Shown: piece by piece, positions 1 to 64,000 of the stretch
Layout of the letters: each line of letters begins with the position of its first letter
Numbering within the stretch: position 1 is the first letter of the stretch
Source: Minisyncoccota bacterium
GTDB taxonomy: Bacteria > Patescibacteriota > Minisyncoccia > Phycocordibacterales > JABAAK01
Length of the DNA: 64,000 bases
Reading direction: 5' to 3'
Assembly: GCA_958295675.1 (NCBI GenBank)
Contig: OY282360.1
Coordinates: forward strand, 466,026-530,025
Program-made: the position numbers and the translations under genes
The notes under the pieces: generated by a model
The model's input: the letters and a program-made list of their open reading frames with translations, nothing else
Databases searched by the model: none
Told to the model about the DNA's origin: nothing

Positions 1-1178
1 CTAACAGCATATTCACGCATGAGCGGATCAGTAATACAGGCAATAAGGGGTATGAGATCTTCACGAACGCCGCGAAGTAAATCTTCATTGCTGTCTCCGT
101 GAGTTTCAGCGATATATTGAATCATGAACTGTACAACCGGAGATGCTTCTTTCAGGGCTTTTCGGAACACAGAAACATCATGAGCAATGGTATCAGCAGG
201 ATCAGAACCTTCCGGAAGAATAACTGTTTTGATATCCATGCCGAGAGAAAGAGCCATGCCGATAACACGAATAGTTGCCCGCATACCAGCTGCATCACTG
301 TCAAACGCTATAATCAAACGATTGGACAATCTCTGCAACTGCAGAATATGCTCTATAGTAACCGCGGTTCCGGAAGCGGCGACAGCAACCGGAAATCCCG
401 CCTGATGCACCATAACAGTATCTATCGGACCCTCAGTAAGAATAGAAAAATTACTCTTTCGTATATGCTGTTTTGCGATATGCAGCCCGTATAGAAAGAC
501 AGATTTACTAAAAAGAGGCGATTCGGGTGAATTTATATACTTTGCGCCGGTTTTTGTGCCATATTCCCGACCGGAAAAAGCGATAACACGCTTTTGCGCG
601 TCATAAAACGGAAACATGATTCTACTCCGAAATCGATCATACACATTCTTGTCTTTCTGTATACATAAACCTGAATCCACATAATCTGTGAGACGGGGCG
701 TTTTTGAATCGCACAGTGTATGCCAAGCGTCGGGAGCGTAACCAATCCCCCATACCTGTATTGACTCTTCGGTAATACCGCGGGACATAAGATATTTTTT
801 CACGGCATCAGTAAGATTATTCCGATACGCCTCGGTTGCCGATTCTAATATATGATAAAGAGGTGATTTAACATTCTCTTGGGAATGTGTCGCGTCAATC
901 TGTATACCGGCACGGTCGGCAAGAAACGCAAGCGCGCCTTTAAAATCAACACCCTCCATCTCCTCAACAAAAGAAAATATATCGCCTCCTTTTTGTGAAG
1001 AAAAGCAATAATAAAAACCATTATCGGAGTCAACAAAAAAAGAAGGCGTTTTTTCGTTCGTAAAAGGAGATAATCCTTTCATACGCTTTCCTGCAGGCAC
1101 CAAGGAAGTATATTGCGAAACGAGATCTACAATGTCAACTGAGTCCTTAATCGCCTGTTTCACAGCATTATAATCCAT
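1..1178 (-). CDS. dnaG: DNA primase DnaG (partial; C-terminus runs off the window start)
   Basis: Minus-strand ATG at 1178 gives MDYNAVKQAIKDSVDIVDLV... Manual translation continues without stops to position 1. It contains GLSPFTNEKTPSFFVDSDNGFYYCFSS (zinc-ribbon-like), ...ATEAYRNNLTDAVKKYLMSRGITEESIQVWGIGYAPDAWH..., YDRFRSRIMFPFYD, KYINSPESPLFSKSVFLYGLH and the Toprim motif IIAFDSDAAGMRAT. It is absent from the ORF track because no stop lies inside the window. Confidence 0.75.
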   Translation of the reverse strand, partial: MDYNAVKQAIKDSVDIVDLVSQYTSLVPAGKRMKGLSPFTNEKTPSFFVDSDNGFYYCFSSQKGGDIFSFVEEMEGVDFKGALAFLADRAGIQIDATHSQENVKSPLYHILESATEAYRNNLTDAVKKYLMSRGITEESIQVWGIGYAPDAWHTLCDSKTPRLTDYVDSGLCIQKDKNVYDRFRSRIMFPFYDAQKRVIAFSGREYGTKTGAKYINSPESPLFSKSVFLYGLHIAKQHIRKSNFSILTEGPIDTVMVHQAGFPVAVAASGTAVTIEHILQLQRLSNRLIIAFDSDAAGMRATIRVIGMALSLGMDIKTVILPEGSDPADTIAHDVSVFRKALKEASPVVQFMIQYIAETHGDSNEDLLRGVREDLIPLIACITDPLMREYAV

Positions 1179-1212
1179 TACGACTATTGTACCGCAATTC
1201 CGCAAAAAACCA

Positions 1213-4200
1213 TTACTCCTCAGTTGGAGCAGGAGCAGATACTTCTTCTTCTTTTTCTGCAAGACGCCGCGCTATATCATCCCGAACCTCTTTTATAACA
1301 TTAAATTTCTTACTGCCCTCGTAACCACTACCGATAGGAACTAACCTGCCGATAATAACATTTTCCTTAACACCGTCTAAGGTATCCTTCGCGCCGTTAA
1401 TTGATGCTCGAATAAGAACACTGGTAGTATTTTGGAACGATGCGGCGGAAAGAAAGTTATTTCGCGATACTGACACACTCGTAATGCCGGAAACAACATC
1501 CTTGGCCTGTATAAGTTTCTTACCTTCGCTTTCAAGAGTTTCATTGGTTTCAAACAGATCACTCAGTTCAATAGACTCACCGGTGGTGTAGGTGGCATCA
1601 CCGGGGTCAGTGATCAGCATTTGACTGAACATCTGGCGAATAATGATCTCAAAATGAACAGGAGCAACATGAATACCCTGCAACTCGTACACATTAGATA
1701 TTTCACTGAAAATATACTCCTGGGTCACCTCCTTACTGGTGTAAGTGAGCAACTCCTGCAAATCAGCTGACCCGTCCGTGAGAAATTGCCCTTTTTTGAC
1801 TGTATCGCCAACCTTAACCTCAATAAAACGACCCGATGGGATAGTATAGTTCTTTTCAGAAGAGGTGGCTTTTTCATTGCCGACATTAAGATATATTGTA
1901 TGACTGCCGTCAGGATGCGGTTCAATCTTCTCAACAGTACCGTTCGCATGAGATATGGCAGCGGGTGCTTTCGGTACGCGTCGCTCAAAGATTTCTGTTA
2001 CCCTCGGCAACCCTGCCGTAATATCACCTCCAACCGAAACAACTCCTCCCGCATGGCGGGTATTCATAGTAAGCTGGGTACCGGGTTCACCGACCGACTG
2101 TGCCGCTATCGTTCCCACAGGTTCACCGATATCCACAACTTCATTTGTTGTTCTGTCTTCACCGTAACACTTCGCGCATACACCGCGTGCATATCGACAA
2201 GAAACCGGAGATCTGACCTTGATTGAATCAACACTGTCATCCTTATCAATCTTTCCGGCAATCTCAAAGTCTATATACTGATTTTTCTTGGCAATAACCG
2301 TTCCGTCACCGCCGGCAATCTCTTCAACTAAAAATCTGCCCTGTATACGGTCACAAAACGGCGCACCGACACCCGATGCTGTTTTTCTATACAAACGGAA
2401 ACCTTGCGTTGTTCCGCAATTATTTCCTTCAATCTTTAACTCCTGAGCGACGCTGAATAACTTTCTTGAAAGAAATCCCGCGTCAGCTGTTTTCAGCGCC
2501 GTATCCGCAAGACCCTTTCTGGCACCGAACGATGCGTTAAAATACTCAATCGGCGACATACCGTCTTTCATAGATGAAATAACCGGCTGTTCAATCGGAT
2601 CACCGGATGCCGATTCAACAACACCGAACATGGTTGTCATCTCACCCAAATCGTCAAATGAACCGCGTGCGCCTGACTCAATCATGTTTCCTATGGAAGA
2701 ATCCACGGGTATAGTATCACGCACTTCCTTGGTGAGACCGGCTTTAATATCCTGCCATAACAATATATTTTTTCGCTTTCGCTCTGCGAACGATATATAT
2801 CCCTCCTCATACTCGGACATAATTCTTTTTGACTCAGCATACCCTTCCTGTATTTTTTGATCACGATCCTTCGGCACCTTCAGATCAGACCAAGCAAATG
2901 TGATGCCTGATTTAGATGCGTATCGAAAACCGAAGTTCTTTATAGCATCAAGATGCCGGACCAATATTTCTTTGCCGTAAGTATTGATGATATCCTGTAT
3001 AACGGCATTCATGGCTTTTTTAGTGATAGTTTCGTTAACAAAAGGATATTCTCTCGGCAGTTGTACATTGAAAAGAAGGCGACCGACTGTTGTTTCAAAC
3101 ATTTTACCTCTATGCTCCGCATACTTTGGTTTGTCAGAGGCGAGAACTTTGATCTTTGTGCGCAAATCAATAATCCCGAAATCATACGCTGTGATCGCCT
3201 CACTGACACTGCCGAAATAACGCTCTTCGCCTTTTTCACTTTCAGCAATCATAGTCGCCCAATAACAACCGAGTAAAATATCCTGTGTTGCGGGCGATAC
3301 ATTGATAGATCCGGATGCGGGTGTGATGATGTTCTTTAACGAAATCATAATTTCTCGCGCTTCGGTCTGCGCCTCCTCAGAAAGAGGAAGATGCACCACC
3401 ATCGCATCTCCGTCAAAATCCGCGTTGTAGGCAGAGCAGACAAGCGGATGTAATTCCATTGCCAAACCTTCAATAAGAATAGGTTTAAATGCCATGATAC
3501 TCTGGCGGTGCAGTGTCGGTGCTCTGTTTAAGAGCATATACTTACCGGCAATAACTTTTTCAAGCATTTCCCACACAATAGGTGCCTCGGTATCAATAAG
3601 TCGCTGCGCGCCGCGCACATTGTACGCCAGTTCCCGTTCAAGCGCTTCGCCAATAACAAAGGGTCTGAAGATTTCCAGTGCCATTTTCTTAGGCAGACCA
3701 AACTCATCCAACTGTAAATGCGGACCGGCGACAATAACAGTTCTGCCGGTAAAATCAACTCGCTTACCGAGCAAACTAGTTCTGAAATATCCTGTTTTTC
3801 CGCCAAGATATTCAGAAATTGGTTTCAGCTGCTTTCCCTGTCCTCTGCTAGCTGCCGCTCCGCCTCTTCCGACACTCGTTTTTTCAAATAACGCATCAAC
3901 TGCTTCCTGAAGCAGGCGTTTCTCAGTATTGATAAAAATCTGCGGTGTCTTTGTCGCGATGAAATCCTTTAGGCGATTATTCCTGATAATGACAGTACGA
4001 TATAAATCATTCAAATCGGAACTCGCCGGCTGACCGCCCGCGAGCAGCAGAACAGGGCGAATACCCGGAGGAACAATCGGAAGCCGTGTGAGAAACATCC
4101 ACTCCGGACGATTGCCGGATTGAATGAACGACCGAATGAGAAGCAGTTGTTTTTGCAATTTTTCCTGCTGCATCTTGCTCGCGACATCCAGTTCTCCGAG

Positions 4201-4908
4201 TATCTCTTTCTCTTTCTTTTTAAGATCAAAATTTTTCAGCAGATTGTAAACGACCTCCCCGCCTTTTTCTGCCTTAAACAATCCGGGAAACTGCTTGCTT
4301 AACCGTTCGTACTTCACTTCTTCAATAATGGTGTCCTCTTGTATGTGCTCAAGATCATTGATACGATCAGCATGCAATGCCGTCAGCATGATGCGGGTTT
4401 CCTCCTGTGTCGCCTTCTTTATTTTCTCATCAAACTCTTTTTTCACATCTTGTTTTATTTTCTTTCTTTTTGTCTCATCAACACGCGTAATATAATATGA
4501 AGAGAAATAAACAACATTCTGCAATTGCTGTGTCGGCAGACCGAGCAAAGTTGCGACCCGGGAAGGAATTTTCCGCAAAAACCAAAAATGTGCGATCGGC
4601 ACGGCAAGATCAATATGACCCATGCGTTCCCTGCGAACAAGTGCGCGTGTTACCTCAACACCGCAATTCGCGCACTCTATACCCTGATATTGCATCCCTT
4701 TATACTTTCCGCAACTGCATTGAAAATCGTTTTCCGGTCCGAATATTTTCTCACAAAACAAACCATCCCGTTCCGGCCGTTGTGTGCGGTAATTAATGGT
4801 CTCCGGTTTTGTCACCTCGCCAAATGACCATTCCAAAATCTCATCAGGCGATGCGAGATGTATATTGAGAGAATCAAATCGCTGTGTTTTTTTAATTATT
4901 TTTTTCAT
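1213..4908 (-). CDS. rpoC: DNA-directed RNA polymerase subunit beta' (RpoC), 1231 aa
   Basis: Full-length ORF with the beta' zinc-binding CxxC motifs and the NADFDGD active site (AYNADFDGDAM). Confidence 0.97.
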   Translation of the reverse strand: MKKIIKKTQRFDSLNIHLASPDEILEWSFGEVTKPETINYRTQRPERDGLFCEKIFGPENDFQCSCGKYKGMQYQGIECANCGVEVTRALVRRERMGHIDLAVPIAHFWFLRKIPSRVATLLGLPTQQLQNVVYFSSYYITRVDETKRKKIKQDVKKEFDEKIKKATQEETRIMLTALHADRINDLEHIQEDTIIEEVKYERLSKQFPGLFKAEKGGEVVYNLLKNFDLKKKEKEILGELDVASKMQQEKLQKQLLLIRSFIQSGNRPEWMFLTRLPIVPPGIRPVLLLAGGQPASSDLNDLYRTVIIRNNRLKDFIATKTPQIFINTEKRLLQEAVDALFEKTSVGRGGAAASRGQGKQLKPISEYLGGKTGYFRTSLLGKRVDFTGRTVIVAGPHLQLDEFGLPKKMALEIFRPFVIGEALERELAYNVRGAQRLIDTEAPIVWEMLEKVIAGKYMLLNRAPTLHRQSIMAFKPILIEGLAMELHPLVCSAYNADFDGDAMVVHLPLSEEAQTEAREIMISLKNIITPASGSINVSPATQDILLGCYWATMIAESEKGEERYFGSVSEAITAYDFGIIDLRTKIKVLASDKPKYAEHRGKMFETTVGRLLFNVQLPREYPFVNETITKKAMNAVIQDIINTYGKEILVRHLDAIKNFGFRYASKSGITFAWSDLKVPKDRDQKIQEGYAESKRIMSEYEEGYISFAERKRKNILLWQDIKAGLTKEVRDTIPVDSSIGNMIESGARGSFDDLGEMTTMFGVVESASGDPIEQPVISSMKDGMSPIEYFNASFGARKGLADTALKTADAGFLSRKLFSVAQELKIEGNNCGTTQGFRLYRKTASGVGAPFCDRIQGRFLVEEIAGGDGTVIAKKNQYIDFEIAGKIDKDDSVDSIKVRSPVSCRYARGVCAKCYGEDRTTNEVVDIGEPVGTIAAQSVGEPGTQLTMNTRHAGGVVSVGGDITAGLPRVTEIFERRVPKAPAAISHANGTVEKIEPHPDGSHTIYLNVGNEKATSSEKNYTIPSGRFIEVKVGDTVKKGQFLTDGSADLQELLTYTSKEVTQEYIFSEISNVYELQGIHVAPVHFEIIIRQMFSQMLITDPGDATYTTGESIELSDLFETNETLESEGKKLIQAKDVVSGITSVSVSRNNFLSAASFQNTTSVLIRASINGAKDTLDGVKENVIIGRLVPIGSGYEGSKKFNVIKEVRDDIARRLAEKEEEVSAPAPTEE

Positions 4909-4917
4909 ACTGTTATA

Positions 4918-7900
4918 TTATCCTGTTACCTTAGTGCGCTTCCGATCACGCCGCGGAACCTCATCCGACTGATCCCGATCGGGTACATTCATAGTCACAT
5001 CCAAACCGAGGCCGCGCAGGTGGTATAAAAGCACATTAAATGTCGCGGGAATACCGGTTTGAACAATTGGTTCATTATGTATTATTGCTTTATACGCTAT
5101 ATTACGACCGTGCATATCATCGGATTTAATAGTGAGCATTTCACGCAGAATATACGCGGCTCCATGACCGAGCAATGCCCATACCTCCATTTCTCCCAAC
5201 CGGTTGCCGCCGAAACGCGCTCGTCCGCCGGGCGGTTGCTGAGTAATCAACGAATAACGACCGGTTGAACGGGCGTGCACTTTATCCTGCACCATGTGTT
5301 CAAGTTTCATAACATACATCCAGCCAATCGCCACATCGCCGGCGAACCGGTCACCGGTCTTGCCGTCAAACAGTTCAACGCAACCGGTATTCGGAAAACC
5401 GGCTTTTTGTAATTCTTCCTGTACCTCTCCTTCGGTCACCGATGTCATGGGCGGCACAATCGCCTGATAATTCAACGCATGCGCCGCAAGTCCGAGATGC
5501 ATTTCCAAAATTTGACCGAGGTTCTTTCTGGACGGCACACCGAGCGAAGAGAAAATCACATCGACCATTTCACCGTCCTTAGTAAACGGCATATCTTCAA
5601 TCGGCGCGACACGGGATACCACACCCTTGTTTCCATACCGATTCGCCAGTTTATCTCCGACCTGAATACGCCGCAAATCAGCAATAACAATGCGTATCTG
5701 ATTCAGAACACCGACATCCACGCCATATCCACTCTCACGATTCCGTATTGACACCGAAACTACCTTCCCTTTCTCACCGGGAGGAAGTGTTTTTGAGGTG
5801 TCCCGCATATCTTTTGCCTTATCACCAAAAATTGACTGCAAAAGTCGCTCTTCGGCTGACAATTGTATTTCACCGCGCGGTGTCAGCTTACCGACAAGGA
5901 TATCGCCGGGCAATACTTCAGAACCGACACGAACCACGCCTTCAGCATCAAGATTCCGCAATTTCTGATCAGAAACATTCGGTATATCCGCAGTCATAAC
6001 ATCAGGGCCGAGTTTGGTCTGACGTGCTTCCACAACATGCTCTTTTACCTGAGTAGAGGTAAGAACATTATCGCGTACAAGGCGTTCAGATATAATAATA
6101 GAATCCTCAAATGTCCCTCCGTCATACGGTAAAAATGCCACGCGAAGGTTCTTACCGAAAGCAATCTGTCCGTTGGTGGTGGATGCTGTATCAGCTATAA
6201 CATCACCCTTTTTCACCGTATCACCAGGGGACACAGCCGTCCGCTGATGATTCGCGAAAGTATATGCGGATCCCGCCAATGTAAAAACCTCAAGATCATG
6301 CCGCTTAATTTCTTTATTCGTTTTGATACTGATATGATTCGCGTCAGCTTCAACAACTTCCCCATCTTCATCGGCAAGCACCAAACGCCCGGAAGCGCGG
6401 GCAAATTCTTTCCCGTAACCGGTGGATACTAACGGTGCCTCCGGTCGCAAACAAGGAATTGCCTGCAGTTGCATGCGTGTGCCTGTTGCCGCGCGCATCG
6501 GCAGTGTGTTCTGCACGAACGGTATCAATACCGATGAAATAGAAAGAATCTGCCCTGTTGCAACATCCACATAATCAACTTCCTGCGGACTTACCCGCGC
6601 ATATTGTCCCTGATCACGCACTAACACAATATCCTGCATAATTTCATTTTTATCGTTCACGGTAACATGCGCACCGGCAATCCGATACTGTTCTTCTTCG
6701 GATGCGGTAAAGTACGCAACTTCATCAGTTATCTTCCCATTCACTACTTTGAAATATGGACATTCCAATAAACCGTATTTATTAATCCTCGCATACAGCG
6801 TGAGATGCAGGATAAGTCCGATGTTCGCGCCATCAGGAGAATGCAGCGGACAAATGCGTCCATAATGGGTCTGGTGTATGTCGCGAATTGAAATACCGGC
6901 ATGCTCACGGCTCACACCCCCGGTGCCAAGCGCGGATATTGTTCGTAGATGTTCCAAGTTAGTCAGAATGTTCTGCTGTTTTAAGGGTTGCGACAATTGG
7001 TTAGTATTAAAAAAACCGTGAATAGTTGATTGGAATGTGCGCATATACAGCACATTGGTCGGTAATTCAAACATCTTCGGATCCGTGGTCAGCATCTTAT
7101 CCCGCGTATTCTTACGCATACGAACAAATCCTGTTCGCGCGTATTCATACACCAATTCACCGACAGAACGCACACGCCGCAGACCGAGGTGATCAATATC
7201 ATCACCAATTGCGTCAGGTGTATGATTCAAACGCACGATTTCCTTAACAATCAACACAATGTCTTCAAGTGTTAGAATTCTATTTTTAACCGCCTCCGCA
7301 TCGGTGGGCAAACCGAAACGCTTGTTGAAACTGACCCGACCCAACTCGCTCATATCATACCACTCGGGTGAAAACCGCGTCTGCACCATTTGCTTTGCCC
7401 GCTCCGCGCTGACACCGCCGCTGGCACGAAGAATTTTGTAAAATGAAGTCCAAACATCATCCATGATATTCGCATCATCAACCGCAAATGTTTTTTTAAC
7501 ACACTCAAGTGTCCTCGGATCATCTTCAAAAAGCTGAAAAACTGCCTCTTTCGTCTCAGGACCGAATGCGCGAAGAAACAGAGTCACGGGCATTTTCCGG
7601 TTTCCCTGGTCAACACGGACAAAAATCCGACCGTTAGCATCGCTCTCAAAAGCAATCCAAAGTCCTCGCCCTTTCTGCGGTATCACCTGCGCGCCGAATG
7701 TGCGGACTCTTCCGCGCATTTCCGCAAAAAAACGAACACCCTGAGCGCGCACTAATTGCGATACCACGGTTCGTTCAATGCCATTAATGATAAAAGAATA
7801 TTGCGGAGTCATAATCGGTATATCACCGAAAAGCAATTCTTCCTCTTTAGTCGCGCCGACAACTTTATTTTCCAATGCCAACATTACCCGAAACGGAGCA

Positions 7901-8148
7901 GTGTAACTTATAAACTTATCTTTCGCCTCCTGCACTGTCATCCGCGGTTCTTCAAGTTTGGAAGAAAGAAAATTGATAGAAAACCGTTCATTTGAATCAA
8001 TAATAGGGAAAAATTCATCAAACAAACCGGGAAGGTCTTCCTTTAAAAATGTGTCATACGATTCTTTTTGAAATGACAAAATATCCCCCAACGGCAATGT
8101 GGATGCCTTGTACCCTGAAAATGTTTTTTGTGTCCGTTCTGATTGCAT
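4918..8148 (-). CDS. rpoB: DNA-directed RNA polymerase subunit beta (RpoB), 1076 aa
   Basis: Full-length ORF immediately upstream of rpoC. It has conserved RpoB blocks (GEMEVWAL, NRYGNKGVVS). Confidence 0.97.
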   Translation of the reverse strand: MQSERTQKTFSGYKASTLPLGDILSFQKESYDTFLKEDLPGLFDEFFPIIDSNERFSINFLSSKLEEPRMTVQEAKDKFISYTAPFRVMLALENKVVGATKEEELLFGDIPIMTPQYSFIINGIERTVVSQLVRAQGVRFFAEMRGRVRTFGAQVIPQKGRGLWIAFESDANGRIFVRVDQGNRKMPVTLFLRAFGPETKEAVFQLFEDDPRTLECVKKTFAVDDANIMDDVWTSFYKILRASGGVSAERAKQMVQTRFSPEWYDMSELGRVSFNKRFGLPTDAEAVKNRILTLEDIVLIVKEIVRLNHTPDAIGDDIDHLGLRRVRSVGELVYEYARTGFVRMRKNTRDKMLTTDPKMFELPTNVLYMRTFQSTIHGFFNTNQLSQPLKQQNILTNLEHLRTISALGTGGVSREHAGISIRDIHQTHYGRICPLHSPDGANIGLILHLTLYARINKYGLLECPYFKVVNGKITDEVAYFTASEEEQYRIAGAHVTVNDKNEIMQDIVLVRDQGQYARVSPQEVDYVDVATGQILSISSVLIPFVQNTLPMRAATGTRMQLQAIPCLRPEAPLVSTGYGKEFARASGRLVLADEDGEVVEADANHISIKTNKEIKRHDLEVFTLAGSAYTFANHQRTAVSPGDTVKKGDVIADTASTTNGQIAFGKNLRVAFLPYDGGTFEDSIIISERLVRDNVLTSTQVKEHVVEARQTKLGPDVMTADIPNVSDQKLRNLDAEGVVRVGSEVLPGDILVGKLTPRGEIQLSAEERLLQSIFGDKAKDMRDTSKTLPPGEKGKVVSVSIRNRESGYGVDVGVLNQIRIVIADLRRIQVGDKLANRYGNKGVVSRVAPIEDMPFTKDGEMVDVIFSSLGVPSRKNLGQILEMHLGLAAHALNYQAIVPPMTSVTEGEVQEELQKAGFPNTGCVELFDGKTGDRFAGDVAIGWMYVMKLEHMVQDKVHARSTGRYSLITQQPPGGRARFGGNRLGEMEVWALLGHGAAYILREMLTIKSDDMHGRNIAYKAIIHNEPIVQTGIPATFNVLLYHLRGLGLDVTMNVPDRDQSDEVPRRDRKRTKVTG

Positions 8149-8340
8149 TCTGTATGATTATCAATCGACAAAATACTCGGCACACAATACTAAAACGGAC
8201 CCATTGAAAAAACCACCAATGTGCTTCGTTAAAAAGCACCATAGCAAAAATACATTCTTTTTGTCAATACCAAAAAATCACTATAATGTGGATAACTACA
8301 TACTCACTCCTTGACAATCCTACACATTTAACTAAATATA

Positions 8341-8380
8341 AAAAGGATAAAAAATCCCACCAGTGTTTCTACTGGTGGGA
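8341..8380 (-). terminator. Rho-independent terminator hairpin (cccaccagtgtttctactggtggg) with U-tract on minus strand
   Basis: Perfect inverted repeat followed (on minus strand) by a T-run. This is copy 1 of 4 of the same element, one downstream of each LRV gene. Confidence 0.6.
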
Positions 8381-8425
8381 TGGGTTGAGAAACACTCTTA
8401 CAACGAAAAAGAGTGTGCCGGCAAC

Positions 8426-9016
8426 TTATTCTATTTCCCTGTGAACACGAATTTGGGATGGTGTGCGGTCGTGGGCAGTAACCACCAGCCGAACATCCGT
8501 ATCCATATCCGTCGCCAGGGCGGCGAGAACGTCCGGTGGTGTACGGCTGTTGGCAGCAACTGCCATTCGAACACCCGTATCCGTATCTGTCGCCAGGTCA
8601 GCGAGAATGTCTGGTGATGTGCGGTCGTTGTGAACAAGCACAAACCGAACATCCGCATTCGCATCCGTCGCCAGGTCAGCGAGAACGTCCGGTGGTGTGC
8701 GGTCGTGGGCAGCAACCGCAAACCGTACACGCCAATCCTCATCCGCCGCCATAGTAGCGAGAACATCCGGTGGTGTGCGGTCGTGGGTAGCAACCGCTTC
8801 CCGCACCCGCCAATCCTCATCCGTCGCCAGGTCAGTGAGAACCTCCGATGGTATGTAGTCGTTGTGAACAACCACCAACCGAACATCCGCATTCGCATCC
8901 GTCGCCAGTTCAGCGAGAATGTCCGGTAGTGTGCTGTGGTTGACTTTCTGTTCGGTACATCCCGAAACGCCCAACAGAATGAGTACGAATGCACTCAGAA
9001 GTGTGAATGCTTTCAT
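8426..9016 (-). CDS. LRV (leucine-rich repeat variant / HEAT-like) repeat lipoprotein
   Basis: The true start is placed at an internal ATG (9016) giving MKAFTLLSAFVLILLGVSGC (lipobox). Tandem ~23-aa repeats follow, LA.LA.D.D..VR..V..H....P..VL (LRV, PF01816-like). The upstream part of ORF 8426..9244 is read-through of the intergenic region. Confidence 0.7.
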   Translation of the reverse strand: MKAFTLLSAFVLILLGVSGCTEQKVNHSTLPDILAELATDANADVRLVVVHNDYIPSEVLTDLATDEDWRVREAVATHDRTPPDVLATMAADEDWRVRFAVAAHDRTPPDVLADLATDANADVRFVLVHNDRTSPDILADLATDTDTGVRMAVAANSRTPPDVLAALATDMDTDVRLVVTAHDRTPSQIRVHREIE

Positions 9017-9159
9017 GTGACCTCCTGTGGTCTCCGTTGTGAAAGGGCAAAAAGCAATCTGCCACCTAACATATAGTATGCATATATCAGTATAATATGT
9101 CAATAATTCTACCAAAAAATACACTTTTTTCAATATGTTTTGTTGTTTGGTGCGTACTA

Positions 9160-9192
9160 TAAAAAATCCCACCAGCGTTTCCACTGGTGGGA
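9160..9192 (-). terminator. Rho-independent terminator (cccaccagcgtttccactggtggg), copy 2
   Basis: Same hairpin as 8356-8379 and a poly-A on the plus strand (poly-U on minus). It is downstream of the LRV gene 9241..10230. Confidence 0.6.
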
Positions 9193-9240
9193 TAAGTGAG
9201 AGAATGCTCCTCGTTGGAGAAGACAAAGAAGATATACTGC

Positions 9241-10230
9241 TCAATCCCTACCTTCTTCCCGCCAATTGGGATTTTTGGCAACCGCTCTACAAACTTCGAA
9301 TCTGGAATCTTCTAACATCTTTTTGAGGAGATGTAACGGTGTGCTACCGTTATCAGCAACCTTCTCTCGCACCTGCCAATCTGCATCCTCTGCCAATGTG
9401 GCGAGGAGTGCCGGTGGTGTGCTTTCGTTAGAAGCAAGCGCAAACCGCACCCGCCGATCCGAATCCTGTACCAGTTCAGTGAGGACTGACAGCGGTATGT
9501 TTGTGCTATCCTTTTCAGCAACCGCTGCTCGCACCCGCCAATGTGAATCCTTTGCTAGTTTGACGAGAACTGCCGATGATGTGTTGTTGTTTTCAGCAGC
9601 CGCAAGCCGCATCCACACATCCGTATTCTTTGCCAGTTTGACAAGAGCTGCCGGTGATATGTTATTGTTTTCAGCAGCCGCAAGCTGCACCCACAGATGT
9701 GCATCCTGTGCCAATGTGGCGAGAACTGCCGATGGTGTGTTGTTGTTTTCAGCAACTGCTTCCCGCACCTGCCAATGCGTATCCTTTGCTAGTTTGGCGA
9801 GGAGTGCCGGTGGTGTGTTGCCAATGGAAGCAATCATCGCCCGAACACGTTCATTCACATCCTTCGCCATGTCAGCAAGGACCGCCGGCGGTGTGTTGAT
9901 GTGGCGAGCAACCGTAAGCCGCACCACCACATCCGGATTCTCTGCCAGTTTGACAAGAGCTGCCGGTGATATGTTATTGTTTTCAGCAGCCATAAGCTGC
10001 ACCCACGGATGTGCATCCTGTGCCAATGTGGCGAGAACTGCTGGCGGTGTGCTACCGTTGGAAGCAACCGCCGCTCGCACCTGCCAATCCGGATCTCTTG
10101 CCAGTTCAACGAGGACTTCCGGTGGTGTGATGCTGTTACCGGCAACTCTTTCCCGTATCTGCCAATCCACATCTCTTGCCATTTCAGCAAGGGTTTTCAG
10201 TGTTCTTTCATTCAGAGTGTCTGCCTTCAT
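9241..10230 (-). CDS. LRV/HEAT-like repeat protein (no signal peptide)
   Basis: The true start is placed at ATG 10230 (MKADTLNERTLKTLAEMARDVDWQIRERVAGNSITPPEVL...). The Cys-rich N-terminal 200 aa of ORF 9241..10839 is out-of-context read-through across the terminator/promoter region. About 13 LRV repeats. Confidence 0.65.
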   Translation of the reverse strand: MKADTLNERTLKTLAEMARDVDWQIRERVAGNSITPPEVLVELARDPDWQVRAAVASNGSTPPAVLATLAQDAHPWVQLMAAENNNISPAALVKLAENPDVVVRLTVARHINTPPAVLADMAKDVNERVRAMIASIGNTPPALLAKLAKDTHWQVREAVAENNNTPSAVLATLAQDAHLWVQLAAAENNNISPAALVKLAKNTDVWMRLAAAENNNTSSAVLVKLAKDSHWRVRAAVAEKDSTNIPLSVLTELVQDSDRRVRFALASNESTPPALLATLAEDADWQVREKVADNGSTPLHLLKKMLEDSRFEVCRAVAKNPNWREEGRD

Positions 10231-10380
10231 CGTCGCACAATCCTTTTGTTGTGAAAGAGCAGTGAGGAGGTGACAACACCACCTAATATACAGTATGTAC
10301 ATATTAGTGCAATACATCAAGTATCCCCTACAGGAGTACATCTGTTTTTTAATATATTTTGTAGTTTGGTGTATGAAGTA

Positions 10381-10424
10381 AAAAAGAGTAAAAAATATCC
10401 CACCAGCGTTTCCACTGGTGGGAT
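10381..10424 (-). terminator. Rho-independent terminator (cccaccagcgtttccactggtggg), copy 3
   Basis: Identical hairpin and A/T-tract. Downstream of the LRV gene 10470..12053. Confidence 0.6.
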
Positions 10425-10469
10425 GAGTTGAGAGGTGATTCCTCTTGAGCGAATGGAATGGATGAGCAG

Positions 10470-12053
10470 TTATTCCGCTTTCAATGCTTTCCACTGCGCT
10501 TGTACAGATTGTACAACAGATTGTACATCCGCATCCTGCGCTAAGATGGCAAGAACTTCTGGCGATATGTTTCTGTTGAAGATAACCTCCAGTCGCACTG
10601 ACAAATTTGCGTCCTCTGCCAGTCGTGCAAGCACTTCTGGCGGTGTGCTGCCGTTGCGAGCAACTGCCAGTCGCACCCGCCACTCCGCATTCTCTGCCAG
10701 TTTGGCAAGGGTTTCTGGCGGTGTACTGCTGTGGCGAGCAACCTCTTGTTGAACATCTACATCCGCACCCTCTGCCAGTCGTGCAAGCACTTCTGGCGGT
10801 GTGCTGCCGTTGCGAGCAACTGCCGCTCGCATTCGCCAATCCTCATCCTCTGCCAGTCGTGCAAGTACTTCCGACGGTGTGCTGCCGTTGCGAGCAACCT
10901 CTTGTTGAACATCTACATCCGCACCCTCTGCCAGTTTGGCAAGGGTTTCTGGCGGTGTGCTGCCGTTGCTAGCAACCTCTTGTTGAACATCTACATCCGC
11001 ACCCTCTGCCAGTCGTGCAAGCACTTCTGGCGGTGTGCTGCCGTTGCTAGCAACTACCTTTCGCATTTGCCCATCCGCACCCTCCGCCATGATGGCGAGG
11101 GATGCCGGCGGCATGTCGGGATGCCGAGCAGCCACAAGCCGAACAGACGCATAAGCATCCTCTGCCAGGATGGCGAGGGATGCCGACGGCGTGTAGTTAT
11201 GCTGAGCAACCGCATACCGGATATCAGTATCTACATCCTCTGCCAGGATGGCGAGGGATGCCGACGGCGTGTAGTGATGCTGAGCAACCGCACGCCGAAC
11301 AAACGCATAAGCATCCTCTGCCAGGGCAGCGAGCCTTGTCGGCGGCATGTCGGGATGCCCAGCAGCCACAAGCCGAACAGACGCATCCAGATCCTCTGCC
11401 AGGGCAGCGAGCCTTGTCGGCGGCATGTCGGGATGCCGAGCAGCCACAAGCCGAACAGACGCATTCAGATCCTCTGCCAAGACGGCGAGGGATGCCGGCG
11501 GTGTGTTGTCATTGCCAGCAACCAATCGCCGAACAGACGAATCCGGATCCTCTGCCAGGACGGCGAACGATACCGGCGACGTGTCAGGATGCCGAGCAAC
11601 CCATGACCGAACAGACGCATCCGGATCCTCTGCCAGGATGGCGAGGGATGCCGGCGACGTGTTGGGATGCCGAGCAACCCATAACCGAACAAACCTATTT
11701 GCATCCTCTGCCAGGGCAGCGAGCCTTGTCGGCGGCGTGTCAGGATGCCGAGCAACCGCACGCCGAACACCCGCTTCCGGATCCTCTGCCAGGGCAGCGA
11801 GCGTTGTCGGCGGCGTCTCGGGATGCTGAGCAACCGCATACCGAACATCCGCATTTGCATCCTCTGCCAGGGCAGCGAGCGTTGTCGGCGGCATGTCGGG
11901 ATGCCGAGCAGCCACAAACCGAACAGACGCATCCGGATCCTCTGCCAAGATGGCGAGAGTTTTCGACGGCGCGTCTTCGGCATGCACCGACACCGAAATG
12001 CCCGACAGGGTGAGTACGAGTACACTCAAAAGCGTGCACAGTTTCAATTTCAT
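10470..12053 (-). CDS. Secreted LRV/HEAT-like repeat protein, 527 aa (~20 repeats)
   Basis: Signal peptide MKLKLCTLLSVLVLTLSGISVSVHAEDA, then iterated LA.LAED.D..VR..VA.H.DTPP repeats. Confidence 0.75.
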   Translation of the reverse strand: MKLKLCTLLSVLVLTLSGISVSVHAEDAPSKTLAILAEDPDASVRFVAARHPDMPPTTLAALAEDANADVRYAVAQHPETPPTTLAALAEDPEAGVRRAVARHPDTPPTRLAALAEDANRFVRLWVARHPNTSPASLAILAEDPDASVRSWVARHPDTSPVSFAVLAEDPDSSVRRLVAGNDNTPPASLAVLAEDLNASVRLVAARHPDMPPTRLAALAEDLDASVRLVAAGHPDMPPTRLAALAEDAYAFVRRAVAQHHYTPSASLAILAEDVDTDIRYAVAQHNYTPSASLAILAEDAYASVRLVAARHPDMPPASLAIMAEGADGQMRKVVASNGSTPPEVLARLAEGADVDVQQEVASNGSTPPETLAKLAEGADVDVQQEVARNGSTPSEVLARLAEDEDWRMRAAVARNGSTPPEVLARLAEGADVDVQQEVARHSSTPPETLAKLAENAEWRVRLAVARNGSTPPEVLARLAEDANLSVRLEVIFNRNISPEVLAILAQDADVQSVVQSVQAQWKALKAE

Positions 12054-12112
12054 GTGACCTCCTTCGGTCTCTGTGTGAAAGAACAGAAAGCAATCTGCTC
12101 CACCTAGTATAT

Positions 12113-12142
12113 AGTATACATGTGTTAGTATAATATGTCAAA
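12113..12142 (-). promoter_or_regulatory. Sigma70-like promoter for the LRV gene 10470..12053 (TTGACA-17-TATACT on the minus strand)
   Basis: The reverse complement reads ttgaca tattatactaacacatg tatact. The same block is duplicated at 12941-12970, and a similar one lies near 9095-9125. Confidence 0.5.
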
Positions 12143-12199
12143 TACCCCCTCCCAGAAATATCCTTGTTTTTTAGGGTATTTTGTTGTTTGGTGTATGAA

Positions 12200-12246
12200 G
12201 TAAAAAAGAATAAAAAATATCCCACCAGCGTTTCCACTGGTGGGAT
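12200..12246 (-). terminator. Rho-independent terminator (cccaccagcgtttccactggtggg), copy 4
   Basis: Identical hairpin. Downstream of the LRV gene 12281..12880. Confidence 0.6.
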
Positions 12247-12280
12247 GGGTTGAGGAAGACTCCTGCAACCAACTAGTTAC

Positions 12281-12880
12281 TCAGAGTGAATCAAGCCACG
12301 CTTGTACATCTTGTACACCCGCATCCTCTGCCAGGGTAGCGAGTATTGCCAGCGGTGTGTTGGGATTGCGACTAACCACATACCGAACATACGCCTTTGC
12401 ATCCTCTGCCAGGGTAGCGAGTATTGCCGGCGGTGTGTTGGGATTAAGAGCAACCCCGTGCCGGGCACCCATATCCGCATCCTCTGCCAGGGTAGCGAGT
12501 ATTGCCGGCGGTGTGTTGGGATTACGACCAACCCTAAACCGAACATACCCATCCGCATCCTCTGCCAGTCGTGCAAGTGCTTCCGACGGTGTCATGCTGT
12601 TGCCAGCAACTGCCTCTCGCACTCTCCAAACTACATCCTCTGCCAGGGTAGCGAGAATTGCCGGCGGTGTGCGCGACGAAGAAGCAACCCTATACCGAAC
12701 CTCCCACTCCGCATCCTCTGCCATGACGGCGAGGGATGTCGGCGATATCGGTGCAGTGATGCGAGCAGCACTGGGGAGAGGTTCCAGTATTGCAATCCGC
12801 GACGCGTCTTCGGCATGCACCGAAACCGAAATGCCCGACAGGGTGAGTACGAGTACACTCAAAAGCGTGAATAGTTTCAT
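12281..12880 (-). CDS. Secreted LRV/HEAT-like repeat protein (199 aa)
   Basis: True start at ATG 12880 (MKLFTLLSVLVLTLSGISVSVHAEDA). The signal peptide is nearly identical to that of the 10470..12053 gene, and LRV repeats follow. Confidence 0.7.
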   Translation of the reverse strand: MKLFTLLSVLVLTLSGISVSVHAEDASRIAILEPLPSAARITAPISPTSLAVMAEDAEWEVRYRVASSSRTPPAILATLAEDVVWRVREAVAGNSMTPSEALARLAEDADGYVRFRVGRNPNTPPAILATLAEDADMGARHGVALNPNTPPAILATLAEDAKAYVRYVVSRNPNTPLAILATLAEDAGVQDVQAWLDSL

Positions 12881-12940
12881 TATGACCTCCTTTGGTCTCT
12901 GTGTGAAAGAACAGAAAGCAATCTGCTCCACCTAGTATAT

Positions 12941-12970
12941 AGTATACATGTGTTAGTATAATATGTCAAA
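12941..12970 (-). promoter_or_regulatory. Duplicated sigma70-like promoter (TTGACA-17-TATACT) for the LRV gene 12281..12880
   Basis: Sequence 12893-12990 is near-identical to 12063-12150. Confidence 0.5.
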
Positions 12971-13020
12971 TACCCCCCCCCGAGATATCCTTGTTTTTCA
13001 AGGTATTTTAACACAAAGGA

Positions 13021-14025
13021 CTATTTATTCAGCAATAAACACTCTAACGGTAATACTTTTATGGATGATCGTGGAATAGCATACGATGCTTCCAGAAGGT
13101 CTGTAAGCATGGTGAGTGTCAGACCTTCTTTTTTTGATAATGTATCAATAAACTGTCTGTCGTCTTCAGTATATTCCTCAACAATATCAGTTACCTGTTC
13201 ACGCAACAGAAGTGCGGCGCGCAGTTTCCGTATACATAATTTAGCGAAGAGCGGGATATTCGCATTTGTTTGTGACGCGGTAGAAAGAGCAGCAACACCG
13301 GCAGCGATATCATGATCCGCAAGTGCCGCAAGATACTCATTTATCAACCGATGTTTAGGTGCGCCGAGCACTTCTTCTGCAAGTTGATGATCCACGGTCT
13401 TGCCGTCGGCAACAAACAGGATTTTTTGAAGCAATGTGAGTGTGTCACGGAATGATCCTTCTGCCATTAATGCGACAAGGGCGGCGGATTGTTTGGTGAT
13501 CACAAATCCTTCTTTCTTCGCCGCCTCAATGGCTGTATTCTGCAGAACGGCAAGCGACGGCTGCTGAAATTGCAGCGATACACAACGGGAAACAACAGTT
13601 TCCGGTACCTTTTCCGCTTCAGTGGTGACAAGTATAAAAATAACATGCGCGGGCGGTTCTTCCAATGTTTTAAGAAATGCATTGAAAGCTGACTTTGAAA
13701 GCATATGCACTTCATCAAGAATATACACTTTGTACTCCGACTCAACCGGCTGTGTGTACACTGACGCGGTGATATCCCTGATATGCTCAACACTGGTGTG
13801 AGATGCCGCATCAATTTCAAACACATCTATATCCTTACACTGCATTGTCTTTGCGAAAATGCGCGCAATGCTGGTCTTACCGATACCGCGCGGACCGGTA
13901 AACAGGTAGGCATGAGCGGGAGCACCCTGCTTCGCCGCCTTTTCAAGAACGGAAACAACTTGCGGCTGTTCAATAACATCCTCAAATAATTGCGGTCTGT
14001 GTTTTTGGTACAACGCTCGATCCAT
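13021..14025 (-). CDS. dnaX: DNA polymerase III clamp-loader subunit gamma/tau (short form, 334 aa)
   Basis: Walker A GPRGIGKTSIARIFAK. KVYILDEVHMLSKSAFNAFLKTLEEPPAHVIFILVTT is almost identical to the canonical DnaX box. Confidence 0.88.
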   Translation of the reverse strand: MDRALYQKHRPQLFEDVIEQPQVVSVLEKAAKQGAPAHAYLFTGPRGIGKTSIARIFAKTMQCKDIDVFEIDAASHTSVEHIRDITASVYTQPVESEYKVYILDEVHMLSKSAFNAFLKTLEEPPAHVIFILVTTEAEKVPETVVSRCVSLQFQQPSLAVLQNTAIEAAKKEGFVITKQSAALVALMAEGSFRDTLTLLQKILFVADGKTVDHQLAEEVLGAPKHRLINEYLAALADHDIAAGVAALSTASQTNANIPLFAKLCIRKLRAALLLREQVTDIVEEYTEDDRQFIDTLSKKEGLTLTMLTDLLEASYAIPRSSIKVLPLECLLLNK

Positions 14026-14062
14026 ACATCTACATACTACACTACCGTTGCATAGCCGATAT

Positions 14063-15049
14063 TCACCTGTTTGGCATCTGCTGTGGCATACAAGTAATAA
14101 AGTGTTTCACACGCCGTTCAACATCATTAGCGCATTCGGCATGTTCCATGAGATCTGTCCGTAGTTCTTTTGCGCCGTCAAACCCATTCACATATGCCTT
14201 GTAATGTTTCTTCATAATGGAAAAACGCTTTACAGATAGATTTTCCTCAAAAAGTCGGGTATGTTCAATAAGCGCAAACAATTTTTTCTTCACTGTGATC
14301 GATTCCGGTACATCTCCGCTGAAAAACCAAGGATTACCGAAAATGCCGCGCCCTATCATTACACCGTCACATCCGGTCTCTGACACACGCAACCGCGCCT
14401 CAGACATACTTACCACATCACCATTGCCGATAATTAAAGTGCCGGGAGCAATAGCATCGCGCAGTGTGACGATGTGCCTCATACGCTCCCAGTGCGCCGG
14501 CACTTTGGACATTTCTTTCCGGCTCCGCAAATGTACGGTAAGCGCGGCGATACCGGTTCGCAGTAATGTGGGTATCCATGTATCTATCTCATCTACGGCA
14601 TATCCGATTCTCGTCTTCACCGATACTGGCAACCCGGTTTGTTTCGCCGCTGTTATGACTTCAACAGCAGTTTTCGGGGATGTAATCAATGCGGCACCGC
14701 TTCCCTGTTTCTCAACGCTTCGGTCAGGACATCCCATATTGATATCAAGCCCGTCAAATCCGAGGGTTTGAACATGCTTCCCTGCTGTGTACATATTTTC
14801 AGGATTTGAAGTGAATAGTTGCGCGACAATCGGTCGCTGATTCTCCTCAAAAAGCAAATCAACATACAGTGATTCGCGTCCGGGAGAACACAGACCGTCA
14901 GCGGAGACAAACTCGGTCCAGAATATATCCGGCTTACCGTATCGGGCAAACATGGAACGAAAGGCGACATCAGTCACATCCGCCATCGGTGCAATTGCAA
15001 AAAATGGACGGAGGAGTGTGTCCCAGAAAGACGAAGATAATGTGTTCAT
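14063..15049 (-). CDS. tRNA-dihydrouridine synthase (Dus family)
   Basis: TIM-barrel Dus motifs (APMADVTDVAFR, DINMGCP, VSVKTRIG). The start is placed at the internal Met MNTLSS. Confidence 0.82.
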   Translation of the reverse strand: MNTLSSSFWDTLLRPFFAIAPMADVTDVAFRSMFARYGKPDIFWTEFVSADGLCSPGRESLYVDLLFEENQRPIVAQLFTSNPENMYTAGKHVQTLGFDGLDINMGCPDRSVEKQGSGAALITSPKTAVEVITAAKQTGLPVSVKTRIGYAVDEIDTWIPTLLRTGIAALTVHLRSRKEMSKVPAHWERMRHIVTLRDAIAPGTLIIGNGDVVSMSEARLRVSETGCDGVMIGRGIFGNPWFFSGDVPESITVKKKLFALIEHTRLFEENLSVKRFSIMKKHYKAYVNGFDGAKELRTDLMEHAECANDVERRVKHFITCMPQQMPNR

Positions 15050-15882
15050 AGTCCGGTGCCGCCATTCCGTTCCCGACATCCCCATTGCAGCGGTTCACGA
15101 CTCGTCCAATACACCTGCAACGGATCACAAATAGCAATGGATGCGATTTCAGACCGGCTGTCTGAATCGGGAAAAATCTCAACAAGAGTCGCATGCAGTG
15201 CCCGCATAATATCGTAGGGATTTTCTGACATATCAATCCACACACTAACACCGCCGGTTGACTGTATATGCGCATCGTATCCTCCTTTTCGTACCGCGAT
15301 ATATTCAATGAACAAACCTCTCTCCTCTAAAAATTGCAGCACTTCGTGTATTTTATAGAAATGTTCCTCATTCTCACCAGTCGGCATGAACAAATAATCA
15401 CCGACAGCGACCTCACCGGAAATTTTTAATTCACGACCGGTTCGCACAGCGTCAGTTTCACCGAATATAAAACCGTCTGTATCCACAAGCAAACAGCGGG
15501 ACAACGCGCAGTAGGTACCGAAAATTTCCCTGTTAGTCGCTGTTATATGCCATGTATTAAAAAATTTATTCTCTATTTCAACATGATCAAGATGAAGAAA
15601 TTCCTGACGAATCATATCAACAACTTTTCCTCGCTGAAAATAGTACCGTACTGATCCGGGAACAATAAGCCAGGAATCATCCAGCAAATCTTCAATATAC
15701 CGGACAACATCCTCCTGAAGCATCTCCGTTATATCGGACTCCGGATTGATATGAACCGAACGAACGGAAACAAGTGGTAAATGAAGCACAGCAAATAAAA
15801 GCAGTACGCACACACAAAAGATTAAACAAAAACGGCTCATAATGAATAGCAGTCGCCGGCTGGAACGCCGTGCAAACCACAT
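15046..15882 (-). CDS. Membrane-anchored hypothetical protein (possibly an FtsQ/DivIB-like POTRA protein)
   Basis: N-terminal TM helix (LLFIMSRFCLIFCVCVLLLFAV) followed by an alpha/beta domain. No firm motif was found. The start is uncertain because the ORF overlaps the neighbouring genes. Confidence 0.35.
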   Translation of the reverse strand: MWFARRSSRRLLFIMSRFCLIFCVCVLLLFAVLHLPLVSVRSVHINPESDITEMLQEDVVRYIEDLLDDSWLIVPGSVRYYFQRGKVVDMIRQEFLHLDHVEIENKFFNTWHITATNREIFGTYCALSRCLLVDTDGFIFGETDAVRTGRELKISGEVAVGDYLFMPTGENEEHFYKIHEVLQFLEERGLFIEYIAVRKGGYDAHIQSTGGVSVWIDMSENPYDIMRALHATLVEIFPDSDSRSEIASIAICDPLQVYWTSREPLQWGCRERNGGTGL

Positions 15883-15929
15883 TTGCACCTTTGTTTTCAA
15901 TCTTCTTCTTCTCATAATATTTTTTTCCG

Positions 15930-17207
15930 CTATATCTCCCGTTTTCCGCCCATATATGACCAAAGTACTTCGGGCACGGCTATAGTGCCGTCCTCCTGCT
16001 GTCCGTTTTCAAGAAGGGCAATGAGTATGCGCCCCAACGCGAAAACAGTCGCATCATTCATATGCGCGAATTCTTTCTCACCTGAATTCCGTTTTACTTT
16101 GATCCCGAGCCGGCGGGATTGGTATTCACCGATTAAATCCGCGGAATGTGTTTCCCGATACAGATCCTGTCCGGGCATCCATGTTTCAATATCTATCTGC
16201 CGCACATCGGGCAGACCCATGTCGCCGGTACAGACAATAACCACCTGATACGGTAAACCGAGCTGCTGCATGAGATACTCCTGCACCGCCACCAAAAAAT
16301 CCTGCTCCTCTTTTGACTTCTCACCAACTGTGAATGATTCAAATTCAAGTTTATCAAACTGATGCAGGCGAAGAATACCCTTGGTATCCCTGCCATAAGA
16401 ACCGGCTTCCCGTCGGAATGCGGTGGAATAGCCGATATACCGCTTCGGCAATTCGTTTTCCTCAAACATCTCATCCGCATGCATAGCTCCGAGCGCATGC
16501 TCGGCACTGCCGGTCAGAAACAAATCATCTTCAGAAATAAAATATTTATCCTCACGCGGTTCAAGCCGCGCCATGCCGAAAAACATTTTCGGAGTGATCA
16601 TCATCGGTGGCACTACCGGCACAAACGGAACAGAGGGTACGGTCAGATTGTTGTGCGTAATAATCTCATTAAGAACCCGCTCATCCGTTACGACATCAAA
16701 TACCCATTGGATAAGCGCGAACTGCAGCCGCACCGCATCGTTCTTCAGAAAGGTAAACCGAGCACCGGCAACTTTTGCGGCTCGTTCGTTGTCTATAAAA
16801 TCCCGTTCTTTACCGATATCCCAGTGCGCCTTCGGCTGAAAATTAAAAGATGGCTTCTCACCCCATCGGCGCAGCACTGCATTGCCGCTCTCATCTTTGC
16901 CGATTGGCGTGTCCGGAGACGGCACATTTGGAATCAACGCGATCATATCCGTCAAATCCTTAGTGACGGAGCGAAGTGTTTCCTCAGCATCGGCAAGCTG
17001 TTGTTTCAACGCGCCTCCTCTTTCCGCATCCCGCGCATCAGCGGCTGCTTTTCGCTCCTGATTTATACTGCCAATCCTCCGGACCAATTCAGTCCGCTGG
17101 TTATATAGTGCTTCAAGACGATCAAAATCAACCGGATCTTTGTTCTTATTCTCAATCGCCTGCCGAACAATATCCTTATTTTCCAATATAAATGCGATGT
17201 CCAACAT
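15930..17207 (-). CDS. serS: Seryl-tRNA synthetase
   Basis: N-terminal coiled-coil tRNA-binding arm and class II motifs (FRREAGSYGRDTKGILRLHQFDKLE, GLPYQVVIVCTGDMG). Confidence 0.9.
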   Translation of the reverse strand: MLDIAFILENKDIVRQAIENKNKDPVDFDRLEALYNQRTELVRRIGSINQERKAAADARDAERGGALKQQLADAEETLRSVTKDLTDMIALIPNVPSPDTPIGKDESGNAVLRRWGEKPSFNFQPKAHWDIGKERDFIDNERAAKVAGARFTFLKNDAVRLQFALIQWVFDVVTDERVLNEIITHNNLTVPSVPFVPVVPPMMITPKMFFGMARLEPREDKYFISEDDLFLTGSAEHALGAMHADEMFEENELPKRYIGYSTAFRREAGSYGRDTKGILRLHQFDKLEFESFTVGEKSKEEQDFLVAVQEYLMQQLGLPYQVVIVCTGDMGLPDVRQIDIETWMPGQDLYRETHSADLIGEYQSRRLGIKVKRNSGEKEFAHMNDATVFALGRILIALLENGQQEDGTIAVPEVLWSYMGGKREI

Positions 17208-17265
17208 ATCAGTGAGTATACCACATCACCGCCATAGAACTATCCGCCGTTTTACTTTTTCAATG

Positions 17266-19293
17266 CTATTTTTCCAGATTTTCAAGGTATCTGATCTCAT
17301 CGCGTATAATTGCCGCGGTTTCAAAATCAAGTTCAGCAACGGCATCCGCCATCTTTCGCTCTTTTTCCCGTATTGTTTTCTTCGGTGCCTTTTTATACTG
17401 CTCAACATCAAAGACCGCAAGCGATGATACTGTTTTCTTTCTTTTTTCCTCAAGGTCTTCAGTAATGTCTTTGATATTTTTCTGTATTGTCTTCGGTGTG
17501 ATATGATGCTTTTTATTATGCGCAATCTGCAAGACACGCCGGCGATTGGTCTCATCAATAGCCCGTCTCAATGAACCGGTCACGGTGTCGGCATATAAAA
17601 TGACGCGACCTTCGGCATTTCTCGCGGCACGACCGATAGTTTGAATAAGCGAGGTTTCCGACCGGAGAAAACCCTCTTTGTCCGCGTCAAGAATAGCGAC
17701 TAATGTCACCTCCGGCAGGTCCAGCCCTTCGCGCAGCAGATTCACACCGACAAGCACATCAAACACTCCCTTGCGAAACTGCGTGAGAATTTCAATCCGT
17801 TCAATCGTTTTAACATCGCTATGGACATAATTTGCCTCTATACCCGCCTCTTCAAGATATGAGACAAGATCTTCGGCGGTCTTTTTGGTGAGTGTGGTGA
17901 CCATCACCCTGTTTTTCTTCACAATTTCTTTCTTTGCTTCAACGATAAAATCACGAACTTGCCCTTCATAAGTATTACTTCCGGTCACCGCGTGCACCGC
18001 GATTTCCGGATCCACCAGTCCGGTCGGACGAATAATTTGTTCAACAATATGGTTACCGCTGTGCCGTTTCTCATATTCATCAGGCGTCGCTGAAGTATAC
18101 ACTACCTGCCCGACTTGCTCTTCAAACTCCTCAAAGGTCAACGGACGGTTATCTCTCGCCGACGGCAAACGAAAACCATGCTCAACCAGTGTGTTTTTCC
18201 TTGAACGGTCTCCAGCGTACATACCGGATATCTGCGGCACAGTCACATGTGATTCATCTATAACAGTAAGGAAATCAGGTGTACCGTCAGCACTGTGCGG
18301 AAAGTACGACAAAAGCGTATGCGGCGGATCACCCTCACTTCGTCTGTCAAAATGCCGGGAATAGTTCTCAATACCGTTGCAGTATCCTATCTCCTCTATA
18401 AGTGACAGGTCCTGCAATGTTCGGCGGCGCAGGCGCTCCCGTTCTAATACCTTACCCTGCCGATCCAGCAAAGCAAGTTGTTCCTCTAATTCTGCCCGTA
18501 TGGACACGGTAGCATGGCGTTTATCATCTTCACCGGAAACAAAATGTTTTGCCGGAAAAAGAAAGAACACATCAACTGATTCTTCTTCTATCGCCCGTGT
18601 CAGCGCGTTAATACGCGTGATATGTTTCACCGTGTCATCCGAAAACGAAAGGCGATATATCACCTCTTCGTTAACGGGCATAATCTCAACCGCACCCGCG
18701 ATAACACGAACGGTGCCGGGTTGCAACTCTCCTGTCGTCCGCTCAAAATACAACTCAACCGCCTTTCGCACAAGCATCTCACGAGTGAATCGTGCACCCT
18801 GTTCAATACGGACATGCACTTTCTCATACTCTTCAGGACTGCCGAGACCGTATATACAGGAAACCGAAGCGACAACGATCACATCATTTCTGGTCAGCAG
18901 TGCCTGCGTCGCCGCATGCCGCAAACGGTCAATCTCTCTGTTCACCAATGCTTCCTTCGCTATGTAGGTATCAGAACCGGGCACATACGCTTCCGGCTGA
19001 TAATAATCATAGTAAGAAACAAAGTAATGTACCGGACTGTCCGGAAAAAACTCGCGATACTCCTGTGCTAACTGCGCCGCGAGGGTTTTGTTATGTGCAA
19101 TAACCAATGTCGGCTTACCCAATTTTGCTATGACATTAGCCATTGTAAATGTCTTTCCGGAACCGGTCACACCCATAAGTGTCTGATGCTGTGCACCTGA
19201 GGAAAGACCGTCAAGAAGCGATTGTATTGCCTTCGGCTGATCCCCCGCCGGCTGTTTTTCATCAGAAAGAACAAAAGAATTATTGAACTTCAT
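17266..19293 (-). CDS. uvrB: Excinuclease ABC subunit B
   Basis: PAGDQPKAIQSLLDGL, GVTGSGKTFTMANVIAK, a helicase C-terminal region and a UVR domain at the C-terminus. The start is set at the internal Met MKFNNSF. Confidence 0.95.
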   Translation of the reverse strand: MKFNNSFVLSDEKQPAGDQPKAIQSLLDGLSSGAQHQTLMGVTGSGKTFTMANVIAKLGKPTLVIAHNKTLAAQLAQEYREFFPDSPVHYFVSYYDYYQPEAYVPGSDTYIAKEALVNREIDRLRHAATQALLTRNDVIVVASVSCIYGLGSPEEYEKVHVRIEQGARFTREMLVRKAVELYFERTTGELQPGTVRVIAGAVEIMPVNEEVIYRLSFSDDTVKHITRINALTRAIEEESVDVFFLFPAKHFVSGEDDKRHATVSIRAELEEQLALLDRQGKVLERERLRRRTLQDLSLIEEIGYCNGIENYSRHFDRRSEGDPPHTLLSYFPHSADGTPDFLTVIDESHVTVPQISGMYAGDRSRKNTLVEHGFRLPSARDNRPLTFEEFEEQVGQVVYTSATPDEYEKRHSGNHIVEQIIRPTGLVDPEIAVHAVTGSNTYEGQVRDFIVEAKKEIVKKNRVMVTTLTKKTAEDLVSYLEEAGIEANYVHSDVKTIERIEILTQFRKGVFDVLVGVNLLREGLDLPEVTLVAILDADKEGFLRSETSLIQTIGRAARNAEGRVILYADTVTGSLRRAIDETNRRRVLQIAHNKKHHITPKTIQKNIKDITEDLEEKRKKTVSSLAVFDVEQYKKAPKKTIREKERKMADAVAELDFETAAIIRDEIRYLENLEK

Positions 19294-19879
19294 ACAGTTC
19301 AATGACAAACTGCAGTGTCGTGTTCGGTGGAATACTCCCAACCTGACGATCACCGTATCCCGCTTCCGGCTGTATCACCACAATACGCACACCGCCTTCA
19401 CGCATACCTTCCACACCGCTGTCAAAACCGGGAATAACTTGTCCGCTTCCGAGTGTGAAAATAAACCCGCTCTCCGGATCTATATTTTTATCAAATTCAA
19501 TTTCCTGCCCCGTCTCTGTATCAACAAATGTACCGACATAACCAACCCGAACCGTCCCGCCGTTTGATGCCTTCAAACCGTTCCCTTCTTTCAAATCAGC
19601 GACGAGTACATTGCCATCAAGCCGGTTCTCAGCCTGAATCTGCTGCGACTGAACATCAGTATCCTCCAGCGCACTGAGCTGCTTTGCGCGTTCAGATACA
19701 ACAAGACCGCTATTAGAAGAAAGTGTATCTTGTGTGTTAATAACATTATTCGCGAACAAATCAGACACGAATATCTTGGGAAGAGGGAAAAATATCCCGC
19801 CAAAAATAATAATAAAAAAAACAACCGCCACACTAACACCAATGTATGTGTGTAATGTTTTTGTATCCATATACTGCAC
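19280..19879 (-). CDS. FKBP-type peptidyl-prolyl cis-trans isomerase with N-terminal membrane anchor
   Basis: FKBP core VRVGYVGTF...FIFTLGSGQVIPGFDSGVEGMREGGVRIVVIQPEAGYG. Confidence 0.85.
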   Translation of the reverse strand: MQYMDTKTLHTYIGVSVAVVFFIIIFGGIFFPLPKIFVSDLFANNVINTQDTLSSNSGLVVSERAKQLSALEDTDVQSQQIQAENRLDGNVLVADLKEGNGLKASNGGTVRVGYVGTFVDTETGQEIEFDKNIDPESGFIFTLGSGQVIPGFDSGVEGMREGGVRIVVIQPEAGYGDRQVGSIPPNTTLQFVIELYEVQ

Positions 19880-20001
19880 AGCATACCATATTCAAAAACA
19901 CTATGTGGAATACTCACTTTGTTCCTGTCTGAACAGTGTGTGCAACACGATATAAAAAAGAAACGCGCTGTCCTTGCAGGACAACGCGTTGAACAATAAC
20001 C

Positions 20002-20547
20002 CTAGTCACCTTCGTTCCTGATCAGCCATTCCAAAGCCCGCACTTTCTTATCATTCGCAACATCGCTTACTCTCCGAACAGCGCGGGTTGGCTTACCGGC
20101 TTTCGGATGCTCGGATGCTAACCTACGAACATATCTGCTCGGATCCGCGGCGAGTATGGCAACTATATGACCGGGAATATTCGGATTCCGGGCAAGTGCC
20201 GCCCGAACTCTTTTCTCCTCATCCGGCGACACAAGAATGCCGTAGAGATGCGGACTGAGATCCGAACGCTTGGCAAGTTCTTCGCGCACCCAACCACTCC
20301 GGTCCTCAACCAAAATGGATGACACCCGAAGAGGTAGGTTACACGGATACCGTGCGACCATAAGACGAACATCTTTATGCCTACTGGTCGCCAATCTTCC
20401 GAGTGTCCGGACGGAGGCGTTACATCCCGATTCTGCAAGAATCCTCTCCGCATCCACGGGCGATGTGTTCCTGGAAACTGTAGCCGCGGAAACAGGCGAC
20501 GCGGAAGTCAGTGCTGCCAAGAATACTGCAATCAAAAGATGCTTCAT
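20002..20547 (-). CDS. Secreted LRV/HEAT-like repeat protein (181 aa)
   Basis: Signal peptide MKHLLIAVFLAALTSASPVSAA. It has repeats of the ..D....VR..LA..P..P type. Confidence 0.55.
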   Translation of the reverse strand: MKHLLIAVFLAALTSASPVSAATVSRNTSPVDAERILAESGCNASVRTLGRLATSRHKDVRLMVARYPCNLPLRVSSILVEDRSGWVREELAKRSDLSPHLYGILVSPDEEKRVRAALARNPNIPGHIVAILAADPSRYVRRLASEHPKAGKPTRAVRRVSDVANDKKVRALEWLIRNEGD

Positions 20548-20610
20548 GTGCTCCTCCTGTATGAATGAGCGGTGATAGCTCGGTATGGGCTATCCAGTAG
20601 TATGTATATA

Positions 20611-21243
20611 TCATATAATATGTTTTGTCAATGAAAGCAAGGTTTCTTTATCGCCGTCTACATACAGACCTTCTCCGTTCCGCAACAGAACAATCTGATC
20701 AGCGGTCAGATGATATTTTTCACAAAAATCCCGTATAGCCGAGTCCATGGAGGAATCATAGTGAGGAATAATATGCCGAGAAACAAAATTAAAACCGCTG
20801 TAATCAGTCACCCCGTCAATATTTCTATCAGGATGCACCTCATCCGCTGAGGATATATCCGGCGATGCGATCACTGCTCCGGCACTGGAGCCGATATACA
20901 AGCCGCCGCGAGCACATAAAGCAAGTATCTGTTCACGAATAGACACAGATGAAACTTGTATGCTGCGCAAAAGGTGAAATGTATTGCCGCCGCAGACATA
21001 AATGAGATCAGTATCCGCATCAATTGATTCTCCTGCATCAAAATCAACAAAAGAAACTGTAAGACCCATATCCTCCAGTTGTTCCTTGGTTACCGCATTC
21101 CATGGCGCATGTTCTTTTTCCGGTCGAGCGGTAGTCACAATGTGCGCTTTGGTATACATCCGATCACGGACTATATTCCGAACTTTTTCCAGTATTGCCG
21201 GCGAACTAAAACCGCTTGACACCAACAATCCGTGAAACGCCAT
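20611..21243 (-). CDS. Peptidase S51 (dipeptidase E / cyanophycinase-like) family protein
   Basis: The nucleophile-elbow region GGLYIGSSAGAVIASPDI and the ~210-aa size are typical of the S51 family. Confidence 0.65.
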   Translation of the reverse strand: MAFHGLLVSSGFSSPAILEKVRNIVRDRMYTKAHIVTTARPEKEHAPWNAVTKEQLEDMGLTVSFVDFDAGESIDADTDLIYVCGGNTFHLLRSIQVSSVSIREQILALCARGGLYIGSSAGAVIASPDISSADEVHPDRNIDGVTDYSGFNFVSRHIIPHYDSSMDSAIRDFCEKYHLTADQIVLLRNGEGLYVDGDKETLLSLTKHII

Positions 21244-21244
21244 G

Positions 21245-21844
21245 CTATATCTTCCCTACTAAATCAGTACCCGGTGTCAGCGTTCTGTCGCCATCCGTCC
21301 AACTCGCCGGACACACCTGTCCGGGATGCTCACGCACATACTTCGCCGCTTTCACCTTCCGCAGCAATTCACGAGCCGATCTGCCGATGGAGTTATCATT
21401 CACCTCAACACCGCGAACAACTCCGTCAGGATCAATGATAACTGTCGCGCGATACGCAAGACCGTCTTCCTCGCAATAGACATTAAACGCATCAACAAAC
21501 TCATGCCGATGATCAGAACCCATAGCAAACTGCACCTTTCCGATTGTGTCGGATGTCTCATGCCACATCTTATGGGAAAACACGGTATCAGTGCTCATTG
21601 ACACAACTTCAACCTCTTCCTCACGAAACTCATCGTACAACGACGCAAGTTCACCGAGTTCAGTCGGACAAACAAAGGTAAAGTCACCGGGATAGAAAAA
21701 AAGAACCAACCACTTTCCGCGATACGCACGAACCGTGGTGTCCTGTATGTCACCGCCGACAAAGATCTTAAACGCCATATCTTCCGGCACAGTATCGCCG
21801 ACTGATATTGGTGTGATATATTCAAATGTATCCATAGTATCCAT
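21245..21844 (-). CDS. Peroxiredoxin (AhpC/TSA family)
   Basis: WLVLFFYPGDFTFVCPTELGE (peroxidatic Cys). The start is placed at the internal ATG 21844 (MDTMDTFEY). Confidence 0.85.
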   Translation of the reverse strand: MDTMDTFEYITPISVGDTVPEDMAFKIFVGGDIQDTTVRAYRGKWLVLFFYPGDFTFVCPTELGELASLYDEFREEEVEVVSMSTDTVFSHKMWHETSDTIGKVQFAMGSDHRHEFVDAFNVYCEEDGLAYRATVIIDPDGVVRGVEVNDNSIGRSARELLRKVKAAKYVREHPGQVCPASWTDGDRTLTPGTDLVGKI

Positions 21845-21995
21845 AATGATATTTTCTATATAATGCTGCAACTTGATAATATACATACAATATACCGCAC
21901 ATACGGACGATAATGCAACATACACAAAAGAAAATGAACATCCACTGTACAATCGGAGGGAGGAGAATGAATAAATATAGTATACTGCTTTCGGT

Positions 21996-22877
21996 ATGGC
22001 AGATATATGCAAAGAACTACGGAAACAACTGCATGAGTTAGATGTTCTGCGAGAATCGTGTGTATCTTTACTTGTCAGAAAAGGAATGGAATCTGCTGCG
22101 ACGAAGGAAACGATTGGAGAGTTTGATACACTTACGGAAGAATTGCATGATGCGGTGGTACTGTACAGACAGCCGTTTAATGAGCGTCTGGACGATATAG
22201 AGCGGAAGATGAAGAAGAAAGAAAACCTGACAAAATGGGAATACTGGGTGTTGTATGGTATAGATCTGCACCTGAAGGGTGGGAATCATGAGGAAAGAGA
22301 AAGACGAAAAGATATGGTGAAAAGATGGAGAAGTGATGAAGAAAAGAAACAAGATCTCGCACTTGCGCTTGACATCATTCCCGATCGTATTTCCGTGACT
22401 GAAAAAGAAGCACTTTCCGGTAACATACAGTACCATTATGGTGGTTTATGTCCGCCGGGTCATTTACATCCACCCCGTGGCATCGCCTCCACTTCTGGTG
22501 ATGAACTTATACTGCCTGAGGAGATTAGTGGTGGTCTTACTCTTAGTGCTCTCATCTCCGTACATAAACTTACCTTACCAAAAGAAATTGGTGGTTTTCT
22601 GATGCTTGACAATCTTACTTCTGCCGGCGCCGGACTGACTATGCCGGAGAAAGTTGGTGGTAGTCTGCACCTTGACAATCTCAAATCCATAAAGATTAAG
22701 CTCACTATGCCGAAGAAGGTTGGTGATAATCTGAATATTAGCGGACTCAGATCCATAAATACTAAGATCACCTTTCCGGAGGAGGTTGAAGGTATTATAT
22801 ATGTAAACAAAGCACTACCAGAAAACGAGAAAGAAGAACTGGAGAGACGATATCCGGGTAAGATTCGTGAGGTATAA
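21996..22877 (+). CDS. Member 1 of the MADICKELRK paralog family (293 aa; ~5 repeats)
   Basis: Conserved ~150-aa N-terminus, 20-aa repeats (L.L..L.SI.T.LTMP..VGG) and a conserved C-terminus ...ALPENEKEELERRYPGKIREV. Confidence 0.8.
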   Translation: MADICKELRKQLHELDVLRESCVSLLVRKGMESAATKETIGEFDTLTEELHDAVVLYRQPFNERLDDIERKMKKKENLTKWEYWVLYGIDLHLKGGNHEERERRKDMVKRWRSDEEKKQDLALALDIIPDRISVTEKEALSGNIQYHYGGLCPPGHLHPPRGIASTSGDELILPEEISGGLTLSALISVHKLTLPKEIGGFLMLDNLTSAGAGLTMPEKVGGSLHLDNLKSIKIKLTMPKKVGDNLNISGLRSINTKITFPEEVEGIIYVNKALPENEKEELERRYPGKIREV

Positions 22878-22909
22878 ATTTTAGTGAACCATGCTATCTT
22901 ACTCTTGGT

Positions 22910-24103
22910 ATGGCAGATATATGCAAAGAACTGCGGAAACAGTTACATGAGTTAGATGTTCTACGGAAAACTTGCGGCTCTTTGCTTCTCAGAGAAGGAA
23001 TAGAATCTGATACGGCGAAGAAAGCGGTTAGGGAGTTTGATACGCTGGCGGAAGAATTGCGTAGTGAAGTTGCGTTCTACAAACAACCATATAGCAAGCG
23101 TTTAGACGGCATAGAACGGAAGATAAATAATGATGAGAACCTGACAAAATGGGAATGCCGGGTGCTGTACAATGTAGACTGGTACCCGGGAATTATAAAT
23201 TTTGAAAATGAAGGAGAGAATAGACAAGAAGACATGGAAAAAAAGAGAAGCGATGAAGAGAAGAAACAGGATCTCGCGCTCGTGTTTGACACTACTCCCA
23301 ATCATATTTCTCTGACTGAAGAAGAAGCACTTTCCGGTAATATACGATATCATTATGGTGTTCTGACTTTTCGCTGGGAATCCATAGATACTGAGCTCAC
23401 TATGCCGGAGGAGGTTGGTCGTGGTCTGGATCTCAGGAGCATCACATCCATAAAGACTAATCTCACTATGCCGAAGAAGGTTGGTGGTGATCTGGATCTT
23501 TGCAATCTCAAATCCATAGATGCTGATCTCACTATGCCGGAGGAGGTTGGTGGTAATCTGGACTTCCTTTATCTCACATCCATAGATACTGATCTCACTA
23601 TGCCGAGAAAGATTGGTGGCTATCTGAATCTTGGCAATCTCAAATCCATAAATACTAAACTCACCATGCCGAAGAAGGTTGGTGGTGATCTGTATCTTAA
23701 CGGTCTCACATCCATAAAGACTAATCTCACTATGCCGGAGGAGGTTGGTGGTAATCTGCATCTTGGCGCTCTCACATCAATAAATACTAAACTCACCATG
23801 CCGAAAAAGGTTCGTGCCAATTTGGATCTTGGCGGACTCATATCCATAGATACTGATCTCACTATGCCGGAGGTGGTTACTGGCGATTTGTCTCTCAAAA
23901 AGCTCGCCTCCGCAAAGGAACTCATCCTCCCAGAAGAAATCAGGAGAAGCTTGTACCTCAACGGTCTCACCACTACCCAAGGTGTCGTCAAATGGCCATC
24001 AAAGGTTGGGCTTGTTGTGTATATAAACGAAGCACTGCCGCAGGAAGAGAGAGAAGAATTGGAGAAACGATATCCGGGTAAGATTCGTCGTGTAACAATT
24101 TAG
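22910..24103 (+). CDS. MADICKELRK family member 2 (397 aa; ~11 repeats)
   Basis: Same N- and C-terminal domains. The conserved intergenic junction (gtgaaccatgctatcttactcttggtATGGCAGATATATGC) precedes the start. Confidence 0.8.
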   Translation: MADICKELRKQLHELDVLRKTCGSLLLREGIESDTAKKAVREFDTLAEELRSEVAFYKQPYSKRLDGIERKINNDENLTKWECRVLYNVDWYPGIINFENEGENRQEDMEKKRSDEEKKQDLALVFDTTPNHISLTEEEALSGNIRYHYGVLTFRWESIDTELTMPEEVGRGLDLRSITSIKTNLTMPKKVGGDLDLCNLKSIDADLTMPEEVGGNLDFLYLTSIDTDLTMPRKIGGYLNLGNLKSINTKLTMPKKVGGDLYLNGLTSIKTNLTMPEEVGGNLHLGALTSINTKLTMPKKVRANLDLGGLISIDTDLTMPEVVTGDLSLKKLASAKELILPEEIRRSLYLNGLTTTQGVVKWPSKVGLVVYINEALPQEEREELEKRYPGKIRRVTI

Positions 24104-24128
24104 TGAACCATGCTATCTTACTCTTGGT

Positions 24129-25649
24129 ATGGCGGATATATGCAAAGAACTGCGGAAACAGTTACATGAGCTGGATACACTGCGGAAATCGTGTGGCTCT
24201 TTGCTTCTCAGAGAAGGAATGGAATCTGATGCGGCAAAGGAAACAGTTAGAAAGTTTGATACACTTGCGGAAGAATTGCGTGATGATGTTGCATTTTATA
24301 GACAACCGTTTGATGAGCGTTTGGACGATATAGAGCGGAAGATGAAGAAGAAAGAGAATCTGACAAAATGGGAATGTCGGGTGCTGTATGGTATAGATTG
24401 GTATCCGGGAGGTGCTGAGTATGAGGACGATAAAAGACGAAAAGAAATTGTAGAAAAATGGAGAAATGACGAAGAAAAGAAACAGGATCTCGCATGTGCG
24501 CTTGACATTACACCTGATCGTATTTCCGTGACTAAAGAAGAAGCACTTTCCGGTACCATACGATACCATTACGGTGCTCTGAATCTTGGCGGACTCATAT
24601 CCATAGATACTGATCTCACTATGCCGGAGGAGGTTGGTGGTGGTCTGTGGCTCAACGGTCTCACATCCATAAAGACTGATCTCACTATGCCGAAGGAGGT
24701 TGGTGGTCATCTGGATCTCCGCACTCTCACATCCATAAAGACTAAGCTCACTATGCCGAAGAAGATTGGTCGTTATCTGGATCTCCGCAGTCTCACATCC
24801 ATAGATACTGATCTCACTATGCCGGAGGAGGTTGGTGGTGATCTGTATCTCCACAAACTCACATCCATAAATACTGAGATCACCATGCCGGAGGAGGTTG
24901 GTCGTGATCTGTATCTTGGTGGACTCACATCCATAGATACTAAATACACTATGCCGAAGAAGATTGGTGGTGAACTGGATCTTTGCGGACTCACATCCAT
25001 AAATAATGAGCTCACTATGCCGGAGGAGGTTGGTAGTGATCTGTATCTTAACAATCTCAAATCCATAGATACTGATCTCACTATGCCGAAGAAGATTGGT
25101 CGTTATCTGGATCTCCGCAGTCTCAAATCCATAAAGACTGATCTTACTATGCCGGAGAAAGTTGGCACTAATCTGCAACTCAGCAGTCTCAAATCCATAG
25201 ATACTGATCTCACTATGCCGAAGGAGGTTGGTGGTGAACTGAATCTTAGCGGACTCACATCCATAAATACTAAGATCACTATGCCGAAGGAGGTTGGTGG
25301 TGATCTGTACCTCCACAAACTCACATCCATAGATACTGAGATCACTATGCCGGAGGAGGTTGGTGGTGATCTGTATCTTGACAATCTCAGATCTATAGAT
25401 ACTAAATTCACTATGCCGGAGGAGGTTGGTGGTGATCTGCAACTTGGCAATCTCAAATCCATAGATGCTGAGCTCACTATGCCGGAGGAGGTTGGTGATA
25501 ATCTGTATCTTGGTGGACTCACATCCACTCAAGGTATCACTGATTGGTCATCAAAGATTGGAGGTGTTATATATGTAAACGAAGCACTGCCAGGCAATGA
25601 GAAAGCAGCACTGGAGAAACGGTATCCGGGTAAGGTAGAATACAGGTGA
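24129..25649 (+). CDS. MADICKELRK family member 3 (506 aa; ~17 repeats)
   Basis: As above. This is the longest repeat array, made of LTSIDTDLTMPEEVGGDLYL-type units. Confidence 0.8.
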   Translation: MADICKELRKQLHELDTLRKSCGSLLLREGMESDAAKETVRKFDTLAEELRDDVAFYRQPFDERLDDIERKMKKKENLTKWECRVLYGIDWYPGGAEYEDDKRRKEIVEKWRNDEEKKQDLACALDITPDRISVTKEEALSGTIRYHYGALNLGGLISIDTDLTMPEEVGGGLWLNGLTSIKTDLTMPKEVGGHLDLRTLTSIKTKLTMPKKIGRYLDLRSLTSIDTDLTMPEEVGGDLYLHKLTSINTEITMPEEVGRDLYLGGLTSIDTKYTMPKKIGGELDLCGLTSINNELTMPEEVGSDLYLNNLKSIDTDLTMPKKIGRYLDLRSLKSIKTDLTMPEKVGTNLQLSSLKSIDTDLTMPKEVGGELNLSGLTSINTKITMPKEVGGDLYLHKLTSIDTEITMPEEVGGDLYLDNLRSIDTKFTMPEEVGGDLQLGNLKSIDAELTMPEEVGDNLYLGGLTSTQGITDWSSKIGGVIYVNEALPGNEKAALEKRYPGKVEYR

Positions 25650-25671
25650 ACCATGCTACCTTACTCTTGGT

Positions 25672-26532
25672 ATGGCGGATATATGCAAAGAACTGCGAAA
25701 ACAGTTACATGAGTTGGATGTCCTGCGTGAATCCTGTGTCTCAGTGCTTGTCAGAGAAGGAATAGAATCCGATACAGCAAAGGAAACGATTAAGAAATTT
25801 GATGCACTGGCAGAAGAATTGCGTGACAATGCTGTATTTTACAAACAACCGTTCAGTACACATTTGGATCGTATAGAGTGGAAGATAAATAATGATGAGA
25901 ACCTGACGAAATGGGAATACTGGGTGTTGTATGGTATAGATCAGCACCTGAAAGCTAACAATTATAAAGAAAAACGAAGACGAAGAGATATGGTGACAAA
26001 ATGGAGAAGCGACGAAGAAAAGAAACGGGATCTCGCATTTCTATTTGACACTACTCCTGACCGTATTTCTTTGACCGCAAAAGAAGCATGTTCCGGTACT
26101 ATACGATATCATTACGATGATCTGAATCTTGGTATTGTCACAGCCATATATTATGAATCCACTATGCCGGAGGAGGTTGGTGGTGATCTGTATTTTGGCA
26201 ATCTCAGACTCATACGGTATAAGACCACTATGCCGAAGAAGATTGGTGGTGAACTGGATCTTTGCGGACTCACATCCATAAATAATGAGCTCACTATGCC
26301 GGAGGAGGTTGGTGGTGGTCTGTGGCTCAACGGTCTCACATCCATAAAGACTGATCTCACTATGCCGAAGGAGGTTGGTGGTGATCTGCATCTCAATAAT
26401 CTAACTAGCACGCAAGGTATCACTAACTGGCCTGTCAAAATTATAGGAACTGTGAAAATAAACACAGCACTACCGAAAAATGAGAAAGTGGAAATGGAGA
26501 AACGGTATCCGGGTAAGGTAGAATACAGGTGA
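25672..26532 (+). CDS. MADICKELRK family member 4 (286 aa)
   Basis: As above. Confidence 0.8.
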   Translation: MADICKELRKQLHELDVLRESCVSVLVREGIESDTAKETIKKFDALAEELRDNAVFYKQPFSTHLDRIEWKINNDENLTKWEYWVLYGIDQHLKANNYKEKRRRRDMVTKWRSDEEKKRDLAFLFDTTPDRISLTAKEACSGTIRYHYDDLNLGIVTAIYYESTMPEEVGGDLYFGNLRLIRYKTTMPKKIGGELDLCGLTSINNELTMPEEVGGGLWLNGLTSIKTDLTMPKEVGGDLHLNNLTSTQGITNWPVKIIGTVKINTALPKNEKVEMEKRYPGKVEYR

Positions 26533-26554
26533 ACCATGCTACCTTACTTTTGGT

Positions 26555-27496
26555 ATGGCAGACACAACCAGAAAGAGAAACATATGCGAAGAACTGCGGG
26601 AACAATTGAATAAATTGGACATTCTGCGGAAATCGTGTGGCTCTTTGCTTCTCAGAGAAGGAATAGAATCTGATGCGGCAAAGAAAACGATTGGAAAGTT
26701 TGATACGCTGGCGGAAGAATTACATGATGCGGTGGTACTGTACAGACAGCCGTTTAATGAGCGTTTAAACGGTATAGAGTGGAAGATAAAGAACAAAAAG
26801 GACCTGACAAAATGGGAATGTCGGGTGTTGTATGAGATTGATTGGTATTCGGAATTTTATGAGCATGAGGAGGATTTAAGACGGGAAGATATAGAAGTAA
26901 GGAGGAGTGACAAAGAAAAGAAACAGGATCTTGCGCTTGCGTTTGATACCACTCCTAACCGTATTTCCGTGACCGAAGAAGAAGCGATATCAGGCGATAT
27001 ACGGTACCATTACGGTCTTCTGGATCTTAGCAAACTCACATCCATAGATACTGAACTTACCATGCCGAAGGAGGTTGGTGGTGATCTGTTTCTTGGCGAT
27101 CTCAAATCCATAGATACTAAATGCATTATGCCGGAGAAGGTTGGTGGTGGTCTGTATCTTGACAATCTCAGATCTATAGATACTAAATGCACTATGCCGA
27201 AGGAGGTTGGTGGTATTCTGAGTCTTCGCGGACTCACATCCATAAAGACTAAATTCACTCTGCCGGAGGTGGTTGGTGGTCCTCTGAACTTCCTTAATCT
27301 CGAATCCATAGACACTGATCTCACTATGCCGGAGGTAGTTGGTGGTGACCTGTATCTCAATAATCTAACTAGCACGCAAGGTATCACTAACTGGCCTGTC
27401 AAAATTATAGGAACTGTACATGTGAATCAAGCACTGCCAGACAACGAGAAAGCAGCACTGGAGAAACGGTATCCGGGTAAGATTCGTCAGGTATAA
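26555..27496 (+). CDS. MADICKELRK family member 5 (313 aa; N-terminus variant MADTTRKRNICEELREQL)
   Basis: As above. Confidence 0.8.
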   Translation: MADTTRKRNICEELREQLNKLDILRKSCGSLLLREGIESDAAKKTIGKFDTLAEELHDAVVLYRQPFNERLNGIEWKIKNKKDLTKWECRVLYEIDWYSEFYEHEEDLRREDIEVRRSDKEKKQDLALAFDTTPNRISVTEEEAISGDIRYHYGLLDLSKLTSIDTELTMPKEVGGDLFLGDLKSIDTKCIMPEKVGGGLYLDNLRSIDTKCTMPKEVGGILSLRGLTSIKTKFTLPEVVGGPLNFLNLESIDTDLTMPEVVGGDLYLNNLTSTQGITNWPVKIIGTVHVNQALPDNEKAALEKRYPGKIRQV

Positions 27497-27528
27497 ATTT
27501 TAGTGAACCATGCTACCTTACTCTTGGT

Positions 27529-28482
27529 ATGGCGGATATATGCACAGAACTGCGAAAACAACTGCATGAGTTAGATGTTCTGCGGGAATCGTGTGGCTCT
27601 TTGCTTCTCAGAGAAGGAATAGAATCCGATACAGCAAAGGAAACGGTTAGGAAATTTGATGCACTGGCGGAAGAATTGCATGATGCGGTTGCATTGTACA
27701 AACAGCCGTTCAGTGAGCGTTTGGACAACATAGAACGGAAGATGGAGGACAAGAAGAACCTGACAAAATGGGAATGTCGGGTGCTGTATGGTATAAATCT
27801 GCACTTGAATGGTATAGATCTGCACTTGAAAGGTAGCAGTTATGAGGAAAAAAAAAGACGACAAGATATGGTAGAAAAATGGAGAAGTGACGAAGAAAAG
27901 AAACGGGATCTCGCACTCGCGCTTGACATCATTCCCGATCGTATTTCCGTGACTGAAGAAGAAGCACTTTCCGGTAACATACGATATCATTACGATGATC
28001 TGAATCTTGGTGGACTCACATCCATAAACATAAAGACTGAGATCACTATGCCAGAGGAAGTTAGTGGTAATCTGAATCTCTTTTTTCTCAAATCCATAGA
28101 TACTAATTTCACCTTTCCGGAGAATATTGATGGTTATCTGAGCCTACACAAACTCACATCCATAGATACTGAGATCACTATGCCAGAGGAGGTTGGTGGT
28201 GAGCTGGATCTTGAAAGTCTCACATCCATAAAAACTAAGCTCACTATGCCGAAGAAGATTGGTGATTATCTGAGCCTACACAGTCTCACATCCATAGACA
28301 CTGATCTCACTATGCCGGAGGTAGTTGGTGGTGACCTGTATCTCAATAATCTAACTAGCACGCAAGGTATCACTAACTGGCCTGTCAAAATTATAGGAAC
28401 TGTACATGTGAATCAAGCACTGCCAGACAACGAGAAAGCAGCACTGGAGAAACGGTATCCGGGTAAGATTCGTCAGGTATAA
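27529..28482 (+). CDS. MADICKELRK family member 6 (317 aa)
   Basis: As above. Its C-terminal 50 aa are identical to those of member 5. Confidence 0.8.
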   Translation: MADICTELRKQLHELDVLRESCGSLLLREGIESDTAKETVRKFDALAEELHDAVALYKQPFSERLDNIERKMEDKKNLTKWECRVLYGINLHLNGIDLHLKGSSYEEKKRRQDMVEKWRSDEEKKRDLALALDIIPDRISVTEEEALSGNIRYHYDDLNLGGLTSINIKTEITMPEEVSGNLNLFFLKSIDTNFTFPENIDGYLSLHKLTSIDTEITMPEEVGGELDLESLTSIKTKLTMPKKIGDYLSLHSLTSIDTDLTMPEVVGGDLYLNNLTSTQGITNWPVKIIGTVHVNQALPDNEKAALEKRYPGKIRQV

Positions 28483-28514
28483 ATTTTAGTGAACCATGCT
28501 ACCTTACTCTTGGT

Positions 28515-29327
28515 ATGGCGGATATATGCACAGAACTGCGAAAACAACTGCATGAGTTAGATGTTCTGCGGAAATCGTGTGGCTCTTTGCATCTCAAAGA
28601 AGGAATGGAATCTGATGCGGCAAAGGAAACGATTGGAAAGTTTGATACGCTGGCGGAAGAATTGCGTGATGCTGCGGTATTCTACAAACAGCCGTATAAC
28701 GAGTGCCTGAAGGGTATAGAGTGGAAGATAAAGAACAAAAAGAACCTGACAAAGTGGGAATGTCGGGTGCTATACCGTGTGGACAGTAAGCATCCGGGAG
28801 GTATCAATGCTATTGATATGGAAAGGCAACTTTTTCTAGAGAAAAGGAGAAGTGACAAAGAGAAGAAACAGGATCTCGCGCTCGTGTTTGATACCACTTC
28901 CAATCGTATTTCTTTGACTGAAGAAGAAGCACTTTCCGGTAACATACGGTACCATTACGGTGATTTAGATCTTGAAGGCATTACTGACGCTCAAGAACTT
29001 AAGGATCTCACACTACCGGAAGAAGTTAGTGGTAATATGGATCTCTATCATCTTATCTCTGCTGAAGGATTCACGCTGCCAAGAAAAATTGGTGGCACTC
29101 TAGATCTCAGCAATCTCACCTCTGCTGAGAAACTTACACTACCGGAGGAGATCAATTTATTTTTATATATCCAAAATCTCACCACTGTCCAAGGTATTAT
29201 CAAATGGCCATCAAATGTTGGGGGTGCAGTGTACACAAACATTGCATTACCCCCGAAAGAGGCGGAAAAACTAAGGAAACGATATCCGAATAAAGTTGTT
29301 TGTTTTGATTCGGATATAGGAAGCTAA
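28515..29327 (+). CDS. MADICKELRK family member 7 (270 aa; divergent LTSAE-type repeats)
   Basis: Conserved N-terminus. The repeats (LTLPEEVSGNMDLYHLISAEGFTLPRKIGGTLDLSNLTSAEKLTLPEE) resemble those of member 9. Confidence 0.75.
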   Translation: MADICTELRKQLHELDVLRKSCGSLHLKEGMESDAAKETIGKFDTLAEELRDAAVFYKQPYNECLKGIEWKIKNKKNLTKWECRVLYRVDSKHPGGINAIDMERQLFLEKRRSDKEKKQDLALVFDTTSNRISLTEEEALSGNIRYHYGDLDLEGITDAQELKDLTLPEEVSGNMDLYHLISAEGFTLPRKIGGTLDLSNLTSAEKLTLPEEINLFLYIQNLTTVQGIIKWPSNVGGAVYTNIALPPKEAEKLRKRYPNKVVCFDSDIGS

Positions 29328-29339
29328 AGAAAGATATTG

Positions 29340-29390
29340 TATTAATCTTATTTCTACGAAAAGAGCCGGTACACAAAAAAATGCTCCGCG
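29340..29390. terminator. Bidirectional hairpin terminator (tgctccgcgtcaacggagca) between convergent genes
   Basis: aaaaaaatgctccgcgtcaacggagcactt lies between the stop of member 7 (+) and the stop of the HAD gene (-). Confidence 0.5.
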
Positions 29391-29972
29391 TCAACGGAGC
29401 ACTTGTGAATTACCGGCAATGTCCTGAATAACTCTGTACAACGCATTCCACGAGTCAACTCGTGTAACGGAAGAACTGACAGAATCATTGCGGTTGTTTG
29501 CCCACAAAAACATGCACAGATTCGGCACAATGCCGACGAGATGCTCAAGGACTTCAGCACTATCGTCAACAAAGAAATCAAGTCCGGTGGCAGCAGATGC
29601 CTTGCTTTCCTTCCAACCGACACCAGTAAACGGAAGATGCAGACCGTGTGTTTCTGACCACAAACGAGCGGTTTCAAGCGCAACATCTCTGCGCGCGGTA
29701 ATCACACGCACATCATGCCCTTCGGCAAGAAGTTGACCGATGCACTCAACGGCACCTTTGACTGGTTTGGTTCGAAAAAGAAAATCCGTATTGTAAATGA
29801 GCGGATGAAACTCATCGTAGTACTGCTCACGAGTGAGTATTCCCTTTTCCAACATCACTGAGGACCGCAAATCCGCCGGATCAACATCTATACCGCACAA
29901 CTCCCGTATGCCGAGCGTTTTCACCTCCTCATCGTTCGCGATGACACCGTCAAAATCAAGTCCGAGACGCAT
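29391..29972 (-). CDS. HAD-superfamily hydrolase (5'(3')-deoxyribonucleotidase-like)
   Basis: N-terminal HAD motif I LGLDFDGVIAND. The ~190-aa size is typical of NT5C-like HAD phosphatases. Confidence 0.5.
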   Translation of the reverse strand: MRLGLDFDGVIANDEEVKTLGIRELCGIDVDPADLRSSVMLEKGILTREQYYDEFHPLIYNTDFLFRTKPVKGAVECIGQLLAEGHDVRVITARRDVALETARLWSETHGLHLPFTGVGWKESKASAATGLDFFVDDSAEVLEHLVGIVPNLCMFLWANNRNDSVSSSVTRVDSWNALYRVIQDIAGNSQVLR

Positions 29973-30036
29973 GGTTTCCTCCTATTCAATGCCGTCTGGA
30001 TGCAGTATACCATAAAATGCTCCGCGAAATATGTGA

Positions 30037-30480
30037 CTACTTACCGCAGCACTTCGGACACTTACAACCGTAAGGTTTGATAAAATCATTGAAATATTCT
30101 TTCCCGTAATCATAAGAAAGCTCCTCACCATCTTTAATATTCCGGCGCGCATAGATATAGATTTTTCCACGCACAATATCTGTCTCACAATTCGGACGGC
30201 AGGAATGATTAATGTATCGCGCCATATTGTACCGCGGTGTGCCGTCCACTACCTTCCTGCTATTCACTTCAAAAAGATACTTTCCTTTCTTTGTATCCGC
30301 TTCTTCCGGCGTGAGTATCGGTCCGTAATACTCAATAACAAAATCACCTCGTTTAATATTTTCACCGGCAAAAAGACCGAATCCGGCGGATGACTTTCCG
30401 ACTGTATATGTATATTTACCGACACGCGGGCGATGTATAGCAACATGCGACTTCCCGCCTTTTTTCAGTGTTCTCTGCAT
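30037..30480 (-). CDS. SET-domain protein-lysine methyltransferase-like protein with C-terminal Cys cluster
   Basis: GFGLFAGENIKRGDFVIEYYG...ARYINHSCRPNCE...ELSYDY (SET motifs NHSC and ELxxDY), followed by a post-SET-like CKCPKCCGK. Confidence 0.8.
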   Translation of the reverse strand: MQRTLKKGGKSHVAIHRPRVGKYTYTVGKSSAGFGLFAGENIKRGDFVIEYYGPILTPEEADTKKGKYLFEVNSRKVVDGTPRYNMARYINHSCRPNCETDIVRGKIYIYARRNIKDGEELSYDYGKEYFNDFIKPYGCKCPKCCGK

Positions 30481-30572
30481 ATACCCTGCAGTATGACAGC
30501 AGTATGCTAAACCGCCCGCGCATCGGTGGAATACTTAACGACATACTTGCTTGCTTTTGGTATGCCGAACAT

Positions 30573-31148
30573 CTACGGCAGTGCAATACCCTCCTGACGG
30601 GCAATGGTGGCAAGCGCGTGAAATATACGAAGATGCAGTTCGGCATCATAGAGTGCCGAATGTCGTTTATCTTCCTCATTTTCAATACCGAGCGTCTCAA
30701 GCATAGTGGTCATACCGGCAGTGCCGAGCACCATAAGCGAAAGTGATGAGATGTCCATCGTTCGCCGTGAAAGCGGCAATTTAGAATCAGTCCGGTAAGT
30801 GTCCCAAAGCGCATCCAACATTAAATAATCAAAATATGCATTCGCGGCAATGATATGCAAATCGGTATCCGCATCAATGCCATACCGCTTCACTATCTCC
30901 TGCTCAAACTCTCTGAGAAACTGTTCCGCATCAATGCCGTGTGTCTGCGCCGCTTCTCTGCCGATACCATGTACTTCTTCAGCTTCTGTATCCCAGGAAA
31001 ATGTGTCAGGCACATAATTAATATTCCATTCCTTTTTCCCTTTCGGCTGCAGATGTTCATCCAAATATATGACACCACATTGAATAACCTGTGATGAACA
31101 AAAATCAACGCCGGTAGTTTCAGTGTCTAAAGCGATAAATCTATGCAT
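30573..31148 (-). CDS. DEDDh 3'-5' exonuclease (DnaQ/epsilon-like)
   Basis: Exo I motif FIALDTETTG and the ~190-aa size. Confidence 0.7.
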   Translation of the reverse strand: MHRFIALDTETTGVDFCSSQVIQCGVIYLDEHLQPKGKKEWNINYVPDTFSWDTEAEEVHGIGREAAQTHGIDAEQFLREFEQEIVKRYGIDADTDLHIIAANAYFDYLMLDALWDTYRTDSKLPLSRRTMDISSLSLMVLGTAGMTTMLETLGIENEEDKRHSALYDAELHLRIFHALATIARQEGIALP

Positions 31149-32430
31149 ACGCCTGTTGTATAGGAGAAAAACCAACCTCTTTCATAGCAGATAGGATACC
31201 ATCGGGAGTCGTATCAAGCAGACGCTCACCGCCATTCACCTTGTCGGTGAACTCAACCTTCTTTTGTGCATGCGTCTTATCAGAGACAACCAACCGAACC
31301 GGAATACCGATAAGATCACAATCAGCGAATTTTTCTCCCGCGGATACATCCCGATCATCAAAAAGAACATCAAGACCGTGCTCCTGCAGCATGCGGTACA
31401 ACATATCGGCAGCAGTAAATGTTTCTTTTGAATCACCCAGCGCGATGAGATGCGCGCTGAACGGTGCCACAGACATAGGAAGCGACATACCGCTATCCTC
31501 GCCGTACTTCTCAACAATCACACCGAGCAAACGGGCAGGTCCGATACCATAGGAACCCATAAAAACAGGTTGCGGCTTGCCGTGCGCATCGGTATAGGTA
31601 AGATCAAGCGGTTCGGAATATTTTGTACCGAGTGTGAAAATATTACCGACTTCGGAAGCAGCAACCCGTTCCAAATCATTCTTCTGCAATCCAATCTTCT
31701 CAAGTGTTTCATCAGTGCACACTTCCTCGTTTACAGCAATCTTCTTTTTCGGATCTAGGTAAATAGTATCCTCGCCGGCGGGTATTACGGTTTGAAATTC
31801 ATCGCTGAAATCAGAAAAAGCGCCGCCGCTCGCGAATGTACGGTAAGTGTCATCACCTAAACCGACTCGCGTAAACACACGCATATATGCCTCGGCGCAT
31901 TGCTCGTAAAACACAGCATGCTGCTCCTCATCAGCGCAAAAAGAGTACAAATCTTTCATCATAAATTCACGAGTACGCATGATACCGCTCTTCGCGCGCT
32001 TTTCATTCCGAAATTTGGTCTGAAACTGATACACATACAGAGGCACATCACGGTATGAATGAATATGATTTCGCATCATCTCGGTTACCGGCTCCTCGTG
32101 TGTCCAACCGAAACCGACATCACCGCCGGCACTGAGGTGTGAACGAAACCATATTTCATCGGCATCATCACCCCATCGTCCGGATTTCTCCCACACATCA
32201 GGACTCTGCAGACCGCTCATGCTCAGTTCCTGACCGCCGATTGATATCATCTCTTCGCGGATAATGCGTATAATCTTTTCCAAAGAACGAAGCCCGAGTG
32301 GAAGAAAACTGTAGACACCGGCCATAGTTTTATGAATATACCCGGCACGGATAAGAAGCTTAGCATTGCGCGCGACCTCATCAACCGGCACCTCCTTGCG
32401 TGTTTTCGTCACTAACACTGACTGTTTCAT
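31141..32430 (-). CDS. proS: Prolyl-tRNA synthetase (compact form, 429 aa)
   Basis: Class II motifs (FRNEKRAKSGIMRTREFMMKDLYSF, GSYGIGPARLLGVIVE) and a C-terminal anticodon-binding domain. Confidence 0.88.
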   Translation of the reverse strand: MKQSVLVTKTRKEVPVDEVARNAKLLIRAGYIHKTMAGVYSFLPLGLRSLEKIIRIIREEMISIGGQELSMSGLQSPDVWEKSGRWGDDADEIWFRSHLSAGGDVGFGWTHEEPVTEMMRNHIHSYRDVPLYVYQFQTKFRNEKRAKSGIMRTREFMMKDLYSFCADEEQHAVFYEQCAEAYMRVFTRVGLGDDTYRTFASGGAFSDFSDEFQTVIPAGEDTIYLDPKKKIAVNEEVCTDETLEKIGLQKNDLERVAASEVGNIFTLGTKYSEPLDLTYTDAHGKPQPVFMGSYGIGPARLLGVIVEKYGEDSGMSLPMSVAPFSAHLIALGDSKETFTAADMLYRMLQEHGLDVLFDDRDVSAGEKFADCDLIGIPVRLVVSDKTHAQKKVEFTDKVNGGERLLDTTPDGILSAMKEVGFSPIQQAYA

Positions 32431-32495
32431 GCATTACAGTGTACCATACTCAACCATAATTACATAAGAAAAAATGATAGTACACTATTTTTAGT

Positions 32496-33419
32496 ATGGC
32501 AGATATATGCACAGAACTGCGGAAACAACTGCATGAGTTAGATGTTCTGCGGAAATCGTGTGGCTCTGTGCTTCTCAGAGAAGGAATGGAATCTGATGCG
32601 GCAAAGAAAACGATTGGAAAGTTTGATACGCTGGCGGAAGAATTGCGTGATGTGGTGGTACTGTACAAACAGCCGTTTGATGAGCGTTTGGACAACATAG
32701 AACGGAAGATGGAGGACAAGAAGAATCTGACAAAATGGGAATGTTGGGTGCTGTATGGTATAGATAAGTATCTGAAAGATAACAATATTTTTGAAAGAGA
32801 AAGACGAAAAAATATAGTGAAAAGATGGAGAAGCGATGAAGAGAAGAAACAGGATCTCGCATATGCGCTTGACATCATTCCCGATCATATTTCCGTGATT
32901 AAAGAAGAAGCACTTCTCGGTACTATACGGTATCATTATGATGATCTGAATCTTGGCAAACTCACATCCATAAATACTAAGTTCACCATGCCGGAGGTAG
33001 TTGGTGGTGATCTAAATCTTGGCGATCTCACATCCATAGATACTGATCTCACCATGCCGGAGGTGGTTGGTCGTAATCTAAATCTTGGCGGTCTCACATC
33101 CATAAAGACTAATCTCACTATGCCGAAGGAGGTTGGTGGTCATCTGAATCTTGGCGGTCTCACATCCATAGACACTGAACTTACCATGCCGAAGAAGATT
33201 GGTGGTTATCTGAAGCTTCTCAGTCTCACATCCATAGATACTGAGCTCACTCTGCCGGAGGAGGTTGGTGGTCTGGATCTCGGTAATCTCACCACTACTC
33301 ATGGTATTATCAACTGGCCTATAAAAATTAGAAACCTTATATTTGCAAACCCAGCATTGCCAGACAACGAAAGAGAAGAACTGGAGAAATGGTATCCGGG
33401 TAAGGTTCGATACGAGTGA
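32496..33419 (+). CDS. MADICKELRK family member 8 (307 aa)
   Basis: Same N-terminus, LTSIDTDLTMPEVVGG repeats and the C-terminal ...ALPDNEREELEKWYPGKVRYE. It forms a second cluster separated from the first by four housekeeping genes. Confidence 0.8.
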   Translation: MADICTELRKQLHELDVLRKSCGSVLLREGMESDAAKKTIGKFDTLAEELRDVVVLYKQPFDERLDNIERKMEDKKNLTKWECWVLYGIDKYLKDNNIFERERRKNIVKRWRSDEEKKQDLAYALDIIPDHISVIKEEALLGTIRYHYDDLNLGKLTSINTKFTMPEVVGGDLNLGDLTSIDTDLTMPEVVGRNLNLGGLTSIKTNLTMPKEVGGHLNLGGLTSIDTELTMPKKIGGYLKLLSLTSIDTELTLPEEVGGLDLGNLTTTHGIINWPIKIRNLIFANPALPDNEREELEKWYPGKVRYE

Positions 33420-33441
33420 ACCATGCTACCTTACTTTTGGT

Positions 33442-35094
33442 ATGGCAGATATATGCAAAGAACTGCGGAAACACTTGAAAGTATTGGACGGATTGCGGGA
33501 ATCGTGTCTCTCTCTGCTTGTCAGAGAAGGAATAGAATCTGATGCGGCAAAGAAAACGATTGGAAAGTTTGATACGCTGGCGGAAGAATTGCGTGCTGCT
33601 GCGGTATTCTATAGAAAGCCACTTAGTGAACATTTAGATAACATAGAACGGAAGATATCACAAGGTGTAACTTGCACGAAACAGGAATACCGTCTGCTGT
33701 ACAACATAGATCAATATCCGGGAGATGTTAGATATGGGAAATATAAAAGACGAGAAGAAGAAATAGAAAAAGGAAGAAGTGACAAAGAGAAGAAACAGGA
33801 TCTCGCGCTTGCGCTTGATACCACTCCTGATCGTATTTCTTTGAGTTCAGTAAGCGTGCTATTGCGTGGCAAACAGTATCATTATCATTACGGTAATTTA
33901 AATTTCAATGTGATTCCCCGTCGTTTCATCTCCGCCGGAATCACCCTGCCGAAAGAAGTCTGGGGCAATCTAACTCTTGATGAATCCATCTTCATCAATG
34001 CCACCTCCTCCGTCGTCAGGGGAGTTACCCTGCCACAGAAGATTAATGGTGATCTGTGGCTCAAAAATCTTACCTCCGCAGAAGGGCTCACGCTACCGGA
34101 GAAAATTAGTGGCGATCTACTGCTTGATAAACTCACCTCTGCGGAAGGACTCGAATTGCCGGAGAATATTGGTGGTAATCTGGATCTTCGCGGGCTCACC
34201 TCTGCGGAAAATCTTGAATTACCGAAAGAGACTAGCGGCGAGTTGGATCTTAGCGGGCTCACCTCCGCGAAAGGGCTTGAGTTGCCGGAGAAGATTTGTG
34301 GTAATCTGGATCTTCGCGGGCTCACCTCTGCGGAAGGGCTTATACTGCCGGAGAAGATTGGTGGTAATCTGGATCTTCGCGGGCTCACCTCTGCGGAAGG
34401 GCTTATACTGCCGGAGAATATTGGTGGTAATCTGAATCTTCGCGGGCTCACCTCTGCGGAAAATCTTGAATTACCGAAAGAGACTAGCGGCGAGTTGGAT
34501 CTTAGCGGGCTCACCTCCGCGAAAGGGCTTGAGTTGCCGGAGAAGATTTATGGTCTGTCTCTCAACGGCCTCACCTCCGCAGAAGGGCTTGAGTTGCCGA
34601 AGGAGATTAGAATAAGTTTGGATCTCAACGGGCTCACCTCCGCGGAGGGACTCATCTTGCCGGACAAAATTAACGTTGCTCTGTCTCTCAACGGCCTCAC
34701 CTCTGCGAAAGGGCTTGAGTTGCCGGAGAAGGTTAACACACTGGAACTCAACGGTCTCACCTCCGCGGAAGGGCTTGAGTTGCCGAAGGAGATTAGAGTA
34801 AGTTTGGATCTCAGAGGTCTCATTTCCGATGAGGGACTGACCCTGCCGGAAGAGATTGGTGGTAATCTGGATCTTCGCGGGCTCACCTCTGCGGAAGGGC
34901 TTATACTGCCGGAAGAAATCGGTGGCAGTCTGTGGCTCAACAAGCTCACCACTATCCAGGGTTTCGTCAAATGGCCGTCAAGTGTGAGTTATGATATATA
35001 TTTAAACAGAAGACTACCAGCGGAAGAAATAGAAAATTTGTATAAACTACATCCGCCGTATAAAATTAATTTTAGTCGTTCTATTGCAGTTTAA
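33442..35094 (+). CDS. MADICKELRK family member 9 (550 aa; ~25 divergent 21-aa repeats GLTSAEGLELPEKIGGNLDLR)
   Basis: The true start is at ATG 33442, preceded by the conserved junction. The ORF track extension from 33343 is read-through. It has the conserved N-terminus and a distinct repeat subtype. Confidence 0.78.
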   Translation: MADICKELRKHLKVLDGLRESCLSLLVREGIESDAAKKTIGKFDTLAEELRAAAVFYRKPLSEHLDNIERKISQGVTCTKQEYRLLYNIDQYPGDVRYGKYKRREEEIEKGRSDKEKKQDLALALDTTPDRISLSSVSVLLRGKQYHYHYGNLNFNVIPRRFISAGITLPKEVWGNLTLDESIFINATSSVVRGVTLPQKINGDLWLKNLTSAEGLTLPEKISGDLLLDKLTSAEGLELPENIGGNLDLRGLTSAENLELPKETSGELDLSGLTSAKGLELPEKICGNLDLRGLTSAEGLILPEKIGGNLDLRGLTSAEGLILPENIGGNLNLRGLTSAENLELPKETSGELDLSGLTSAKGLELPEKIYGLSLNGLTSAEGLELPKEIRISLDLNGLTSAEGLILPDKINVALSLNGLTSAKGLELPEKVNTLELNGLTSAEGLELPKEIRVSLDLRGLISDEGLTLPEEIGGNLDLRGLTSAEGLILPEEIGGSLWLNKLTTIQGFVKWPSSVSYDIYLNRRLPAEEIENLYKLHPPYKINFSRSIAV

Positions 35095-36274
35095 AAATTA
35101 ATCTGCCGACACGCAAAATATGTTCATTACCTTTTTTAAGGGCATACTGTACATCTGTTATTTTTTCACCATCAAGCGAAACTGCTCCTTGCGCAAATTT
35201 TCGTTTTGCATCAGCATTTGATGAGGCAGCATATTTGACGACGATATCAAGCAATGATGCGTTATCCGAAAAAGTAATACTCACCGCATTATCCGGAACT
35301 GCTTTTTCACTGAACTGCCGCACATATGAGTTCTTTGCCTCTTGTGCGTGTCGTGTTCCCCAAAACAGCGTTATAATCTCCGAAGCGAGACGCAGTTTCG
35401 CGTCGCGCGTCGCCGTACCGCCCGACACATGCATTGCGCGTACCTCATCCATCGGCACACGGGTGCATCCCCGGAATAGAGGGAGGATAAAACTATCGGG
35501 AAGTGCCATAATGCTGCCGAACATTTTGTGGTTGCCGCCCTCCTCCATATCAACAAACACACCGGTGCCGGTACTTTTTGACATCATCACCCCATCCGCT
35601 TGAATCAGTTCCATAGCAATAACAAATTTTTCTTTTTTTAGGTATCGCCGTACCATCGTCCGCCCGACCAGCGCATTGAAAGTTTGATCGGTACCGCATA
35701 ATTCAGCATCAACCCGCATGGCAACGGAATCATACCCTTGCAGAATCGGATATATCATCTCGTGTGTATAGAGAGGTTTCCCATCCTCCATTCGTTTCCG
35801 GAACATGTCCCGCTCCAACAGTTGCTGAACGGTGGTGCTCTGCATAAGAGTAAGAAAGTCAGACATGGAGAACATATCAAACCACCTGTTGTTATAACCA
35901 ATCTTCGCTCCGCCAAACCGTGAAAGATGTAAAATCGGCGCAATCTGTCTGCGCCACAGACGCACATTCTTGCGCACCTGTGCCGGAGTGAGGTGCGGAC
36001 GGAGAGATTCCCTGCCACTCGGATCACCGACTAAACCGGTGAACAAGCCGAATAAAAGCGTTACTTTCGCGCCGAGACGGCGCATGTCTTCCAAAAAAAG
36101 GATATTCTGCACATGTCCTAAATGTATCCGTTCGGCGGTCGGGTCAATCCCGAAATATATATGAAACGGCTTATCGGCAAGCACATGTTCTGTAAATACT
36201 TCCTTGGACGGAATAATATCGGCAACAATCTCCCGTTCAAACAATGTGTCAATCTGTTCACGAGTTACCTTCAT
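35081..36274 (-). CDS. tyrS: Tyrosyl-tRNA synthetase
   Basis: HIGH motif (PTAERIHLGH), KMSKS motif (MMSKSTG) and a C-terminal S4-like domain. The 397-aa size matches TyrRS. Confidence 0.85.
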   Translation of the reverse strand: MKVTREQIDTLFEREIVADIIPSKEVFTEHVLADKPFHIYFGIDPTAERIHLGHVQNILFLEDMRRLGAKVTLLFGLFTGLVGDPSGRESLRPHLTPAQVRKNVRLWRRQIAPILHLSRFGGAKIGYNNRWFDMFSMSDFLTLMQSTTVQQLLERDMFRKRMEDGKPLYTHEMIYPILQGYDSVAMRVDAELCGTDQTFNALVGRTMVRRYLKKEKFVIAMELIQADGVMMSKSTGTGVFVDMEEGGNHKMFGSIMALPDSFILPLFRGCTRVPMDEVRAMHVSGGTATRDAKLRLASEIITLFWGTRHAQEAKNSYVRQFSEKAVPDNAVSITFSDNASLLDIVVKYAASSNADAKRKFAQGAVSLDGEKITDVQYALKKGNEHILRVGRLIFKLQ

Positions 36275-36499
36275 ACAGACGGCAGTATACCACTACTGTG
36301 AAGTAATCTGCCGGACAATATCTTGAGTGCGATTATCCACCATCCGCCGCATATGTATCATCGCGCTCCGGCGCGCGCTGTCGCTTGCCGCTGTTCTGCC
36401 CTTCCCGACTAATCGCGCCAAACAATACACAATTTTACACTTGATGGTGTGTGAATACATGCTGTGCTGCATTACATATACTATAGCACGGTCAATATA

Positions 36500-37402
36500 T
36501 CAGAAAAATGTCTGTTGATCTGTTTCTACAAAGCGCCTTCTGTGCAAAACAGCAATAAGGACAAGGAGTTCCGCGGCAATAACGGTCAATGCTATCGCTA
36601 TCCACATCAGCATCTGATTGCTGTAATCAGGAATATTAACGATTGTAGTCGGCGCAGAATGTGCATCAGATGAGGATGTCCGCTGTATAGATGCGGAATC
36701 CAGATCGGCAGATGCACTCTGTGATTTAAATGTCGGTTTCACCGCCACGGAAACCGGAGATTCCTGCTGCAGCTCTTTCAGAACTTCCTGTTCAATTTCC
36801 TCTACCACTTCTTCTTCAACCGCAACTTCCTCCTGACCGGGTTCGGTATTCATAACGGTTATCGGATTAACCGCAATCGCGCCGGGAGTTGCCGGACCGG
36901 CAATCTGTTGCCCATTAACAACATGCAGTGATGCGCCGGTACCGGACGCCCGAGGATCCGGCGTGTAGAAGAATGAGAACACTGTCTCTTTGGTCTGCAT
37001 ATTGTAAATATCCAGACCTTCACCGATACCGCCCTGCTGCCGCAAACTGAATTTTGAAAGAAACAGAGGCGAGGAATATGCCGGATATTCATTCATAAAA
37101 ACATCTTCATCCTGCACTATAACACCGACCTCACCCGGCGACAAATCTTTGATACCATCACCTGACTCCCTGATGTAGTGACGGGTATTCCCTTCCACGA
37201 AACGAAACGCGGTCACATCAAGGGTCTGCTGACTGTCATTTATAATCTCAAGCCATTCATAACCGCTATCTTTCTTTTGAGGGGGATCATACATCACTTC
37301 CGTAATAGCAATCTGCGCGGAAGCGAGGATGATCAGACCGTGAACAGCACAAATCGCGCTTATTCCGAAGATGCAGAATTGAGATGCAAATCCGCGTACC
37401 AT
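36500..37402 (-). CDS. Lamin-tail-domain (LTD) surface protein with signal peptide and C-terminal TM anchor
   Basis: LTD signature ITEVMYDPPQKKDSGYEWLEIINDS...LDV. Signal peptide, and a C-terminal hydrophobic anchor WIAIALTVIAAELLVLIAVL. Confidence 0.72.
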   Translation of the reverse strand: MVRGFASQFCIFGISAICAVHGLIILASAQIAITEVMYDPPQKKDSGYEWLEIINDSQQTLDVTAFRFVEGNTRHYIRESGDGIKDLSPGEVGVIVQDEDVFMNEYPAYSSPLFLSKFSLRQQGGIGEGLDIYNMQTKETVFSFFYTPDPRASGTGASLHVVNGQQIAGPATPGAIAVNPITVMNTEPGQEEVAVEEEVVEEIEQEVLKELQQESPVSVAVKPTFKSQSASADLDSASIQRTSSSDAHSAPTTIVNIPDYSNQMLMWIAIALTVIAAELLVLIAVLHRRRFVETDQQTFF

Positions 37403-37434
37403 ACCCGACTACAGGAGTATGTTCATCACATGTC

Positions 37435-39849
37435 TTACCCGCCAACAATAACAGTCGGGAGCGTGAGAGCGGAACTGGCGTTGCCGGCAGTGTCCGTCAC
37501 GGTAATTGTGCAGCTCTCATATCTCCCCGTATCCAGCTCATAGGGTACTCCATAACCGCCGTTGCGAACCATAAACTTAAGAAGTCCATCCCCGCATACA
37601 TTGTTATAACCCACACTCAGCCAATCACCCGGCTGTATACCGGAAACGGTGGTGGGAACAACAACATTGTCTGAATCAGCACCCGCAAAACCGAGTACAG
37701 AAGCCGAAGTACCGCTTATCAGTGTCGGAGAAGAGGTGTTGCGCACGAAAACAAGAACATTTCTCTTGCTGCTCATCGTGTCATCGTCATCAGTCACCGC
37801 AAAACTAAGTTTCACGCGGTTGTCCTTGGCGACACCGCTCGCAGGTGAAAAATGAACAGTGTAGACAATGTACACATTGCCGCTGCCATAGGTAACTTTT
37901 CCTTTCTCATACCTCGCCGCACTGGCATCAGTCGCGGTCATAGTCACCGAAACACGGTCAGAAACATTTGAACTGGAATACCGGGTATCATTATCGGCAA
38001 TCTTAACTTTCACAGTAACGCTGTCCTTGGTGGTGAAGAAAATATTCTGTCCGGCGGTAACGGATGATTTGCCGTCAAACTCTCGAACATCAACAACCGG
38101 CCTATCCACATCCACCTGCACTGCTGCTTCAACAACAAGTTCTTCTTCAGGGGGTTCAACGCGCTCACCGGCAACAGCGGCGATACCCGGCGTGGGCGCG
38201 CCTTCAACTATCTCACCGGTTGAAAGGATGTGCAGCGTCTTACCATTTTTATACGCACCGTTGCTCCGCTTATAAGTTACGCTGTCAATAACAGTTGATC
38301 CGGAACGAAGTCCGATGGTCTCACCGCTGTCCGTGAGAGAGATTGATGCGGTAAACAGCGGTCCGCTGTGTGACGGATACTCACTCCGAAAAGTGTTGAG
38401 ATCACCATTTTTCACAATAACAGCAACATCACCATTGGCAATTGTTGTTCCGCCGGAGCGATGTGTGATGCTTTTCGGACTGCCTCCGTCAACAATAGCG
38501 AGATCATCAACAACAGTTATAGTTGAAGAGCCGCTGTTGACAATTTCAATCCATTCCCCGCCCTCGGTACTGACATAACTCATTTCGCTTATCTCAACAG
38601 TAAGCGCAGTAATGCCGGTAATTTCGTCCGAAGAGGAGTACGCGGTATGATTCGCGAGATCAGTCACTTTCATACATACATACTTATTATTGTTATCAGA
38701 ACCGAACAGGTTAATAGTTGCTGTGTGCGTTTTCACGCCTTCGTCATCAGTTTCCGTTACAACCGGCACCGTCTTTGCTTCCGTTGCAACCCCGTCATAT
38801 GCCGCCTTATCAGCACAGGCGGAAGTATGCATTTTGTAACTCACTTCAGTCGGCGGCGAAGTGTCGGTAATAGTCGCGGTGATCTTTTTGCGCGAAGTAT
38901 TTCCTGTCGGTGCTGTCATTGAGAAAGCGACCGAAGGGGTATCAGTGTCTATAACCGCCGGATTGCCGTCATGGGTAACGGCACCCGTTCTGAGCGTGTC
39001 GCTTCCCTTTTTAATCGTGTAAGTAATCCGTCCGGAAGGATCATCCGCGGCAACAGTGTAGGTAAACTCTTTGTTGATAGCAGTGGCACCGGAGGATGCG
39101 GTCATGGTCCGCTCGACAGCACCTATGCTTATTTTCGCCGTTACACCGCTCGGTAACGCACTGGCATGAAAGACACGCAAAGTAATCACATCACCTGTAT
39201 CCAAAAGAGTAAGATCACCGGCAGCAGTGCCGTTCGCGATAGAAGACGATACTGACACGCCGGCGGTAATCGGCGTGAATGATTCTATCGGGTTCACCGC
39301 TATCTCACCGGGTGTCGGCGGTGCGGCGACAAGCCGCGCGTTCAGACCGACATGCAGTGAAATACCTGTCCCGTTTGCCCGCGCATCGGTGTTGTAGGTG
39401 ACAGCATGCACTTTTGTCGCGCCGTTTGAAGCATACAGCGCGACTCCTGTGCCGTTGGTGTCCGGAAGCGTGAATGAACTGCTGTACAACGGTCCGCTAT
39501 AACCGCTGTATGCCGTTGAAAAATCAGATGCGCTCGCCGCAATAACCGCGACTGCTCCGGCAGCAAGAGACGCTGTGGTAGTGCCGTGTGTTGAAATACT
39601 CCGCTTGGTGCCGTCATTGACACCGACCTTCAGTGTTGAAAGATCCACCGCGGCACTGCTTGTGTTAATAATCTCAATCCATTCCCCGCCCTTGTGCGGA
39701 CTATACATCACTTCCGTTATCTCAACATCATTCGCGCTCTGCGCGCTCACAGTAAAAAGAAAAGAGAATGCAAATAATACAAGAAAGACAACCGATGAAA
39801 TAAAAAACCAACTATACCGAATATTTATATGATTTGTATGTGTATTCAT
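37435..39849 (-). CDS. Large secreted multi-LTD (lamin tail domain) surface protein (~805 aa)
   Basis: Signal/TM anchor followed by at least two LTD signatures (EITEVMYSPHKGGEWIEIINTS; EISEMSYVSTEGGEWIEIVNSGS) and long Thr/Ser/Val-rich beta-rich regions. Confidence 0.72.
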   Translation of the reverse strand: MNTHTNHINIRYSWFFISSVVFLVLFAFSFLFTVSAQSANDVEITEVMYSPHKGGEWIEIINTSSAAVDLSTLKVGVNDGTKRSISTHGTTTASLAAGAVAVIAASASDFSTAYSGYSGPLYSSSFTLPDTNGTGVALYASNGATKVHAVTYNTDARANGTGISLHVGLNARLVAAPPTPGEIAVNPIESFTPITAGVSVSSSIANGTAAGDLTLLDTGDVITLRVFHASALPSGVTAKISIGAVERTMTASSGATAINKEFTYTVAADDPSGRITYTIKKGSDTLRTGAVTHDGNPAVIDTDTPSVAFSMTAPTGNTSRKKITATITDTSPPTEVSYKMHTSACADKAAYDGVATEAKTVPVVTETDDEGVKTHTATINLFGSDNNNKYVCMKVTDLANHTAYSSSDEITGITALTVEISEMSYVSTEGGEWIEIVNSGSSTITVVDDLAIVDGGSPKSITHRSGGTTIANGDVAVIVKNGDLNTFRSEYPSHSGPLFTASISLTDSGETIGLRSGSTVIDSVTYKRSNGAYKNGKTLHILSTGEIVEGAPTPGIAAVAGERVEPPEEELVVEAAVQVDVDRPVVDVREFDGKSSVTAGQNIFFTTKDSVTVKVKIADNDTRYSSSNVSDRVSVTMTATDASAARYEKGKVTYGSGNVYIVYTVHFSPASGVAKDNRVKLSFAVTDDDDTMSSKRNVLVFVRNTSSPTLISGTSASVLGFAGADSDNVVVPTTVSGIQPGDWLSVGYNNVCGDGLLKFMVRNGGYGVPYELDTGRYESCTITVTDTAGNASSALTLPTVIVGG

Positions 39850-40004
39850 ATACCTTATAAAGAACATTAATAAACAGTCCGTGCCGCCCGCACTATCGTG
39901 TTAACCATAAAAAAATAGTACATCAAAAAATATAGCGCGAATTATTTTTTACACATAGCAAACGACATATATAAATATCGGAAACAATCTATATTGGAAA
40001 CAAT

Positions 40005-40580
40005 CTAAAAGTGCATGATGATGTATGCCATTACTGTAAAACTAATAGTATAGTATCCGGCATGAATCGCCCATAATTTCATTGCGCGACAATTATCGGT
40101 CCCGGCAAACATCTCGCCCGCAAGCACACTGGCAACAAACGCCATTGAGAAAACAGCAAGTAATAAAACGGGAGTAGCAGAAAACAAAGAAATCAATCCG
40201 ACAAAACAGGAAAAAATAATAAGGGCGGCAAATTGAACAATCAAGGCGGATATATTTGTCTTTTCATCCGCCGGCTTGCCTGCGAGGCGCATCCAATGCT
40301 TTCTGAATAAAAAACCATACCACACCATACCGATAACAAATGCCGTGACTGCAGCCACAATTACCGGCATCCACGGGAGTGTGGCAAGCGCATCAGATAC
40401 AGCGGAAAATACAATCGGTTCGCCGGCGACAGACGGTATCAATTCCACAACCTGTGTTTCCACCACATACGACGGCTCACTAAAATACTCCGCATCCGCA
40501 TGCACAACAGTAAGACCGATATCAGGTAATGAAAATCTGTCAATTACATCTGAAATTGCCATACTGAAGTAGTATACCAC
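40005..40580 (-). CDS. Polytopic membrane protein, hypothetical
   Basis: Four to five predicted TM helices and no recognisable motif. Confidence 0.4.
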   Translation of the reverse strand: MVYYFSMAISDVIDRFSLPDIGLTVVHADAEYFSEPSYVVETQVVELIPSVAGEPIVFSAVSDALATLPWMPVIVAAVTAFVIGMVWYGFLFRKHWMRLAGKPADEKTNISALIVQFAALIIFSCFVGLISLFSATPVLLLAVFSMAFVASVLAGEMFAGTDNCRAMKLWAIHAGYYTISFTVMAYIIMHF

Positions 40581-40696
40581 AGATTGTGAACAAAAGAATC
40601 AAGATCTACAGACATGACCACGACAACCGCGCGGAAAACATGACAGTCAACCCACATACATAAAAAAATACTTTGCCGTGTTATCATGCGGTGTGT

Positions 40697-41572
40697 ATGG
40701 ATGTTCGCACACAGTTTTTTTTAAGTATGGTGGGTCTCGGTATTATTGTCATATTCCTCAGTGTTCTGGTGTACCTTTCCGCAACGACTGACCCGCTGCC
40801 GAACAATGAAACTGAATCTCTATTCAGACCGGTTGCTATTGATAGTTCAAATACACTCGGCGTGAACACATTATTCCCCGGTCGTTCCGCCGACAATGAA
40901 AACACGCTCGAAGAAAGTGAGGAAGATATTATCGCGACGGTCACATTACAGGACACTAAAACCCCGGGAACAGAATTAAACGAGAACGAAGAAAAAAATT
41001 TGAAAGATAATGAGATAGAATACACAGTTCGGATGTCCGTTTCATGGAGTAAACTACTCTTCCCGGATTGGTATCCTGCAGGCGCACACCTGTCCCCCAT
41101 GGTCGTGTGGTCGCACCGACTTGAAGACGCGGTGTTCAAACCGGGTGAAATCGCCAGCGACGGCATGGAGAGAATGGCAGAAGTTGGTGCCACCGCTGAA
41201 CTAAAAAAAGAAATTGAATATCTCGGCAACGCCGGCTATCTGCTGCACTACGCGACCGGCAGGCGAATTGACGCGCCCGGAGAAGATTCCGTCAATGTTA
41301 TATTATCCGCAAACACACCGCTGGTAAGCGCGGTAAGTATGGTAGCACCGAGTCCGGACTGGTTTGTTGCCGCGCGCAATGTTCGTCTTTTTCAAAACGG
41401 ACAATGGATTGACCGGTTGTCCGTACCGGCTACACTCTATGATGCGGGAACTGACAGCGGCGACACATTCACCGCGCGCAACGACGACACCAACCCGCCG
41501 AATTCTATCACTGCCCTGCCGTCCGCACCGACAGTGCCGATAGTGACATTTGAATTCATTCGCGTGAATTGA
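40697..41572 (+). CDS. Secreted/anchored Spondin_N-like domain protein
   Basis: N-terminal signal anchor. The domain contains ...LSPMVVWSHRLEDAVFKPGEIASDGMERMAEVG...APSPDWFVAARNVRLFQNGQWIDRLSVPATLYDAGTDSG, which matches the F-spondin N-terminal (Spondin_N) fold signature (SPDWFVG...DAGTDSG). The start is chosen at the internal Met MDVRTQ. Confidence 0.55.
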   Translation: MDVRTQFFLSMVGLGIIVIFLSVLVYLSATTDPLPNNETESLFRPVAIDSSNTLGVNTLFPGRSADNENTLEESEEDIIATVTLQDTKTPGTELNENEEKNLKDNEIEYTVRMSVSWSKLLFPDWYPAGAHLSPMVVWSHRLEDAVFKPGEIASDGMERMAEVGATAELKKEIEYLGNAGYLLHYATGRRIDAPGEDSVNVILSANTPLVSAVSMVAPSPDWFVAARNVRLFQNGQWIDRLSVPATLYDAGTDSGDTFTARNDDTNPPNSITALPSAPTVPIVTFEFIRVN

Positions 41573-41576
41573 AATA

Positions 41577-42935
41577 TCACGATCGCTCGCGCATCACTTT
41601 CTGTATCTCCTCCCGAATAATGCGTCGTTCATCCCACGGCAATGATTCTCCGCGCACTTCCATAGTCAACTCGGCTCCTTTGCCGGTAATAATGACCACA
41701 TCACCGCCGCGCGCCATTGCAATAGATTTATAAATCGCCTTTCTCCTGTCCGGTTCAACCTCCCACCTTGCTTTCTCATTTTTCTTGGCACCGGCAACCA
41801 CTGCGTCAATAATTATTTTTGGGTCATCAAAAAACGGATCCACATCGGTGATGATGGTTCTGTCAGCATAGGCGGTGGTCGTCTCCCCTATCTGCCGCGC
41901 ATTATACTTCCAACGGGACGCACCGACAGCACCGACAACCATAATCACCGCGCCGTTCTTTCCTGCATACCCACTCAGCGCGTTGTACACGCTCGCTATA
42001 CTGAGCGGTTCATGCGCATAATCACAAAAAACTTTAAAAGGCTGTCCTTCATCAATACACTCAAGCCGACCGGGAAGCACAATTGACGACAACGCCTGCT
42101 GTATCACCTCCGAGGAAGTATCACAATACCGTTTCGCAAGCAGTATTGCCGGTGTGACATTTCTGACGGTAATTGAACCGGGAAGTGATACGGTATACCT
42201 GTCTCCTTCAAGAAAAAAAACATTTTCATCCCTTCCGCTTTCCTCATCTATACATGCCCGCACCGAAGCATTCGGTCCGAATCCGAACAAAATCTGCTCG
42301 CTTCGGGATGAAGAAGCGCAATTACGAAAATATTCCATATACCGATCATCGGCATTCAGTAGCACAAAACGCGGTATCGGTTTGCCGTGTATTACTTTCT
42401 GATACATTTGCGCATGCCGTCTGAACAACCGTCCTTTAACCGCGCGGTATCGCTCAAAAGTTTTATGCGTCACGAGATGTTCCGCGGCAAGATTAGTGAA
42501 CACCAAAGAGTCATAATGCACACCGAGATCCCTGAATTGCCGTATTCCCTCTGACGGTGTCTCAATAACCGCATACACGCAACCGGCATCAAGCATATTA
42601 CGAAGCTGCCGCTGCACAAAACCGCGTCCCGGCATGGTCATGTGCATGGTATTCGGGTACACCTCATTGCCGATACGCGTTTCAACAGTGGAAAGAAGTC
42701 CTGTTTTGCATCCGGATGCGGAAAGCACTGCATGGAGAAACAAAGCTGTGGTGGTCTTTCCTTTGGTGCCGGTCACACCGATGACAATAATGTGTCGGGA
42801 TGGATGTCTGTACACAATAAACGCGACGACGGCAATGATAAAATGATATGTGAGCATTAAAAACTCCGGTATATACCGCACAACACCACCCTTAACTTTT
42901 CTGACAATTGACCACGGTGCGTCCATTTTCAGCAT
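41577..42935 (-). CDS. Mur ligase family protein (MurE/MurF-like UDP-MurNAc-peptide ligase)
   Basis: P-loop VIGVTGTKGKTTTALFL and Mur ligase middle and C-terminal domain pattern. The specific paralog was not resolved. Confidence 0.65.
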   Translation of the reverse strand: MLKMDAPWSIVRKVKGGVVRYIPEFLMLTYHFIIAVVAFIVYRHPSRHIIVIGVTGTKGKTTTALFLHAVLSASGCKTGLLSTVETRIGNEVYPNTMHMTMPGRGFVQRQLRNMLDAGCVYAVIETPSEGIRQFRDLGVHYDSLVFTNLAAEHLVTHKTFERYRAVKGRLFRRHAQMYQKVIHGKPIPRFVLLNADDRYMEYFRNCASSSRSEQILFGFGPNASVRACIDEESGRDENVFFLEGDRYTVSLPGSITVRNVTPAILLAKRYCDTSSEVIQQALSSIVLPGRLECIDEGQPFKVFCDYAHEPLSIASVYNALSGYAGKNGAVIMVVGAVGASRWKYNARQIGETTTAYADRTIITDVDPFFDDPKIIIDAVVAGAKKNEKARWEVEPDRRKAIYKSIAMARGGDVVIITGKGAELTMEVRGESLPWDERRIIREEIQKVMRERS

Positions 42936-42956
42936 TACTAATCAGTATACCACCAC

Positions 42957-44039
42957 TTACCGGTTATACTCCTCACGAAGCTCAACCATGGTGGCTAAGT
43001 ACCATTTTCTCAGAAAACGGTATGCCCGAGTAACAGGATACCACCGTACAGCACGAAATATCCGATATCGAAGACCGGAAACGACAATATCCAGTAAATC
43101 TCCCCTATCAACAACATTCCCGCCAAATTTCCCCTTAAAAGCGGACTGCGCACGCAGGGTTCGCAGCACCGTATCATCTTGCATTGAAACAGCACCGAGG
43201 TTGTACCGCCACAATCCTTGTTTTTTTGAGTCCTTAATCGCCGTGTACAGTGCCAGGGTGGGCATCGTCTCATATCCGGGTGCATTTGCTGTAAGCATAC
43301 AATGGGCTTCATATCCGGCATAAGCGGTAATCACGGCAGAAACCGGCGTTTTACCGTCAGAAATATACCCAAGCGTCAATGTCACATATTCCGGGTTAGC
43401 GTTCATCTCATCAAAGAGAGATTCATAGTATGCAAACGGATGCATTTCACAGTTATCAGATGCCGATTCCGCGGAAAGTAATGCATACACATTTGAAAGG
43501 TGTGATTTAAAATCTGTTTTTTCTGAATAAAAGCGGATATTCTCCTTGTCCTGCTCATATTGCTTGACAATACTTCTCGTGTCAGCAGCAAAATTGCCGA
43601 TAATGGCATCCAAATCTTCATTAAGAGTGATAACTCGTTCAGTAGGCGGACGGCTTTCCGCGCTGAGAGTTCGTTCCGCGGGTTTGGTGCGTATACGCCG
43701 CGATGTCGGCTCTCCCTGTATACGAATATGCACGGTGTCCGTAACCGCATCAAGACACTGACGGCAAAGTTCTTCATAAAATTCCTCTTCAATTGAAACT
43801 GAACCAAAAGAACCGAGCGGTCCGTGAAATGCGACCCACACCGTACCGAGCAACGGCACAGTGTGTCCGACACACTGAACATACGCCCGAATTTTATTCT
43901 CCTCATCATCCATAGCAAGAGCAACAATCGGACGACCGATCCGTTCCTGCCATCGACGATAAAAAAGACCCTGATACAATGAAATATCCTTAAAATGCTT
44001 CTCCGGGTCAAACGAATTGGGCGGTGTGTACAGATACAT
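42957..44039 (-). CDS. FemAB-like / GNAT-fold peptidoglycan interpeptide-bridge transferase-like protein (tentative)
   Basis: Size (~360 aa), position next to the Mur ligase and weak overall resemblance. No diagnostic motif was confirmed. Confidence 0.35.
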   Translation of the reverse strand: MYLYTPPNSFDPEKHFKDISLYQGLFYRRWQERIGRPIVALAMDDEENKIRAYVQCVGHTVPLLGTVWVAFHGPLGSFGSVSIEEEFYEELCRQCLDAVTDTVHIRIQGEPTSRRIRTKPAERTLSAESRPPTERVITLNEDLDAIIGNFAADTRSIVKQYEQDKENIRFYSEKTDFKSHLSNVYALLSAESASDNCEMHPFAYYESLFDEMNANPEYVTLTLGYISDGKTPVSAVITAYAGYEAHCMLTANAPGYETMPTLALYTAIKDSKKQGLWRYNLGAVSMQDDTVLRTLRAQSAFKGKFGGNVVDRGDLLDIVVSGLRYRIFRAVRWYPVTRAYRFLRKWYLATMVELREEYNR

Positions 44040-44079
44040 AGTAAATAGTGTACCTCATTAAGAAAGGAATAATCTATAA

Positions 44080-45330
44080 TTACTGAAACATGCCGCGTGA
44101 GCGTTTTTGCCGATGCCGAGTAATCGCGAAACGGTGCGCCTCGGCATTGGCACGAATAATAGCATGTTCATAGTCACGAGCGAACATGGGCGCGCCGAGC
44201 ACCGCGCGGGGTGTATGCTTCTCGGTCTTCACCACAGAAACAATAGGGATGGCGATACCGCTTTCCGTCAGTATATTTTGCGCGGCATCAAGATGCGCTT
44301 TTCCGCCGTCCATGACAATAAGACGGGGTAACGGCCATTCGGAATGCCGCAGACGGCGTTCCAGTATCTCTCGCAGCGCGCCGATATCGTCACCGGAAAC
44401 AGCTTCACGGATAGTGAATGTCCGATAGTCGGCTGGGGACATTTCTCCGTCAACAAGCACAACCATAACACCGACTGTATCTTTTCCCGCAAGATGCGCG
44501 ATATCATACGCTTCAATACGAAACGAACGGACACCGGGAACGGAACCTGTGTCTATACTTTCTTTTTTAATAAGCGCGACATCCTGTATATGCGTCAACG
44601 CGAAGATGCGCCGACGCACCTCTTCCGCTTTCTCAAATTCCCGTTCCTTGGCGTATTGCTTCATCTCACGCTCCAGCATAGCAATCAGTTGTTTCTTTTT
44701 CCCGCTGAAAAACAGGACTATTTCCCGTATCCGTTTCGCGTATGCTTTTTTATCTATAAGACCGGCGCACATACCGGGACACAGACCTAATTGCGCGCGG
44801 AAACACATGCGGGAACTTTTTCCGCTTGCGCGATCATGCGGCACGCATGAATCGCGAAACGGTAGAATCTTCCGTAGCACCCGAAGTGCCTCTTTGAGCA
44901 TGCCGCCGCGCGGGAACGGACCGAATATATGGCTGAATTCCATGCTCGTAATTCCCTGCTCTACATTCCTTCCGCGAACAACAAGTACACGGGGAAAATC
45001 CTCTTTCGTGATACCGACAAACTGAAAACTCTTATCATCCTTATCAACAACATTGTATGCCGGCTTGTACTTTTTTATAAAATTCGCTTCAAGAATATAC
45101 GCCTCTAAAACGCTGTCAGTCGGTATGATTTCCACTCGTTTTGCCTGTTCAACCGCATCAACAATGCGCGCACCCCTGTCGGAAGCGAGACGACCGGAAA
45201 AATAACTTCGTACACGACTGCGTAAATCAGTTGCCCGACCCGCATACAACACAACATCTCCGACACCGCGAAACAGGTATACACCCGGCAGTTCTGGTAC
45301 TATCTTAAAATCAAGATCATGTTGCTTCAT
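44080..45330 (-). CDS. uvrC: Excinuclease ABC subunit C (short form without C-terminal HhH)
   Basis: GIY-YIG motif (GVYLFRGVGDVVLYAGRATDLRSRVRSYF), a UvrBC-interaction region and a C-terminal RNase-H-like endonuclease domain. The start is placed at ATG 45330, downstream of the upstream terminator hairpin. Confidence 0.82.
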   Translation of the reverse strand: MKQHDLDFKIVPELPGVYLFRGVGDVVLYAGRATDLRSRVRSYFSGRLASDRGARIVDAVEQAKRVEIIPTDSVLEAYILEANFIKKYKPAYNVVDKDDKSFQFVGITKEDFPRVLVVRGRNVEQGITSMEFSHIFGPFPRGGMLKEALRVLRKILPFRDSCVPHDRASGKSSRMCFRAQLGLCPGMCAGLIDKKAYAKRIREIVLFFSGKKKQLIAMLEREMKQYAKEREFEKAEEVRRRIFALTHIQDVALIKKESIDTGSVPGVRSFRIEAYDIAHLAGKDTVGVMVVLVDGEMSPADYRTFTIREAVSGDDIGALREILERRLRHSEWPLPRLIVMDGGKAHLDAAQNILTESGIAIPIVSVVKTEKHTPRAVLGAPMFARDYEHAIIRANAEAHRFAITRHRQKRSRGMFQ

Positions 45331-45345
45331 GAATACAGTATATAA

Positions 45346-45386
45346 AAAAGAAAAGGCGGGACAAGAAGTCACCGCCTTTTAACCGA
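45346..45386 (-). terminator. Rho-independent terminator (aaaaggcgggacaagaagtcaccgcctttt) for gene 45410..46171
   Basis: GC-rich hairpin with flanking A/T tracts. Confidence 0.55.
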
Positions 45387-45409
45387 GCGTTGCAGCACGA
45401 AGAAGCGTG

Positions 45410-46171
45410 TTATTTCAGCAGCATTTCCTTGAGGTACCAGAATCTGTCTGGTTTTTTTGAAATTATTCTTCTTATTTTTTCCTCCACTTCCGCCTCAAAC
45501 GGAAAATGGTTACGCATGTCACGCAAGAAATTCGTAATCAAACGAATTGCTTGTCTGTCAGAAAAAGTGATGATGATTTGAACAGCGCGCAGGACAATGT
45601 CCTGACGACAACTGACCATATTACACTTTTCGCTCTGATCAATCGTCCGCTGCCAAAATTCGATGTGAAAAAGCGCAGTCATGACCTCATTGCACCTGCT
45701 AATCCGCACATTCCCTTCACCGCATTTCACTGTGCTAACCTCTCCCGTTTCAAAGAGAATGATGGACTGATGTCCCGGAAGCATGTGCAACAGATTCGCA
45801 TCCGAATCACGCAGCAGGGTATAAGACAAAGGAACCTTTTCCCAAGCCGTAAGCCGTTTCAAATCGTGAAAAATCGCTTTCCACGAAACGCTTGATTGAT
45901 GTTCTCCTTCCGACGGAAGAAAACTCACCTTGAGATAAACGCCTGCCTGACCCGTCAGATTACAACGATCAATCACCGTACCGTCACCAAACAACCAGGA
46001 AGGTTTGATCGTTTGCGAATCTAAAACCCGAAAACAATTCTGCCGATTCGGGTTATACGGCAGAATGTTCACTACATTTGCAAGGCGTACAACTGGACTC
46101 ACGCCGAAACTAGAAAAAGCAGCGGGGGTTTTTTCAACCACACGGAATTTCTTCATTTGTGTTTCCTCCAC
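45410..46171 (-). CDS. Hypothetical protein (253 aa)
   Basis: Intact ORF followed by a terminator. No motif was recognised. Confidence 0.4.
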   Translation of the reverse strand: MEETQMKKFRVVEKTPAAFSSFGVSPVVRLANVVNILPYNPNRQNCFRVLDSQTIKPSWLFGDGTVIDRCNLTGQAGVYLKVSFLPSEGEHQSSVSWKAIFHDLKRLTAWEKVPLSYTLLRDSDANLLHMLPGHQSIILFETGEVSTVKCGEGNVRISRCNEVMTALFHIEFWQRTIDQSEKCNMVSCRQDIVLRAVQIIITFSDRQAIRLITNFLRDMRNHFPFEAEVEEKIRRIISKKPDRFWYLKEMLLK

Positions 46172-46382
46172 AAGTGGAAATTTACGGGTACTCTAATTGC
46201 ACCCTAAAATAGTATACCAGTGCAGAATAAATATAACAACAGGAAATATAAAATAATAATTAGCGTAAAAAGCAAGAAAATACAATAAGTACCGAACAGT
46301 ATTATACACCGCTACCACAAAATACAAAAAAGAATCGCGGTGATTCCGAAGAATCACCGCGATGTAAGAAGAAAGGGAGTAA

Positions 46383-47381
46383 CTACTTGTTCCCACCAAT
46401 CCCCTTCTTAAGCGAGGATGCCATGTCCTCGCTCATGATGGAAGGAGCCGCCGGCGCCCTCTTACTCTGCTGCTTCCAGGAAAAACGGTAGAGTTTGTCC
46501 ATCGCCCGATTGAACAGACGATTTTGGCGATCGTTCAAGTCACAGGAATTCAAGAACTTTTTCAAACCCTCTACCTGCTTATCGACTTGCTTTGCAAAGT
46601 CCTCCTCGAGAGAGGTGGACTCATCGCCTTCAAAAGCCAACATGTTCAGAAGGTTTATCGCCTCCCAGGCAACAGAGGAACGATACTTGTTGATATTCCT
46701 TTTGTTAAGAAAACGCAATCTCTTCGAAACAATATCGAAGAATCTCTTGCTCCGGAAGAAGAAGGCGGTCTCGACGTTGAGAACGGAACGATTGGCATCG
46801 CCACTCTCTCTGTTAAGCAAATCAAGACCTTTCTCCGTATAGGAGATGATCTGGACCTCCCCTGTCGGCAGAAGAAGCGCGACAAAGGTGTTCGGACGAA
46901 ACTGCACCAACACCTCACCACTTCCCTGAGCGGGAACGAAAGCCGGTTTCCGGTCATCCAAATGAATGGTGCACGAACCCGTCCAAAAGGTATAACCGGC
47001 TTCCGAACGGAGATCAAACTTCACAAGCACCCGTTCATCATCACGGCCATCCGGTTTCGCAAGAAAATAGGAAGGTTTTTCACCCGCCTCGTTATTGCTT
47101 TCCACCAACGCGCGACGGCAGCGGACGAAGCCCGCCTTCTCATCCGTGTAGAGAGGACCCTTAAGCGGTCGAGGGATTGACCGCCCTCCCGCACGAAGCC
47201 ACAGTTGACCATCTTCTGGGGCATCCCACTCTAGCGAGACGCCCTCACTGATGACGAAGTCGCTGGTGTCGGAATTCCATGCTGCGGTGTATGCCGTTGC
47301 CGGCAGCTTGGCCTCCCTTTTCAGCAGTGTGCTGGCGGGGTTGACCGTGACAAGGTCGTCAACGGAAATCTTTATGGCCAT
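46383..47381 (-). CDS. Hypothetical protein (332 aa)
   Basis: Intact ORF. No motif was recognised. Confidence 0.4.
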   Translation of the reverse strand: MAIKISVDDLVTVNPASTLLKREAKLPATAYTAAWNSDTSDFVISEGVSLEWDAPEDGQLWLRAGGRSIPRPLKGPLYTDEKAGFVRCRRALVESNNEAGEKPSYFLAKPDGRDDERVLVKFDLRSEAGYTFWTGSCTIHLDDRKPAFVPAQGSGEVLVQFRPNTFVALLLPTGEVQIISYTEKGLDLLNRESGDANRSVLNVETAFFFRSKRFFDIVSKRLRFLNKRNINKYRSSVAWEAINLLNMLAFEGDESTSLEEDFAKQVDKQVEGLKKFLNSCDLNDRQNRLFNRAMDKLYRFSWKQQSKRAPAAPSIMSEDMASSLKKGIGGNK

Positions 47382-47533
47382 GAGCCATCCTCCTTTTACT
47401 GAAAAAGAAACAAATGCTTACCTCCACACTCTCGAGCGAAGATCAGCATCTTTTGAAAAAGAAAATGGAGAGATAGTAACTTCAATCTCACCATTATGTC
47501 CGTTATGTATTATACAGTAAAATAAATAAATAG

Positions 47534-47755
47534 TCAAATAAAAAACACCGGAGGTGAAACATCCCAACAATCAGCACGATTGGCACGATGCTTCACTTTC
47601 CGGCAATATTTGCTCCGATCCCGTTCGGTACGGGAACGGAACTGAGGATTCGTCACCAAATCTTTGGCAACCCAATTCCCTGCTTTGTGCGACTCAAGCT
47701 GCTTAAGCCGCCGACGCTGCCGTTTTGACAGCCCTTTTTTAGCAACCGTGCTCAT
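47534..47755 (-). CDS. Small basic hypothetical protein (73 aa)
   Basis: Lys/Arg-rich ORF. It may not be a real gene. Confidence 0.25.
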   Translation of the reverse strand: MSTVAKKGLSKRQRRRLKQLESHKAGNWVAKDLVTNPQFRSRTERDRSKYCRKVKHRANRADCWDVSPPVFFI

Positions 47756-47860
47756 GCTCTCCTCCGTTTCAGGTTTGCTACACTATATATAATAGCAAAA
47801 TATAGAATATTTGTCAAAATTTCAATAAAACACTTACAAAGAGGAGTATCTCCTATATAC

Positions 47861-47889
47861 TTGACAATTCAATAAAAATTGTGTATTAT
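47861..47889 (+). promoter_or_regulatory. Strong sigma70-type promoter TTGACA-17-TATTAT
   Basis: ttgaca attcaataaaaattgtg tattat. The transcription start site is predicted near 47896. Confidence 0.6.
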
Positions 47890-47895
47890 ATATAT

Positions 47896-48036
47896 GGGTG
47901 ACGGGCGGATGCGACTCTATACGATATTGGCTACAGTCCACCCTACCCCTTCGGGACTGCGCCCTCTCCGTCATCACCTTTATACTTATCAGGCACCCCC
48001 TGCGGTTCTCCGCAGGCGGTGCCTACCACTTTTTTA
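47896..48036 (+). ncRNA. Candidate ~140-nt small RNA (unknown family) between consensus promoter and intrinsic terminator
   Basis: 5' GGGUGACGG pairs with 3' CCGUCAUCACC. It has an internal CCC-UUCG-GGG hairpin and a terminal hairpin ggcaccccctgcgg/ccgcaggcggtgcc followed by UUUUUU. It has no coding potential. Confidence 0.45.
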
Positions 48037-48136
48037 ATACATACACTAAGGTTCTTAGTGCGTACTGATACTAACTATAATACACCCCACCTTTTTTAAC
48101 TTGTATAATTACTATTTTATTGGTATAGTATTTATT

Positions 48137-48589
48137 GGAGATGGGAAGTGTCCCATCAAGACCCCATCAGGTAGGGAAGGGATTGGTACTCTCTTCGTGA
48201 AGGTGCGTGGTACTTAGAGAAAGCGTTTAGTGTGGAAAGGGTGGATCGGCGGTGTAATTCCCCGAAAATTCCGAAATGTCCCTCATTCTTTAACAAGGAT
48301 TGAGGTTTGGGTAACTGTGATGGACGAGCATAAACCACTTACCAATGGTTTGTGCAAACTCTCGTCTATTGCAGCGCCGGACCTGCTGGCAGTGGGTGCT
48401 GTCCAAGCCTGCGTGAGCCTTCCGACGTATATATGCCAAGGTTTCTGCACGCTGGGAACGGCTGCCATTGCTACGGCCGCGCGCCACAAAACATTTCCAA
48501 ACACTGAAAAAGGTCGGTAACATCCCGAGTGCCTGCTTCCTGTCTCCACCCCACACACATGTACATGTGTGTGGGGTGCATTCTTTTTT
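48137..48589 (+). ncRNA. Candidate large structured RNA, copy 1 (~450 nt, unknown class)
   Basis: Promoter TTGTAT-17-TATAGT at 48101-48129. Conserved sequence blocks are shared with copy 2 (gggaagtgt, ggtgyaattcccc, caaggattgaggtt, ttccgacgyatayagccaaggwtt, aaacactgrmaaaaggtcggtamcatc). The overlapping ORFs of the two copies are not similar at the protein level. It ends in a hairpin terminator at 48549-48589. Confidence 0.4.
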
Positions 48590-48796
48590 ACTCTGTGTCA
48601 GGTACCAGTAGAACACCTGCGCACCATTTTCTCATATCCTTCTCATCTGTACCTAACCTGCGTGGGGTGATTTTTTGCTGGCTATCAATGCTCTATATAG
48701 GCGGTGCTTTTTCCCACTTTGTATGCATGTGACAAGTGCTTTGTTAGGTTTTGATATCATAAATATAGCAAGGGATACACCTCTATGGTATAAAAC

Positions 48797-48824
48797 TTGC
48801 GAAAAATTGATCGTTTGCTATAAT
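48797..48824 (+). promoter_or_regulatory. Sigma70-type promoter TTGCGA-16-TATAAT for RNA element copy 2
   Basis: ttgcga aaaattgatcgtttgc tataat. Confidence 0.55.
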
Positions 48825-48831
48825 ACCATGC

Positions 48832-49314
48832 AGAAGATGGGAAGTGTTGGTGTGTCACAAAAAACACAACGGATTCTCATCAAGCGGGGAAGAAAGTCAT
48901 TTTCTGCTTGTGAGAATATTCAGATACTCCCGATGCAGCGTTTCAGTGCGGATACGAGTGGACCGGTGGTGCAATTCCCCGGAAAGCTTGAAGTGTCCTC
49001 GTCCTTTTGCAAGGATTGAGGTTGGCTACCGCATAGACAAGCAACTCACACTGTACCGCAGTGGTTTAAAAAAAGTGCTTGTCTTTGTACGGTTCACGAA
49101 CCCCCTGGTTCTGGAAGCTAGAGCTCATCAGCGAGTAGTAAGTGGATTCTTCCGACGCATACACGCCAAGGATTCCGCTCGCCGAGTTGGCTAACCATTA
49201 CCAACGGTCGTGTACATAAAATCACTTCCGAAACACTGGCAAAAGGTCGGTACCATCGGATATCGAACCTTCCCATCTTCTTCTTACCCCACCTATGTGT
49301 GGGGTGATTTTTTT
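48832..49314 (+). ncRNA. Candidate large structured RNA, copy 2 (~480 nt, paralog of 48137-48589)
   Basis: Same conserved blocks in the same order as copy 1, with variable intervening segments. Terminator ccccacctatgtgtgggg+T7 at 49287-49314. Confidence 0.4.
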
Positions 49315-49435
49315 GCTGGCTATCAATGCTCTATATAGGCGGTGCTTTTTCCCACTTTGTATGCATTTGACAAGTACTTTGTTAGATGTTGCTATCATAA
49401 GTATGTCAAAGGATACATCCCTTTCCTATATATAC

Positions 49436-49464
49436 TTGCGAAAAGGTATGAAATATTGTAGTAT
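49436..49464 (+). promoter_or_regulatory. Sigma70-type promoter TTGCGA-17-TAGTAT for the small membrane protein gene
   Basis: It sits in a repeated module homologous to 48656-48830. Confidence 0.5.
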
Positions 49465-49524
49465 AGATATTAAAGGTAGCAGTAAGGTGCCTTTGTTCTG
49501 TTCATTGCAAAAAGGAAGCGATTG

Positions 49525-49851
49525 ATGTCAAGAAACACCGCAGATGTTGATAGGAATGAAGAAGGTTTTCTTTCCTCATTCCCGGAAAACATCTTTCTCT
49601 TTGCACCCTTCATGATCTTGGGCGCGGGTTTCGTTAGCATACTGGTGTTCAAAACACCTTTCATGCCGACAATGCTCACCAGCGTGACGATCTTGATCAT
49701 AACCGCCTGCACTTTTTTGTTTGAGATGGCTGCGCGGTCTGAGCATAACGATCTACCTGCGAAATGGATCCTTGTCGGACTACTACTTGCACTTGCCTCT
49801 TTTGGGACCTTAACGGGGCTGTCTTGGCAGCTGCACATCGGGTGCACATAA
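49525..49851 (+). CDS. Small membrane protein (108 aa, 3 predicted TM helices)
   Basis: RBS aggaag 7 nt upstream of ATG 49525, hydrophobic segments, and a terminator ccccttcctctgcggaagggg+T7 at 49871-49899. Confidence 0.5.
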   Translation: MSRNTADVDRNEEGFLSSFPENIFLFAPFMILGAGFVSILVFKTPFMPTMLTSVTILIITACTFLFEMAARSEHNDLPAKWILVGLLLALASFGTLTGLSWQLHIGCT

Positions 49852-50042
49852 TCGGAACAACCACCACAATCCCCTTCCTCTGCGGAAGGGGATTTTTTTA
49901 TAGTATCCGTGTGTTCTTTTGTACTGTAGATTTCCGGATATGTATCTTGTAGCATTTTTTGCTATGATAGTTCCGGCTTCCCATCTTCTCCTTACCCCCA
50001 CCTATGTGGGGTGATTTTTTTATCACATACCGGATAACACTA

Positions 50043-52691
50043 TCAGGATTTTTTCTTGAGAACTTTTTTTAAATACTGACCGGTATAACTGCCGGACTCT
50101 TTTGCCACAGATTCAGGAGTTCCCGCAACAACGATAGTGCCGCCGCGCTCACCGCCTTCCGGACCTATGTCCACAACATAATCCGCATTCTTAATCACAT
50201 CCAAATTGTGTTCAATCAGCAATACTGTATTACCGCGATCCACCAGACGGTTTAATATCTCTATGAGCCGACGAACATCTTCATAATGCAGACCGACGGT
50301 CGGTTCATCCAGCAGATACATAGTTTTTCTGGTATTCGGTCGGTACAGTTCGGAGGCAATTTTCACCCGCTGCGCTTCACCGCCGGAAAGTGTTGTGGAC
50401 GGCTGACCGAGTTCAAGGTAGCCGAGACCGACATCAACCAAAGTGCTCAGGCGATCATGAATTGTCGGTATGTGCTTAAAAAATTCCGCTGCCTCTTCGG
50501 TCGGCATCACGAGCACTTCATGAATATTTTTCCCGCGATAAGTGGTATCCAACACCTCCTTGCTGTATCGCTTGCCGTGACATTCATCGCAAATCACATA
50601 CACCGTCGGCAGGAAATGCATCTCAACGGCGATAGAGCCGTTCCCTTCGCACTTCTCACATCGTCCGCCGGGGACATTAAATGAAAATCGTCCTGATTTC
50701 CAACCGCGATACCGCGCGTCCTCAGTCGCGGCAAAAAGGTCGCGAATATGCGTAAACGCGCCGACATAGGTGACGGGCGTAGAACGCGGCGTGCGTCCTA
50801 TGGGCGATTGGTCAACCAGCACAACCCTGCTTAAATCAGTATATCCCTCAAACACCTTTGTATTAAAATTTCTCTTCACCGTCAGCCGCCGCTCAAGTTT
50901 GTGACGCAAATTTTTGTACACAATATCATACAGCAGCGTTGACTTCCCCGATCCGGAAACACCGGTAATCGCCACCAGCCGTCCGAGCGGAATGGTAACG
51001 CTCACATTATTAATATTATTCGCCGTCGCACCGCGCAGCGTCAGCTGACCCCGATTCTCAGTCCGCCGCCGCTCAGGAACGGCAATCAGCCGGTCTCCGC
51101 GCAGATACGAAAGTGTCAGCGATCCGGAAGAATTGCGCTTGCTCGTGAGCAGCGATTCAAGAAAACCGGAGACGACCACTTCCCCGCCATGTTTCCCCGC
51201 TGCCGGCCCTATATCAACGATATAGTCGGCCGCGAAGATGGTGTCCTCATCATGCTCAACAACAATGATGGTATTACCGAGATCACGCAGATGCAGCAGA
51301 GTCCGTATTAACCGGTCATTATCCCGTTGATGCAGACCGATGGTGGGTTCATCAAGCACATATAACGCACCGACCAAACCGGAACCGAGCTGTGAAGCGA
51401 GCCGTATCCGCTGCGCTTCACCGCCGGAGAGCGTATTTGCCTTACGGTTCAGGGTCATGTACTCAAGCCCGACATTCCTCAAAAAAGTGATGCGGCTGAT
51501 TATTTCATTCAGCAGCGGTTCCGCGATATCCTGCTGCTGCTTGTTAAGCGTTAATTCACCAAAAAAAGAAGCGGCATGCTCAACGGTTAATCCGATAATC
51601 TCATGTATGCTATGCTTTCTTTTTTTGCCGGTAATAAAGACATGAAGCGCTTCAGGACGGAGTCGCGCGCCGTGACAGGCACCGCATGGTTCATCATCAA
51701 ACACATCAACCTGCCCGAGACCGTTGCATTCAGGACACGCGCCGTACGGTGAATTGAACGAAAACAAACGCGGTTCAATTTCAGGAAAAGAAAAACCGCA
51801 GGCGGGACACAGAAAGCGGGACGAAATGAGGGATTCAGAGCCGTCCGGATAACCGAGACGCACAAGACCGTCCGCCTCATGAATGGATCGCTCAACGGCA
51901 TCCGACAGCCGTTCACGGAACACGCGCGGATCCTTGGCATAGTCGCTGATATACAGCGCATCAACATGTATATCAATATCATGTTTCTTGGTCTTGCTGA
52001 GTGTGAGACGATTCCGAAGAGCATGTTCAGCACCGTCAACACGCGCGGTTTCATACCCTTTCCGCAACATATCATAGAGCAGCTGGTAGTATTCCCCTTT
52101 TCGGCCGATGACAAGCGGCGCAAGCACACGGAGTATCCTCTCGTTATACGCAACCCCGGCAACCGAACTACTCTTCTCCAACCACTTCTCCCGCTTGATC
52201 TTCCGTTCAATCCGCCGCACAATCTCATCCTTAGAAACCTTCTCAATCACATGCGAACATGACGGACAAAACGGCGTGCCGACACGGGAAAAGAGTACCC
52301 GAAGATAGTCGTACACTTCAGTGATGGTCGCGACGGTTGAACGCGGATTGTTGGACCTATTCTTCTGATCAATAGAAATAGCGGGAGAAAGACCGGTAAC
52401 TTCCCGAATCTCCGGCTTCTGCATCTGCCGAAGAAACTGCCTGGCATACGCGGAAAGCGATTCAACATACCGTCGCTGCCCTTCAGCGAAGATGGTGTCA
52501 AACGCCAGCGATGACTTGCCGGATCCGGAGATACCGGTACATACCGTCAGCATATTGCGCGGAATATCAACATCAATGTTTTTCAGATTATGCGTTGACG
52601 CGCCGCGAATGCGAATCCATTTGCTGTCATGCGCCATTCCGCTCTTTTTCGCGCGCGCGCCGCTTTGTTTCTTTTTTCTTTTTTCCGGCAT
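50043..52691 (-). CDS. uvrA: Excinuclease ABC subunit A
   Basis: Two ABC modules ([14 protein letters not shown] and [14 protein letters not shown]), zinc-finger Cys clusters and the [12 protein letters not shown] signature twice. The start is set at the internal ATG (MPEKRKKK), since the ORF track N-terminal extension is Cys/hydrophobic read-through. Confidence 0.95.
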
Positions 52692-52695
52692 ACTA

Positions 52696-54480
52696 TCAGC
52701 TCCGTTCTTCTGAAGAAGAAAACACGGCATCTTTTTGCACAAGCATCCGCACTGCATCATCAACAGAAAGCACCTGTTTCCTATCATCCATCTCCAAAGT
52801 AACAGCACCTGCATCGCGCTCTTTTTCACCGATCACAATCCGAGCAGGTATTTTTTCAGCATGTGTTTTCGCCACTTTCCTGCCGACACTCTCATCACTC
52901 ATATCACAATCAACCCGAAGACCGGCACCGACAAGACGGTCAGACACAGTACGCGCGTATGCATGCGCACTCTCACCGACTGACAGCACCCGCACCTGCA
53001 CCGGCGCGAGGAAAAACGGAAAATAGCCGGCGAAGTGTTCAATCATCACGCCCAAGAAACGCTCCAGAGAACCGGACACGGCGCGATGTATCATTATCGG
53101 CACCTGCTTCCTGTTGCCGGAGTCAACATAGGAAAGATTAAAACGCTCCGGCATCACAAAATCAAGCTGTATGGTCGCCAACTGCCACTTCCTGCGCAGC
53201 GAGTCCCGAAAGTGAAAATCAATTTTCGGTCCGTAAAACGCCGCTTCCCCCGCTTCAATGACAAACGGCAAACCAGCGCGCTCAAGCGCGCTTGTAAGGT
53301 ATCGTTCAGCATTGTCCCACACGGCATTGTCACCGAGATAGCTGTCCGTATCACTGCCGCGCACCGAAAGAAACACTTCACAATCATCACCGCGGAAAAA
53401 ACCGAGTGCGGTGTAGAATTCCTTGATAAGTGAAATGGTCGCGGAAACTTCCTCCTCAATCTGCTCTTCCGTGCAGAAAATATGCCCGTCATCCTGCGTA
53501 ATACTCAGCACCCGTGTCAGACCGAGCAATTCGCCCTTCTGTTCATCCCGATAGTTGGTCGTGAATTCCGCGTATCGGATAGGAAGATCGTTATAGCTCC
53601 GCAGCGCGCTCGCGTATATCTGCGTGTGGTGCGGGCAGTTCATCGGTTTCAGCACAAATTCGTCATGCCTGCCGCGCACGGTGAGCAGTTCATCGCCGAA
53701 TTTATCCCAATGCCCCGATGTCTCGTACAATTCTTTCTTCGCCAGATGCGGTATCCATACATGCTCATAGCCGTACCTTTCCAACAGCACAGACAAAGAT
53801 TTTTCCAATGCCCTGCGAAGCGCGTTCCCTTTCGGCGTGAACAGCGGCAATCCGGAGCCGACTAACGGCGAAAAAGTAAACAACCCTAATGCTTTCCCTA
53901 TCTTCCGATGATCCCGCGCCTTTGCTTCTTCAAGCATTCGCTGATACTCATTAAGGTCTTCCTTGGTGTCAAACGCAAGACCGTACACACGCGTCAGCAT
54001 AGTATTTTGCTCATCACCGCGCCAGTACGCGCCGGCAACGGATTGCAGCGCGAAACTGTCAGGATGTATGGAAGAAATATCGTCAACATGACCGCCGCCG
54101 CATAAGTCAATAAAATCACCGGAAGTATATAATGTAATCTCTTTTCCGGCGACAGAAAGTTCGTCAATCAACTCACACTTGTACGGATTATCCTTAAAAT
54201 ACGCAAGTGCCTCCTCTGATGAAACAACCTTTTTTTCAAAAACAGTCCATTGCCCGAGCATCTCCCGCATTTTTTCCTCAACGGCACCCAAATCATCAAC
54301 AGAAAGCGGAACAGGAATTTCAGCATCATAGTAGAAACCGTCATCAATGGCGGGACCGATGGCAAGCTTAGTACCGGGATACAAAGCAACCAGTGCCGCG
54401 CCGAGCGCGTGCGCCAAAGAGTGCCGTTTCTCCTGCAATACATCTGCGGTCTCAGAACTCATACCTTGGTAGAATAACAC
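52696..54480 (-). CDS. thrS: Threonyl-tRNA synthetase (N-terminally reduced, 594 aa)
   Basis: Editing-domain motif [10 protein letters not shown]...[11 protein letters not shown], catalytic-core motif [12 protein letters not shown]...[23 protein letters not shown] and a C-terminal anticodon-binding domain. There is no TGS domain. Confidence 0.9.
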
Positions 54481-54510
54481 AATGAAAAAGCAGCAAACAA
54501 TCAGATATCA

Positions 54511-54978
54511 TCACCGCGAAAAACCGGAATCATGCTCAAAGGGACCGCGGGACGATGCCATAACGGCAAGCCGATCCGCCTTTTCATTCCCTTCTTCATT
54601 TGAATGCCCTTTCACCCACTTGAAAACCACATGTTCCTTCACCAACACATCAAGTTCTTTCCACAAATCAACATTCTTGATTGGTTGTTTCCTGCCGCGT
54701 TCAAGACGCATCCATCCGTTCTCTTTCCAACCGCGCATCCACTGCGTAATTCCTTTCCGCACATACTCGCTGTCAGTCCAGATAGTGATAGTATCAACGG
54801 CACCATATTTTTTCAGCACTTCAATCACCGCGCGCAGCTCCATCCTGTTATTCGTTGTTCTGTAGTACCCCTGAGAAAAAGTGTATTCTAAAGCACCGTC
54901 CCGATACACCACCGCACCGATACCGCCAGGACCCGGATTTCCTTTACATGACCCATCCGTGTATACCTCATATTCCAT
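54511..54978 (-). CDS. rnhA: Ribonuclease HI
   Basis: YTDGSCKGNPGPGG, ...TNNRMELRAVIEVL, ...WTDSEYV... and the KGHSNEEGNEKADRLA motifs. Confidence 0.85.
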   Translation of the reverse strand: MEYEVYTDGSCKGNPGPGGIGAVVYRDGALEYTFSQGYYRTTNNRMELRAVIEVLKKYGAVDTITIWTDSEYVRKGITQWMRGWKENGWMRLERGRKQPIKNVDLWKELDVLVKEHVVFKWVKGHSNEEGNEKADRLAVMASSRGPFEHDSGFSR

Positions 54979-55062
54979 ACAGCACAATGTAGCACAGCAG
55001 TATATCACTTTATCCACCATACTAAAAATATCTCCTCACCCCTACCTTAAACTATAAGTATA

Positions 55063-58000
55063 ATGCACATTACCCACAAAATCCTGCAAGTTGCACTTGC
55101 CATAAGTATACTCAGCATGCTGTTCGTGTCATACGGCATGACAGACGCACAGACCGCGTGCGCGGACGGAGAAGTACTCACCCTCGCCAGTACGGGTCTG
55201 GAGTGTGTTTCCGCGGAGCAGGCATTGCTGGAATCCAATAACTGTCCCGAAGGACAGTTTCTGCAGGTGACCACGGTCAACGGCGTCAGACAGGTTACCT
55301 GTGCCAGTGTTCCGACAGTGGACCCCCCAAAAGAATGCGGCACGGGAGAGTATGTCCGCGGTGTCAACAATGACGGGTCGCTGGACTGTGCGACCATTCA
55401 GACCGTCCCTTCCTGTGCAGTGTCGGTCTCACCCGCATCGCCGACAACAGCACAGTCGTTCACCTTAACGGTGACACCACGGAACTTCTCTGCTGCCGGT
55501 AACTATACCTACCGCTGGAAGTTTGACACGCAGAGCAGAATACTGCGTGAGGAAACGACCGCAATGACCTCAGATACCCTGTCCATTAACGCAGGAGACA
55601 TCGCCAACCCGTACAACTCACCGTACTATGTGACGGTGACGAAAAGCACACAAAGTACCTCATGCGGTATCGTGGTGCCGGTGGTTGCTGCTACCGTTCC
55701 ATCCTGCTCCGGCGGAAGTGTCAGCTGGACTGTGAACAACAAGACCTGCACCGGTTCCCTAGACGAGACAAAATCCGGTAGCAGCGATACTGCAATTGAT
55801 AGCAACAGACCGCCCACCGGCAGCGCGACCTATCACTGTAATAATGACAGGACATGGGGAGAACCAACGAGCGCATCATGTGCAGACGATCCTCCCCACT
55901 GCCAAGAAGACGATGAGGTCACCTGGACAGTAGGCAGTCACACCTGCACCGGTTCCCGAGACGAGACAAACTCCGGTAGCAGCGATACTGCAACTGATAG
56001 CACCGGACCGTCAACCGGTAGCGCGACCTATAGCTGCAACAACGGTGCCTGGACCGAACCGACTAACACAAGTTGCGAATCTACAACTCTTCCTCCTCTC
56101 AAGTGTTCAGGCGGTAGTGTTGATTGGAGCGTGGACAATCACGACTGCACCGGTTCCCGAGACGAGACAAACTCCGGTAGCAGCGATACTGCAACTGATA
56201 GCACCGGACCGTCAACCGGTAGCGCGACCTATAGCTGTAACAACGGCGACTGGATCGCAACTAGCATGAGTTGCGGATATGGAGATCCACCCTGTAATTG
56301 CACCCCGTCCGCAACCGACAGCACAACCGCCGGTACCCGTGCCACACCTCATACATGGTGCAAGAGATCCTGCGCCGGTCGTACTGTCAGATGGACCGTG
56401 AACGGCAAGACCTGTTCGGGCTCCTTGCCAGAAGTAACTCCTGAAGCCGATATAGGTGAAAATCCAACCACCGTGTGGGACACGACTGGAACGACACGCG
56501 GCAGAGCCATTTACGACTGCAATGATGGTACCTTGAGCAACCCGCTGTTCGCGTGGTGCACAAGTGCGACGACATCCTGCGCCGCTGATACAGTCAGCTG
56601 GACCAAGAACGGCAGGACTTGCACAGCGTCCCGACCTATGGCACCTTCCGGCGGAGAGGTCTTCATACGGAGTACCGAAGGAACATCACGCGGCAGTGCG
56701 AAGTACCTCTGTACCAATGGCACCTGGAGCGACGAGCCATCTTTCGCATTGTGCGACAGAACATGTGCCGGTGGTACGGTCAATTGGACAGTAGGCAGTC
56801 ACACCTGCACCGGCACCCGAACCACAACACGACATGGTGGCGGCAGCGTCGCGAGGGATGCCACCAAACCAACAATCGGTGTCGCCGCCTACAGATGTGT
56901 TAATGGTACCTGGAGAACCATGTTTAGTAGATACGATGCTTCTTGGATTTTCTGGAGACATTGGAGTGACAATATGCATGACTCAATATGGTTAAGCGGA
57001 ACCGGTGCGACTTGCTCATCCACATCCTGTCCCGCCGATATAGTCACATGGAGTGAAGACAACAACAGAATTTGCAGATTTTCCCGCTCAATTACACCTT
57101 CCGGTGCATACGCTAATCTATTGGACACTGATGGATCAACGGGTGGTGGCGGATTTTACAAATGTAACGACAATGGCTCATGGGATGATGCTGACAGCAC
57201 GAATGCCTGCACCACGAGTGGGTGTCTGCAAGACGGCGTATGCGATACCAGCAGGCAGAACAGGTGCTCGTCCGGCACGCTCTACAATGATGCCAATGAC
57301 TCCGCGGTGGCTGACACGACCACGCACTACAAATGGCGCTGCGACGGACGGAATGGCGGAAAAAACTCTCCTGTCTGCGAAAAGGAAAAACCGTGCGGCA
57401 CCTGCAACTGCACTACATCAAAAACAGACGCTACGAACGCCGGTACTTGCAGTACCACCGGCAATACCTGCACCGTCTCGGCAAATAACTGTCCGAAGAG
57501 CCCTAAATGCGGTTCCTGGTCACCGGCACGAAACACGGTCTGTAGCGGCACGAGATTCACCCAGTTCAGAACCTGCAACACTGAGTGTAATAACTGTGCA
57601 ACAAGTCGGTTGACGACCGGGACAAAACCCCAAAGTGGGACATGGTCACCGGCACGAAACACGGTCTGTAGCGGCAAGAGATTCACCCAGTCCAGAACCT
57701 GCGGTTCACGATCAACGACCGGCACGAAACCGGCGACAAATTGTCAATGGGGACCTTGGAGTGATTGGAGTACATGTTCAAATGGCTCCCAAAGCAGATC
57801 AAGAAGTAAAACCGTAACCGAGTCAACCTGCGGCACCTGCTCAGGTTCAAGCACCCAATCACAGTGTTGTGGTAGTGGATGCACTCCTGTTCCTTGTGTC
57901 TGCACCGCATCAAAAACCGATGCCGCGAACAAAGGCACCTTGTCTGACGGCAGCGGTGCCTGCACCGTCACGGCGAATAACTGTCCGACAAAAACCTGCA

Positions 58001-60489
58001 ACTGCACTACATCAAAAACCGATGCTACGAACGCCGGCACCTGGTCTGACGGCAGCGGTGCCTGCAACGAGGCGAATAATTGTCCACAAACACCTGTATG
58101 CAACAATGCTGAAGTAGATGAATGCTTAGTCGGGCGCAAATCAAACACCGGCACGAGATGTCAAGATACCACTACGCTTGACCGTTGGTGTTGCATAGGA
58201 AAGCCCGACACTGAGATAGCGTATTGTGACATAAAGAAACCGGGATGTGAGGATAAAGATGTAACTTGGGGAACTCAATGTGGTGGAAGCACAGGAACAG
58301 CAAGTGCAAGCGGAAGTAAGGTAGTCGCCAATACTAAAGCTGGCTACACCGGCAGCGCGACCTACAGTTGTAACAACGAAACATGGAGTGGTCCGACCGC
58401 TTCGAGTTGTAGAGAGAATTTGTGTGAATGGAGTACCTGGTCACCGGCGGCGAATACAAAAACCTGCGGCACATCATTCACGCAAGAGAGAACCTGCGGT
58501 TCTGGAGATGAAACCAAACAGGAAACCCAAACCGCGACCGGTACCAAACCCAGTGCTTGGAGCACCTACGCACCGGCAACGAGCACGGTCTGCAGCGACG
58601 AATCATTCACGCAAGAGAGAACCAGAACCTGCGGTGACCCCACAAGCGAAGAGAGAACCGCGAGAGGGACGGCAACCTGGAGTACCTGGTCACCGGCGGC
58701 GAATACAAAAACCTGCGGCACATCATTCACGCAAGAGAGAACCTGCGGTTCTGGAGATGAAACCAAACAGGAAACCCAAACCGCGACCGGTACCAAACCC
58801 AGTGCTTGGAGCACCTACGCACCGGCAACGAGCACGGTCTGCAGCGACGAATCATTCACGCAAGAGAGAACCAGAACCTGCGGTGACCCCACAAGCGAAG
58901 AGAGAACCGCGAGAGGGACGGCAACCTGGAGTACCTGGTCACCGGCGGCGAATACAAAAACCTGCGGCACATCATTCACGCAAGAGAGAACCTGCGGTTC
59001 TGGAGATGAAACCAAACAGGAAACCCAAACCGCGACCGGTACCAAACCCAGTGCTTGGAGCACCTACGCACCGGCAACGAGCACGGTCTGCAGCGACGAA
59101 TCATTCACGCAAGAGAGAACCAGAACCTGCGGTGACCCCACAAGCGAAGAGAGAACCGCGAGAGGGACGGCAACCTGGAGTACCTGGTCACCGGCGGCGA
59201 ATACAAAAACCTGCGGCACATCATTCACGCAAGAGAGAACCTGCGGTTCTGGAGATGAAACCAAACAGGAAACCCAAACCGCGACCGGTACCAAACCCAG
59301 TGCTTGGAGCACCTACGCACCGGCAACGAGCACGGTCTGCAGCGACGAATCATTCACGCAAGAGAGAACCAGAACCTGCGGTGACCCCACAAGCGAAGAG
59401 AGAACCGCGAGAGGGACGGCAACCTGGAGTACCTGGTCACCGGCGGCGAATACAAAAACCTGCGGCACATCATTCACGCAAGAGAGAACCTGCGGTTCTG
59501 GAGATGAAACCAAACAGGAAACCCAAACCGCGACCGGTACCAAACCCAGTGCTTGGAGCACCTACGCACCGGCAACGAGCACGGTCTGCAGCGACGAATC
59601 ATTCACGCAAGAGAGAACCAGAACCTGCGGTGACCCCACAAGCGAAGAGAGAACCGCGAGAGGGACGGCAACCTGGAGTACCTGGTCACCGGCGGCGAAT
59701 ACAAAAACCTGCGGCACATCATTCACGCAAGAGAGAACCTGCGGTTCTGGAGATGAAACCAAACAGGAAACCCAAACCGCGACCGGTACCAAACCCAGTG
59801 CTTGGAGCACCTACGCACCGGCAACGAGCACGGTCTGCAGCGACGAATCATTCACGCAAGAGAGAACCAGAACCTGCGGTGACCCCACAAGCGAAGAGAG
59901 AACCGCGAGAGGGACGGCAACCTGGAGTACCTGGTCACCGGCGGCGAATACAAAAACCTGCGGCACATCATTCACGCAAACGAGAACCTGCGGTTCTGGA
60001 GATGAAACCAAACAGGAAACCCAAACCGCGACCGGTACCAAACCAAGAGACGGCGGATGGAGTACCTATGGTTCTTGCGAATGTACCTCCAGCACTTTTG
60101 ATGCGGCGAACGCCGGTACACAGAGCAGAACCTGCAACAACCCGGTACGGGGGTGCTCCGGCAGCGCATGCTCCGGCAGCGCATCCCAATCCTGTACCGT
60201 CTCGGCGAATAATTGTCTAGAAAGAAACGGTCAGTGTGGTGGTGACCCTACAATAAGCGGCGACGCATTCACTGGATACTATGTTCTTAATAAGCATAGG
60301 AATTCACTCTGTAAATATGGGACATCTTATGGTTTTAGATCATTACGAGAAAGCGACCAAGGAGGTACTCAACATCCAAATCCTAATCTTAGATTCTACA
60401 AAGCAGTTTGGAAATGCGCTGAAAGCAGCAATGATGTTTCTGTTTCTGTTGCCAGTTGTTCCAAAACATTTTTTGTGCCGGGCTCCTAG
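55063..60489 (+). CDS. Giant secreted Cys-rich protein (1808 aa) with thrombospondin-type-1-like (WSxWS...C...RTC) repeats
   Basis: Signal peptide MHITHKILQVALAISILSMLFVSYGMTDAQTA. The N-terminal half holds repeated ~50-aa Cys modules (C.GGSV.WTV....CTGSRDETNSGSSDTATDS.GPSTGSATYSCNNG.W). The middle carries GSWSPARNTVCSGTRFTQFRTC and CQWGPWSDWSTCSNGSQSRSRSKTVTESTCGTC (TSR-like). The C-terminal half is 6.5 identical 83-aa repeats WSTWSPAANTKTCGTSFTQERTCGSG...WSTYAPATSTVCSDESFTQERTRTCGD. Confidence 0.8.
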   Translation: MHITHKILQVALAISILSMLFVSYGMTDAQTACADGEVLTLASTGLECVSAEQALLESNNCPEGQFLQVTTVNGVRQVTCASVPTVDPPKECGTGEYVRGVNNDGSLDCATIQTVPSCAVSVSPASPTTAQSFTLTVTPRNFSAAGNYTYRWKFDTQSRILREETTAMTSDTLSINAGDIANPYNSPYYVTVTKSTQSTSCGIVVPVVAATVPSCSGGSVSWTVNNKTCTGSLDETKSGSSDTAIDSNRPPTGSATYHCNNDRTWGEPTSASCADDPPHCQEDDEVTWTVGSHTCTGSRDETNSGSSDTATDSTGPSTGSATYSCNNGAWTEPTNTSCESTTLPPLKCSGGSVDWSVDNHDCTGSRDETNSGSSDTATDSTGPSTGSATYSCNNGDWIATSMSCGYGDPPCNCTPSATDSTTAGTRATPHTWCKRSCAGRTVRWTVNGKTCSGSLPEVTPEADIGENPTTVWDTTGTTRGRAIYDCNDGTLSNPLFAWCTSATTSCAADTVSWTKNGRTCTASRPMAPSGGEVFIRSTEGTSRGSAKYLCTNGTWSDEPSFALCDRTCAGGTVNWTVGSHTCTGTRTTTRHGGGSVARDATKPTIGVAAYRCVNGTWRTMFSRYDASWIFWRHWSDNMHDSIWLSGTGATCSSTSCPADIVTWSEDNNRICRFSRSITPSGAYANLLDTDGSTGGGGFYKCNDNGSWDDADSTNACTTSGCLQDGVCDTSRQNRCSSGTLYNDANDSAVADTTTHYKWRCDGRNGGKNSPVCEKEKPCGTCNCTTSKTDATNAGTCSTTGNTCTVSANNCPKSPKCGSWSPARNTVCSGTRFTQFRTCNTECNNCATSRLTTGTKPQSGTWSPARNTVCSGKRFTQSRTCGSRSTTGTKPATNCQWGPWSDWSTCSNGSQSRSRSKTVTESTCGTCSGSSTQSQCCGSGCTPVPCVCTASKTDAANKGTLSDGSGACTVTANNCPTKTCNCTTSKTDATNAGTWSDGSGACNEANNCPQTPVCNNAEVDECLVGRKSNTGTRCQDTTTLDRWCCIGKPDTEIAYCDIKKPGCEDKDVTWGTQCGGSTGTASASGSKVVANTKAGYTGSATYSCNNETWSGPTASSCRENLCEWSTWSPAANTKTCGTSFTQERTCGSGDETKQETQTATGTKPSAWSTYAPATSTVCSDESFTQERTRTCGDPTSEERTARGTATWSTWSPAANTKTCGTSFTQERTCGSGDETKQETQTATGTKPSAWSTYAPATSTVCSDESFTQERTRTCGDPTSEERTARGTATWSTWSPAANTKTCGTSFTQERTCGSGDETKQETQTATGTKPSAWSTYAPATSTVCSDESFTQERTRTCGDPTSEERTARGTATWSTWSPAANTKTCGTSFTQERTCGSGDETKQETQTATGTKPSAWSTYAPATSTVCSDESFTQERTRTCGDPTSEERTARGTATWSTWSPAANTKTCGTSFTQERTCGSGDETKQETQTATGTKPSAWSTYAPATSTVCSDESFTQERTRTCGDPTSEERTARGTATWSTWSPAANTKTCGTSFTQERTCGSGDETKQETQTATGTKPSAWSTYAPATSTVCSDESFTQERTRTCGDPTSEERTARGTATWSTWSPAANTKTCGTSFTQTRTCGSGDETKQETQTATGTKPRDGGWSTYGSCECTSSTFDAANAGTQSRTCNNPVRGCSGSACSGSASQSCTVSANNCLERNGQCGGDPTISGDAFTGYYVLNKHRNSLCKYGTSYGFRSLRESDQGGTQHPNPNLRFYKAVWKCAESSNDVSVSVASCSKTFFVPGS
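58432..60050 (+). repeat. Perfect 249-bp tandem repeat x ~6.5 inside the giant TSR-like gene
   Basis: Antisense ORFs at 58566, 58815, 59064, 59313 and 59562 are 100% identical 249-nt units. The last unit has one substitution (Q->T). Confidence 0.9.
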
Positions 60490-60574
60490 GATTAGCAACG
60501 CTGTATATAAGAGCAAATAAAAAAACCCCCGCGGATAACCGCGGGGGTAGTGCCTTGTAGGCGAAAAAAAGAGG

Positions 60575-63148
60575 TTACCGATCAACGACCGGCAGCATCG
60601 CCGCAGCGCAGCGGAAGTCAACGAGTCCCTGACCGAATTCACGGTCAACCCCGGGCTCCCCGATATCCGTCGCGCACGACTTCAGGGCGTGCACCACATC
60701 CTCCGCATCCTCGTAGGTCTGGAAGAGGTGGAACACCGCCGCGCTGAGTGCCGGTGCCGATGCCGAGGTAATCCTCGACTGCTCCACCGCGAAGCACTGC
60801 TCCCTGGTGTCGCCGCACATCATGACACCGGTATCCGGCACGACCGTGCCGTCCTGTCTGCGCACCGCCGCGGTCGCCATCAGCACCTTACCGGTCCTGA
60901 CCGCGTCCATCGTTGCGGTATACATCCACCGCCGACCGCCATCATCACAGGTGAAGTACGAATGGTCAGGACGCCACAGGTCCCGATCCGGATTGTCCGG
61001 CGGATCGCACTGATTCACGCTATGGTGGTTCACATTACCGGCACTCGCCACAAATATGATATTGTGCGCAGCAATGTGCTCCGCAGCAAGCCTGTTGAAG
61101 GCGGGCAGTACCGACCGGTTCACCACCAGGGTCTCGGCGCGCAGAGCGGCGTTGTCCGGGTGGGTCAGGAAGCCGTACGCACCGTCCACTACGCGCCAGT
61201 CCGTTATCCCCGGACCGTGCACATGGATGTTCGCTTTCGGCACGCCCTCTTCTTTCATGTTCACATACACCGTCCGCTGGGCATGGCTGCCCTCAAACGC
61301 TTCACCATCAGCCAACTCCGAGATCACCAGTTTGTAGCGGTGTTCGTCATCGTCAGTGATACGACCGATGAGGTCGCGCATGCCGGCGAAGGACAGGGTG
61401 TTGGTTACCGTGATCGGCTCGGTGTGCGTGGCTTCCGCGCCGTAGCGGTCGGTAACGGTCAGGGTGACCGGGTAGGTCGTTGTGGCGGGGTAGCGACCCT
61501 CGTAGCCGTGGCGAGCGCCCCGGGTACGCCCGAAGAACCAGGTACTGTCGTAGACAAACAGGGGGGTCGGACCGGTGCCGGTCGTGGTGTCAACCCGCAG
61601 ACTGTTCTCCCCGAAGTCCCAGGCGTAGTCCGTGAGGTCTCCTTTGGACGCGGTGGCGTCAAAGCGGATGCCGAACGGGATGCCGTCGTCCTCCTCGTAG
61701 GTGAACGATGCTTCCACAGGTCTGGCGATGACCCGAATGCCTGCCGGTGTGTAGGAGAGGTTGGTGAGGTGCCCGGTTGTTGTCTGTATGAGGGACAGCA
61801 GGATGACGGGATTGGTCGCGGTGACCATGAGCCGCCACTTACCGCTGCCGTCGCCGAGTCCCAGATCTTCCAGCCGTTTGGCGGTGAAGGTTTTCACTTC
61901 ATTGCCCCGCAGGGTGATGCGGACTGTACTGTCGCCTTCTCTGCCTCTATCGTCAAAGCCGCGGACGGTGACCGTGGTCACGGCACCCGTGGTGTTGACG
62001 ATTCGCAAACTGCTCTCCCGATCGGTATTGCTGCCCGGGTTGAGTATGGGTACCTGGTGCGTCCGTCCCGCATCACCCACGATATCGTGGAGTGCGGTGA
62101 GAAAACCGTCATCGGTGCGCATGTAGGCGAGTACCTGTAGGTCCAGATCGCCGGAGACCGTCAGCCGCCAGTGACCGGTACCGTCGCCGACACCGGTGAT
62201 ACCTTTGGCGACACTGCCGTTTTCCAGATCATTGGAGTTGAAGTGCCGCACCTGATTGGCGCCGATGGGGATGGTGAACGAGCCCCGTTCGGTGCCCGAG
62301 TCATCCCTGGCGCGTACCGTCACGGTGCCCGCTTCCGGTGAGCGGTTGATGATCCGCGCGAAACTCTGCCTGAACCGCGAGACCGCGGTGAACAGCGGAA
62401 TCGTGGTGCCTTCCGGTGCCGATGAGAGGTTCGTGAGGTAGCCGACCTTGGTGCTCATGAGGGACATGACGACAATGGATTCCGGTGCCGTGACGAGCAA
62501 TCGCCACTTACCGCTTCCGTTGCCGAGTCCTCCGTTCTCCAGGTCTTTCGCGCTCAGGGTACGTGCACCGTTGGGGCGGAGGGATACCGTCACGGGACGG
62601 TCTCCCGCTGCACCCTGATCGTCAGTACCCCGCACGGTTACCGTGATAGTCCGCCCCGACCGATTGATCAGCCGGAGCATACTCTCCTGGTTCACGTTTG
62701 AGGCGGGATTGAAGGTCATGACCCGGTAGACCCCGTCAGGGCCTCGTGCCACGGTGTTGTTCATCGCGGTGAGAAAGCCGTCATCGGTACGCAGGTACGC
62801 GGTGACCGCAATCGGCAGCGCACTGTCCAGTGCGAGCTGCCAGTCACCGGTGCCGTTGCCGATACCGGTGATACCTTTCACGGCATTGCCGTTCTCCAGG
62901 TCGTCTGAGTTGAAGTGGTACACCGCGGATGCAGCGATGCGGAACGAACTCCGGTGCAGGACACCGGCATCGTCACGGGCACGGATTGTGACCGTACCGT
63001 CTCGGTGTGCGAGATTCACGACTCGCGTGAATCCCTGCCGAATACCGTCATTCGCGGGAGCGAACAGCGGTACCGTCTGTGTTTCGCCGACTGCGAATGT
63101 CGCGGTCAGCAGGAAAACAGGCAGGATGCCTGCTGCTCGTCTGTGCAT
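60575..63148 (-). CDS. Secreted modular protein (857 aa): duplicated ~215-aa beta-rich modules + PKD-like domain + C-terminal subtilase-like (degenerate) domain. Markedly GC-rich.
   Basis: Signal peptide MHRRAAGILPVFLLTATFAVG. Two copies of a module each contain two sub-repeats (GTVTIRARDD.G...F.I.A..V.HFNSDDLENG...KGITG.G.GTG.W). PKD-like motif FTYEEDDG...FDATASKGDLTDYAWDFGE. The C-terminus has FVASAGN and TSASAPALSAAV, reminiscent of S8 oxyanion/Ser motifs, but clear Asp/His motifs were not found. Confidence 0.65.
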   Translation of the reverse strand: MHRRAAGILPVFLLTATFAVGETQTVPLFAPANDGIRQGFTRVVNLAHRDGTVTIRARDDAGVLHRSSFRIAASAVYHFNSDDLENGNAVKGITGIGNGTGDWQLALDSALPIAVTAYLRTDDGFLTAMNNTVARGPDGVYRVMTFNPASNVNQESMLRLINRSGRTITVTVRGTDDQGAAGDRPVTVSLRPNGARTLSAKDLENGGLGNGSGKWRLLVTAPESIVVMSLMSTKVGYLTNLSSAPEGTTIPLFTAVSRFRQSFARIINRSPEAGTVTVRARDDSGTERGSFTIPIGANQVRHFNSNDLENGSVAKGITGVGDGTGHWRLTVSGDLDLQVLAYMRTDDGFLTALHDIVGDAGRTHQVPILNPGSNTDRESSLRIVNTTGAVTTVTVRGFDDRGREGDSTVRITLRGNEVKTFTAKRLEDLGLGDGSGKWRLMVTATNPVILLSLIQTTTGHLTNLSYTPAGIRVIARPVEASFTYEEDDGIPFGIRFDATASKGDLTDYAWDFGENSLRVDTTTGTGPTPLFVYDSTWFFGRTRGARHGYEGRYPATTTYPVTLTVTDRYGAEATHTEPITVTNTLSFAGMRDLIGRITDDDEHRYKLVISELADGEAFEGSHAQRTVYVNMKEEGVPKANIHVHGPGITDWRVVDGAYGFLTHPDNAALRAETLVVNRSVLPAFNRLAAEHIAAHNIIFVASAGNVNHHSVNQCDPPDNPDRDLWRPDHSYFTCDDGGRRWMYTATMDAVRTGKVLMATAAVRRQDGTVVPDTGVMMCGDTREQCFAVEQSRITSASAPALSAAVFHLFQTYEDAEDVVHALKSCATDIGEPGVDREFGQGLVDFRCAAAMLPVVDR

Positions 63149-63360
63149 GAGAAACGTCCTCGTTGTGTGTGGAAAGAACAGGGTTCTGGCGGGTAGTGTA
63201 GCATATTTTGCTGGTTTATGCTGTGGCAGATACTGTACAGCGTCTCCTATGTTAATGAATGTATGTTTTGAAACATCTTTGACTTTTTCTTTTTCTTTTT
63301 TTTTATTTTTTTAATTGATAATCAGTATCGCGGTATCCCGCGATGTATACTACGGGGTAA

Positions 63361-63431
63361 CGGACTGTAGCATAATGGTAGTGTGCACGCATGGGGTGCG
63401 TGTGGTTCGGGTTCGATTCCCGGCAGTCCGA
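63361..63431 (+). tRNA. tRNA-Pro (anticodon GGG)
   Basis: Manual fold: acceptor CGGACUG/CAGUCCG, D-arm GCAU-AAUGGUA-GUGU, anticodon stem CACGC/GCGUG with loop AUGGGGU (anticodon GGG), T-arm UCGGG-UUCGAUU-CCCGG and discriminator A. CCA is not encoded. Confidence 0.65.
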
Positions 63432-63514
63432 CTCTGTGTAGCATCATATAGTGGAAAGCAATGTCTTTCTATAGCTCCGCACCATGCTGAATCATGTTTT
63501 GTATCACGCTGCTA

Positions 63515-63958
63515 TTACTGTTGAAGACCGGAAACAAATTCCAGCATCTGCTCTATCTTGCTCTGCAATCGCTCTTCCGTCTCACGCGCTCTGCGGGCGG
63601 TATATGTATCCAAATCCTGCAAAGATAACAATCGTTCCTGGTGTCCCTTCGCGAGGATTGATAATGACATGCGCAGGAATCTGATGAAATGATTGAAAAC
63701 CGCCCTGTCCGAACGGGATACATCAGTGATTGATTCACCGGTTGATTCAATAATTTTAGGAATCAGGTTTCTTTGAATCGGCAGGAAACATAACGGGGAA
63801 TCGGCATAGTACCGCGCCGGTACAAACAGTCCGTCCTCATTCTTTTTATACCCATAATCAATTTGTACGCCGTTTTCATTTATGTGTTCAATCTGATTCA
63901 TTTTTCTTCTGGTTGCCTTTTCTAAATCATCAGAAATAACTTCGTCAACGGAGCACAC
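63515..63958 (-). CDS. Hypothetical protein (147 aa)
   Basis: Intact ORF near the window end. No motif was recognised. Confidence 0.3.
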   Translation of the reverse strand: MCSVDEVISDDLEKATRRKMNQIEHINENGVQIDYGYKKNEDGLFVPARYYADSPLCFLPIQRNLIPKIIESTGESITDVSRSDRAVFNHFIRFLRMSLSILAKGHQERLLSLQDLDTYTARRARETEERLQSKIEQMLEFVSGLQQ

Positions 63959-64000
63959 GACATCGCCTGTTTCCCGGTCAATGATAATGGTGTCAACACC

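Follow-up and report, generated by a model that had tools for sequence, protein, structure and literature searches.

Two putative tandem paralogous transcription units between uvrA and uvrC of a CPR bacterium, a candidate new family of structured noncoding RNA

Introduction

Bacterial RNAs that exceed 400 nt and adopt a complex fold are rare, and include RNase P, group I/II introns, OLE, GOLLD, ROOL and raiA, several of which have proved to be catalysts or remarkable assemblies. GOLLD is about 800 nt in length. The CPR/Patescibacteria account for a large share of bacterial diversity and have minimal, densely coded genomes, and we know of almost no ncRNA biology for this episymbiotic lineage. 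Because CPR genomes are so compact, 2.6 kb of noncoding transcription units in one of them is conspicuous. A literature search for RNAs of the sort reported here in CPR bacteria turned up no description.

The closest described systems are ROOL and GOLLD, which are large ornate bacterial ncRNAs (Weinberg et al. 2017, PMC5737381; Kretsch et al. 2025, PMC12286853). Like the RNAs proposed here, they are large, stand-alone and multi-junction, with helices at the periphery that vary around a conserved core; their function has not been assigned, and they often lie in variable or prophage regions rather than in conserved operons. The present RNAs differ from them in several respects. ROOL has a length of 581 nt (PMC5737381), compared to 410-450 nt here, and ROOL and GOLLD are distributed over several phyla, whereas these RNAs come from a single genome. 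Moreover, tRNA neighbours or a prophage setting are frequent for ROOL and GOLLD, but the nearest tRNA here is 14 kb away, the proteins of the surrounding island had no significant PHROG match, and no phage genes were recognised in the island.

In this study, we analysed a 64,000-nt stretch of DNA (hereafter, the window) from a Kaiserbacteria/Paceibacteria-like CPR bacterium, in which two repeated RNA-like elements had been noticed in a preliminary description. Our analysis indicates that these are probably tandem paralogues, each transcribed on its own, which encode a compact ncRNA of ~410-450 nt without a match in Rfam 15 and represent a candidate new ncRNA family whose function we infer below.

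Results

Two paralogous units are present on the plus strand at window positions 48137-48589 and 48833-49314, just where they had been placed by the preliminary description. Their RNA bodies span 48137..48547 (copy 1, 411 nt) and 48833..49280 (copy 2, 448 nt), within the one stretch of the 64 kb that lacks a long ORF (47.4-50.0 kb), where stop-free stretches extend to no more than 113-163 aa. The two units share exact blocks of 7-14 nt, between which lie spacers of differing length and near-random sequence. The exact runs common to both copies are AGATGGGAAGTGT (13 nt), AATTCCCCG (9 nt), CAAGGATTGAGGTT (14 nt), CTTCCGACG (9 nt), GCCAAGG (7 nt), AAACACTG (8 nt) and AAAAGGTCGGTA (12 nt). Every block of the ordered series listed earlier, which was said to be separated by length-variable spacers, was recovered by alignment and as repeat families (D4, D5, D6, D9, D11 and D13). 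When three of the blocks were searched as patterns across the 64 kb, each gave two sites, only within the two units, and a window-wide comparison found no other unit-like sequence. Over aligned columns, the two bodies are 59.8% identical, with 75-83% identity in the core blocks B-D, E and F, 36% in variable arm V1, and 36-55% in the background around the exact runs.

Each unit had been described as preceded by a near-consensus sigma70 promoter. This holds for copy 2, whose promoter (48797..48824, plus strand; TTGCGA, 16 nt, TATAAT, with TG upstream) was found by a consensus scan with 10/12 matches, while that of copy 1 (48101..48129, plus strand) is weaker. Its -35 element, TTGTAT (48101-48106), has 3/6 matches and was skipped by the consensus scan (4-of-6 rule); the promoter was read from the sequence, with a 17-nt spacer and an extended -10, TGgTATAGT (48121-48129), and stands in register with the copy 2 promoter in the alignment. 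Both predicted promoters are of the sigma70 type with an extended -10, and the predicted start ~7 nt downstream of either (about 48136-48137 in copy 1) is the first base of the end-joining helix P1 (see below). At the other end, a terminator scan recovered the GC hairpin and T-tract reported for each unit, at 48547..48589 in copy 1 (stem 48547-48578, 14 bp, followed by the T-tract CAUUCUUUUUU) and at 49284..49314 in copy 2 (49284-49307, 9-bp stem, followed by T7). All these promoters and terminators are consensus predictions only.

The repeat turned out to be larger than the two elements first described, as a 149-nt spacer is duplicated as well. Spacer module 1 (48659..48805, plus strand; family D1) is the terminator-to-promoter stretch between copies 1 and 2, and spacer module 2 (49296..49444, plus strand), downstream of copy 2, is the promoter region of an ORF for a 109-aa membrane protein (49526-49851, plus strand) that follows both units; the two modules share 88% identity over 149 nt. 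A remnant of a further unit was found at 49977..50021 (plus strand; families D8 and D2), with 91% identity to the P1 3' strand and terminator of copy 2 and no RNA body in front. Upstream of this remnant the similarity to the promoter module is weak, and no promoter is claimed. A degenerate second terminator lies at 48650-48675.

A common predicted fold is accessible to both copies, at a cost above the free optimum of 1.4 kcal/mol for copy 1 and 5.4 kcal/mol for copy 2. It combines three long-range helices, one of which is a 12-bp end-to-end helix (P1), with a five-way junction and a pair of long arms that vary between the copies. In copy 1, P1 pairs 48137-48148 with 48536-48547, P2 pairs 48209-48215 with 48527-48533, and P3 joins block B to block F (48226-48236 with 48496-48508, plus 48241-48244 with 48484-48487). 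The junction elements of copy 1 are a T-loop-like hairpin formed by block C (48246..48265; stem UCGG(C)GG/CCCCGA, 7-nt loop UGUAAUU), hairpin D (48281..48305; CCUCAUUCUU / AAGGAUUGAGG, loop UAAC), variable arm V1 (48315..48374), a 23-bp hairpin, and variable arm V2 (48375..48483), a long irregular hairpin (z = -2.3) capped by conserved block E (CUUCCGACG...GCCAAGG, 48419-48441; family D5). A conserved purine-rich linker, AAAAGGUCGGUAACAUC (48508..48524), which has two exact sites in the window, runs between the 3' strands of P3 and P2. The corresponding plus-strand elements of copy 2 are P1 (48833-48844 with 49269-49280), P2 (48923-48935 with 49254-49264), P3 (48941-48952 with 49227-49242, plus 48958-48961 with 49222-49225), the T-loop-like hairpin (48963-48982), hairpin D (48997-49021), V1 (49028-49093), V2 (49095-49212) and the linker (49241-49257). 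The closing pair of the T-loop-like hairpin is U-A in copy 1 and C-G in copy 2, the 3' strand of hairpin D is invariant across the copies, and in P3 of copy 2 an extra C on one strand is matched by an extra G on the other. A pseudoknot is possible between GUCGG of the copy 1 linker (48513-48517) and the complementary CCGAC of block E (48422-48426); both strands are invariant between the copies.

On the plus strand, the MFE z-scores are -6.1 for copy 1 and -4.4 for copy 2. Copy 1 shows a strand preference (z of -1.35 on the minus strand), while in copy 2 the two strands fold about equally well. Despite their unrelated sequences, the V1 arms form a stable hairpin in each copy: that of copy 1 has -28.3 kcal/mol and a z-score of -7.9, with 0/200 shuffles equally stable, and that of copy 2 has a z-score of -3.6; the 5' domain of copy 2 reaches -5.0. 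Of the 43 curated aligned pairs, none is lost in either copy (43/43); 3 differ by a compensatory double change and 6 by a wobble-mediated single change. Slid-partner controls give 41-59% pairing, but because the fold was derived from the same two sequences that were scored, it has an advantage over these controls. The observed pair-conservation values were reached by 62/500 shuffles, a covariation test that is underpowered because just two sequences exist, from one locus of one genome.

The two units are part of an insertion of 4.6 kb that consists of orphan genes and separates uvrA from uvrC, whereas in relatives uvrA adjoins uvrC and the insertion is absent. The island proteins had no significant match and no recognisable domain in searches against Pfam, PHROGs, PADLOC and NCBIfam. 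Its 332-aa and 253-aa proteins are orphans that are not detectably paralogous to each other, and AlphaFold gave an unusable model for the 332-aa protein (pLDDT 40.6). For a 73-aa island protein, we had presumed a likeness to the ribosome-rescue factor ArfA; no ArfA chain was found at E<=10 among PDB sequences and no ArfA family was matched in Pfam/NCBIfam, and this assignment was dropped. We infer that the island represents lineage-specific cassettes, and that the function of the RNAs, given their location in it, is therefore accessory rather than core.

Against the 4227 models of Rfam 15, nothing in the window reached the gathering threshold but a tRNA at 63361-63431, 14 kb away. At E<=10, searches of the region and of each copy alone gave nothing credible, the terminator hairpins alone giving short chance matches, for example to mir-299 (24 bits; gathering score, 67). 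The families that had been suggested for checking (Cobalamin, ROOL, GOLLD, HEARO, RNase P and introns) were absent among the matches returned; the ROOL, GOLLD, OLE, HEARO and raiA models gave no match even at E<=10, and ARAGORN found no tRNA or tmRNA in 47300-50100.

Two known families merit closer comparison. The RNAs resemble RNase P RNA in size, in a P1 that joins the 5' and 3' ends, in nested long-range helices, in a T-loop-like element and in a conserved purine-rich strand that directly precedes the 3' strands of P2 and P1. However, bacterial RNase P RNA was rejected, as its CR-I (GAGGAAAGUCC) and CR-V (ACAGAANNCGGCUUA) are absent and its model gave no match: CR-V was found in neither copy within 3 mismatches, and the sole CR-I-like string, in copy 2, has 2 mismatches. 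In addition, two divergent copies in an accessory island without a counterpart in relatives are a poor fit to an essential single-copy gene. With the cobalamin riboswitch (RF00174) they share a GG-UGNAAUU-CC T-loop-type hairpin and AGGGAA and CACUG strings in riboswitch-core order. This riboswitch was also rejected, since no B12 box (AGYCMGGNGACCKGCC-like) occurs within 4 mismatches in either copy and RF00174 gave no match. The core strings AGGGAA, GGUGNAANUCC and CCCGCCACUG are not contiguous but lie ~85 and 250 nt apart, and the units are predicted to be separate transcription units rather than leaders of cobalamin operons, the sole downstream ORF being that of the 109-aa membrane protein, which has no significant family match. 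The faint likeness to a cobalamin core had been noted before and no class assigned on its account, rightly so, as the GGUGYAAUUCC hairpin is a generic T-loop-like motif.

Homologues were sought in several collections. An exact-pattern scan of 185,579 GTDB species genomes with block F gave 8 matches in unrelated taxa, which were taken as chance because none has blocks C and D. Blocks C and D together had one match in the JGI metagenomes, apparently in protein-coding sequence. In IMG/VR, which was scanned with blocks A, B, C, C+D, E and F, the matches proved to be of seed length only when re-scored by an nhmmer profile built from both copies. The null result of these scans is a weak one, because they require exact block matches and each large collection was scanned only once. 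Blastn against phage and plasmid collections found nothing. The RNA was absent by nhmmer from the uvrA loci of nine relatives (78-83% UvrA identity), and a covariance model of blocks B-D did not find it in the loci of the eight of these on which it was run; its single match, in locus L091, is a terminator hairpin. Thus far, the RNA family is recorded from one locus of one genome.

Four other readings of the units were weighed, of which the protein-coding one was among the refutations named in the preliminary description. Both copies begin GGAG-AUG-GGA-AGU-GU, which would encode Met-Gly-Ser-Val, so that they have in common an AUG at 5 nt from the inferred start and the first 4 codons; ORFs of 96-116 aa overlap each copy, and in a relative genuine small-protein cassettes form an array at the uvrA-uvrC site. 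Such features would suit small protein-coding genes or leaderless mRNAs, but past codon 4 the frames diverge wholly, and by manual translation the products stop at 19 and 61 aa. Between the copies, the blocks are offset by 696, 717, 716, 730, 732 and 733 nt (0, 0, 2, 1, 0 and 1 modulo 3), and since the shift varies block by block there is no reading frame common to both copies. Consistent with what had been stated before, no significant similarity was detected between the ORF products of the two copies. Third-position wobble is absent from the conserved blocks, and there is no spaced Shine-Dalgarno sequence, unlike at the ORF at 49526 or the cassettes of the relative (L016). Moreover, no protein similar to the concatenated six-frame translation of both copies was found at E<=10 among 5.8 billion proteins, and 0/8 ORFs looked up from the RNA-bearing stretch (48-49.9 kb) were present in the protein collection. 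A protein-coding origin is thus extremely unlikely and already largely refuted, and the earlier reading as RNA rather than protein is supported by the offsets, the unrelated ORFs, the six-frame result and the common fold. It is very improbable, too, that the units are sponge RNAs of the CsrB/RsmZ type, which would titrate a CsrA-like regulator via repeated GGA motifs. Paralogous trans-acting RNAs of that type, in tandem or multiple copies with their own promoter and terminator, are commonplace; some A(N)GGA-like motifs occur here, CAAGGAUU (present twice in copy 2) and AAAAGG are found within conserved blocks, and ACAAGGAU fits the core of the CsrA SELEX consensus. However, GGA is not enriched (10 and 11 occurrences vs 7.7 and 7.2 expected, P = 0.22 and 0.09), the GGA of conserved block D lies in a stem and not in a loop, no CsrA-like protein was found among the window proteins scanned, and CsrB/RsmZ RNAs are strings of hairpins whereas long nested helices and a multiway junction are predicted here.

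The units could also be cis-acting leaders, that is, tandem riboswitch- or attenuator-like elements in which each folded domain would control its own terminator and read-through would regulate the 109-aa membrane-protein gene. Such a role would suit the small same-strand ORF downstream, the intrinsic terminator placed immediately 3' of the P1 strand in each unit, the precedent of complete riboswitches in tandem, and the GGUGYAAUUCC hairpin, which resembles the T-loop hairpin of cobalamin riboswitches. Each unit and the ORF, however, has its own copy of the promoter module, the P1 3' strand abuts the terminator stem without overlap and leaves no evident anti-terminator alternative, and at 410-450 nt the units are several-fold longer than riboswitch aptamers; together with the lack of any riboswitch family at E<=10 and of a B12 box, this makes cis-regulation quite unlikely. 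Decaying duplicated DNA, for example mobile-element remnants or arrays of protein-binding DNA sites, whose apparent fold would be a by-product of composition and post-hoc helix choice, is likewise an unlikely explanation, with some points in its favour: the elements are orphans with no relative in any collection searched, the shuffle control is not significant with two sequences, and the body-less remnant and the degenerate terminator are signs of decay in the array. Neutral decay, though, would spread differences evenly, and here exact runs of 12-14 nt adjoin arms of 36% identity. In addition, the unrelated V1 arms both fold far better than shuffles, no indel or substitution in P1, P3 or the hairpins breaks the pairing, and promoter and terminator bracket the fold exactly.

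Discussion

Our preferred reading remains that of tandem genes for a compact structured RNA, and the fold suggests how such an RNA might be organized. P1 would form between the first 12 transcribed bases and the 12 bases that immediately precede the terminator, so that both ends are held in a helix. Within P1, a variable 5' hairpin domain would be followed by P2 and by P3, made of blocks B and F. P3 would open into the five-way junction, which would carry the T-loop-like hairpin (GG-UGYAAUU-CC), the invariant-strand hairpin (CAAGGAUUGAGG) and the two long arms, whose sequences are unrelated between the copies while their helical character is retained, one of them being capped by block E. The functional core may consist of the invariant, largely unpaired AAAAGGUCGGUAMCAUC linker, the GAARUGUCC linker and the V2 cap, and its tertiary contacts may include the CCGAC/GUCGG pseudoknot. 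The variable arms might serve as structural spacers or as specificity elements that tell the paralogues apart.

An RNA of this shape resembles neither a base-pairing sRNA nor a cis-regulator, and would rather act in trans as a stable folded particle with a bound partner. As a conjecture, the most likely partner would be a protein from the same accessory island, with the RNA serving as the scaffold of an RNP. A broader scheme, which we regard as possible but doubtful, is that both RNAs, perhaps along with a ~140-nt RNA-like unit just upstream, are the RNA subunits of a new CPR RNA-protein accessory system, whose other parts would be the adjacent orphans of 332, 253 and 73 aa, and that uvrA-uvrC is the site of an array of swappable promoter-payload-terminator cassettes. 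If this scheme is true, the RNAs would constitute a new large ornate RNA class with a role in the defence, host interaction or mobile-element biology of an episymbiotic lineage.

With a single locus on record to date, our claim is limited to a candidate family. Should the RNAs prove real, they would offer a first handle on the lineage-specific RNA biology of uncultured episymbionts, and would shed light on the variable cassette site between uvrA and uvrC.

Two paralogous units with their own promoters and terminators

The two plus-strand units placed at 48137-49314 by the preliminary description, in which common blocks recur in the same order, were confirmed by pairwise alignment and a repeat finder. 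Copy 1 (RNA unit 48137-48589, body 48137-48547) and copy 2 (RNA unit 48833-49314, body 48833-49280) have in common the exact runs AGATGGGAAGTGT, AATTCCCCG, CAAGGATTGAGGTT, CTTCCGACG, GCCAAGG, AAACACTG and AAAAGGTCGGTA. Three of the blocks, searched as patterns, have 2 sites each in 64 kb, both confined to the two units, and a blastn comparison of the region with the window revealed no further copy there. Over the aligned columns, identity between the RNA bodies is 59.8%, but it is very unevenly spread: 83% in block F, 80% in block E, 75% in the core blocks B-D, 56% in the 5' arm of V2 and 36% in V1, V1 and V2 being variable arms.

An intrinsic terminator, previously claimed for each copy, was found in both by consensus scan, with a 14-bp stem and a T-tract in copy 1 (48547-48578, plus strand) and a 9-bp stem and T7 in copy 2 (49284-49307, plus strand). 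The promoters had been called near-consensus, which holds for copy 2, where the scan matched TTGCGA-16-TATAAT with an upstream TG on the plus strand; that of copy 1 (48101-48129, plus strand; TTGTAT-17-TGgTATAGT) is weaker in its -35 element, TTGTAT, though the alignment sets the two promoters in register. From either promoter, transcription is predicted to start at the base that opens the terminal helix.

The conserved blocks lack a reading frame and match no known RNA family

According to the repeat finder, the block offsets from copy to copy are 696, 717, 716, 730, 732 and 733 nt, which modulo 3 gives 0, 0, 2, 1, 0 and 1; the conserved blocks therefore share no continuous reading frame. In the alignment, no block position differs between the copies, third-base wobble being absent. 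The overlapping ORFs share no protein similarity, as stated before, the products of the longest ones being unrelated. None of the eight ORFs looked up from 48-49.9 kb occurs in a collection of 15 billion proteins, and a search of 5.8 billion proteins with the concatenated six-frame translations of both copies gave no match at E ≤ 10. Hand translation showed that GGAG-AUG-GGA-AGU-GU opens both copies; the frames part after four codons and end at 19 and 61 codons, and a search for a conserved coding frame across the two copies found none. Given the frame-inconsistent offsets, the lack of wobble, the unrelated ORF products and the absence of database matches, the protein-coding reading was rejected, and that the units are small protein genes is hardly credible.

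The Rfam check that the preliminary description had proposed matched no known family (Rfam 15). At gathering thresholds, the sole match in the whole window was a tRNA at 63361, and at E ≤ 10 the region or single copies gave only short chance matches to terminator hairpins; ARAGORN found no tRNA or tmRNA. The RNase P CR-V motif is absent from both copies, and a CR-I-like string occurs only in copy 2, with 2 mismatches. The faint cobalamin-riboswitch resemblance suggested earlier comes down to the T-loop-type hairpin and some widely separated short strings, and the B12 box, reported as absent, is indeed missing from both copies. A CsrB-type sponge RNA is very improbable and finds no support, because GGA motifs are not enriched in the copies.

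GTDB genomes, JGI metagenomes and IMG/VR were scanned for exact block patterns, with chance-level seed matches as the only result; the scanned genome collection did not include the source genome, and with a single exact-pattern scan for each of the two large collections, the lack of homologues holds only for what such scans could reach. Blastn against phages and plasmids gave no match, nor did an nhmmer profile built from both copies when run on the uvrA neighbourhoods of nine relatives; for eight of the nine, a blocks B-D covariance model was also used, and its one match was a spurious one to a terminator.

Evidence for a common fold

Compared with dinucleotide shuffles, both copies fold strongly (z = -6.1 for copy 1 and -4.4 for copy 2). 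For copy 1, strong folding is limited to the plus strand (minus strand z = -1.35); the plus and minus strands of copy 2 fold about equally well. A common architecture was derived from RNAalifold, single-sequence folds and inspection, and was then checked base by base. It is closed by the 12-bp helix P1, in which the 12 bases at the start of the transcript pair with the last 12 before the terminator (GGAGAUGGGAAG/CUUCCUGUCUCC in copy 1, GAAGAUGGGAAG/CUUCCCAUCUUC in copy 2); from copy 1 to copy 2, one G-C pair of this helix is replaced by A-U and two wobble pairs by Watson-Crick pairs. The 5' hairpin domain is variable, with an additional hairpin in copy 2. The position of helix P2 is kept but its sequence is not (GGUACUU/GAGUGCC in copy 1, GAUA..CCGAUG/CAUCGG.UAUC in copy 2). 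Helix P3 joins block B (UUU(C)AGUG-YGGA-...GUGG) to block F and the sequence preceding it (YCAC...UCCR-AAA-CACUG(G)AAA); here a U-A pair changes to C-G, and the extra C of copy 2 has its counterpart in a G added to the partner strand. A five-way junction bears hairpin C, hairpin D (CCUCRUYCUU/AAGGAUUGAGG), arm V1 and arm V2, the last capped by block E. Hairpin C has the stem YCGG-GG/CC-CCGR, a closing pair that changes from U-A to C-G, and the loop UGYAAUU, which, closed by G-C, we take to fit the U-N-N-R-A T-loop pattern.

With all common helices enforced, the fold lies only 1.4 kcal/mol (copy 1) and 5.4 kcal/mol (copy 2) above the unconstrained optimum. In a MAFFT alignment, all 43 pairs with corresponding columns are paired in both copies (43/43), with 3 double and 6 single changes, and sliding the partners by 1-3 columns lowers pairing to 41-59%. 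In the shuffle control, 62 of 500 shuffles reached the observed pairing values, which, with only two sequences, is not significant. Despite their low identity, the V1 arms form stable hairpins (z = -7.9 and -3.6; 0/200 shuffles as good for each). A conserved fold thus has good but not decisive support, since there are two sequences and these also served to derive the structure.

Two tertiary pairings may be proposed from the sequences. CCGAC in block E could pair with GUCGG in the AAAAGGUCGGUAMCAUC linker, both invariant between the copies, and the 5' GGGAAG block could possibly pair with block E (GGAAGG/CCUUCC in copy 1, GGAAGA/UCUUCC in copy 2), a pairing that would compete with block E's own local stem.

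The units lie in an island between uvrC and uvrA

The best UvrA relatives with a source name are Candidatus Kaiserbacteria, Paceibacterota or Parcubacteria, which places the host among the CPR/Patescibacteria. Two relatives whose UvrA is 83% identical (L001 and L088) have uvrC almost directly after uvrA, and two others (L015 and L089) carry short inserts at this site. The 4.6-kb island at 45410-50043 is thus an insertion relative to close relatives; its GC content is indistinguishable from that of the flanks, so it is not marked as foreign. It contains only orphan genes (253, 332, 73 and 109 aa) and the RNA units, and 47.4-50.0 kb is the sole stretch of the window free of long ORFs (stop-free runs of at most 113-163 aa).

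The island runs from the 253-aa and 332-aa protein genes through the 73-aa gene, a small RNA-like unit and the two large RNAs to the 109-aa ORF and a body-less remnant. The 253-aa and 332-aa proteins are known from this genome only and have no detectable relationship to each other. The gene for a very basic 73-aa protein (47534-47755, minus strand; promoter TTGACA-17-TATTAT at 47817-47789) is divergent from the RNA units, and its product gave a below-threshold match to DUF7230 (E = 0.0012) and weak PHROG matches. A resemblance to ArfA was considered and dropped, since a PDB sequence search gave no ArfA chain at E ≤ 10 and Pfam and NCBIfam gave no ArfA family. Just upstream of copy 1 and the following copy 2, all on the plus strand, lies a small RNA-like unit (47861-48036; z = -5.0) with its own promoter and terminator, which has no Rfam match and no likeness to the large RNAs. 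Its promoter is near-consensus (TTGACA-17-TATTAT, 47861-47889), its closed fold spans ~90 nt (GGGUGACGG...CCGUCAUCACC), and its terminator (47991-48024) is strong. A 108/109-aa putative membrane-protein ORF (49526-49851, plus strand) is preceded by AAAGGAAG as Shine-Dalgarno sequence and followed by a terminator of its own (49868-49894), with sub-threshold family matches only (DUF6962, SLATT and 2TM effector models). Several hydrophobic segments are apparent by eye, and its promoter is a copy of the promoter module of RNA copy 2.

Just before the uvrA end, a body-less remnant (49977-50021) comprises a P1 3' strand and a terminator that match the end of copy 2 at 91% identity, and a degenerate second P1-strand/terminator-like stretch (48650-48675) follows the copy 1 terminator. 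Units have been both added to the array and lost from it. The spacer from terminator to promoter is repeated (48659-48805 and 49296-49444) with 88% identity, compared to 60% for the RNA bodies, which points to homogenisation or constraint. Because the spacers match far better than the bodies, the locus looks like a promoter-payload-terminator cassette array, in which the frames are preserved or homogenised while the payloads differ. On the minus strand of both spacer copies, a putative short basic ORF (MI..NK.LV.CIQSGKKHRLYRALIASKK...) is visible by eye, for which no ribosome-binding site is evident.

In a relative whose UvrA is 82% identical, the uvrA-uvrC insert is a different one (L016, 12800-18760, plus strand): a tandem array of nine small-protein cassettes encoding charged, helical-looking proteins of 71-117 aa. 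Every cassette has its own ribosome-binding site and GC-rich terminator, and upstream of most of them a module of 111-122 nt is repeated at 64-78% identity. With this different array at the same site, the uvrA-uvrC junction appears to be a hotspot for lineage-specific promoter-payload-terminator cassette arrays.

A candidate class of structured RNAs

On the best-supported reading, the two units are genes for compactly folded ncRNAs that are transcribed independently and act in trans, in a family undescribed so far; they are probably functional structured RNA genes. That they are non-functional duplicated DNA is unlikely, and a tandem cis-regulatory leader is more unlikely still. As structured RNA genes, they would have both ends shielded by P1 beside the terminator hairpin, giving a stable particle; a functional core for binding a putative partner would consist of the T-loop-like hairpin, the V2 cap and the invariant linkers, and the freely varying arms would serve as scaffolds or paralogue-specific elements. 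The accessory context, rich in orphans, suggests that the RNAs may have a role linked to the island's own proteins.

The case rests on two paralogues at one locus, which limits the claim. Its setting is a phylum-level lineage in which no such large folded RNAs are described in the literature searched. The units share their general kind with the large complex-folded bacterial ncRNAs of variable regions, and since no family of that kind matched, they are a candidate new RNA class.

What the first reader, a model, noticed from the sequence alone, without database searches (positions are those of the whole stretch)
55063..60489. Giant secreted protein with thrombospondin-type-1-like WSxWS repeats in a bacterium
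This 1808-aa Cys-rich secreted protein carries multiple modules with the W-S-x-W-S...C...(R/E)-T-C pattern diagnostic of thrombospondin type 1 repeats. Examples are WSTWSPAANTKTCGTSFTQERTCGSG, CQWGPWSDWSTCSNGSQ and GSWSPARNTVCSGTRFTQFRTC. It also carries repeated Cys-rich ~50-aa modules. The window also holds a Spondin_N-like protein (40697-41572), LTD proteins and a SET-domain protein, so it is enriched in eukaryote-like extracellular and chromatin domains. That enrichment suggests adhesion to, or manipulation of, a host cell.
Basis: partly seen in the sequence, partly recalled or inferred. Interest (0 to 1): 0.8.

Follow-up and report, generated by a model that had tools for sequence, protein, structure and literature searches.

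The report
Bacterial giant protein with reduced thrombospondin repeats
An ultra-small (CPR) bacterium encodes a 1808-residue secreted, cysteine-rich mosaic protein with one solid and one weaker thrombospondin type 1 repeat, plus 15 copies of an undescribed ~40-residue prokaryotic repeat that is most likely a loop-deleted thrombospondin repeat; it is probably a surface adhesin or stalk.

Summary
The ORF (55063-60489, +, 1808 aa) is real. It has a signal peptide, 120 Cys and no membrane anchor, and it lies in a housekeeping region of a Candidatus Paceibacterota (CPR) chromosome, so it is not eukaryotic contamination.

No module reaches Pfam TSP_1's cutoff. Module aa 894-945 is a solid TSR homologue and aa 1666-1720 a weaker one; a profile of five prokaryotic modules, including these two, hits only solved TSR proteins (thrombospondin-1 E=1.8e-16).

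The abundant W-S-x-W-S-P...C...F-T-Q-x-R-T-C units (15 copies, 13 of them in a tandem array whose six full 249-nt units are identical) belong to a distinct family without Pfam or NCBIfam models. That family has 588 cluster representatives among 1.84 billion proteins and occurs in bacteria and archaea. These units give no direct profile match to TSRs, and fold searches are inconclusive.

The family does share proteins with canonical TSRs. Hybrid modules in two other proteins score in both families, and the giant's units align end to end with one hybrid apart from a 10-12-residue deletion in the TSR Cys-loop. The units are therefore most likely reduced TSR derivatives.

The N-terminal half consists of other un-annotated bacterial modules. 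An adhesin or stalk function is inferred, not shown.

The parts
55063..60489 (+). Complete gene for the 1808-aa secreted Cys-rich mosaic protein (stop codon included)
   Evidence: ORF list. The identical protein is on record in NCBI/ENA on a 724,510-bp contig.
55063..55149 (+). Signal peptide (aa 1-29, MHITHKILQVALAISILSMLFVSYGMTDA); Sec type inferred, no lipobox or prepilin motif
   Evidence: It is the only strongly hydrophobic segment (15-residue Kyte-Doolittle mean up to 2.4). The cleavage site is inferred by eye.
55159..55665 (+). N-terminal region: three C-x-x-G-x-x-L...C hairpin-like motifs (aa 33-109), then an unassigned ~85-aa segment bounded by Cys (aa 118-201)
   Evidence: Read from the sequence. 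No Pfam hit. Not studied further.
55705..57219 (+). Seven family A modules (aa 215-719; ~60 aa, 4 Cys; consensus CAAQTVSWTVGGNTCSGT...TGSATFTCNNGTWS...C)
   Evidence: Iterated HMM, 34-67 bits each. Shared with P0003-P0012. AlphaFold2 pLDDT 92.9, five-stranded all-beta. No PDB fold match, best Foldseek E=1.2.
57223..57378 (+). Family D module 1 (aa 721-772; C...C..G...HYKWRCDGRNGG....C)
   Evidence: Motif read from the sequence. The same module occurs in P0005, P0007, P0011, P0016, P0046 and P0147. No Pfam hit.
57403..57492 (+). Family B module 1 (aa 781-810; CNCTTSKTDATNAGT...C..NNCP)
   Evidence: Read from the sequence. It resembles the insert-bearing N-terminal part and the C-terminal end of TSR2, and is also present in P0016. 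No Pfam hit.
57511..57741 (+). Short repeats 1 and 2 (aa 817-893), divergent copies outside the tandem array
   Evidence: Short-repeat HMM 40.2 and 44.8 bits.
57742..57897 (+). TSR1: thrombospondin type 1 repeat homologue (aa 894-945) with W896/W899/W902 and R912/R914; 7 Cys, lacking the second Cys of the canonical CSxTCG
   Evidence: Pfam TSP_1 E=0.0024, 18.5 bits, below the 21.6 cutoff, profile positions 2-44 of 49. Its best PDB hits are TSRs, but three unrelated chains also appear at E≈1-2. Eukaryote-only TSR HMM 21.4 bits in the whole protein and 30.8 bits as an isolated module. Profile A2 hits only TSR structures.
57895..58092 (+). Family B modules 2 and 3 (aa 945-1010)
   Evidence: Tandem Repeats Finder 102-nt period, 2 copies, at 57900-58096; sequence.
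58099..58248 (+). Family D module 2 (aa 1013-1062), divergent
   Evidence: Read from the sequence. No Pfam hit.
58246..58419 (+). Eighth family A module (aa 1062-1119)
   Evidence: HMM 36 bits.
58423..60057 (+). Tandem array of 13 short repeats (aa 1121-1665): 83-aa double units (type a WSTWSPAANTKTCGTSFTQERTC...ATGTK alternating with type b WSTYAPATSTVCSDESFTQERTRTC...ARGT). The DNA array at 58429-60044 has 6 identical 249-nt copies plus a partial one
   Evidence: AlphaFold2 model of aa 1203-1330 has pLDDT 94.4. The units align end to end with the P0158 TSR/short-repeat hybrid (44% identity, E=1e-11 and 1e-14).
60058..60222 (+). TSR2: divergent TSR homologue (aa 1666-1720) with a ~12-residue insert (CECTSSTFDAANAGT) and the hallmark QSRTCNNPVRGCSGSACSG
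   Evidence: phmmer against PDB gives TSP-1 TSRs at E=5.7e-4, and all 10 hits are TSP-1 or properdin. It is part of profile A2. No Pfam hit, and only 8.0 bits with the eukaryote-only HMM.
60235..60486 (+). C-terminal family D-like module (aa 1725-1808); no anchor motif
   Evidence: Sequence. No Pfam hit. No hydrophobic segment.
60525..60548 (.). GC-rich hairpin (10-bp stem) between the two convergent genes. The T-run is on the minus strand, so it is the terminator of the neighbouring gene and possibly acts in both directions

Best explanation
This is a Sec-exported, disulfide-stabilised, beads-on-a-string surface or extracellular protein of a Paceibacterota (CPR) bacterium. The most likely function is an adhesin or spacer stalk used in cell-to-cell or cell-to-surface attachment.

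It is a mosaic of small beta-rich Cys modules: three N-terminal Cys hairpins, 8 family A modules, 3 'HYxWxC' modules, about 4 family B modules, 2 TSR homologues (one solid, one weaker), and 15 copies of a ~40-aa short repeat (consensus WSPATSTVCSGTSFTQTRTC..TR.ATGTK).

The short repeat is most likely a reduced TSR. It keeps the Trp-bearing A strand and the C-x-G...Q-x-R B strand and ends in a C strand (..ATGTK). It has lost the first TSR Cys and the C-N-N-P-x-P-x-x-G-G-x-x-C-x-G loop, leaving 2 Cys in this protein and 4 in many relatives.

The 13-unit array of identical 249-nt double units would form a long rod. Its length can change by slippage or recombination, which would explain the paralogue that is 97% identical up to aa 1127 but lacks the array.

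SHOWN: gene, modules and copy numbers; bacterial origin; TSR homology of aa 894-945, and more weakly of aa 1666-1720; existence and spread of the short-repeat family; hybrid modules; confident predicted folds.

INFERRED: secretion, disulfides, rod shape, descent of the short repeat from TSRs, adhesin function, length variation.
For: GENE AND ORGANISM.

SIGNAL PEPTIDE ONLY, NO ANCHOR, 120 Cys.

TSR HOMOLOGUES. A profile of five prokaryotic modules, two of them from this protein, hits essentially only TSR-containing solved proteins: TSP-1 1.8e-16 (best single domain 6e-6), properdin 8e-11, BAI1, TRAP, F-spondin, UNC5, C6 and ADAMTS13. The individual modules score E=2.7e-3 and 5.7e-4. A eukaryote-only TSR HMM gives 21.4-30.8 bits for aa 894-942.

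SHORT REPEAT. There are 15 copies at 38-45 bits. The family has 588 representatives at E<=1e-3, 273 at <=1e-10 and 81 at <=1e-30 among 1.84e9 proteins, and this protein is the second-best hit. It has no Pfam or NCBIfam model. The AlphaFold2 model has pLDDT 94.4, and each unit is an irregular Trp strand plus a long hairpin. The top Foldseek hit is properdin (E=2e-3, probability 0.91).

LINK TO TSRs. Nine of about 163 short-repeat proteins also carry TSRs by a eukaryote-only HMM. P0147 alternates C-TSR-C-TSR-C-TSR-C. Pfam TSP_1 is passed by P0147, P0016, P0132 and P0120. The P0158 hybrid module scores 44 bits with a short-repeat HMM built without it, and against PDB it hits properdin at 4.9e-17, TSP-1 at 5.2e-16 and the single TSR chain 12em_B at 4.5e-9; all 35 hits are TSR proteins. 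The P0121 hybrid scores 18.9 bits with the short-repeat HMM and 1.7e-14 against TSP-1. The giant's units align with the P0158 hybrid over 52-54 columns at 44% identity with a single 10-12-residue gap in the TSR Cys-loop.

ADHESIN CONTEXT. Relatives with the same modules carry type IV pilin-like N-termini (P0007, P0009/P0010, P0132) or lie next to a T2SSE ATPase. Large Cys-rich signal-peptide proteins of CPR bacteria have been proposed to act in attachment (PMC4736985).

ARRAY IDENTITY AND PARALOGUE BREAKPOINT.
Against: No module passes Pfam TSP_1's gathering score.

The short-repeat profile finds no TSR in PDB sequences.

Clean profile-profile comparisons are at noise level. The score was 13.4 with 1 of 100 shuffles as high, and 8.5 with 29 of 100 as high when the repeats came only from TSR-free proteins. 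An apparently strong signal came entirely from the hybrid modules.

The hybrids could in principle be recombinants rather than evolutionary intermediates.

The two Cys of the short unit correspond to TSR Cys that do not pair with each other in TSRs, so the disulfide topology must differ.

There is no experimental or expression evidence, no anchor that would explain surface retention, and no known binding partner.

Copy number in a perfectly identical 1.5-kb array depends on assembly quality.
Confidence: 0.6

Rival explanations
1. One reading: all W-S-x-W-S modules are canonical thrombospondin type 1 repeats, acquired from a eukaryote and used to adhere to or manipulate a eukaryotic host cell.
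For: Two modules are TSR homologues. The TSR core of the P0158 hybrid is 54-58% identical to canonical TSR fragments on what is probably a eukaryotic contig. Spondin_N, LTD and SET genes lie in the same window.
Against: The 15 short units fail every direct TSR test and have 2 Cys rather than 6. About 70% of the protein consists of modules found in bacteria and archaea. The organism is a CPR bacterium, and no eukaryotic host is indicated. The enzymes that modify eukaryotic TSRs (C-mannosylation, O-fucosylation) are not expected in bacteria (general knowledge).
Confidence: 0.12
2. The short repeat is an independent prokaryotic module that is unrelated to TSRs, or convergent with them, and merely travels with them. 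The hybrid modules arose by recombination between neighbouring TSR and short-repeat units.
For: There is no direct profile-profile signal once the hybrids are removed. The short-repeat profile finds no TSR in PDB sequences. Fold searches are at noise level. In P0147 the two module types alternate as clearly separate entities.
Against: The P0158 hybrid is an interleaved four-segment mosaic (TSR-type GGWSAWSAW, short-repeat-type [18 protein letters not shown]-type [22 protein letters not shown], short-repeat-type RQATGTKDC), which would need three crossovers. A second, different hybrid exists in P0121. There is a graded series of scores under both HMMs. The motifs share one register, the predicted layout is three-stranded, and properdin is the top Foldseek hit.
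Confidence: 0.25
3. The protein is not an adhesin. It is instead a structural envelope component (S-layer-like or sheath) or the stalk of a secreted effector or toxin system.
For: Family A modules occur in P0007 upstream of a pretoxin-HINT domain. In some genomes, relatives sit next to secreted proteases: reprolysin in L017 and S8 in L018. The giant has no recognisable binding domain.
Against: No toxin, HINT or enzymatic domain is detectable in the giant. The protease adjacency is not general, and the window's own neighbour is only weakly S8-like.
Confidence: 0.15
4. The finding is an artefact: eukaryotic contamination, a chimeric assembly, or a non-coding repeat that happens to be open.
For: The six 249-nt units are identical, and repeats keep several frames open.
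Against: The gene lies 42 nt from a divergent RNase H gene and next to ThrRS and UvrA within a continuous bacterial housekeeping region. The same protein and a paralogue are on a 724.5-kb contig. Only one frame is open across all 5.4 kb, and it encodes modules with hundreds of homologues.
Confidence: 0.02

Closest known systems
Thrombospondin type 1 repeat (TSR; Pfam TSP_1 PF00090 and relatives), as in thrombospondin-1, properdin, F-spondin, ADAMTS and apicomplexan TRAP
   Same: Modules aa 894-945 and aa 1666-1720 align over almost the full TSR length. They carry W-x-x-W-x-x-W, S-R-S-R-S and the R-T-C-N-N-P...C-S-G signatures. The short units share the register W-S-P...C-x-G...Q-x-R-x-C and a predicted layout of three strands, one irregular and two in a hairpin.
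   Different: Nothing passes the curated Pfam cutoff. TSR1 lacks one canonical Cys, and TSR2 has a 12-residue insert and only one Trp. The 15 short units lack the first Cys and the whole CNNPxPxxGGxxCxG loop, have 2 Cys, and are about 40 rather than about 55 aa long. The host is a CPR bacterium, whereas one review treats TSP1 as an animal-lineage domain later passed to apicomplexans (PMC3417536).
Prokaryotic TSR plus short-repeat proteins found here (P0016, P0046, P0147, P0132, P0120, P0154; no published name found)
   Same: They share the same module set and order as the giant's aa 716-1010: HYxWxC module, short repeats, canonical TSR, then CxCT module and insert-bearing TSR in P0016.
   Different: They are 360-920 aa long, with 2-7 short repeats and canonical TSRs that pass Pfam. 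The giant adds 8 family A modules and a 13-unit identical array, and its own TSRs are more degenerate.
Large cysteine-rich extracellular proteins of CPR bacteria (Peribacteria; Anantharaman et al. 2016, PMC4736985)
   Same: Small-genome CPR host, protein above 1000 aa, signal peptide, very high Cys content, proposed attachment role, and variation between strains or paralogues.
   Different: That paper reports no TSR or short-repeat content. The lineage differs (Peregrinibacteria vs Paceibacterota). Sequence relatedness to those proteins was not tested here.
F-spondin (reelin-N + Spondin_N + six TSRs in one chain)
   Same: The genome encodes both a Spondin_N domain (40673-41572, E=8.9e-34) and TSR-type modules.
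   Different: They are on separate genes 13.5 kb apart on the same strand. The Spondin_N protein showed no TSR or short repeat, and no reelin-N domain was seen.
Giant multi-repeat bacterial adhesins (RTX, Bap and Ig-like repeat adhesins)
   Same: Beads-on-a-string build, near-identical tandem units forming an extender, and secretion. An RTX adhesin extender region appeared among the weak rod-like Foldseek hits.
   Different: The module types are entirely different: small disulfide-rich units rather than Ca-binding Ig-like domains. There is no RTX or T1SS signal, no LPXTG, and no recognisable anchor or ligand-binding head.

Membership tests
Thrombospondin type 1 repeat (Pfam TSP_1, PF00090) | Score at or above Pfam's gathering threshold (21.6 bits) against the TSP_1 profile | tested here: not met
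   The whole protein has 0 families at E<=10. Module aa 894-945 scanned alone scores 18.5 bits, E=0.0024, profile positions 2-44 of 49. Module aa 1666-1720 and all short units have no hit.
Thrombospondin type 1 repeat (Pfam TSP_1, PF00090) | Significant, specific sequence similarity to experimentally solved TSR domains | tested here: met
   For aa 894-945 and 1666-1720: profile A2 (five prokaryotic modules) gives TSP-1 E=1.8e-16 (best domain 6e-6), and essentially all 42 hits are TSR-containing proteins. Caveat: A2 includes P0016's canonical TSR. The single modules give E=2.7e-3 and 5.7e-4. The eukaryote-only HMM gives 30.8 bits for TSR1 but only 8.0 for TSR2. NOT met for the 15 short units.
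Thrombospondin type 1 repeat (Pfam TSP_1, PF00090) | W-x-x-W-x-x-W on strand A facing R-x-R-x-R on strand B (Trp-Arg ladder) | tested here: inconclusive
   TSR1 has W896/W899/W902 and R912/R914, which is complete. TSR2 has W1666/Y1669 and a single R. The short units have W-x-x-W (type a), W-x-x-Y (type b) or a single W, plus Q-x-R(-x-R). Side-chain stacking could not be inspected because no coordinates were available.
Thrombospondin type 1 repeat (Pfam TSP_1, PF00090) | Six conserved Cys forming three disulfides | tested here: not met
   The short units have 2 Cys here and 4 in many relatives. TSR1 has 7 Cys and lacks the second Cys of CSxTCG. TSR2 has 7 Cys.
Thrombospondin type 1 repeat (Pfam TSP_1, PF00090) | Elongated three-stranded fold (irregular strand A, regular antiparallel strands B and C) | tested here: inconclusive
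Thrombospondin type 1 repeat (Pfam TSP_1, PF00090) | Link of the short units to TSRs through intermediate sequences (transitive homology) | tested here: met
   The P0158 hybrid scores 44.3 bits with the short-repeat HMM and 4.5e-9 against the single TSR chain 12em_B; all 35 of its PDB hits are TSR proteins. The P0121 hybrid scores 18.9 bits and 1.7e-14. The giant's units align with the P0158 hybrid at E=1e-11 and 1e-14 with one loop-sized gap. The direct profile-profile signal is absent without the hybrids.
Short 'WSP...C.G..FTQ.R..C...TR...GTK' repeat family (no Pfam or NCBIfam model; defined here) | Near-invariant W, P, C, G, Q, C, G, T positions in a 30-45-aa unit arranged in tandem | tested here: met
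   There are 15 copies at 38-45 bits. Alignment A1 shows the invariant columns. This protein is the second-best of 588 family representatives.
Large Cys-rich extracellular proteins of CPR bacteria (PMC4736985) | CPR host, more than 1000 aa, signal peptide, unusually high Cys content | tested here: met
   The nearest RpoC relative is a Paceibacterota MAG at 76% identity. The protein is 1808 aa with 6.6% Cys and an N-terminal hydrophobic signal. This is a descriptive class, not a homology family.
F-spondin-like protein | Spondin_N and TSRs in one polypeptide | tested here: not met
   Spond_N is in a separate 299-aa protein at 40673-41572. No TSR or short-repeat signal occurs outside the giant ORF.
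Sushi/CCP or Ig-like domain (considered for family A modules) | Structural match of the module to the known fold | tested here: not met
   The AlphaFold2 model has pLDDT 92.9. The best Foldseek PDB hit has E=1.2, and no Sushi or Ig hit appears. No Pfam hit.

The most novel reading that the evidence does not exclude
The ~40-aa short repeat is a previously unrecognised, loop-deleted branch of the thrombospondin type 1 repeat superfamily. It has radiated in prokaryotes (at least 588 sequence clusters, in CPR bacteria, larger bacteria and archaea), often side by side with canonical TSRs. The TSR fold would then be a shared prokaryote-eukaryote extracellular module with its own prokaryotic history, rather than an essentially eukaryotic adhesion module. 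That history could be either an old transfer followed by reduction, or a prokaryotic origin. Ultra-small symbionts would be using it in their attachment proteins.
Probability: 0.3. Interest if true: 0.7.

Novelty: new variant of a known kind. Interest (0 to 1): 0.55.

Why it matters
Thrombospondin type 1 repeats are classic animal and apicomplexan adhesion modules. One review describes them as an animal-lineage domain later acquired by parasites (PMC3417536).

This gene shows TSR homologues inside a CPR bacterium. It also exposes a sizeable prokaryotic repeat family without Pfam or NCBIfam models. That family partners with canonical TSRs and is joined to them by hybrid modules. If the reduced-TSR reading holds, it widens the TSR superfamily, gives a minimal two-Cys version of the fold for structural study, and bears on where TSRs came from.

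CPR bacteria are mostly uncultured and are thought to depend on attachment to other cells. Large Cys-rich secreted proteins are among the few candidates for how they attach. This protein gives such a candidate a defined modular anatomy and a length-variable array that can be followed between strains.

The limits are clear. The function is inferred, and the homology of the short repeat rests on indirect evidence.

Tried and rejected
1. Whole-protein Pfam and NCBIfam scans found nothing. A BLASTP self-comparison gave no usable repeat map, so the modules were defined by eye and then by iterated HMMs.

2. Locating the gene or its paralogue on contigs failed: exact look-ups for P0001 and P0002 were not on record, and ten housekeeping proteins were not in the collection. 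A genome-contig scan with the giant protein found nothing. Taxonomy came from RpoC instead.

3. Profile-profile comparison of the short repeat with TSRs. Small sets were not significant. Large sets looked significant. I rejected that result after showing it was driven by modules belonging to both families; with those removed the signal vanished.

5. Family A as a Sushi/CCP-like 'eukaryotic' domain was rejected: no fold match at all.

6. A conserved protease partnership was rejected. Reprolysin next to P0016 and S8 next to P0017 were not seen in three other neighbourhoods, and the window's own neighbour is only marginally S8-like.

7. The eukaryotic-contamination explanation was rejected on gene context.

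9. A word-indexed search with the hybrid module returned only three canonical TSR fragments, so how common hybrids are remains unknown.

10. Literature searches for bacterial or CPR TSRs found nothing relevant.


Full report
OBSERVATION. The ORF is exactly as described: 55063..60489 on the + strand, 1808 aa, starting with ATG. The protein is 18% Thr, 12.6% Ser and 6.6% Cys (120 Cys) and has 53 Trp. Tandem Repeats Finder reports a 249-nt period with 6.5 copies at 58429-60044, and the six full copies are identical at every nucleotide. The only strongly hydrophobic stretch is the N-terminal signal-like segment (aa 3-27). There is no second hydrophobic segment and no recognisable anchor, and all Cys lie in the mature part.

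WHERE IT SITS. The window is an ordinary bacterial chromosome. It carries rpoB and rpoC, uvrA, uvrB and uvrC, Thr-, Tyr- and Ser-tRNA synthetases and one further class II synthetase, a Mur ligase, RNase H, DNA polymerase III delta' and Dus. The giant gene starts 42 nt from the divergent RNase H gene. A GC-rich hairpin separates it from a convergent gene. RpoC is 76% identical to that of a Candidatus Paceibacterota MAG with a 641-kb chromosome, and every other genome hit is about 40%. The identical protein is on record in NCBI/ENA on a 724,510-bp contig, together with a paralogue, P0002. So the host is a CPR (Patescibacteria) bacterium, and eukaryotic contamination is excluded.

ANATOMY. The whole protein has no Pfam or NCBIfam hit, even at E<=10. 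I dissected it by eye and with iterated HMMs. The order of parts is:
- signal peptide (aa 1-29);
- three C-x-x-G-x-x-L...C motifs (aa 33-109);
- an unassigned segment (aa 118-201);
- seven family A modules (aa 215-719);
- an 'HYKWRCDGRNGG' family D module (aa 721-772);
- a family B module (aa 781-810);
- two short repeats (aa 817-893);
- a multi-Cys TSR-like module, TSR1 (aa 894-945);
- two more B modules (aa 945-1010);
- a divergent D module (aa 1013-1062);
- an eighth A module (aa 1062-1119);
- the tandem array of 13 short repeats (aa 1121-1665), built from 83-aa double units;
- a second TSR-like module with an insert, TSR2 (aa 1666-1720);
- a C-terminal D-like module (aa 1725-1808).
None of these modules occurs anywhere else in the window.

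THE TWO MULTI-CYS MODULES ARE TSR HOMOLOGUES. Scanned alone, aa 894-945 hits Pfam TSP_1 at E=0.0024 and 18.5 bits. That is below the 21.6-bit cutoff, but the match covers profile positions 2-44 of 49. Against PDB sequences its best hits are thrombospondin-1, F-spondin and C9 TSRs (best E=2.7e-3), with three unrelated chains at E≈1-2. All ten hits of aa 1666-1720 are thrombospondin-1 or properdin (best E=5.7e-4), and the alignment includes the hallmark R-T-C-N-N-P...C-S-G stretch.

A profile of five prokaryotic modules (these two, two from P0016 and one from P0024) hits 42 PDB sequences. Essentially all are TSR-containing proteins: thrombospondin-1 at 1.8e-16 (best single domain 6e-6), properdin at 8e-11, then BAI1, TRAP, F-spondin, UNC5, C6 and ADAMTS13. 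The caveat is that P0016's canonical TSR strengthens this profile. An HMM built only from eukaryotic TSRs scores aa 894-942 at 21.4 bits in the whole protein and 30.8 bits as an isolated module. TSR2 gets only 8.0 bits, so TSR1 is solid and TSR2 is weaker.

THE ABUNDANT UNITS ARE A DIFFERENT FAMILY. They are 30-45 aa long, have 2 Cys in this protein and 4 in many relatives, and occur 15 times here at 38-45 bits. A search with only the TSR-like part of the protein found about 30 metagenomic proteins built from tandem arrays of this unit, and almost all lack any Pfam call. An exhaustive HMMER search of 1.84 billion representatives with the repeat profile found 588 proteins at E<=1e-3, 273 at <=1e-10 and 81 at <=1e-30. 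This protein was the second-best hit.

Family members occur in several settings:
- a 1.0-Mb contig (P0017; taxon not determined);
- a 3.5-Mb bacterial genome;
- an archaeal context with eIF-1A, eIF-2beta/eIF-5 and archaeal KH-CPSF genes;
- directly downstream of a T2SSE/type IV pilus ATPase.

IS THE SHORT REPEAT A TSR? The direct tests fail or are inconclusive:
- No Pfam hit.
- The repeat profile hits no TSR in PDB sequences.
- hhalign against TSR profiles is not significant with small sets.
- With large sets it looked significant (score 29.3, probability 83% against prokaryotic TSRs). I traced that result to modules counted in both alignments. Without them the score drops to 13.4 (1 of 100 shuffles as high), and to 8.5 (29 of 100 as high) when the short repeats come only from TSR-free proteins.
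- An AlphaFold2 model of three units, built from an alignment containing no TSR sequences, is very confident (pLDDT 94.4). Each unit is an irregular Trp-bearing strand, a short turn and a long beta-hairpin, which is the general TSR layout.
- Foldseek puts properdin on top, but only at E=2e-3.

The indirect evidence is stronger:

(i) Co-occurrence. Nine of about 163 family proteins also carry TSRs by the eukaryote-only HMM. P0147 is a strict C-TSR-C-TSR-C-TSR-C alternation. P0147, P0016, P0132 and P0120 pass Pfam TSP_1. P0016 reproduces the module order of the giant's aa 716-1010.

(ii) Hybrid modules. P0158 contains five copies of [59 protein letters not shown]. This module scores 44 bits with a short-repeat HMM built without it. 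Against the PDB it hits properdin at 4.9e-17, thrombospondin-1 at 5.2e-16 and the single-TSR chain 12em_B at 4.5e-9, and all 35 hits are TSR proteins. Pfam shows only sub-threshold TSR-family hits for it. A different hybrid in P0121 scores 18.9 bits with the short-repeat HMM and 1.7e-14 against thrombospondin-1.

(iii) A score gradient under both HMMs runs from canonical TSR, through the hybrids and the W-x-x-W-x-x-W-bearing P0054 units, to the giant's units.

(iv) Direct alignment. The giant's type a and type b units align end to end with the P0158 hybrid at 44% identity (E=1.5e-11 and 1.2e-14 for the single comparisons). The only gap is 10-12 residues long and falls within the TSR's [14 protein letters not shown] loop.

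The P0158 hybrid is an interleaved four-segment mosaic of TSR-type and short-repeat-type signatures. Its TSR-type core is 54-58% identical to canonical TSR fragments. A recombinant origin would need three crossovers. I therefore judge descent of the short repeat from TSRs, by loss of the first Cys and the Cys-loop, to be the best reading (about 0.65-0.7). It is not proven.

THE REST OF THE PROTEIN. Family A (consensus CAAQTVSWTVGGNTCSGT...TGSATFTCNNGTWS...C) is shared with large proteins that carry 5 to 27 copies. Some of these have type IV pilin-like N-termini (P0007, named by NCBI as a prepilin-type protein of an alphaproteobacterium; P0009 and P0010) or a pretoxin-HINT C-terminus. Its AlphaFold2 model is confident (pLDDT 92.9, five strands) but has no PDB fold match (best E=1.2). 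It is not a Sushi or Ig-like 'eukaryotic' domain. Families B and D also have no Pfam model.

MECHANISM (INFERRED). The protein has a signal peptide, 120 Cys in small modules, confident all-beta module models and no enzymatic domain. It therefore looks like an exported, disulfide-stabilised, beads-on-a-string protein. Relatives with the same modules are linked to type IV filaments. Large Cys-rich signal-peptide proteins of CPR bacteria have been proposed to mediate attachment and to vary between strains (PMC4736985). I therefore favour an adhesin or spacer stalk.

The array of identical 249-nt units is a likely site of length variation. The paralogue P0002 is 97% identical over aa 69-1127 and diverges just after the first short repeat of the array begins. 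How the protein is retained on the cell, and what it binds, are unknown. Nothing here points specifically to a eukaryotic host.

VERDICT. Novelty: a new variant of a known kind, namely a reduced, prokaryote-wide TSR-like repeat lacking Pfam or NCBIfam models, here in a CPR surface protein. Interest is moderate to fairly high (0.55).

Noticed in passing
window 21996-29327 (+): Seven consecutive paralogous genes (270-506 aa, 48-69% pairwise identity). All start with nearly the same N-terminus (MADICKELRKQLHELD...), differ in internal repeat number, and have no Pfam match.
   Followed up: partly
window 8426-12053 (-) and 20002-20547 (-): A cluster of LRV/HEAT-repeat proteins (Pfam LRV up to E=5.5e-67), with overlapping ORF calls around 10470-10839.
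   Followed up: no
window 30040-30534 (-): A small SET-domain protein (Pfam SET E=7.8e-26) with NHSCRPNC, GEELSYDYG and a Cys-rich post-SET tail, encoded in a CPR bacterium.
   Followed up: partly
window 40673-41572 (+); 37435-39867 (-); 36500-37402 (-): A Spondin_N-domain protein (E=8.9e-34) and two lamin-tail-domain proteins (E=9.9e-22; E=1.8e-7, below cutoff). Spondin_N and the TSR-type modules are on separate genes 13.5 kb apart.
   Followed up: partly
window 60575-63148 (-): The convergent neighbour is an 857-aa signal-peptide protein with internal ~230-aa repeats, a weak PKD_4 hit and a C-terminus only marginally similar to S8 peptidases (BLASTP E=0.005 against the S8 gene of L018). It could be a divergent or inactive subtilase.
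   Followed up: partly
window 47400-49450: About 2 kb with no ORF above roughly 115 aa on either strand and no Rfam hit, flanked by normally dense coding sequence.
   Followed up: no
window 50000-64000: GC content rises from about 0.43-0.49 in most of the window to 0.51-0.58 beyond 50 kb. AT skew reaches 0.44 over the tandem array.
   Followed up: no
window 55021-55062: Only 42 nt separate the divergent RNase H and giant-gene start codons. There is no Shine-Dalgarno motif before the giant's ATG, and a TATAAG sits 5 nt upstream, so the transcript may be leaderless or short-leader.
   Followed up: no
L017 8001-13220: The TSR plus short-repeat protein P0016 lies next to a convergently oriented 1208-aa reprolysin-family metalloprotease gene. 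This is an ADAMTS-like combination (metalloprotease plus TSRs) split over two bacterial genes.
   Followed up: no
L018 568-9997: Two paralogous short-repeat protein genes are each followed by a Peptidase_S8 gene, interleaved with HEPN/nucleotidyltransferase pairs, on a 1.0-Mb contig.
   Followed up: partly
P0158 (2853 aa), aa 417-1285: Five hybrid TSR/short-repeat modules. The first four recur with a 250-aa period and three of them are identical, embedded in a much larger repeat unit. The protein also has FG-GAP-like DGDYDG motifs further on.
   Followed up: partly
L021 6001-7233: A short-repeat family member (P0018) is encoded among archaeal translation and RNA-processing genes (eIF-1A, eIF-2beta/eIF-5, KH-CPSF, PNO1-KH). 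The repeat family therefore crosses the bacteria-archaea boundary, possibly among small-genome symbionts.
   Followed up: partly
P0004 (precomputed Pfam PF27521); L017 6861-7826 (PF27522 'YDMC'): P0004, a family A protein, carries a precomputed Pfam accession (PF27521) that is newer than the local Pfam copy, so family A may recently have been given a Pfam model that I could not read.
   Followed up: no

Follow-up and report, generated by a model that had tools for sequence, protein, structure and literature searches.

Acquisition of genes by horizontal transfer occurs in CPR bacteria (PMC12455944), and host DNA is believed to enter their cells via ComEC and type IV pili (PMC8080830). In the described cases (Gios et al. 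2025, PMC12455944; Vampirococcus lugosii, PMC8080830), as in the 64,000-nucleotide stretch of DNA analysed here (the window), a foreign gene lies in a streamlined CPR chromosome, and uptake of host or neighbour DNA by ComEC and type IV pili is plausible at our locus as well. However, our locus differs from those cases in that the donor lineage is identified, with 96-99% identity across phyla, and in that three copies are found in a 0.72-Mb genome. Also unlike those cases, the homology ends exactly at the limits of the coding sequence, and no genomic-island machinery or prophage lies nearby.

The product of this gene, an 857-aa secreted modular protein, can be compared with the PKD-bearing secreted proteases, including the collagenases ColG and ColH, Vibrio PrtV and Epp, in which a PKD domain likewise adjoins a secreted protease domain. 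Unlike in those enzymes, the PKD domain of the window protein stands N-terminal to the catalytic domain, which is a subtilase and not a metalloprotease, and the protein family has hypervariable loops within the PKD domain. The evidence described below points to a recent acquisition of the gene by a CPR bacterium from a high-GC Pseudomonadales lineage, across phyla, with a secreted divergent subtilase as its product, a reading to which we give a probability of about 0.78.

A gene of foreign composition in a CPR chromosome

The window carries rpoB, rpoC, UvrABC, SerRS and ThrRS. The named matches of ThrRS are from Kaiserbacteria, Paceibacteria and Patescibacteria, and a 100% ThrRS match was found on a 724,510-bp contig which also encodes the exact 857-aa protein. 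On this sequence evidence, the window is part of a Patescibacteria (CPR) chromosome. The features at and around the gene are as follows.

60575 to 63148, minus strand: coding sequence of the 857-aa secreted modular protein (ORF listing; TAA stop at 60575-60577, ATG at 63146-63148)
60689 to 62140, plus strand: antisense ORF of 483 aa, not a gene (ORF listing, codon-position GC)
63157 to 63161, minus strand: ribosome-binding site GAGGA, 8 nt 5' of the ATG in AT-rich, recipient-type surroundings (read from the sequence)
60525 to 60548: perfect 10-bp GC hairpin between an A-run and a T-run, a bidirectional intrinsic terminator that also serves the convergent 1808-aa gene

An earlier note had described the gene as unusually GC-rich for the window. 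Indeed, its GC content is 0.620 and its GC3 is 0.747, as compared with 0.465±0.029 and 0.454±0.043 (maximum GC3 0.540) for the 34 other window genes, which corresponds to z values of 5.4 for GC and 6.9 for GC3. In 100-nt windows, the GC content steps from 0.33-0.50 outside to 0.56-0.70 inside at both ends of the coding sequence. Codon usage also departs from the window average: it correlates with that of the window genes at r=0.33 and with that of the neighbour genes of the family in Pseudomonadales at r=0.82. In its Pseudomonadales loci, the family has a GC3 of 0.72-0.76, the same as the window copy. The 483-aa ORF on the opposite strand, which the earlier note had dismissed as spurious, has a GC content by codon position of 0.76/0.48/0.61 that mirrors the sense frame, and it is therefore an antisense shadow ORF. 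The 186 bp upstream of the gene have a GC content of 36.6% and no match in the donor loci. An Rfam search of the window flanks returned a tRNA as the sole match and no regulatory RNA.

Site of insertion

In a related circular CPR genome of 641 kb (locus L017), the genes for RNase H and tRNA-Pro are only 28 bp apart. Window positions 50056-54979 align to L017 14355-9494, and positions 63335-63432 align to L017 9466-9367 (tblastx/blastn). Between these aligned blocks lies an island that contains the GC-rich 857-aa gene together with the gene of the 1808-aa repeat protein.

54980 to 63334: 8.35-kb insertion relative to L017, from RNase H to tRNA-Pro (tblastx/blastn synteny)
55063 to 60489, plus strand: gene of a Cys-rich secreted protein of 1808 aa, the island neighbour (ORF listing)
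63361 to 63432, plus strand: tRNA-Pro(GGG), the right-hand border of the island (ARAGORN; Rfam 57.9 bits)

The tRNA-Pro(GGG) and its L017 counterpart share 88% identity. In the 1808-aa gene, a 249-nt repeat recurs 6.5 times (58429-60044), and only 12 homologues of its product were found, among them a paralogue with 97% identity that is also encoded on the 724,510-bp contig. Features expected of a genomic islet were observed: foreign composition and codon usage, together with a near-identical homologue in a distant lineage and syntenic absence in L017. The hallmarks of mobility were absent, save the adjacency to tRNA-Pro on the 5' side of the gene: no integrase or transposase was found flanking the 857-aa gene, the island borders had no direct or inverted repeats and no duplication of a tRNA fragment (the best local match was 9 nt), and the sequences flanking the gene did not recur elsewhere in the window or in the donor loci.

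Near-identical genes in Pseudomonadales

Across the whole coding sequence, the 857-aa gene is 96-97% identical in nucleotides to paralogues on OY282460.1 and on contigs of ERZ19489113, at loci with a GC content of 64-65%. The carriers are chromosomes labelled "uncultured Pseudomonadales", also with 64-65% GC. Each Pseudomonadales chromosome contains at least six copies of the family in a series of 45-97% identity, and the copies are flanked by genes of typical proteobacterial metabolism. The family is at home in a high-GC Pseudomonadales lineage, where it is present in multiple copies and diversifying. This source lineage is probably sponge-associated.

The Pseudomonadales paralogues are hypervariable in the loops of the PKD and protease domains, with a variation that is mosaic and cassette-like. 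The window copy has a mosaic identity profile too, with stretches of 100% identity to different copies; the best matches of its PKD and protease regions are P0249, P0254 and P0001, on untyped contigs. In polymorphic secreted effector and toxin families, the N-terminal region is conserved and the C-terminal region is variable. The window family resembles these in that the paralogues are mosaic, with an identity of about 99% across their N-terminal 470 aa and of 80-95% in the part formed by the PKD and protease domains, and in that the N-terminal module is common to many different enzyme domains. It differs from them in that the copies have no conserved immunity or partner gene beside them (the ORFs of about 188 aa that precede the OY282447.1 copies are mutually unrelated) and in that the window protein has no recognised toxin or trafficking domain.

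An Rfam search of the conserved leader of the donor genes returned no regulatory RNA, and a literature search for the accession numbers returned nothing. We also considered a phage as the vector of the gene; this idea is unsupported, with no relative of the 857-aa protein found among the IMG/VR viral contigs.

Since the gene is 96-97% identical to Pseudomonadales genes despite lying in a CPR genome, the transfer across phyla was very recent. The earlier suggestion that the gene is a candidate horizontal acquisition is therefore strongly supported, by its composition, its codon usage, the near-identical Pseudomonadales genes and the syntenic absence. Nor does its ancestry follow a vertical phylogeny, as its nearest relatives are from Pseudomonadales and the housekeeping genes of the window are Patescibacteria-like.

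Three copies with homology limited to the coding sequence

The 724,510-bp contig encodes two further copies, making three in total. All three CPR copies have the start MHRR, an alanine at position 849 and the tail CAAAMLPVVDR, whereas 16 of 16 other copies compared have a glutamate at position 849 (three of the 16 are on the Pseudomonadales chromosome OY282460.1, and the rest are on untyped metagenome contigs). Another of the CPR copies, P0003, has PKD and protease regions that are 99% identical to those of P0241 of OY282460.1.

Homology between the window copy and the donor genes is confined to 60577-63149, beginning at the ATG and ending at the last sense codon. The conserved leader of about 115 nt in the donors is missing from the window copy, and the stop codon is TAA in the window copy versus TGA in the four donor copies examined. 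At the 5' end, the first 60 nt are identical (60/60) to two donor copies. At the 3' end, the last 33 nt match every sampled donor copy at only 25-27 of 33 positions, versus 97-98% identity over the preceding 300 nt. Amelioration of the 3' tail was considered and ruled out, because its eight differences, read by eye, show no AT-ward bias. Such limits, which coincide exactly with the coding sequence, are not predicted by a simple insertion of a fragment, and they pose the mechanistic question of how CPR genomes install foreign genes.

Route of transfer and alternative origins

We infer the direction and the route of transfer as follows. The CPR cell would have taken up DNA from a neighbouring cell, possibly that of its host, and the coding sequence would have ended up in the region of divergent promoters that separates RNase H from tRNA-Pro. 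There it would lie behind an AT-rich leader of recipient type and have a ribosome-binding site (GAGGA) and a terminator of its own, and the product would be exported by Sec, judging from its N-terminal sequence. As the streamlined 0.72-Mb genome keeps three copies of a foreign gene of 2.6 kb, a strong benefit is implied. To our knowledge, hosts are unknown for almost all Patescibacteria, and none has been established for those dwelling in animals such as sponges. The Pseudomonadales lineage may be the host of the CPR bacterium, and a multi-copy gene that is near-identical to the genes of one identifiable Pseudomonadales lineage offers a concrete and testable host candidate.

The exact limits of homology also bear on another account, in which the CPR copies are long-resident and their interiors have been repeatedly overwritten by homologous recombination with the DNA of a Pseudomonadales partner, so that homology is confined to the coding sequence and the copies track the alleles of the partner. 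The boundaries at the coding sequence with AT-rich and unique flanks, the diverged last 33 nt, the mosaic identity of the window copy and the combination of a common Ala849 tail with interiors that match different paralogues all agree with this account. On the other hand, no diverged anchor is seen at the 5' end, because two donor copies agree with the window copy at each of its first 60 nt. The tail, moreover, may derive from a donor paralogue outside the sample, or conversion within the CPR genome may have followed independent transfers. We regard recombinational import as possible but rather unlikely. In its extended form, repeated uptake and homologous recombination keep the three CPR copies close to identity with hypervariable alleles from a single Pseudomonadales lineage, which is the physical host, probably in a sponge; this is more doubtful still and is put forward only as a speculation. 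If true, it would mean concerted evolution across phyla, and it would suggest an epibiont copying the variable secreted protease and adhesin repertoire of its host.

We consider it very improbable that the gene is an artefact of assembly or binning, with Pseudomonadales reads misplaced into a CPR contig. It is true that the sequence comes from an assembled metagenome, that abundant genomes assembled alongside contain the gene as a multi-copy repeat, and that the sharp boundaries at the coding sequence look unnatural. Yet an artefact would require a pair of chimeric junctions leading back to one and the same CPR locus, repeated at three places of the contig. Moreover, the window copy is identical to no Pseudomonadales copy, the gene has a ribosome-binding site and a terminator of recipient type, the flanks are CPR-type on both sides, and the window contains no Ns. 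The MHRR start common to the three CPR copies and the TAA stop are further points against it, and the private Ala849 that the three share argues against misassembly. An origin of the gene within CPR bacteria, or its passage from CPR to Pseudomonadales, with the GC content set by amino-acid composition or local mutation bias, is scarcely credible. Other GC-rich genes do occur in the window (the LRV-repeat genes at 10470-12053, GC 0.59, and the 1808-aa gene, GC 0.545), but the excess in the 857-aa gene sits in GC3 and not in positions determined by amino acids, and the syntenic site of the related CPR genome lacks the gene. All other sampled family members lie in loci with 64-65% GC that are rich in metabolic genes, and more than 2000 proteins from gammaproteobacterial MAGs contain the N-terminal module. 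Such an origin or passage is already contradicted by the evidence.

Modular structure of the encoded protein

The 857-aa protein consists of a signal peptide, four beta-sandwich repeats of about 110 aa in the order ABAB, a PKD domain, and a compact subtilisin-fold domain.

63086 to 63148, minus strand: Sec-type signal peptide, residues 1-21, MHRRAAGILPVFLLTATFAVG (read from the sequence)
62414 to 63085, minus strand: Module 1, residues 22-245, beta-sandwich repeats R1 and R2 (self-comparison, AlphaFold)
61745 to 62413, minus strand: Module 2, residues 246-468, beta-sandwich repeats R3 and R4 (self-comparison, AlphaFold)
61400 to 61744, minus strand: PKD domain, residues 469-583, with the motif YAWDFGE (Pfam PKD_4, Foldseek)
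60578 to 61399, minus strand: compact subtilisin-fold domain, residues 584-857 (Foldseek, column conservation, hhalign)
61316 to 61318, minus strand: putative catalytic E611 (conservation)
61283 to 61285, minus strand: putative catalytic H622 (conservation)
61034 to 61036, minus strand: putative oxyanion N705 (conservation, hhalign)
60764 to 60766, minus strand: putative catalytic S795 (conservation, hhalign)

The signal peptide proposed earlier is directly legible: judged by eye, it has a basic n-region, a hydrophobic core and a cleavage-type site A-V-G followed by ETQ, and on inspection it lacks a lipobox Cys. The internal duplication was also correctly recognised. Residues 22-245 and 246-468 are 51% identical (E=1e-69), and both halves are built of two related units of about 110 aa (E 1e-10 to 1e-39 between unit pairs). 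The AlphaFold model of residues 22-468 is all-beta (pLDDT 95.5). In more than 2000 database proteins, this module is joined to other enzyme domains. Several distant carriers of the same duplicated module match DUF5719 (PF18986) with E values of 1e-8 to 6e-12 (26-46 bits), and the 857-aa protein itself had no match to it at E<=1. DUF5719 and the module are alike in consisting of beta-sandwich repeats and in that the function of both is uncharacterised; a literature search found no publication on DUF5719. Searches with the structure of the repeat array returned solely generic macroglobulin-type domain arrays (TM about 0.15), and the JGI metagenomes returned a single match, of 42%, to the N-terminal module.

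The PKD-like domain with YAWDFGE, as read earlier, was found in the structure comparison. Foldseek matched the PKD domains of ColG, PrtV and Epp with a probability of 1.00, and Pfam PKD_4 gave E=4.5e-4 with a score of 20.7, under the cutoff of 27. The beta-sandwich with a WDFGDG-type motif that characterises PKD domains (PF18911/PF00801) is represented by AWDFGE, and close homologues have precomputed PF18911/PF00801 matches. For the whole protein, a sequence search of the PDB returned weak PKD matches only, and NCBIfam returned nothing meaningful. Together, the four beta-sandwich repeats and the PKD domain probably serve for spacing or for binding, as an array. The subtilase domain of the protein is fused to a widespread yet unstudied beta-sandwich module that is common to many symbiont enzymes.

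A probable protease of the subtilisin fold

Subtilisin-like proteases (MEROPS clan SB, family S8) have an alpha/beta fold, which the C-terminal domain shares (Foldseek E=2.8e-6). With the AlphaFold2 model of residues 469-857 (pLDDT 76, pTM 0.78), Foldseek ranks 1-25 against the PDB were all subtilases (E 2.8e-6 to 4.5e-4, probability 1.00), including PvSUB1, subtilisin BPN', the lanthipeptide protease 4zoq and SubA 2iy9. The subtilase-like motifs FVASAGN and TSASAP that had been pointed out are both present, in a domain whose fold matches subtilases at E=3e-6 and probability 1.00. In hhalign against subtilisin, FVASAGN pairs with VVAAAGN and ITSASAP with GTSMASP, and the Asp/His region is left unaligned. 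Like S8 enzymes, the domain retains the sequence order acid-His-Asn-Ser, an 'AGN' oxyanion motif behind a beta-strand, a 'TS-A' serine motif at a helix N-terminus and a C-terminal 'FG-G-vD' motif. Both S8 signatures, the oxyanion Asn after an 'AAGN'-type strand and the serine motif, were found (N705 and T794-S795), and DSSP on the model places the acid, His, Asn and Ser residues at those ends of strands and helices where subtilisin would have them.

The domain differs from S8 enzymes in having Glu611 in place of the catalytic Asp and a gap of 11 residues between the acid and the His, as compared with about 32 in subtilisin. It also has six conserved Cys (714, 734, 778, 785, 825 and 847), which probably form disulfides that stabilise the compact fold, and no I9 propeptide was detected in the 857-aa protein. 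The match to Pfam S8 (PF00082) is marginal: the whole protein scored 18.5 bits against a gathering score of 21.8, over residues 794-841 only, and the isolated domain scored 22.3 bits, covering profile positions 238-288 only. Eight of 51 relatives matched PF00082 at E<=1e-3.

The earlier note had left the domain as a possible pseudo-protease or a divergent S8. A dead subtilase fold, in a protein that serves purely as an adhesin or binding protein, would agree with the replacement of the canonical Asp by Glu, the missing HGTH and DTG/DSG motifs, the match to only the C-terminal 50 positions of Pfam S8, and the many adhesin-like beta-sandwich and PKD domains. It would also agree with the fate of the His in 'VHGPG', which was tried as the catalytic His and dropped because it is not conserved. 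However, position 611 is D or E in 50 of 51 relatives (40 D, 10 E, with E in the window protein), and H622, N705 and S795 are each kept in 50 of 51 (T794 in 44), as compared with a mean column identity of just 13% in the full-length alignment, divergent flanking domains included. Conservation of this kind amid such divergence indicates selection on an active site, and a dead enzyme is accordingly unlikely; it is the divergent S8 that is supported, and not the pseudo-protease. The domain is thus probably active as a protease, and to judge from residue conservation, the triad Glu611-His622-Ser795 with an Asn705 oxyanion hole probably cleaves extracellular or surface proteins. The protein appears to represent a rare, uncharacterised branch of the subtilase clan with a putative Glu/Asp-His-Ser triad of very short spacing; only 130 relatives were found among 1.84 billion cluster representatives. 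The sole member of the full-length alignment that loses E611, H622 and S795 jointly is P0028, an apparently decayed paralogue.

Composition and domain layout of the GC-rich gene

RNase H and tRNA-Pro(GGG) are separated in the window by 8.35 kb, which holds two convergent genes, one for a 1808-aa Cys-rich repeat protein and the other being the GC-rich gene. The features are:

54511-55020, RNase H gene
55063-60489 (+), gene for the 1808-aa Cys-rich secreted protein, with a tandem array at 58429-60044
60525-60548, perfect bidirectional terminator hairpin common to both convergent genes
60575..63148 (-), GC-rich gene, ORF of 857 aa
60689..62140 (+), antisense shadow ORF of 483 aa
63361-63432, tRNA-Pro(GGG)

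The earlier note had described this gene by eye as far more GC-rich than the window, and the measurements bear this out. Its GC is 0.620 and its GC3 0.747, while the 34 other window genes average 0.465±0.029 and 0.454±0.043 (GC3 maximum 0.540), giving z=5.4 for GC and z=6.9 for GC3, and in 100-nt windows the GC steps at each end of the CDS. The 483-aa plus-strand ORF is indeed a spurious shadow of the gene, because its codon-position GC mirrors the sense frame.

The domain layout proposed from the sequence was also recovered. The 857-aa protein (P0242) starts with a basic and then hydrophobic stretch, a signal peptide, followed by an internally duplicated module whose halves (residues 22-245 and 246-468) share 51% identity (E=1e-69) and are each built from two related units of ~110 aa in the order ABAB. 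Behind the repeats lies a PKD domain, for which Foldseek found the PKD domains of collagenase, PrtV and Epp, though the Pfam PKD_4 match was sub-threshold. Both C-terminal motifs, FVASAGN and TSASAP, are present.

A very confident AlphaFold2 model of residues 22-468 (pLDDT 95.5) contains four beta-sandwiches; in each of them a single short helix sits at the 'DLENG' motif. Its PDB neighbours are just generic macroglobulin-type arrays (TM about 0.15). Some module carriers match Pfam DUF5719; the window protein does not. Since the module is elsewhere fused, at variable positions, to M12 reprolysin, trypsin, S8, phospholipase-C C-terminal domain, PSCyt3 and other domains, it behaves as a shared accessory unit, with a probable role in binding or presentation.

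The window belongs to a small Patescibacteria chromosome

The window carries core chromosomal genes (rpoC, rpoB, a DNA polymerase III subunit, Dus, SerRS, UvrB, UvrC, UvrA, ThrRS and RNase H), and many of its ORFs fall into no Pfam family. A 724,510-bp contig encodes a ThrRS 100% identical to that of the window, together with the exact 857-aa protein and the neighbouring 1808-aa protein (P0381), and the named ThrRS relatives at 55-69% identity are without exception Kaiserbacteria, Paceibacteria or Patescibacteria. A related genome, the 641,294-bp circular contig L017, has a ThrRS 73% identical to that of the window and shares synteny over Spond_N, Mur ligase, FemAB, UvrC, UvrA, ThrRS and RNase H. 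These matches place the window on a small Patescibacteria (CPR) chromosome. In L017, the gap between tRNA-Pro(GGG) and the RNase H gene is 28 bp; relative to L017, the 8.35 kb between them in the window is an insertion.

The 1808-aa gene has a codon correlation of ~0.5 with both the window and the Pseudomonadales gene sets and is not Pseudomonadales-like. Just 12 homologues of its product were found in 5.8 billion proteins, one of which, P0382, is a 97% paralogue encoded on the 724,510-bp contig, and a Pfam search gave nothing at 1e-3. Its array has 6.5 copies of a 249-nt (83-aa) repeat, 99% alike, with thrombospondin type-1 repeat-like WSTWSPA...C..FTQERTC motifs. The ORF at 40673-41572 (+) is a homologue of an L017 protein (L017 18278-19222) with a Spondin_N domain (PF06468), a eukaryote-type extracellular-matrix domain in CPR genomes that fits these TSR-like repeats. 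Another probable surface protein, of 810 aa, is encoded at 37435-39867 (-) and matches the Lamin Tail Domain (PF00932) twice.

The GC-rich gene is a member of a Pseudomonadales family

In a search of 5.8 billion proteins, full-length relatives of the 857-aa protein formed a graded series at 45-97% identity, and more than 2000 proteins had the N-terminal module alone in common with it. Among species-representative genomes, the full-length family occurs in two 'uncultured Pseudomonadales' chromosomes, OY282460.1 (4.33 Mb) and OY282447.1 (5.07 Mb), with at least 6 copies each, often 2-4 within 20 kb. All ten family loci fetched were typical metabolically rich proteobacterial DNA, with 64-66% GC in eight loci and a gene GC of 0.60-0.68 at L015 (nine loci, L016 being left out). 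Family GC3 in these genomes is 0.72-0.76, the level of the window copy. The codon-usage check likewise marks the gene as foreign: its synonymous codon usage correlates at r=0.82 with Pseudomonadales neighbour genes and at 0.33 with window genes.

The window copy is 96-97% identical in nucleotides to five family copies over the entire CDS, and 200-nt stretches are 100% identical to different copies, a mosaic pattern. The donor paralogues themselves share ~99% identity across the first 470 residues and differ in discrete patches in PKD loops and protease-domain surface loops; in distant paralogues, nonsynonymous and synonymous codon differences are roughly equal in number. From these sequences, the family looks like a secreted effector undergoing cassette-type diversification. 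No conserved partner gene was found adjoining the family copies in the donors.

Remoter carriers of the N-terminal module are Gammaproteobacteria MAGs with the isolate names RHO1, COS4 and SB06xx, which appear to match a published sponge metagenome series. The sampling of Robbins et al. covered Rhopaloeides, Coscinoderma and Ircinia, and nine Patescibacteria MAGs came out of it as well (PMC8163846).

Homology is limited to the CDS in a gene with three CPR copies

Homology between the window and Pseudomonadales copies starts at the ATG and ends with the final sense codon. The four donor copies with flanks examined all have a GC-rich leader of ~115 nt, and three of the four a 'MSQP' extension; the window copy lacks both. 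Its own leader, 186 bp long at 36.6% GC, is unique and has GAGGA 8 nt ahead of the ATG; its stop codon is TAA, whereas the donors use TGA. The conserved leader (L001 9885-10012, L003, L004), upstream of each Pseudomonadales copy, was not matched by any Rfam family and may serve these copies as a common promoter or 5'UTR. The first 60 nt of the window CDS are identical (60/60) to two donor copies; over the final 33 nt, agreement with each sampled donor copy drops to 25-27 positions, from 97-98% identity directly upstream. No integrase, flanking repeats or tRNA duplication was found at the gene, Rfam gave no element besides tRNA, and a search for viral relatives of the product found none.

The 724,510-bp contig carries two additional copies, P0244 and P0003. 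All three CPR copies end in CAAAMLPVVDR, and residue 849 is Glu in all 16 other copies compared (three on OY282460.1, the others on untyped metagenome contigs). The interiors of the CPR copies track different paralogues: over its PKD and protease region, P0003 shares 99% identity with P0241, a copy on OY282460.1, and only 82% with the window copy. A tail common to the CPR copies combined with differing interiors strongly argues against misassembly. Two histories would give the same pattern: the gene may have been imported several times, with the tail homogenised within the genome afterwards, or the copies may be resident ones, with interiors replaced via recombination with incoming DNA.

The C-terminal domain is probably an active, divergent subtilase

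For the model of residues 469-857 (pLDDT 76), the top 25 PDB matches were exclusively subtilases (E 2.8e-6 to 4.5e-4, probability 1.00). Relatives of the 274-aa domain are few: a full HMMER search through 1.84 billion representatives yielded just 130. Among 51 of these that were aligned, His622, Asn705 and Ser795 are each conserved in 50, as is Cys785; Cys778, Cys825 and Cys847 are invariant; and the acid position (E611 here) holds Asp in 40 sequences and Glu in another 10. By DSSP of the model, E611 ends strand 1, His622 starts a helix, Asn705 follows the 'AGN' strand and Ser795 starts the serine helix, the same placement of acid, His, Asn and Ser as in subtilisin. Profile comparison with subtilisin BPN' aligned the Asn and Ser motifs, and a PDB profile search also matched S8 enzymes at the Ser region. 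Thus, where the earlier note had allowed for either a pseudo-protease or a divergent S8, fold and conservation favour the latter: the domain is probably a compact, divergent and active subtilase, with a putative Glu-His-Ser triad in this subfamily.

Significance and other features of the window

Patescibacteria are already known to receive genes by HGT (PMC12455944), import of host DNA by CPR epibionts is thought to run through ComEC and type IV pili (PMC8080830), and gammaproteobacterial hosts have been reported for some Patescibacteria (bioRxiv 10.1101/2024.03.08.584096). The GC-rich gene is probably a recent HGT, and its product a divergent subtilase; both are findings of known kinds. What is unusual is the near-identity to an identifiable cross-phylum donor lineage, the three copies in a 0.72-Mb genome, homology limits exact to the CDS, and an uncharacterised protein. 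The shared gene points to this Pseudomonadales lineage as a candidate host, open to testing, of an uncultured CPR bacterium.

Between UvrC and UvrA (45357-50021) the window has a second insertion of its own, ~4.7 kb long, at a place where L017 has a 58-aa ORF only. None of the inserted ORFs (253, 332 and 161 aa) belongs to a Pfam family, the one at 46383-47381 has a GC3 of 0.62, and a 2-kb stretch (47.4-49.5 kb) is free of long ORFs. The window's second GC peak (local GC up to 0.62) is at 8426-12931 (-), where four adjacent or overlapping ORFs are rich in LRV/HEAT repeats (PF01816, up to 218 bits); because the ORF calls overlap, the region would be either one large repeat gene with a frameshift or a cluster of genes. 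Seven successive same-strand ORFs of 270-506 aa at 21996-29327 (+), with strongly positive GC skew and no Pfam family at 1e-5, are an uncharacterised operon. RpoB (4918-8148, -) has a weak Peptidase_M23-like match (E=5.7e-6, residues 578-660) in or adjoining domain 6, probably a lineage-specific insertion or a chance match.
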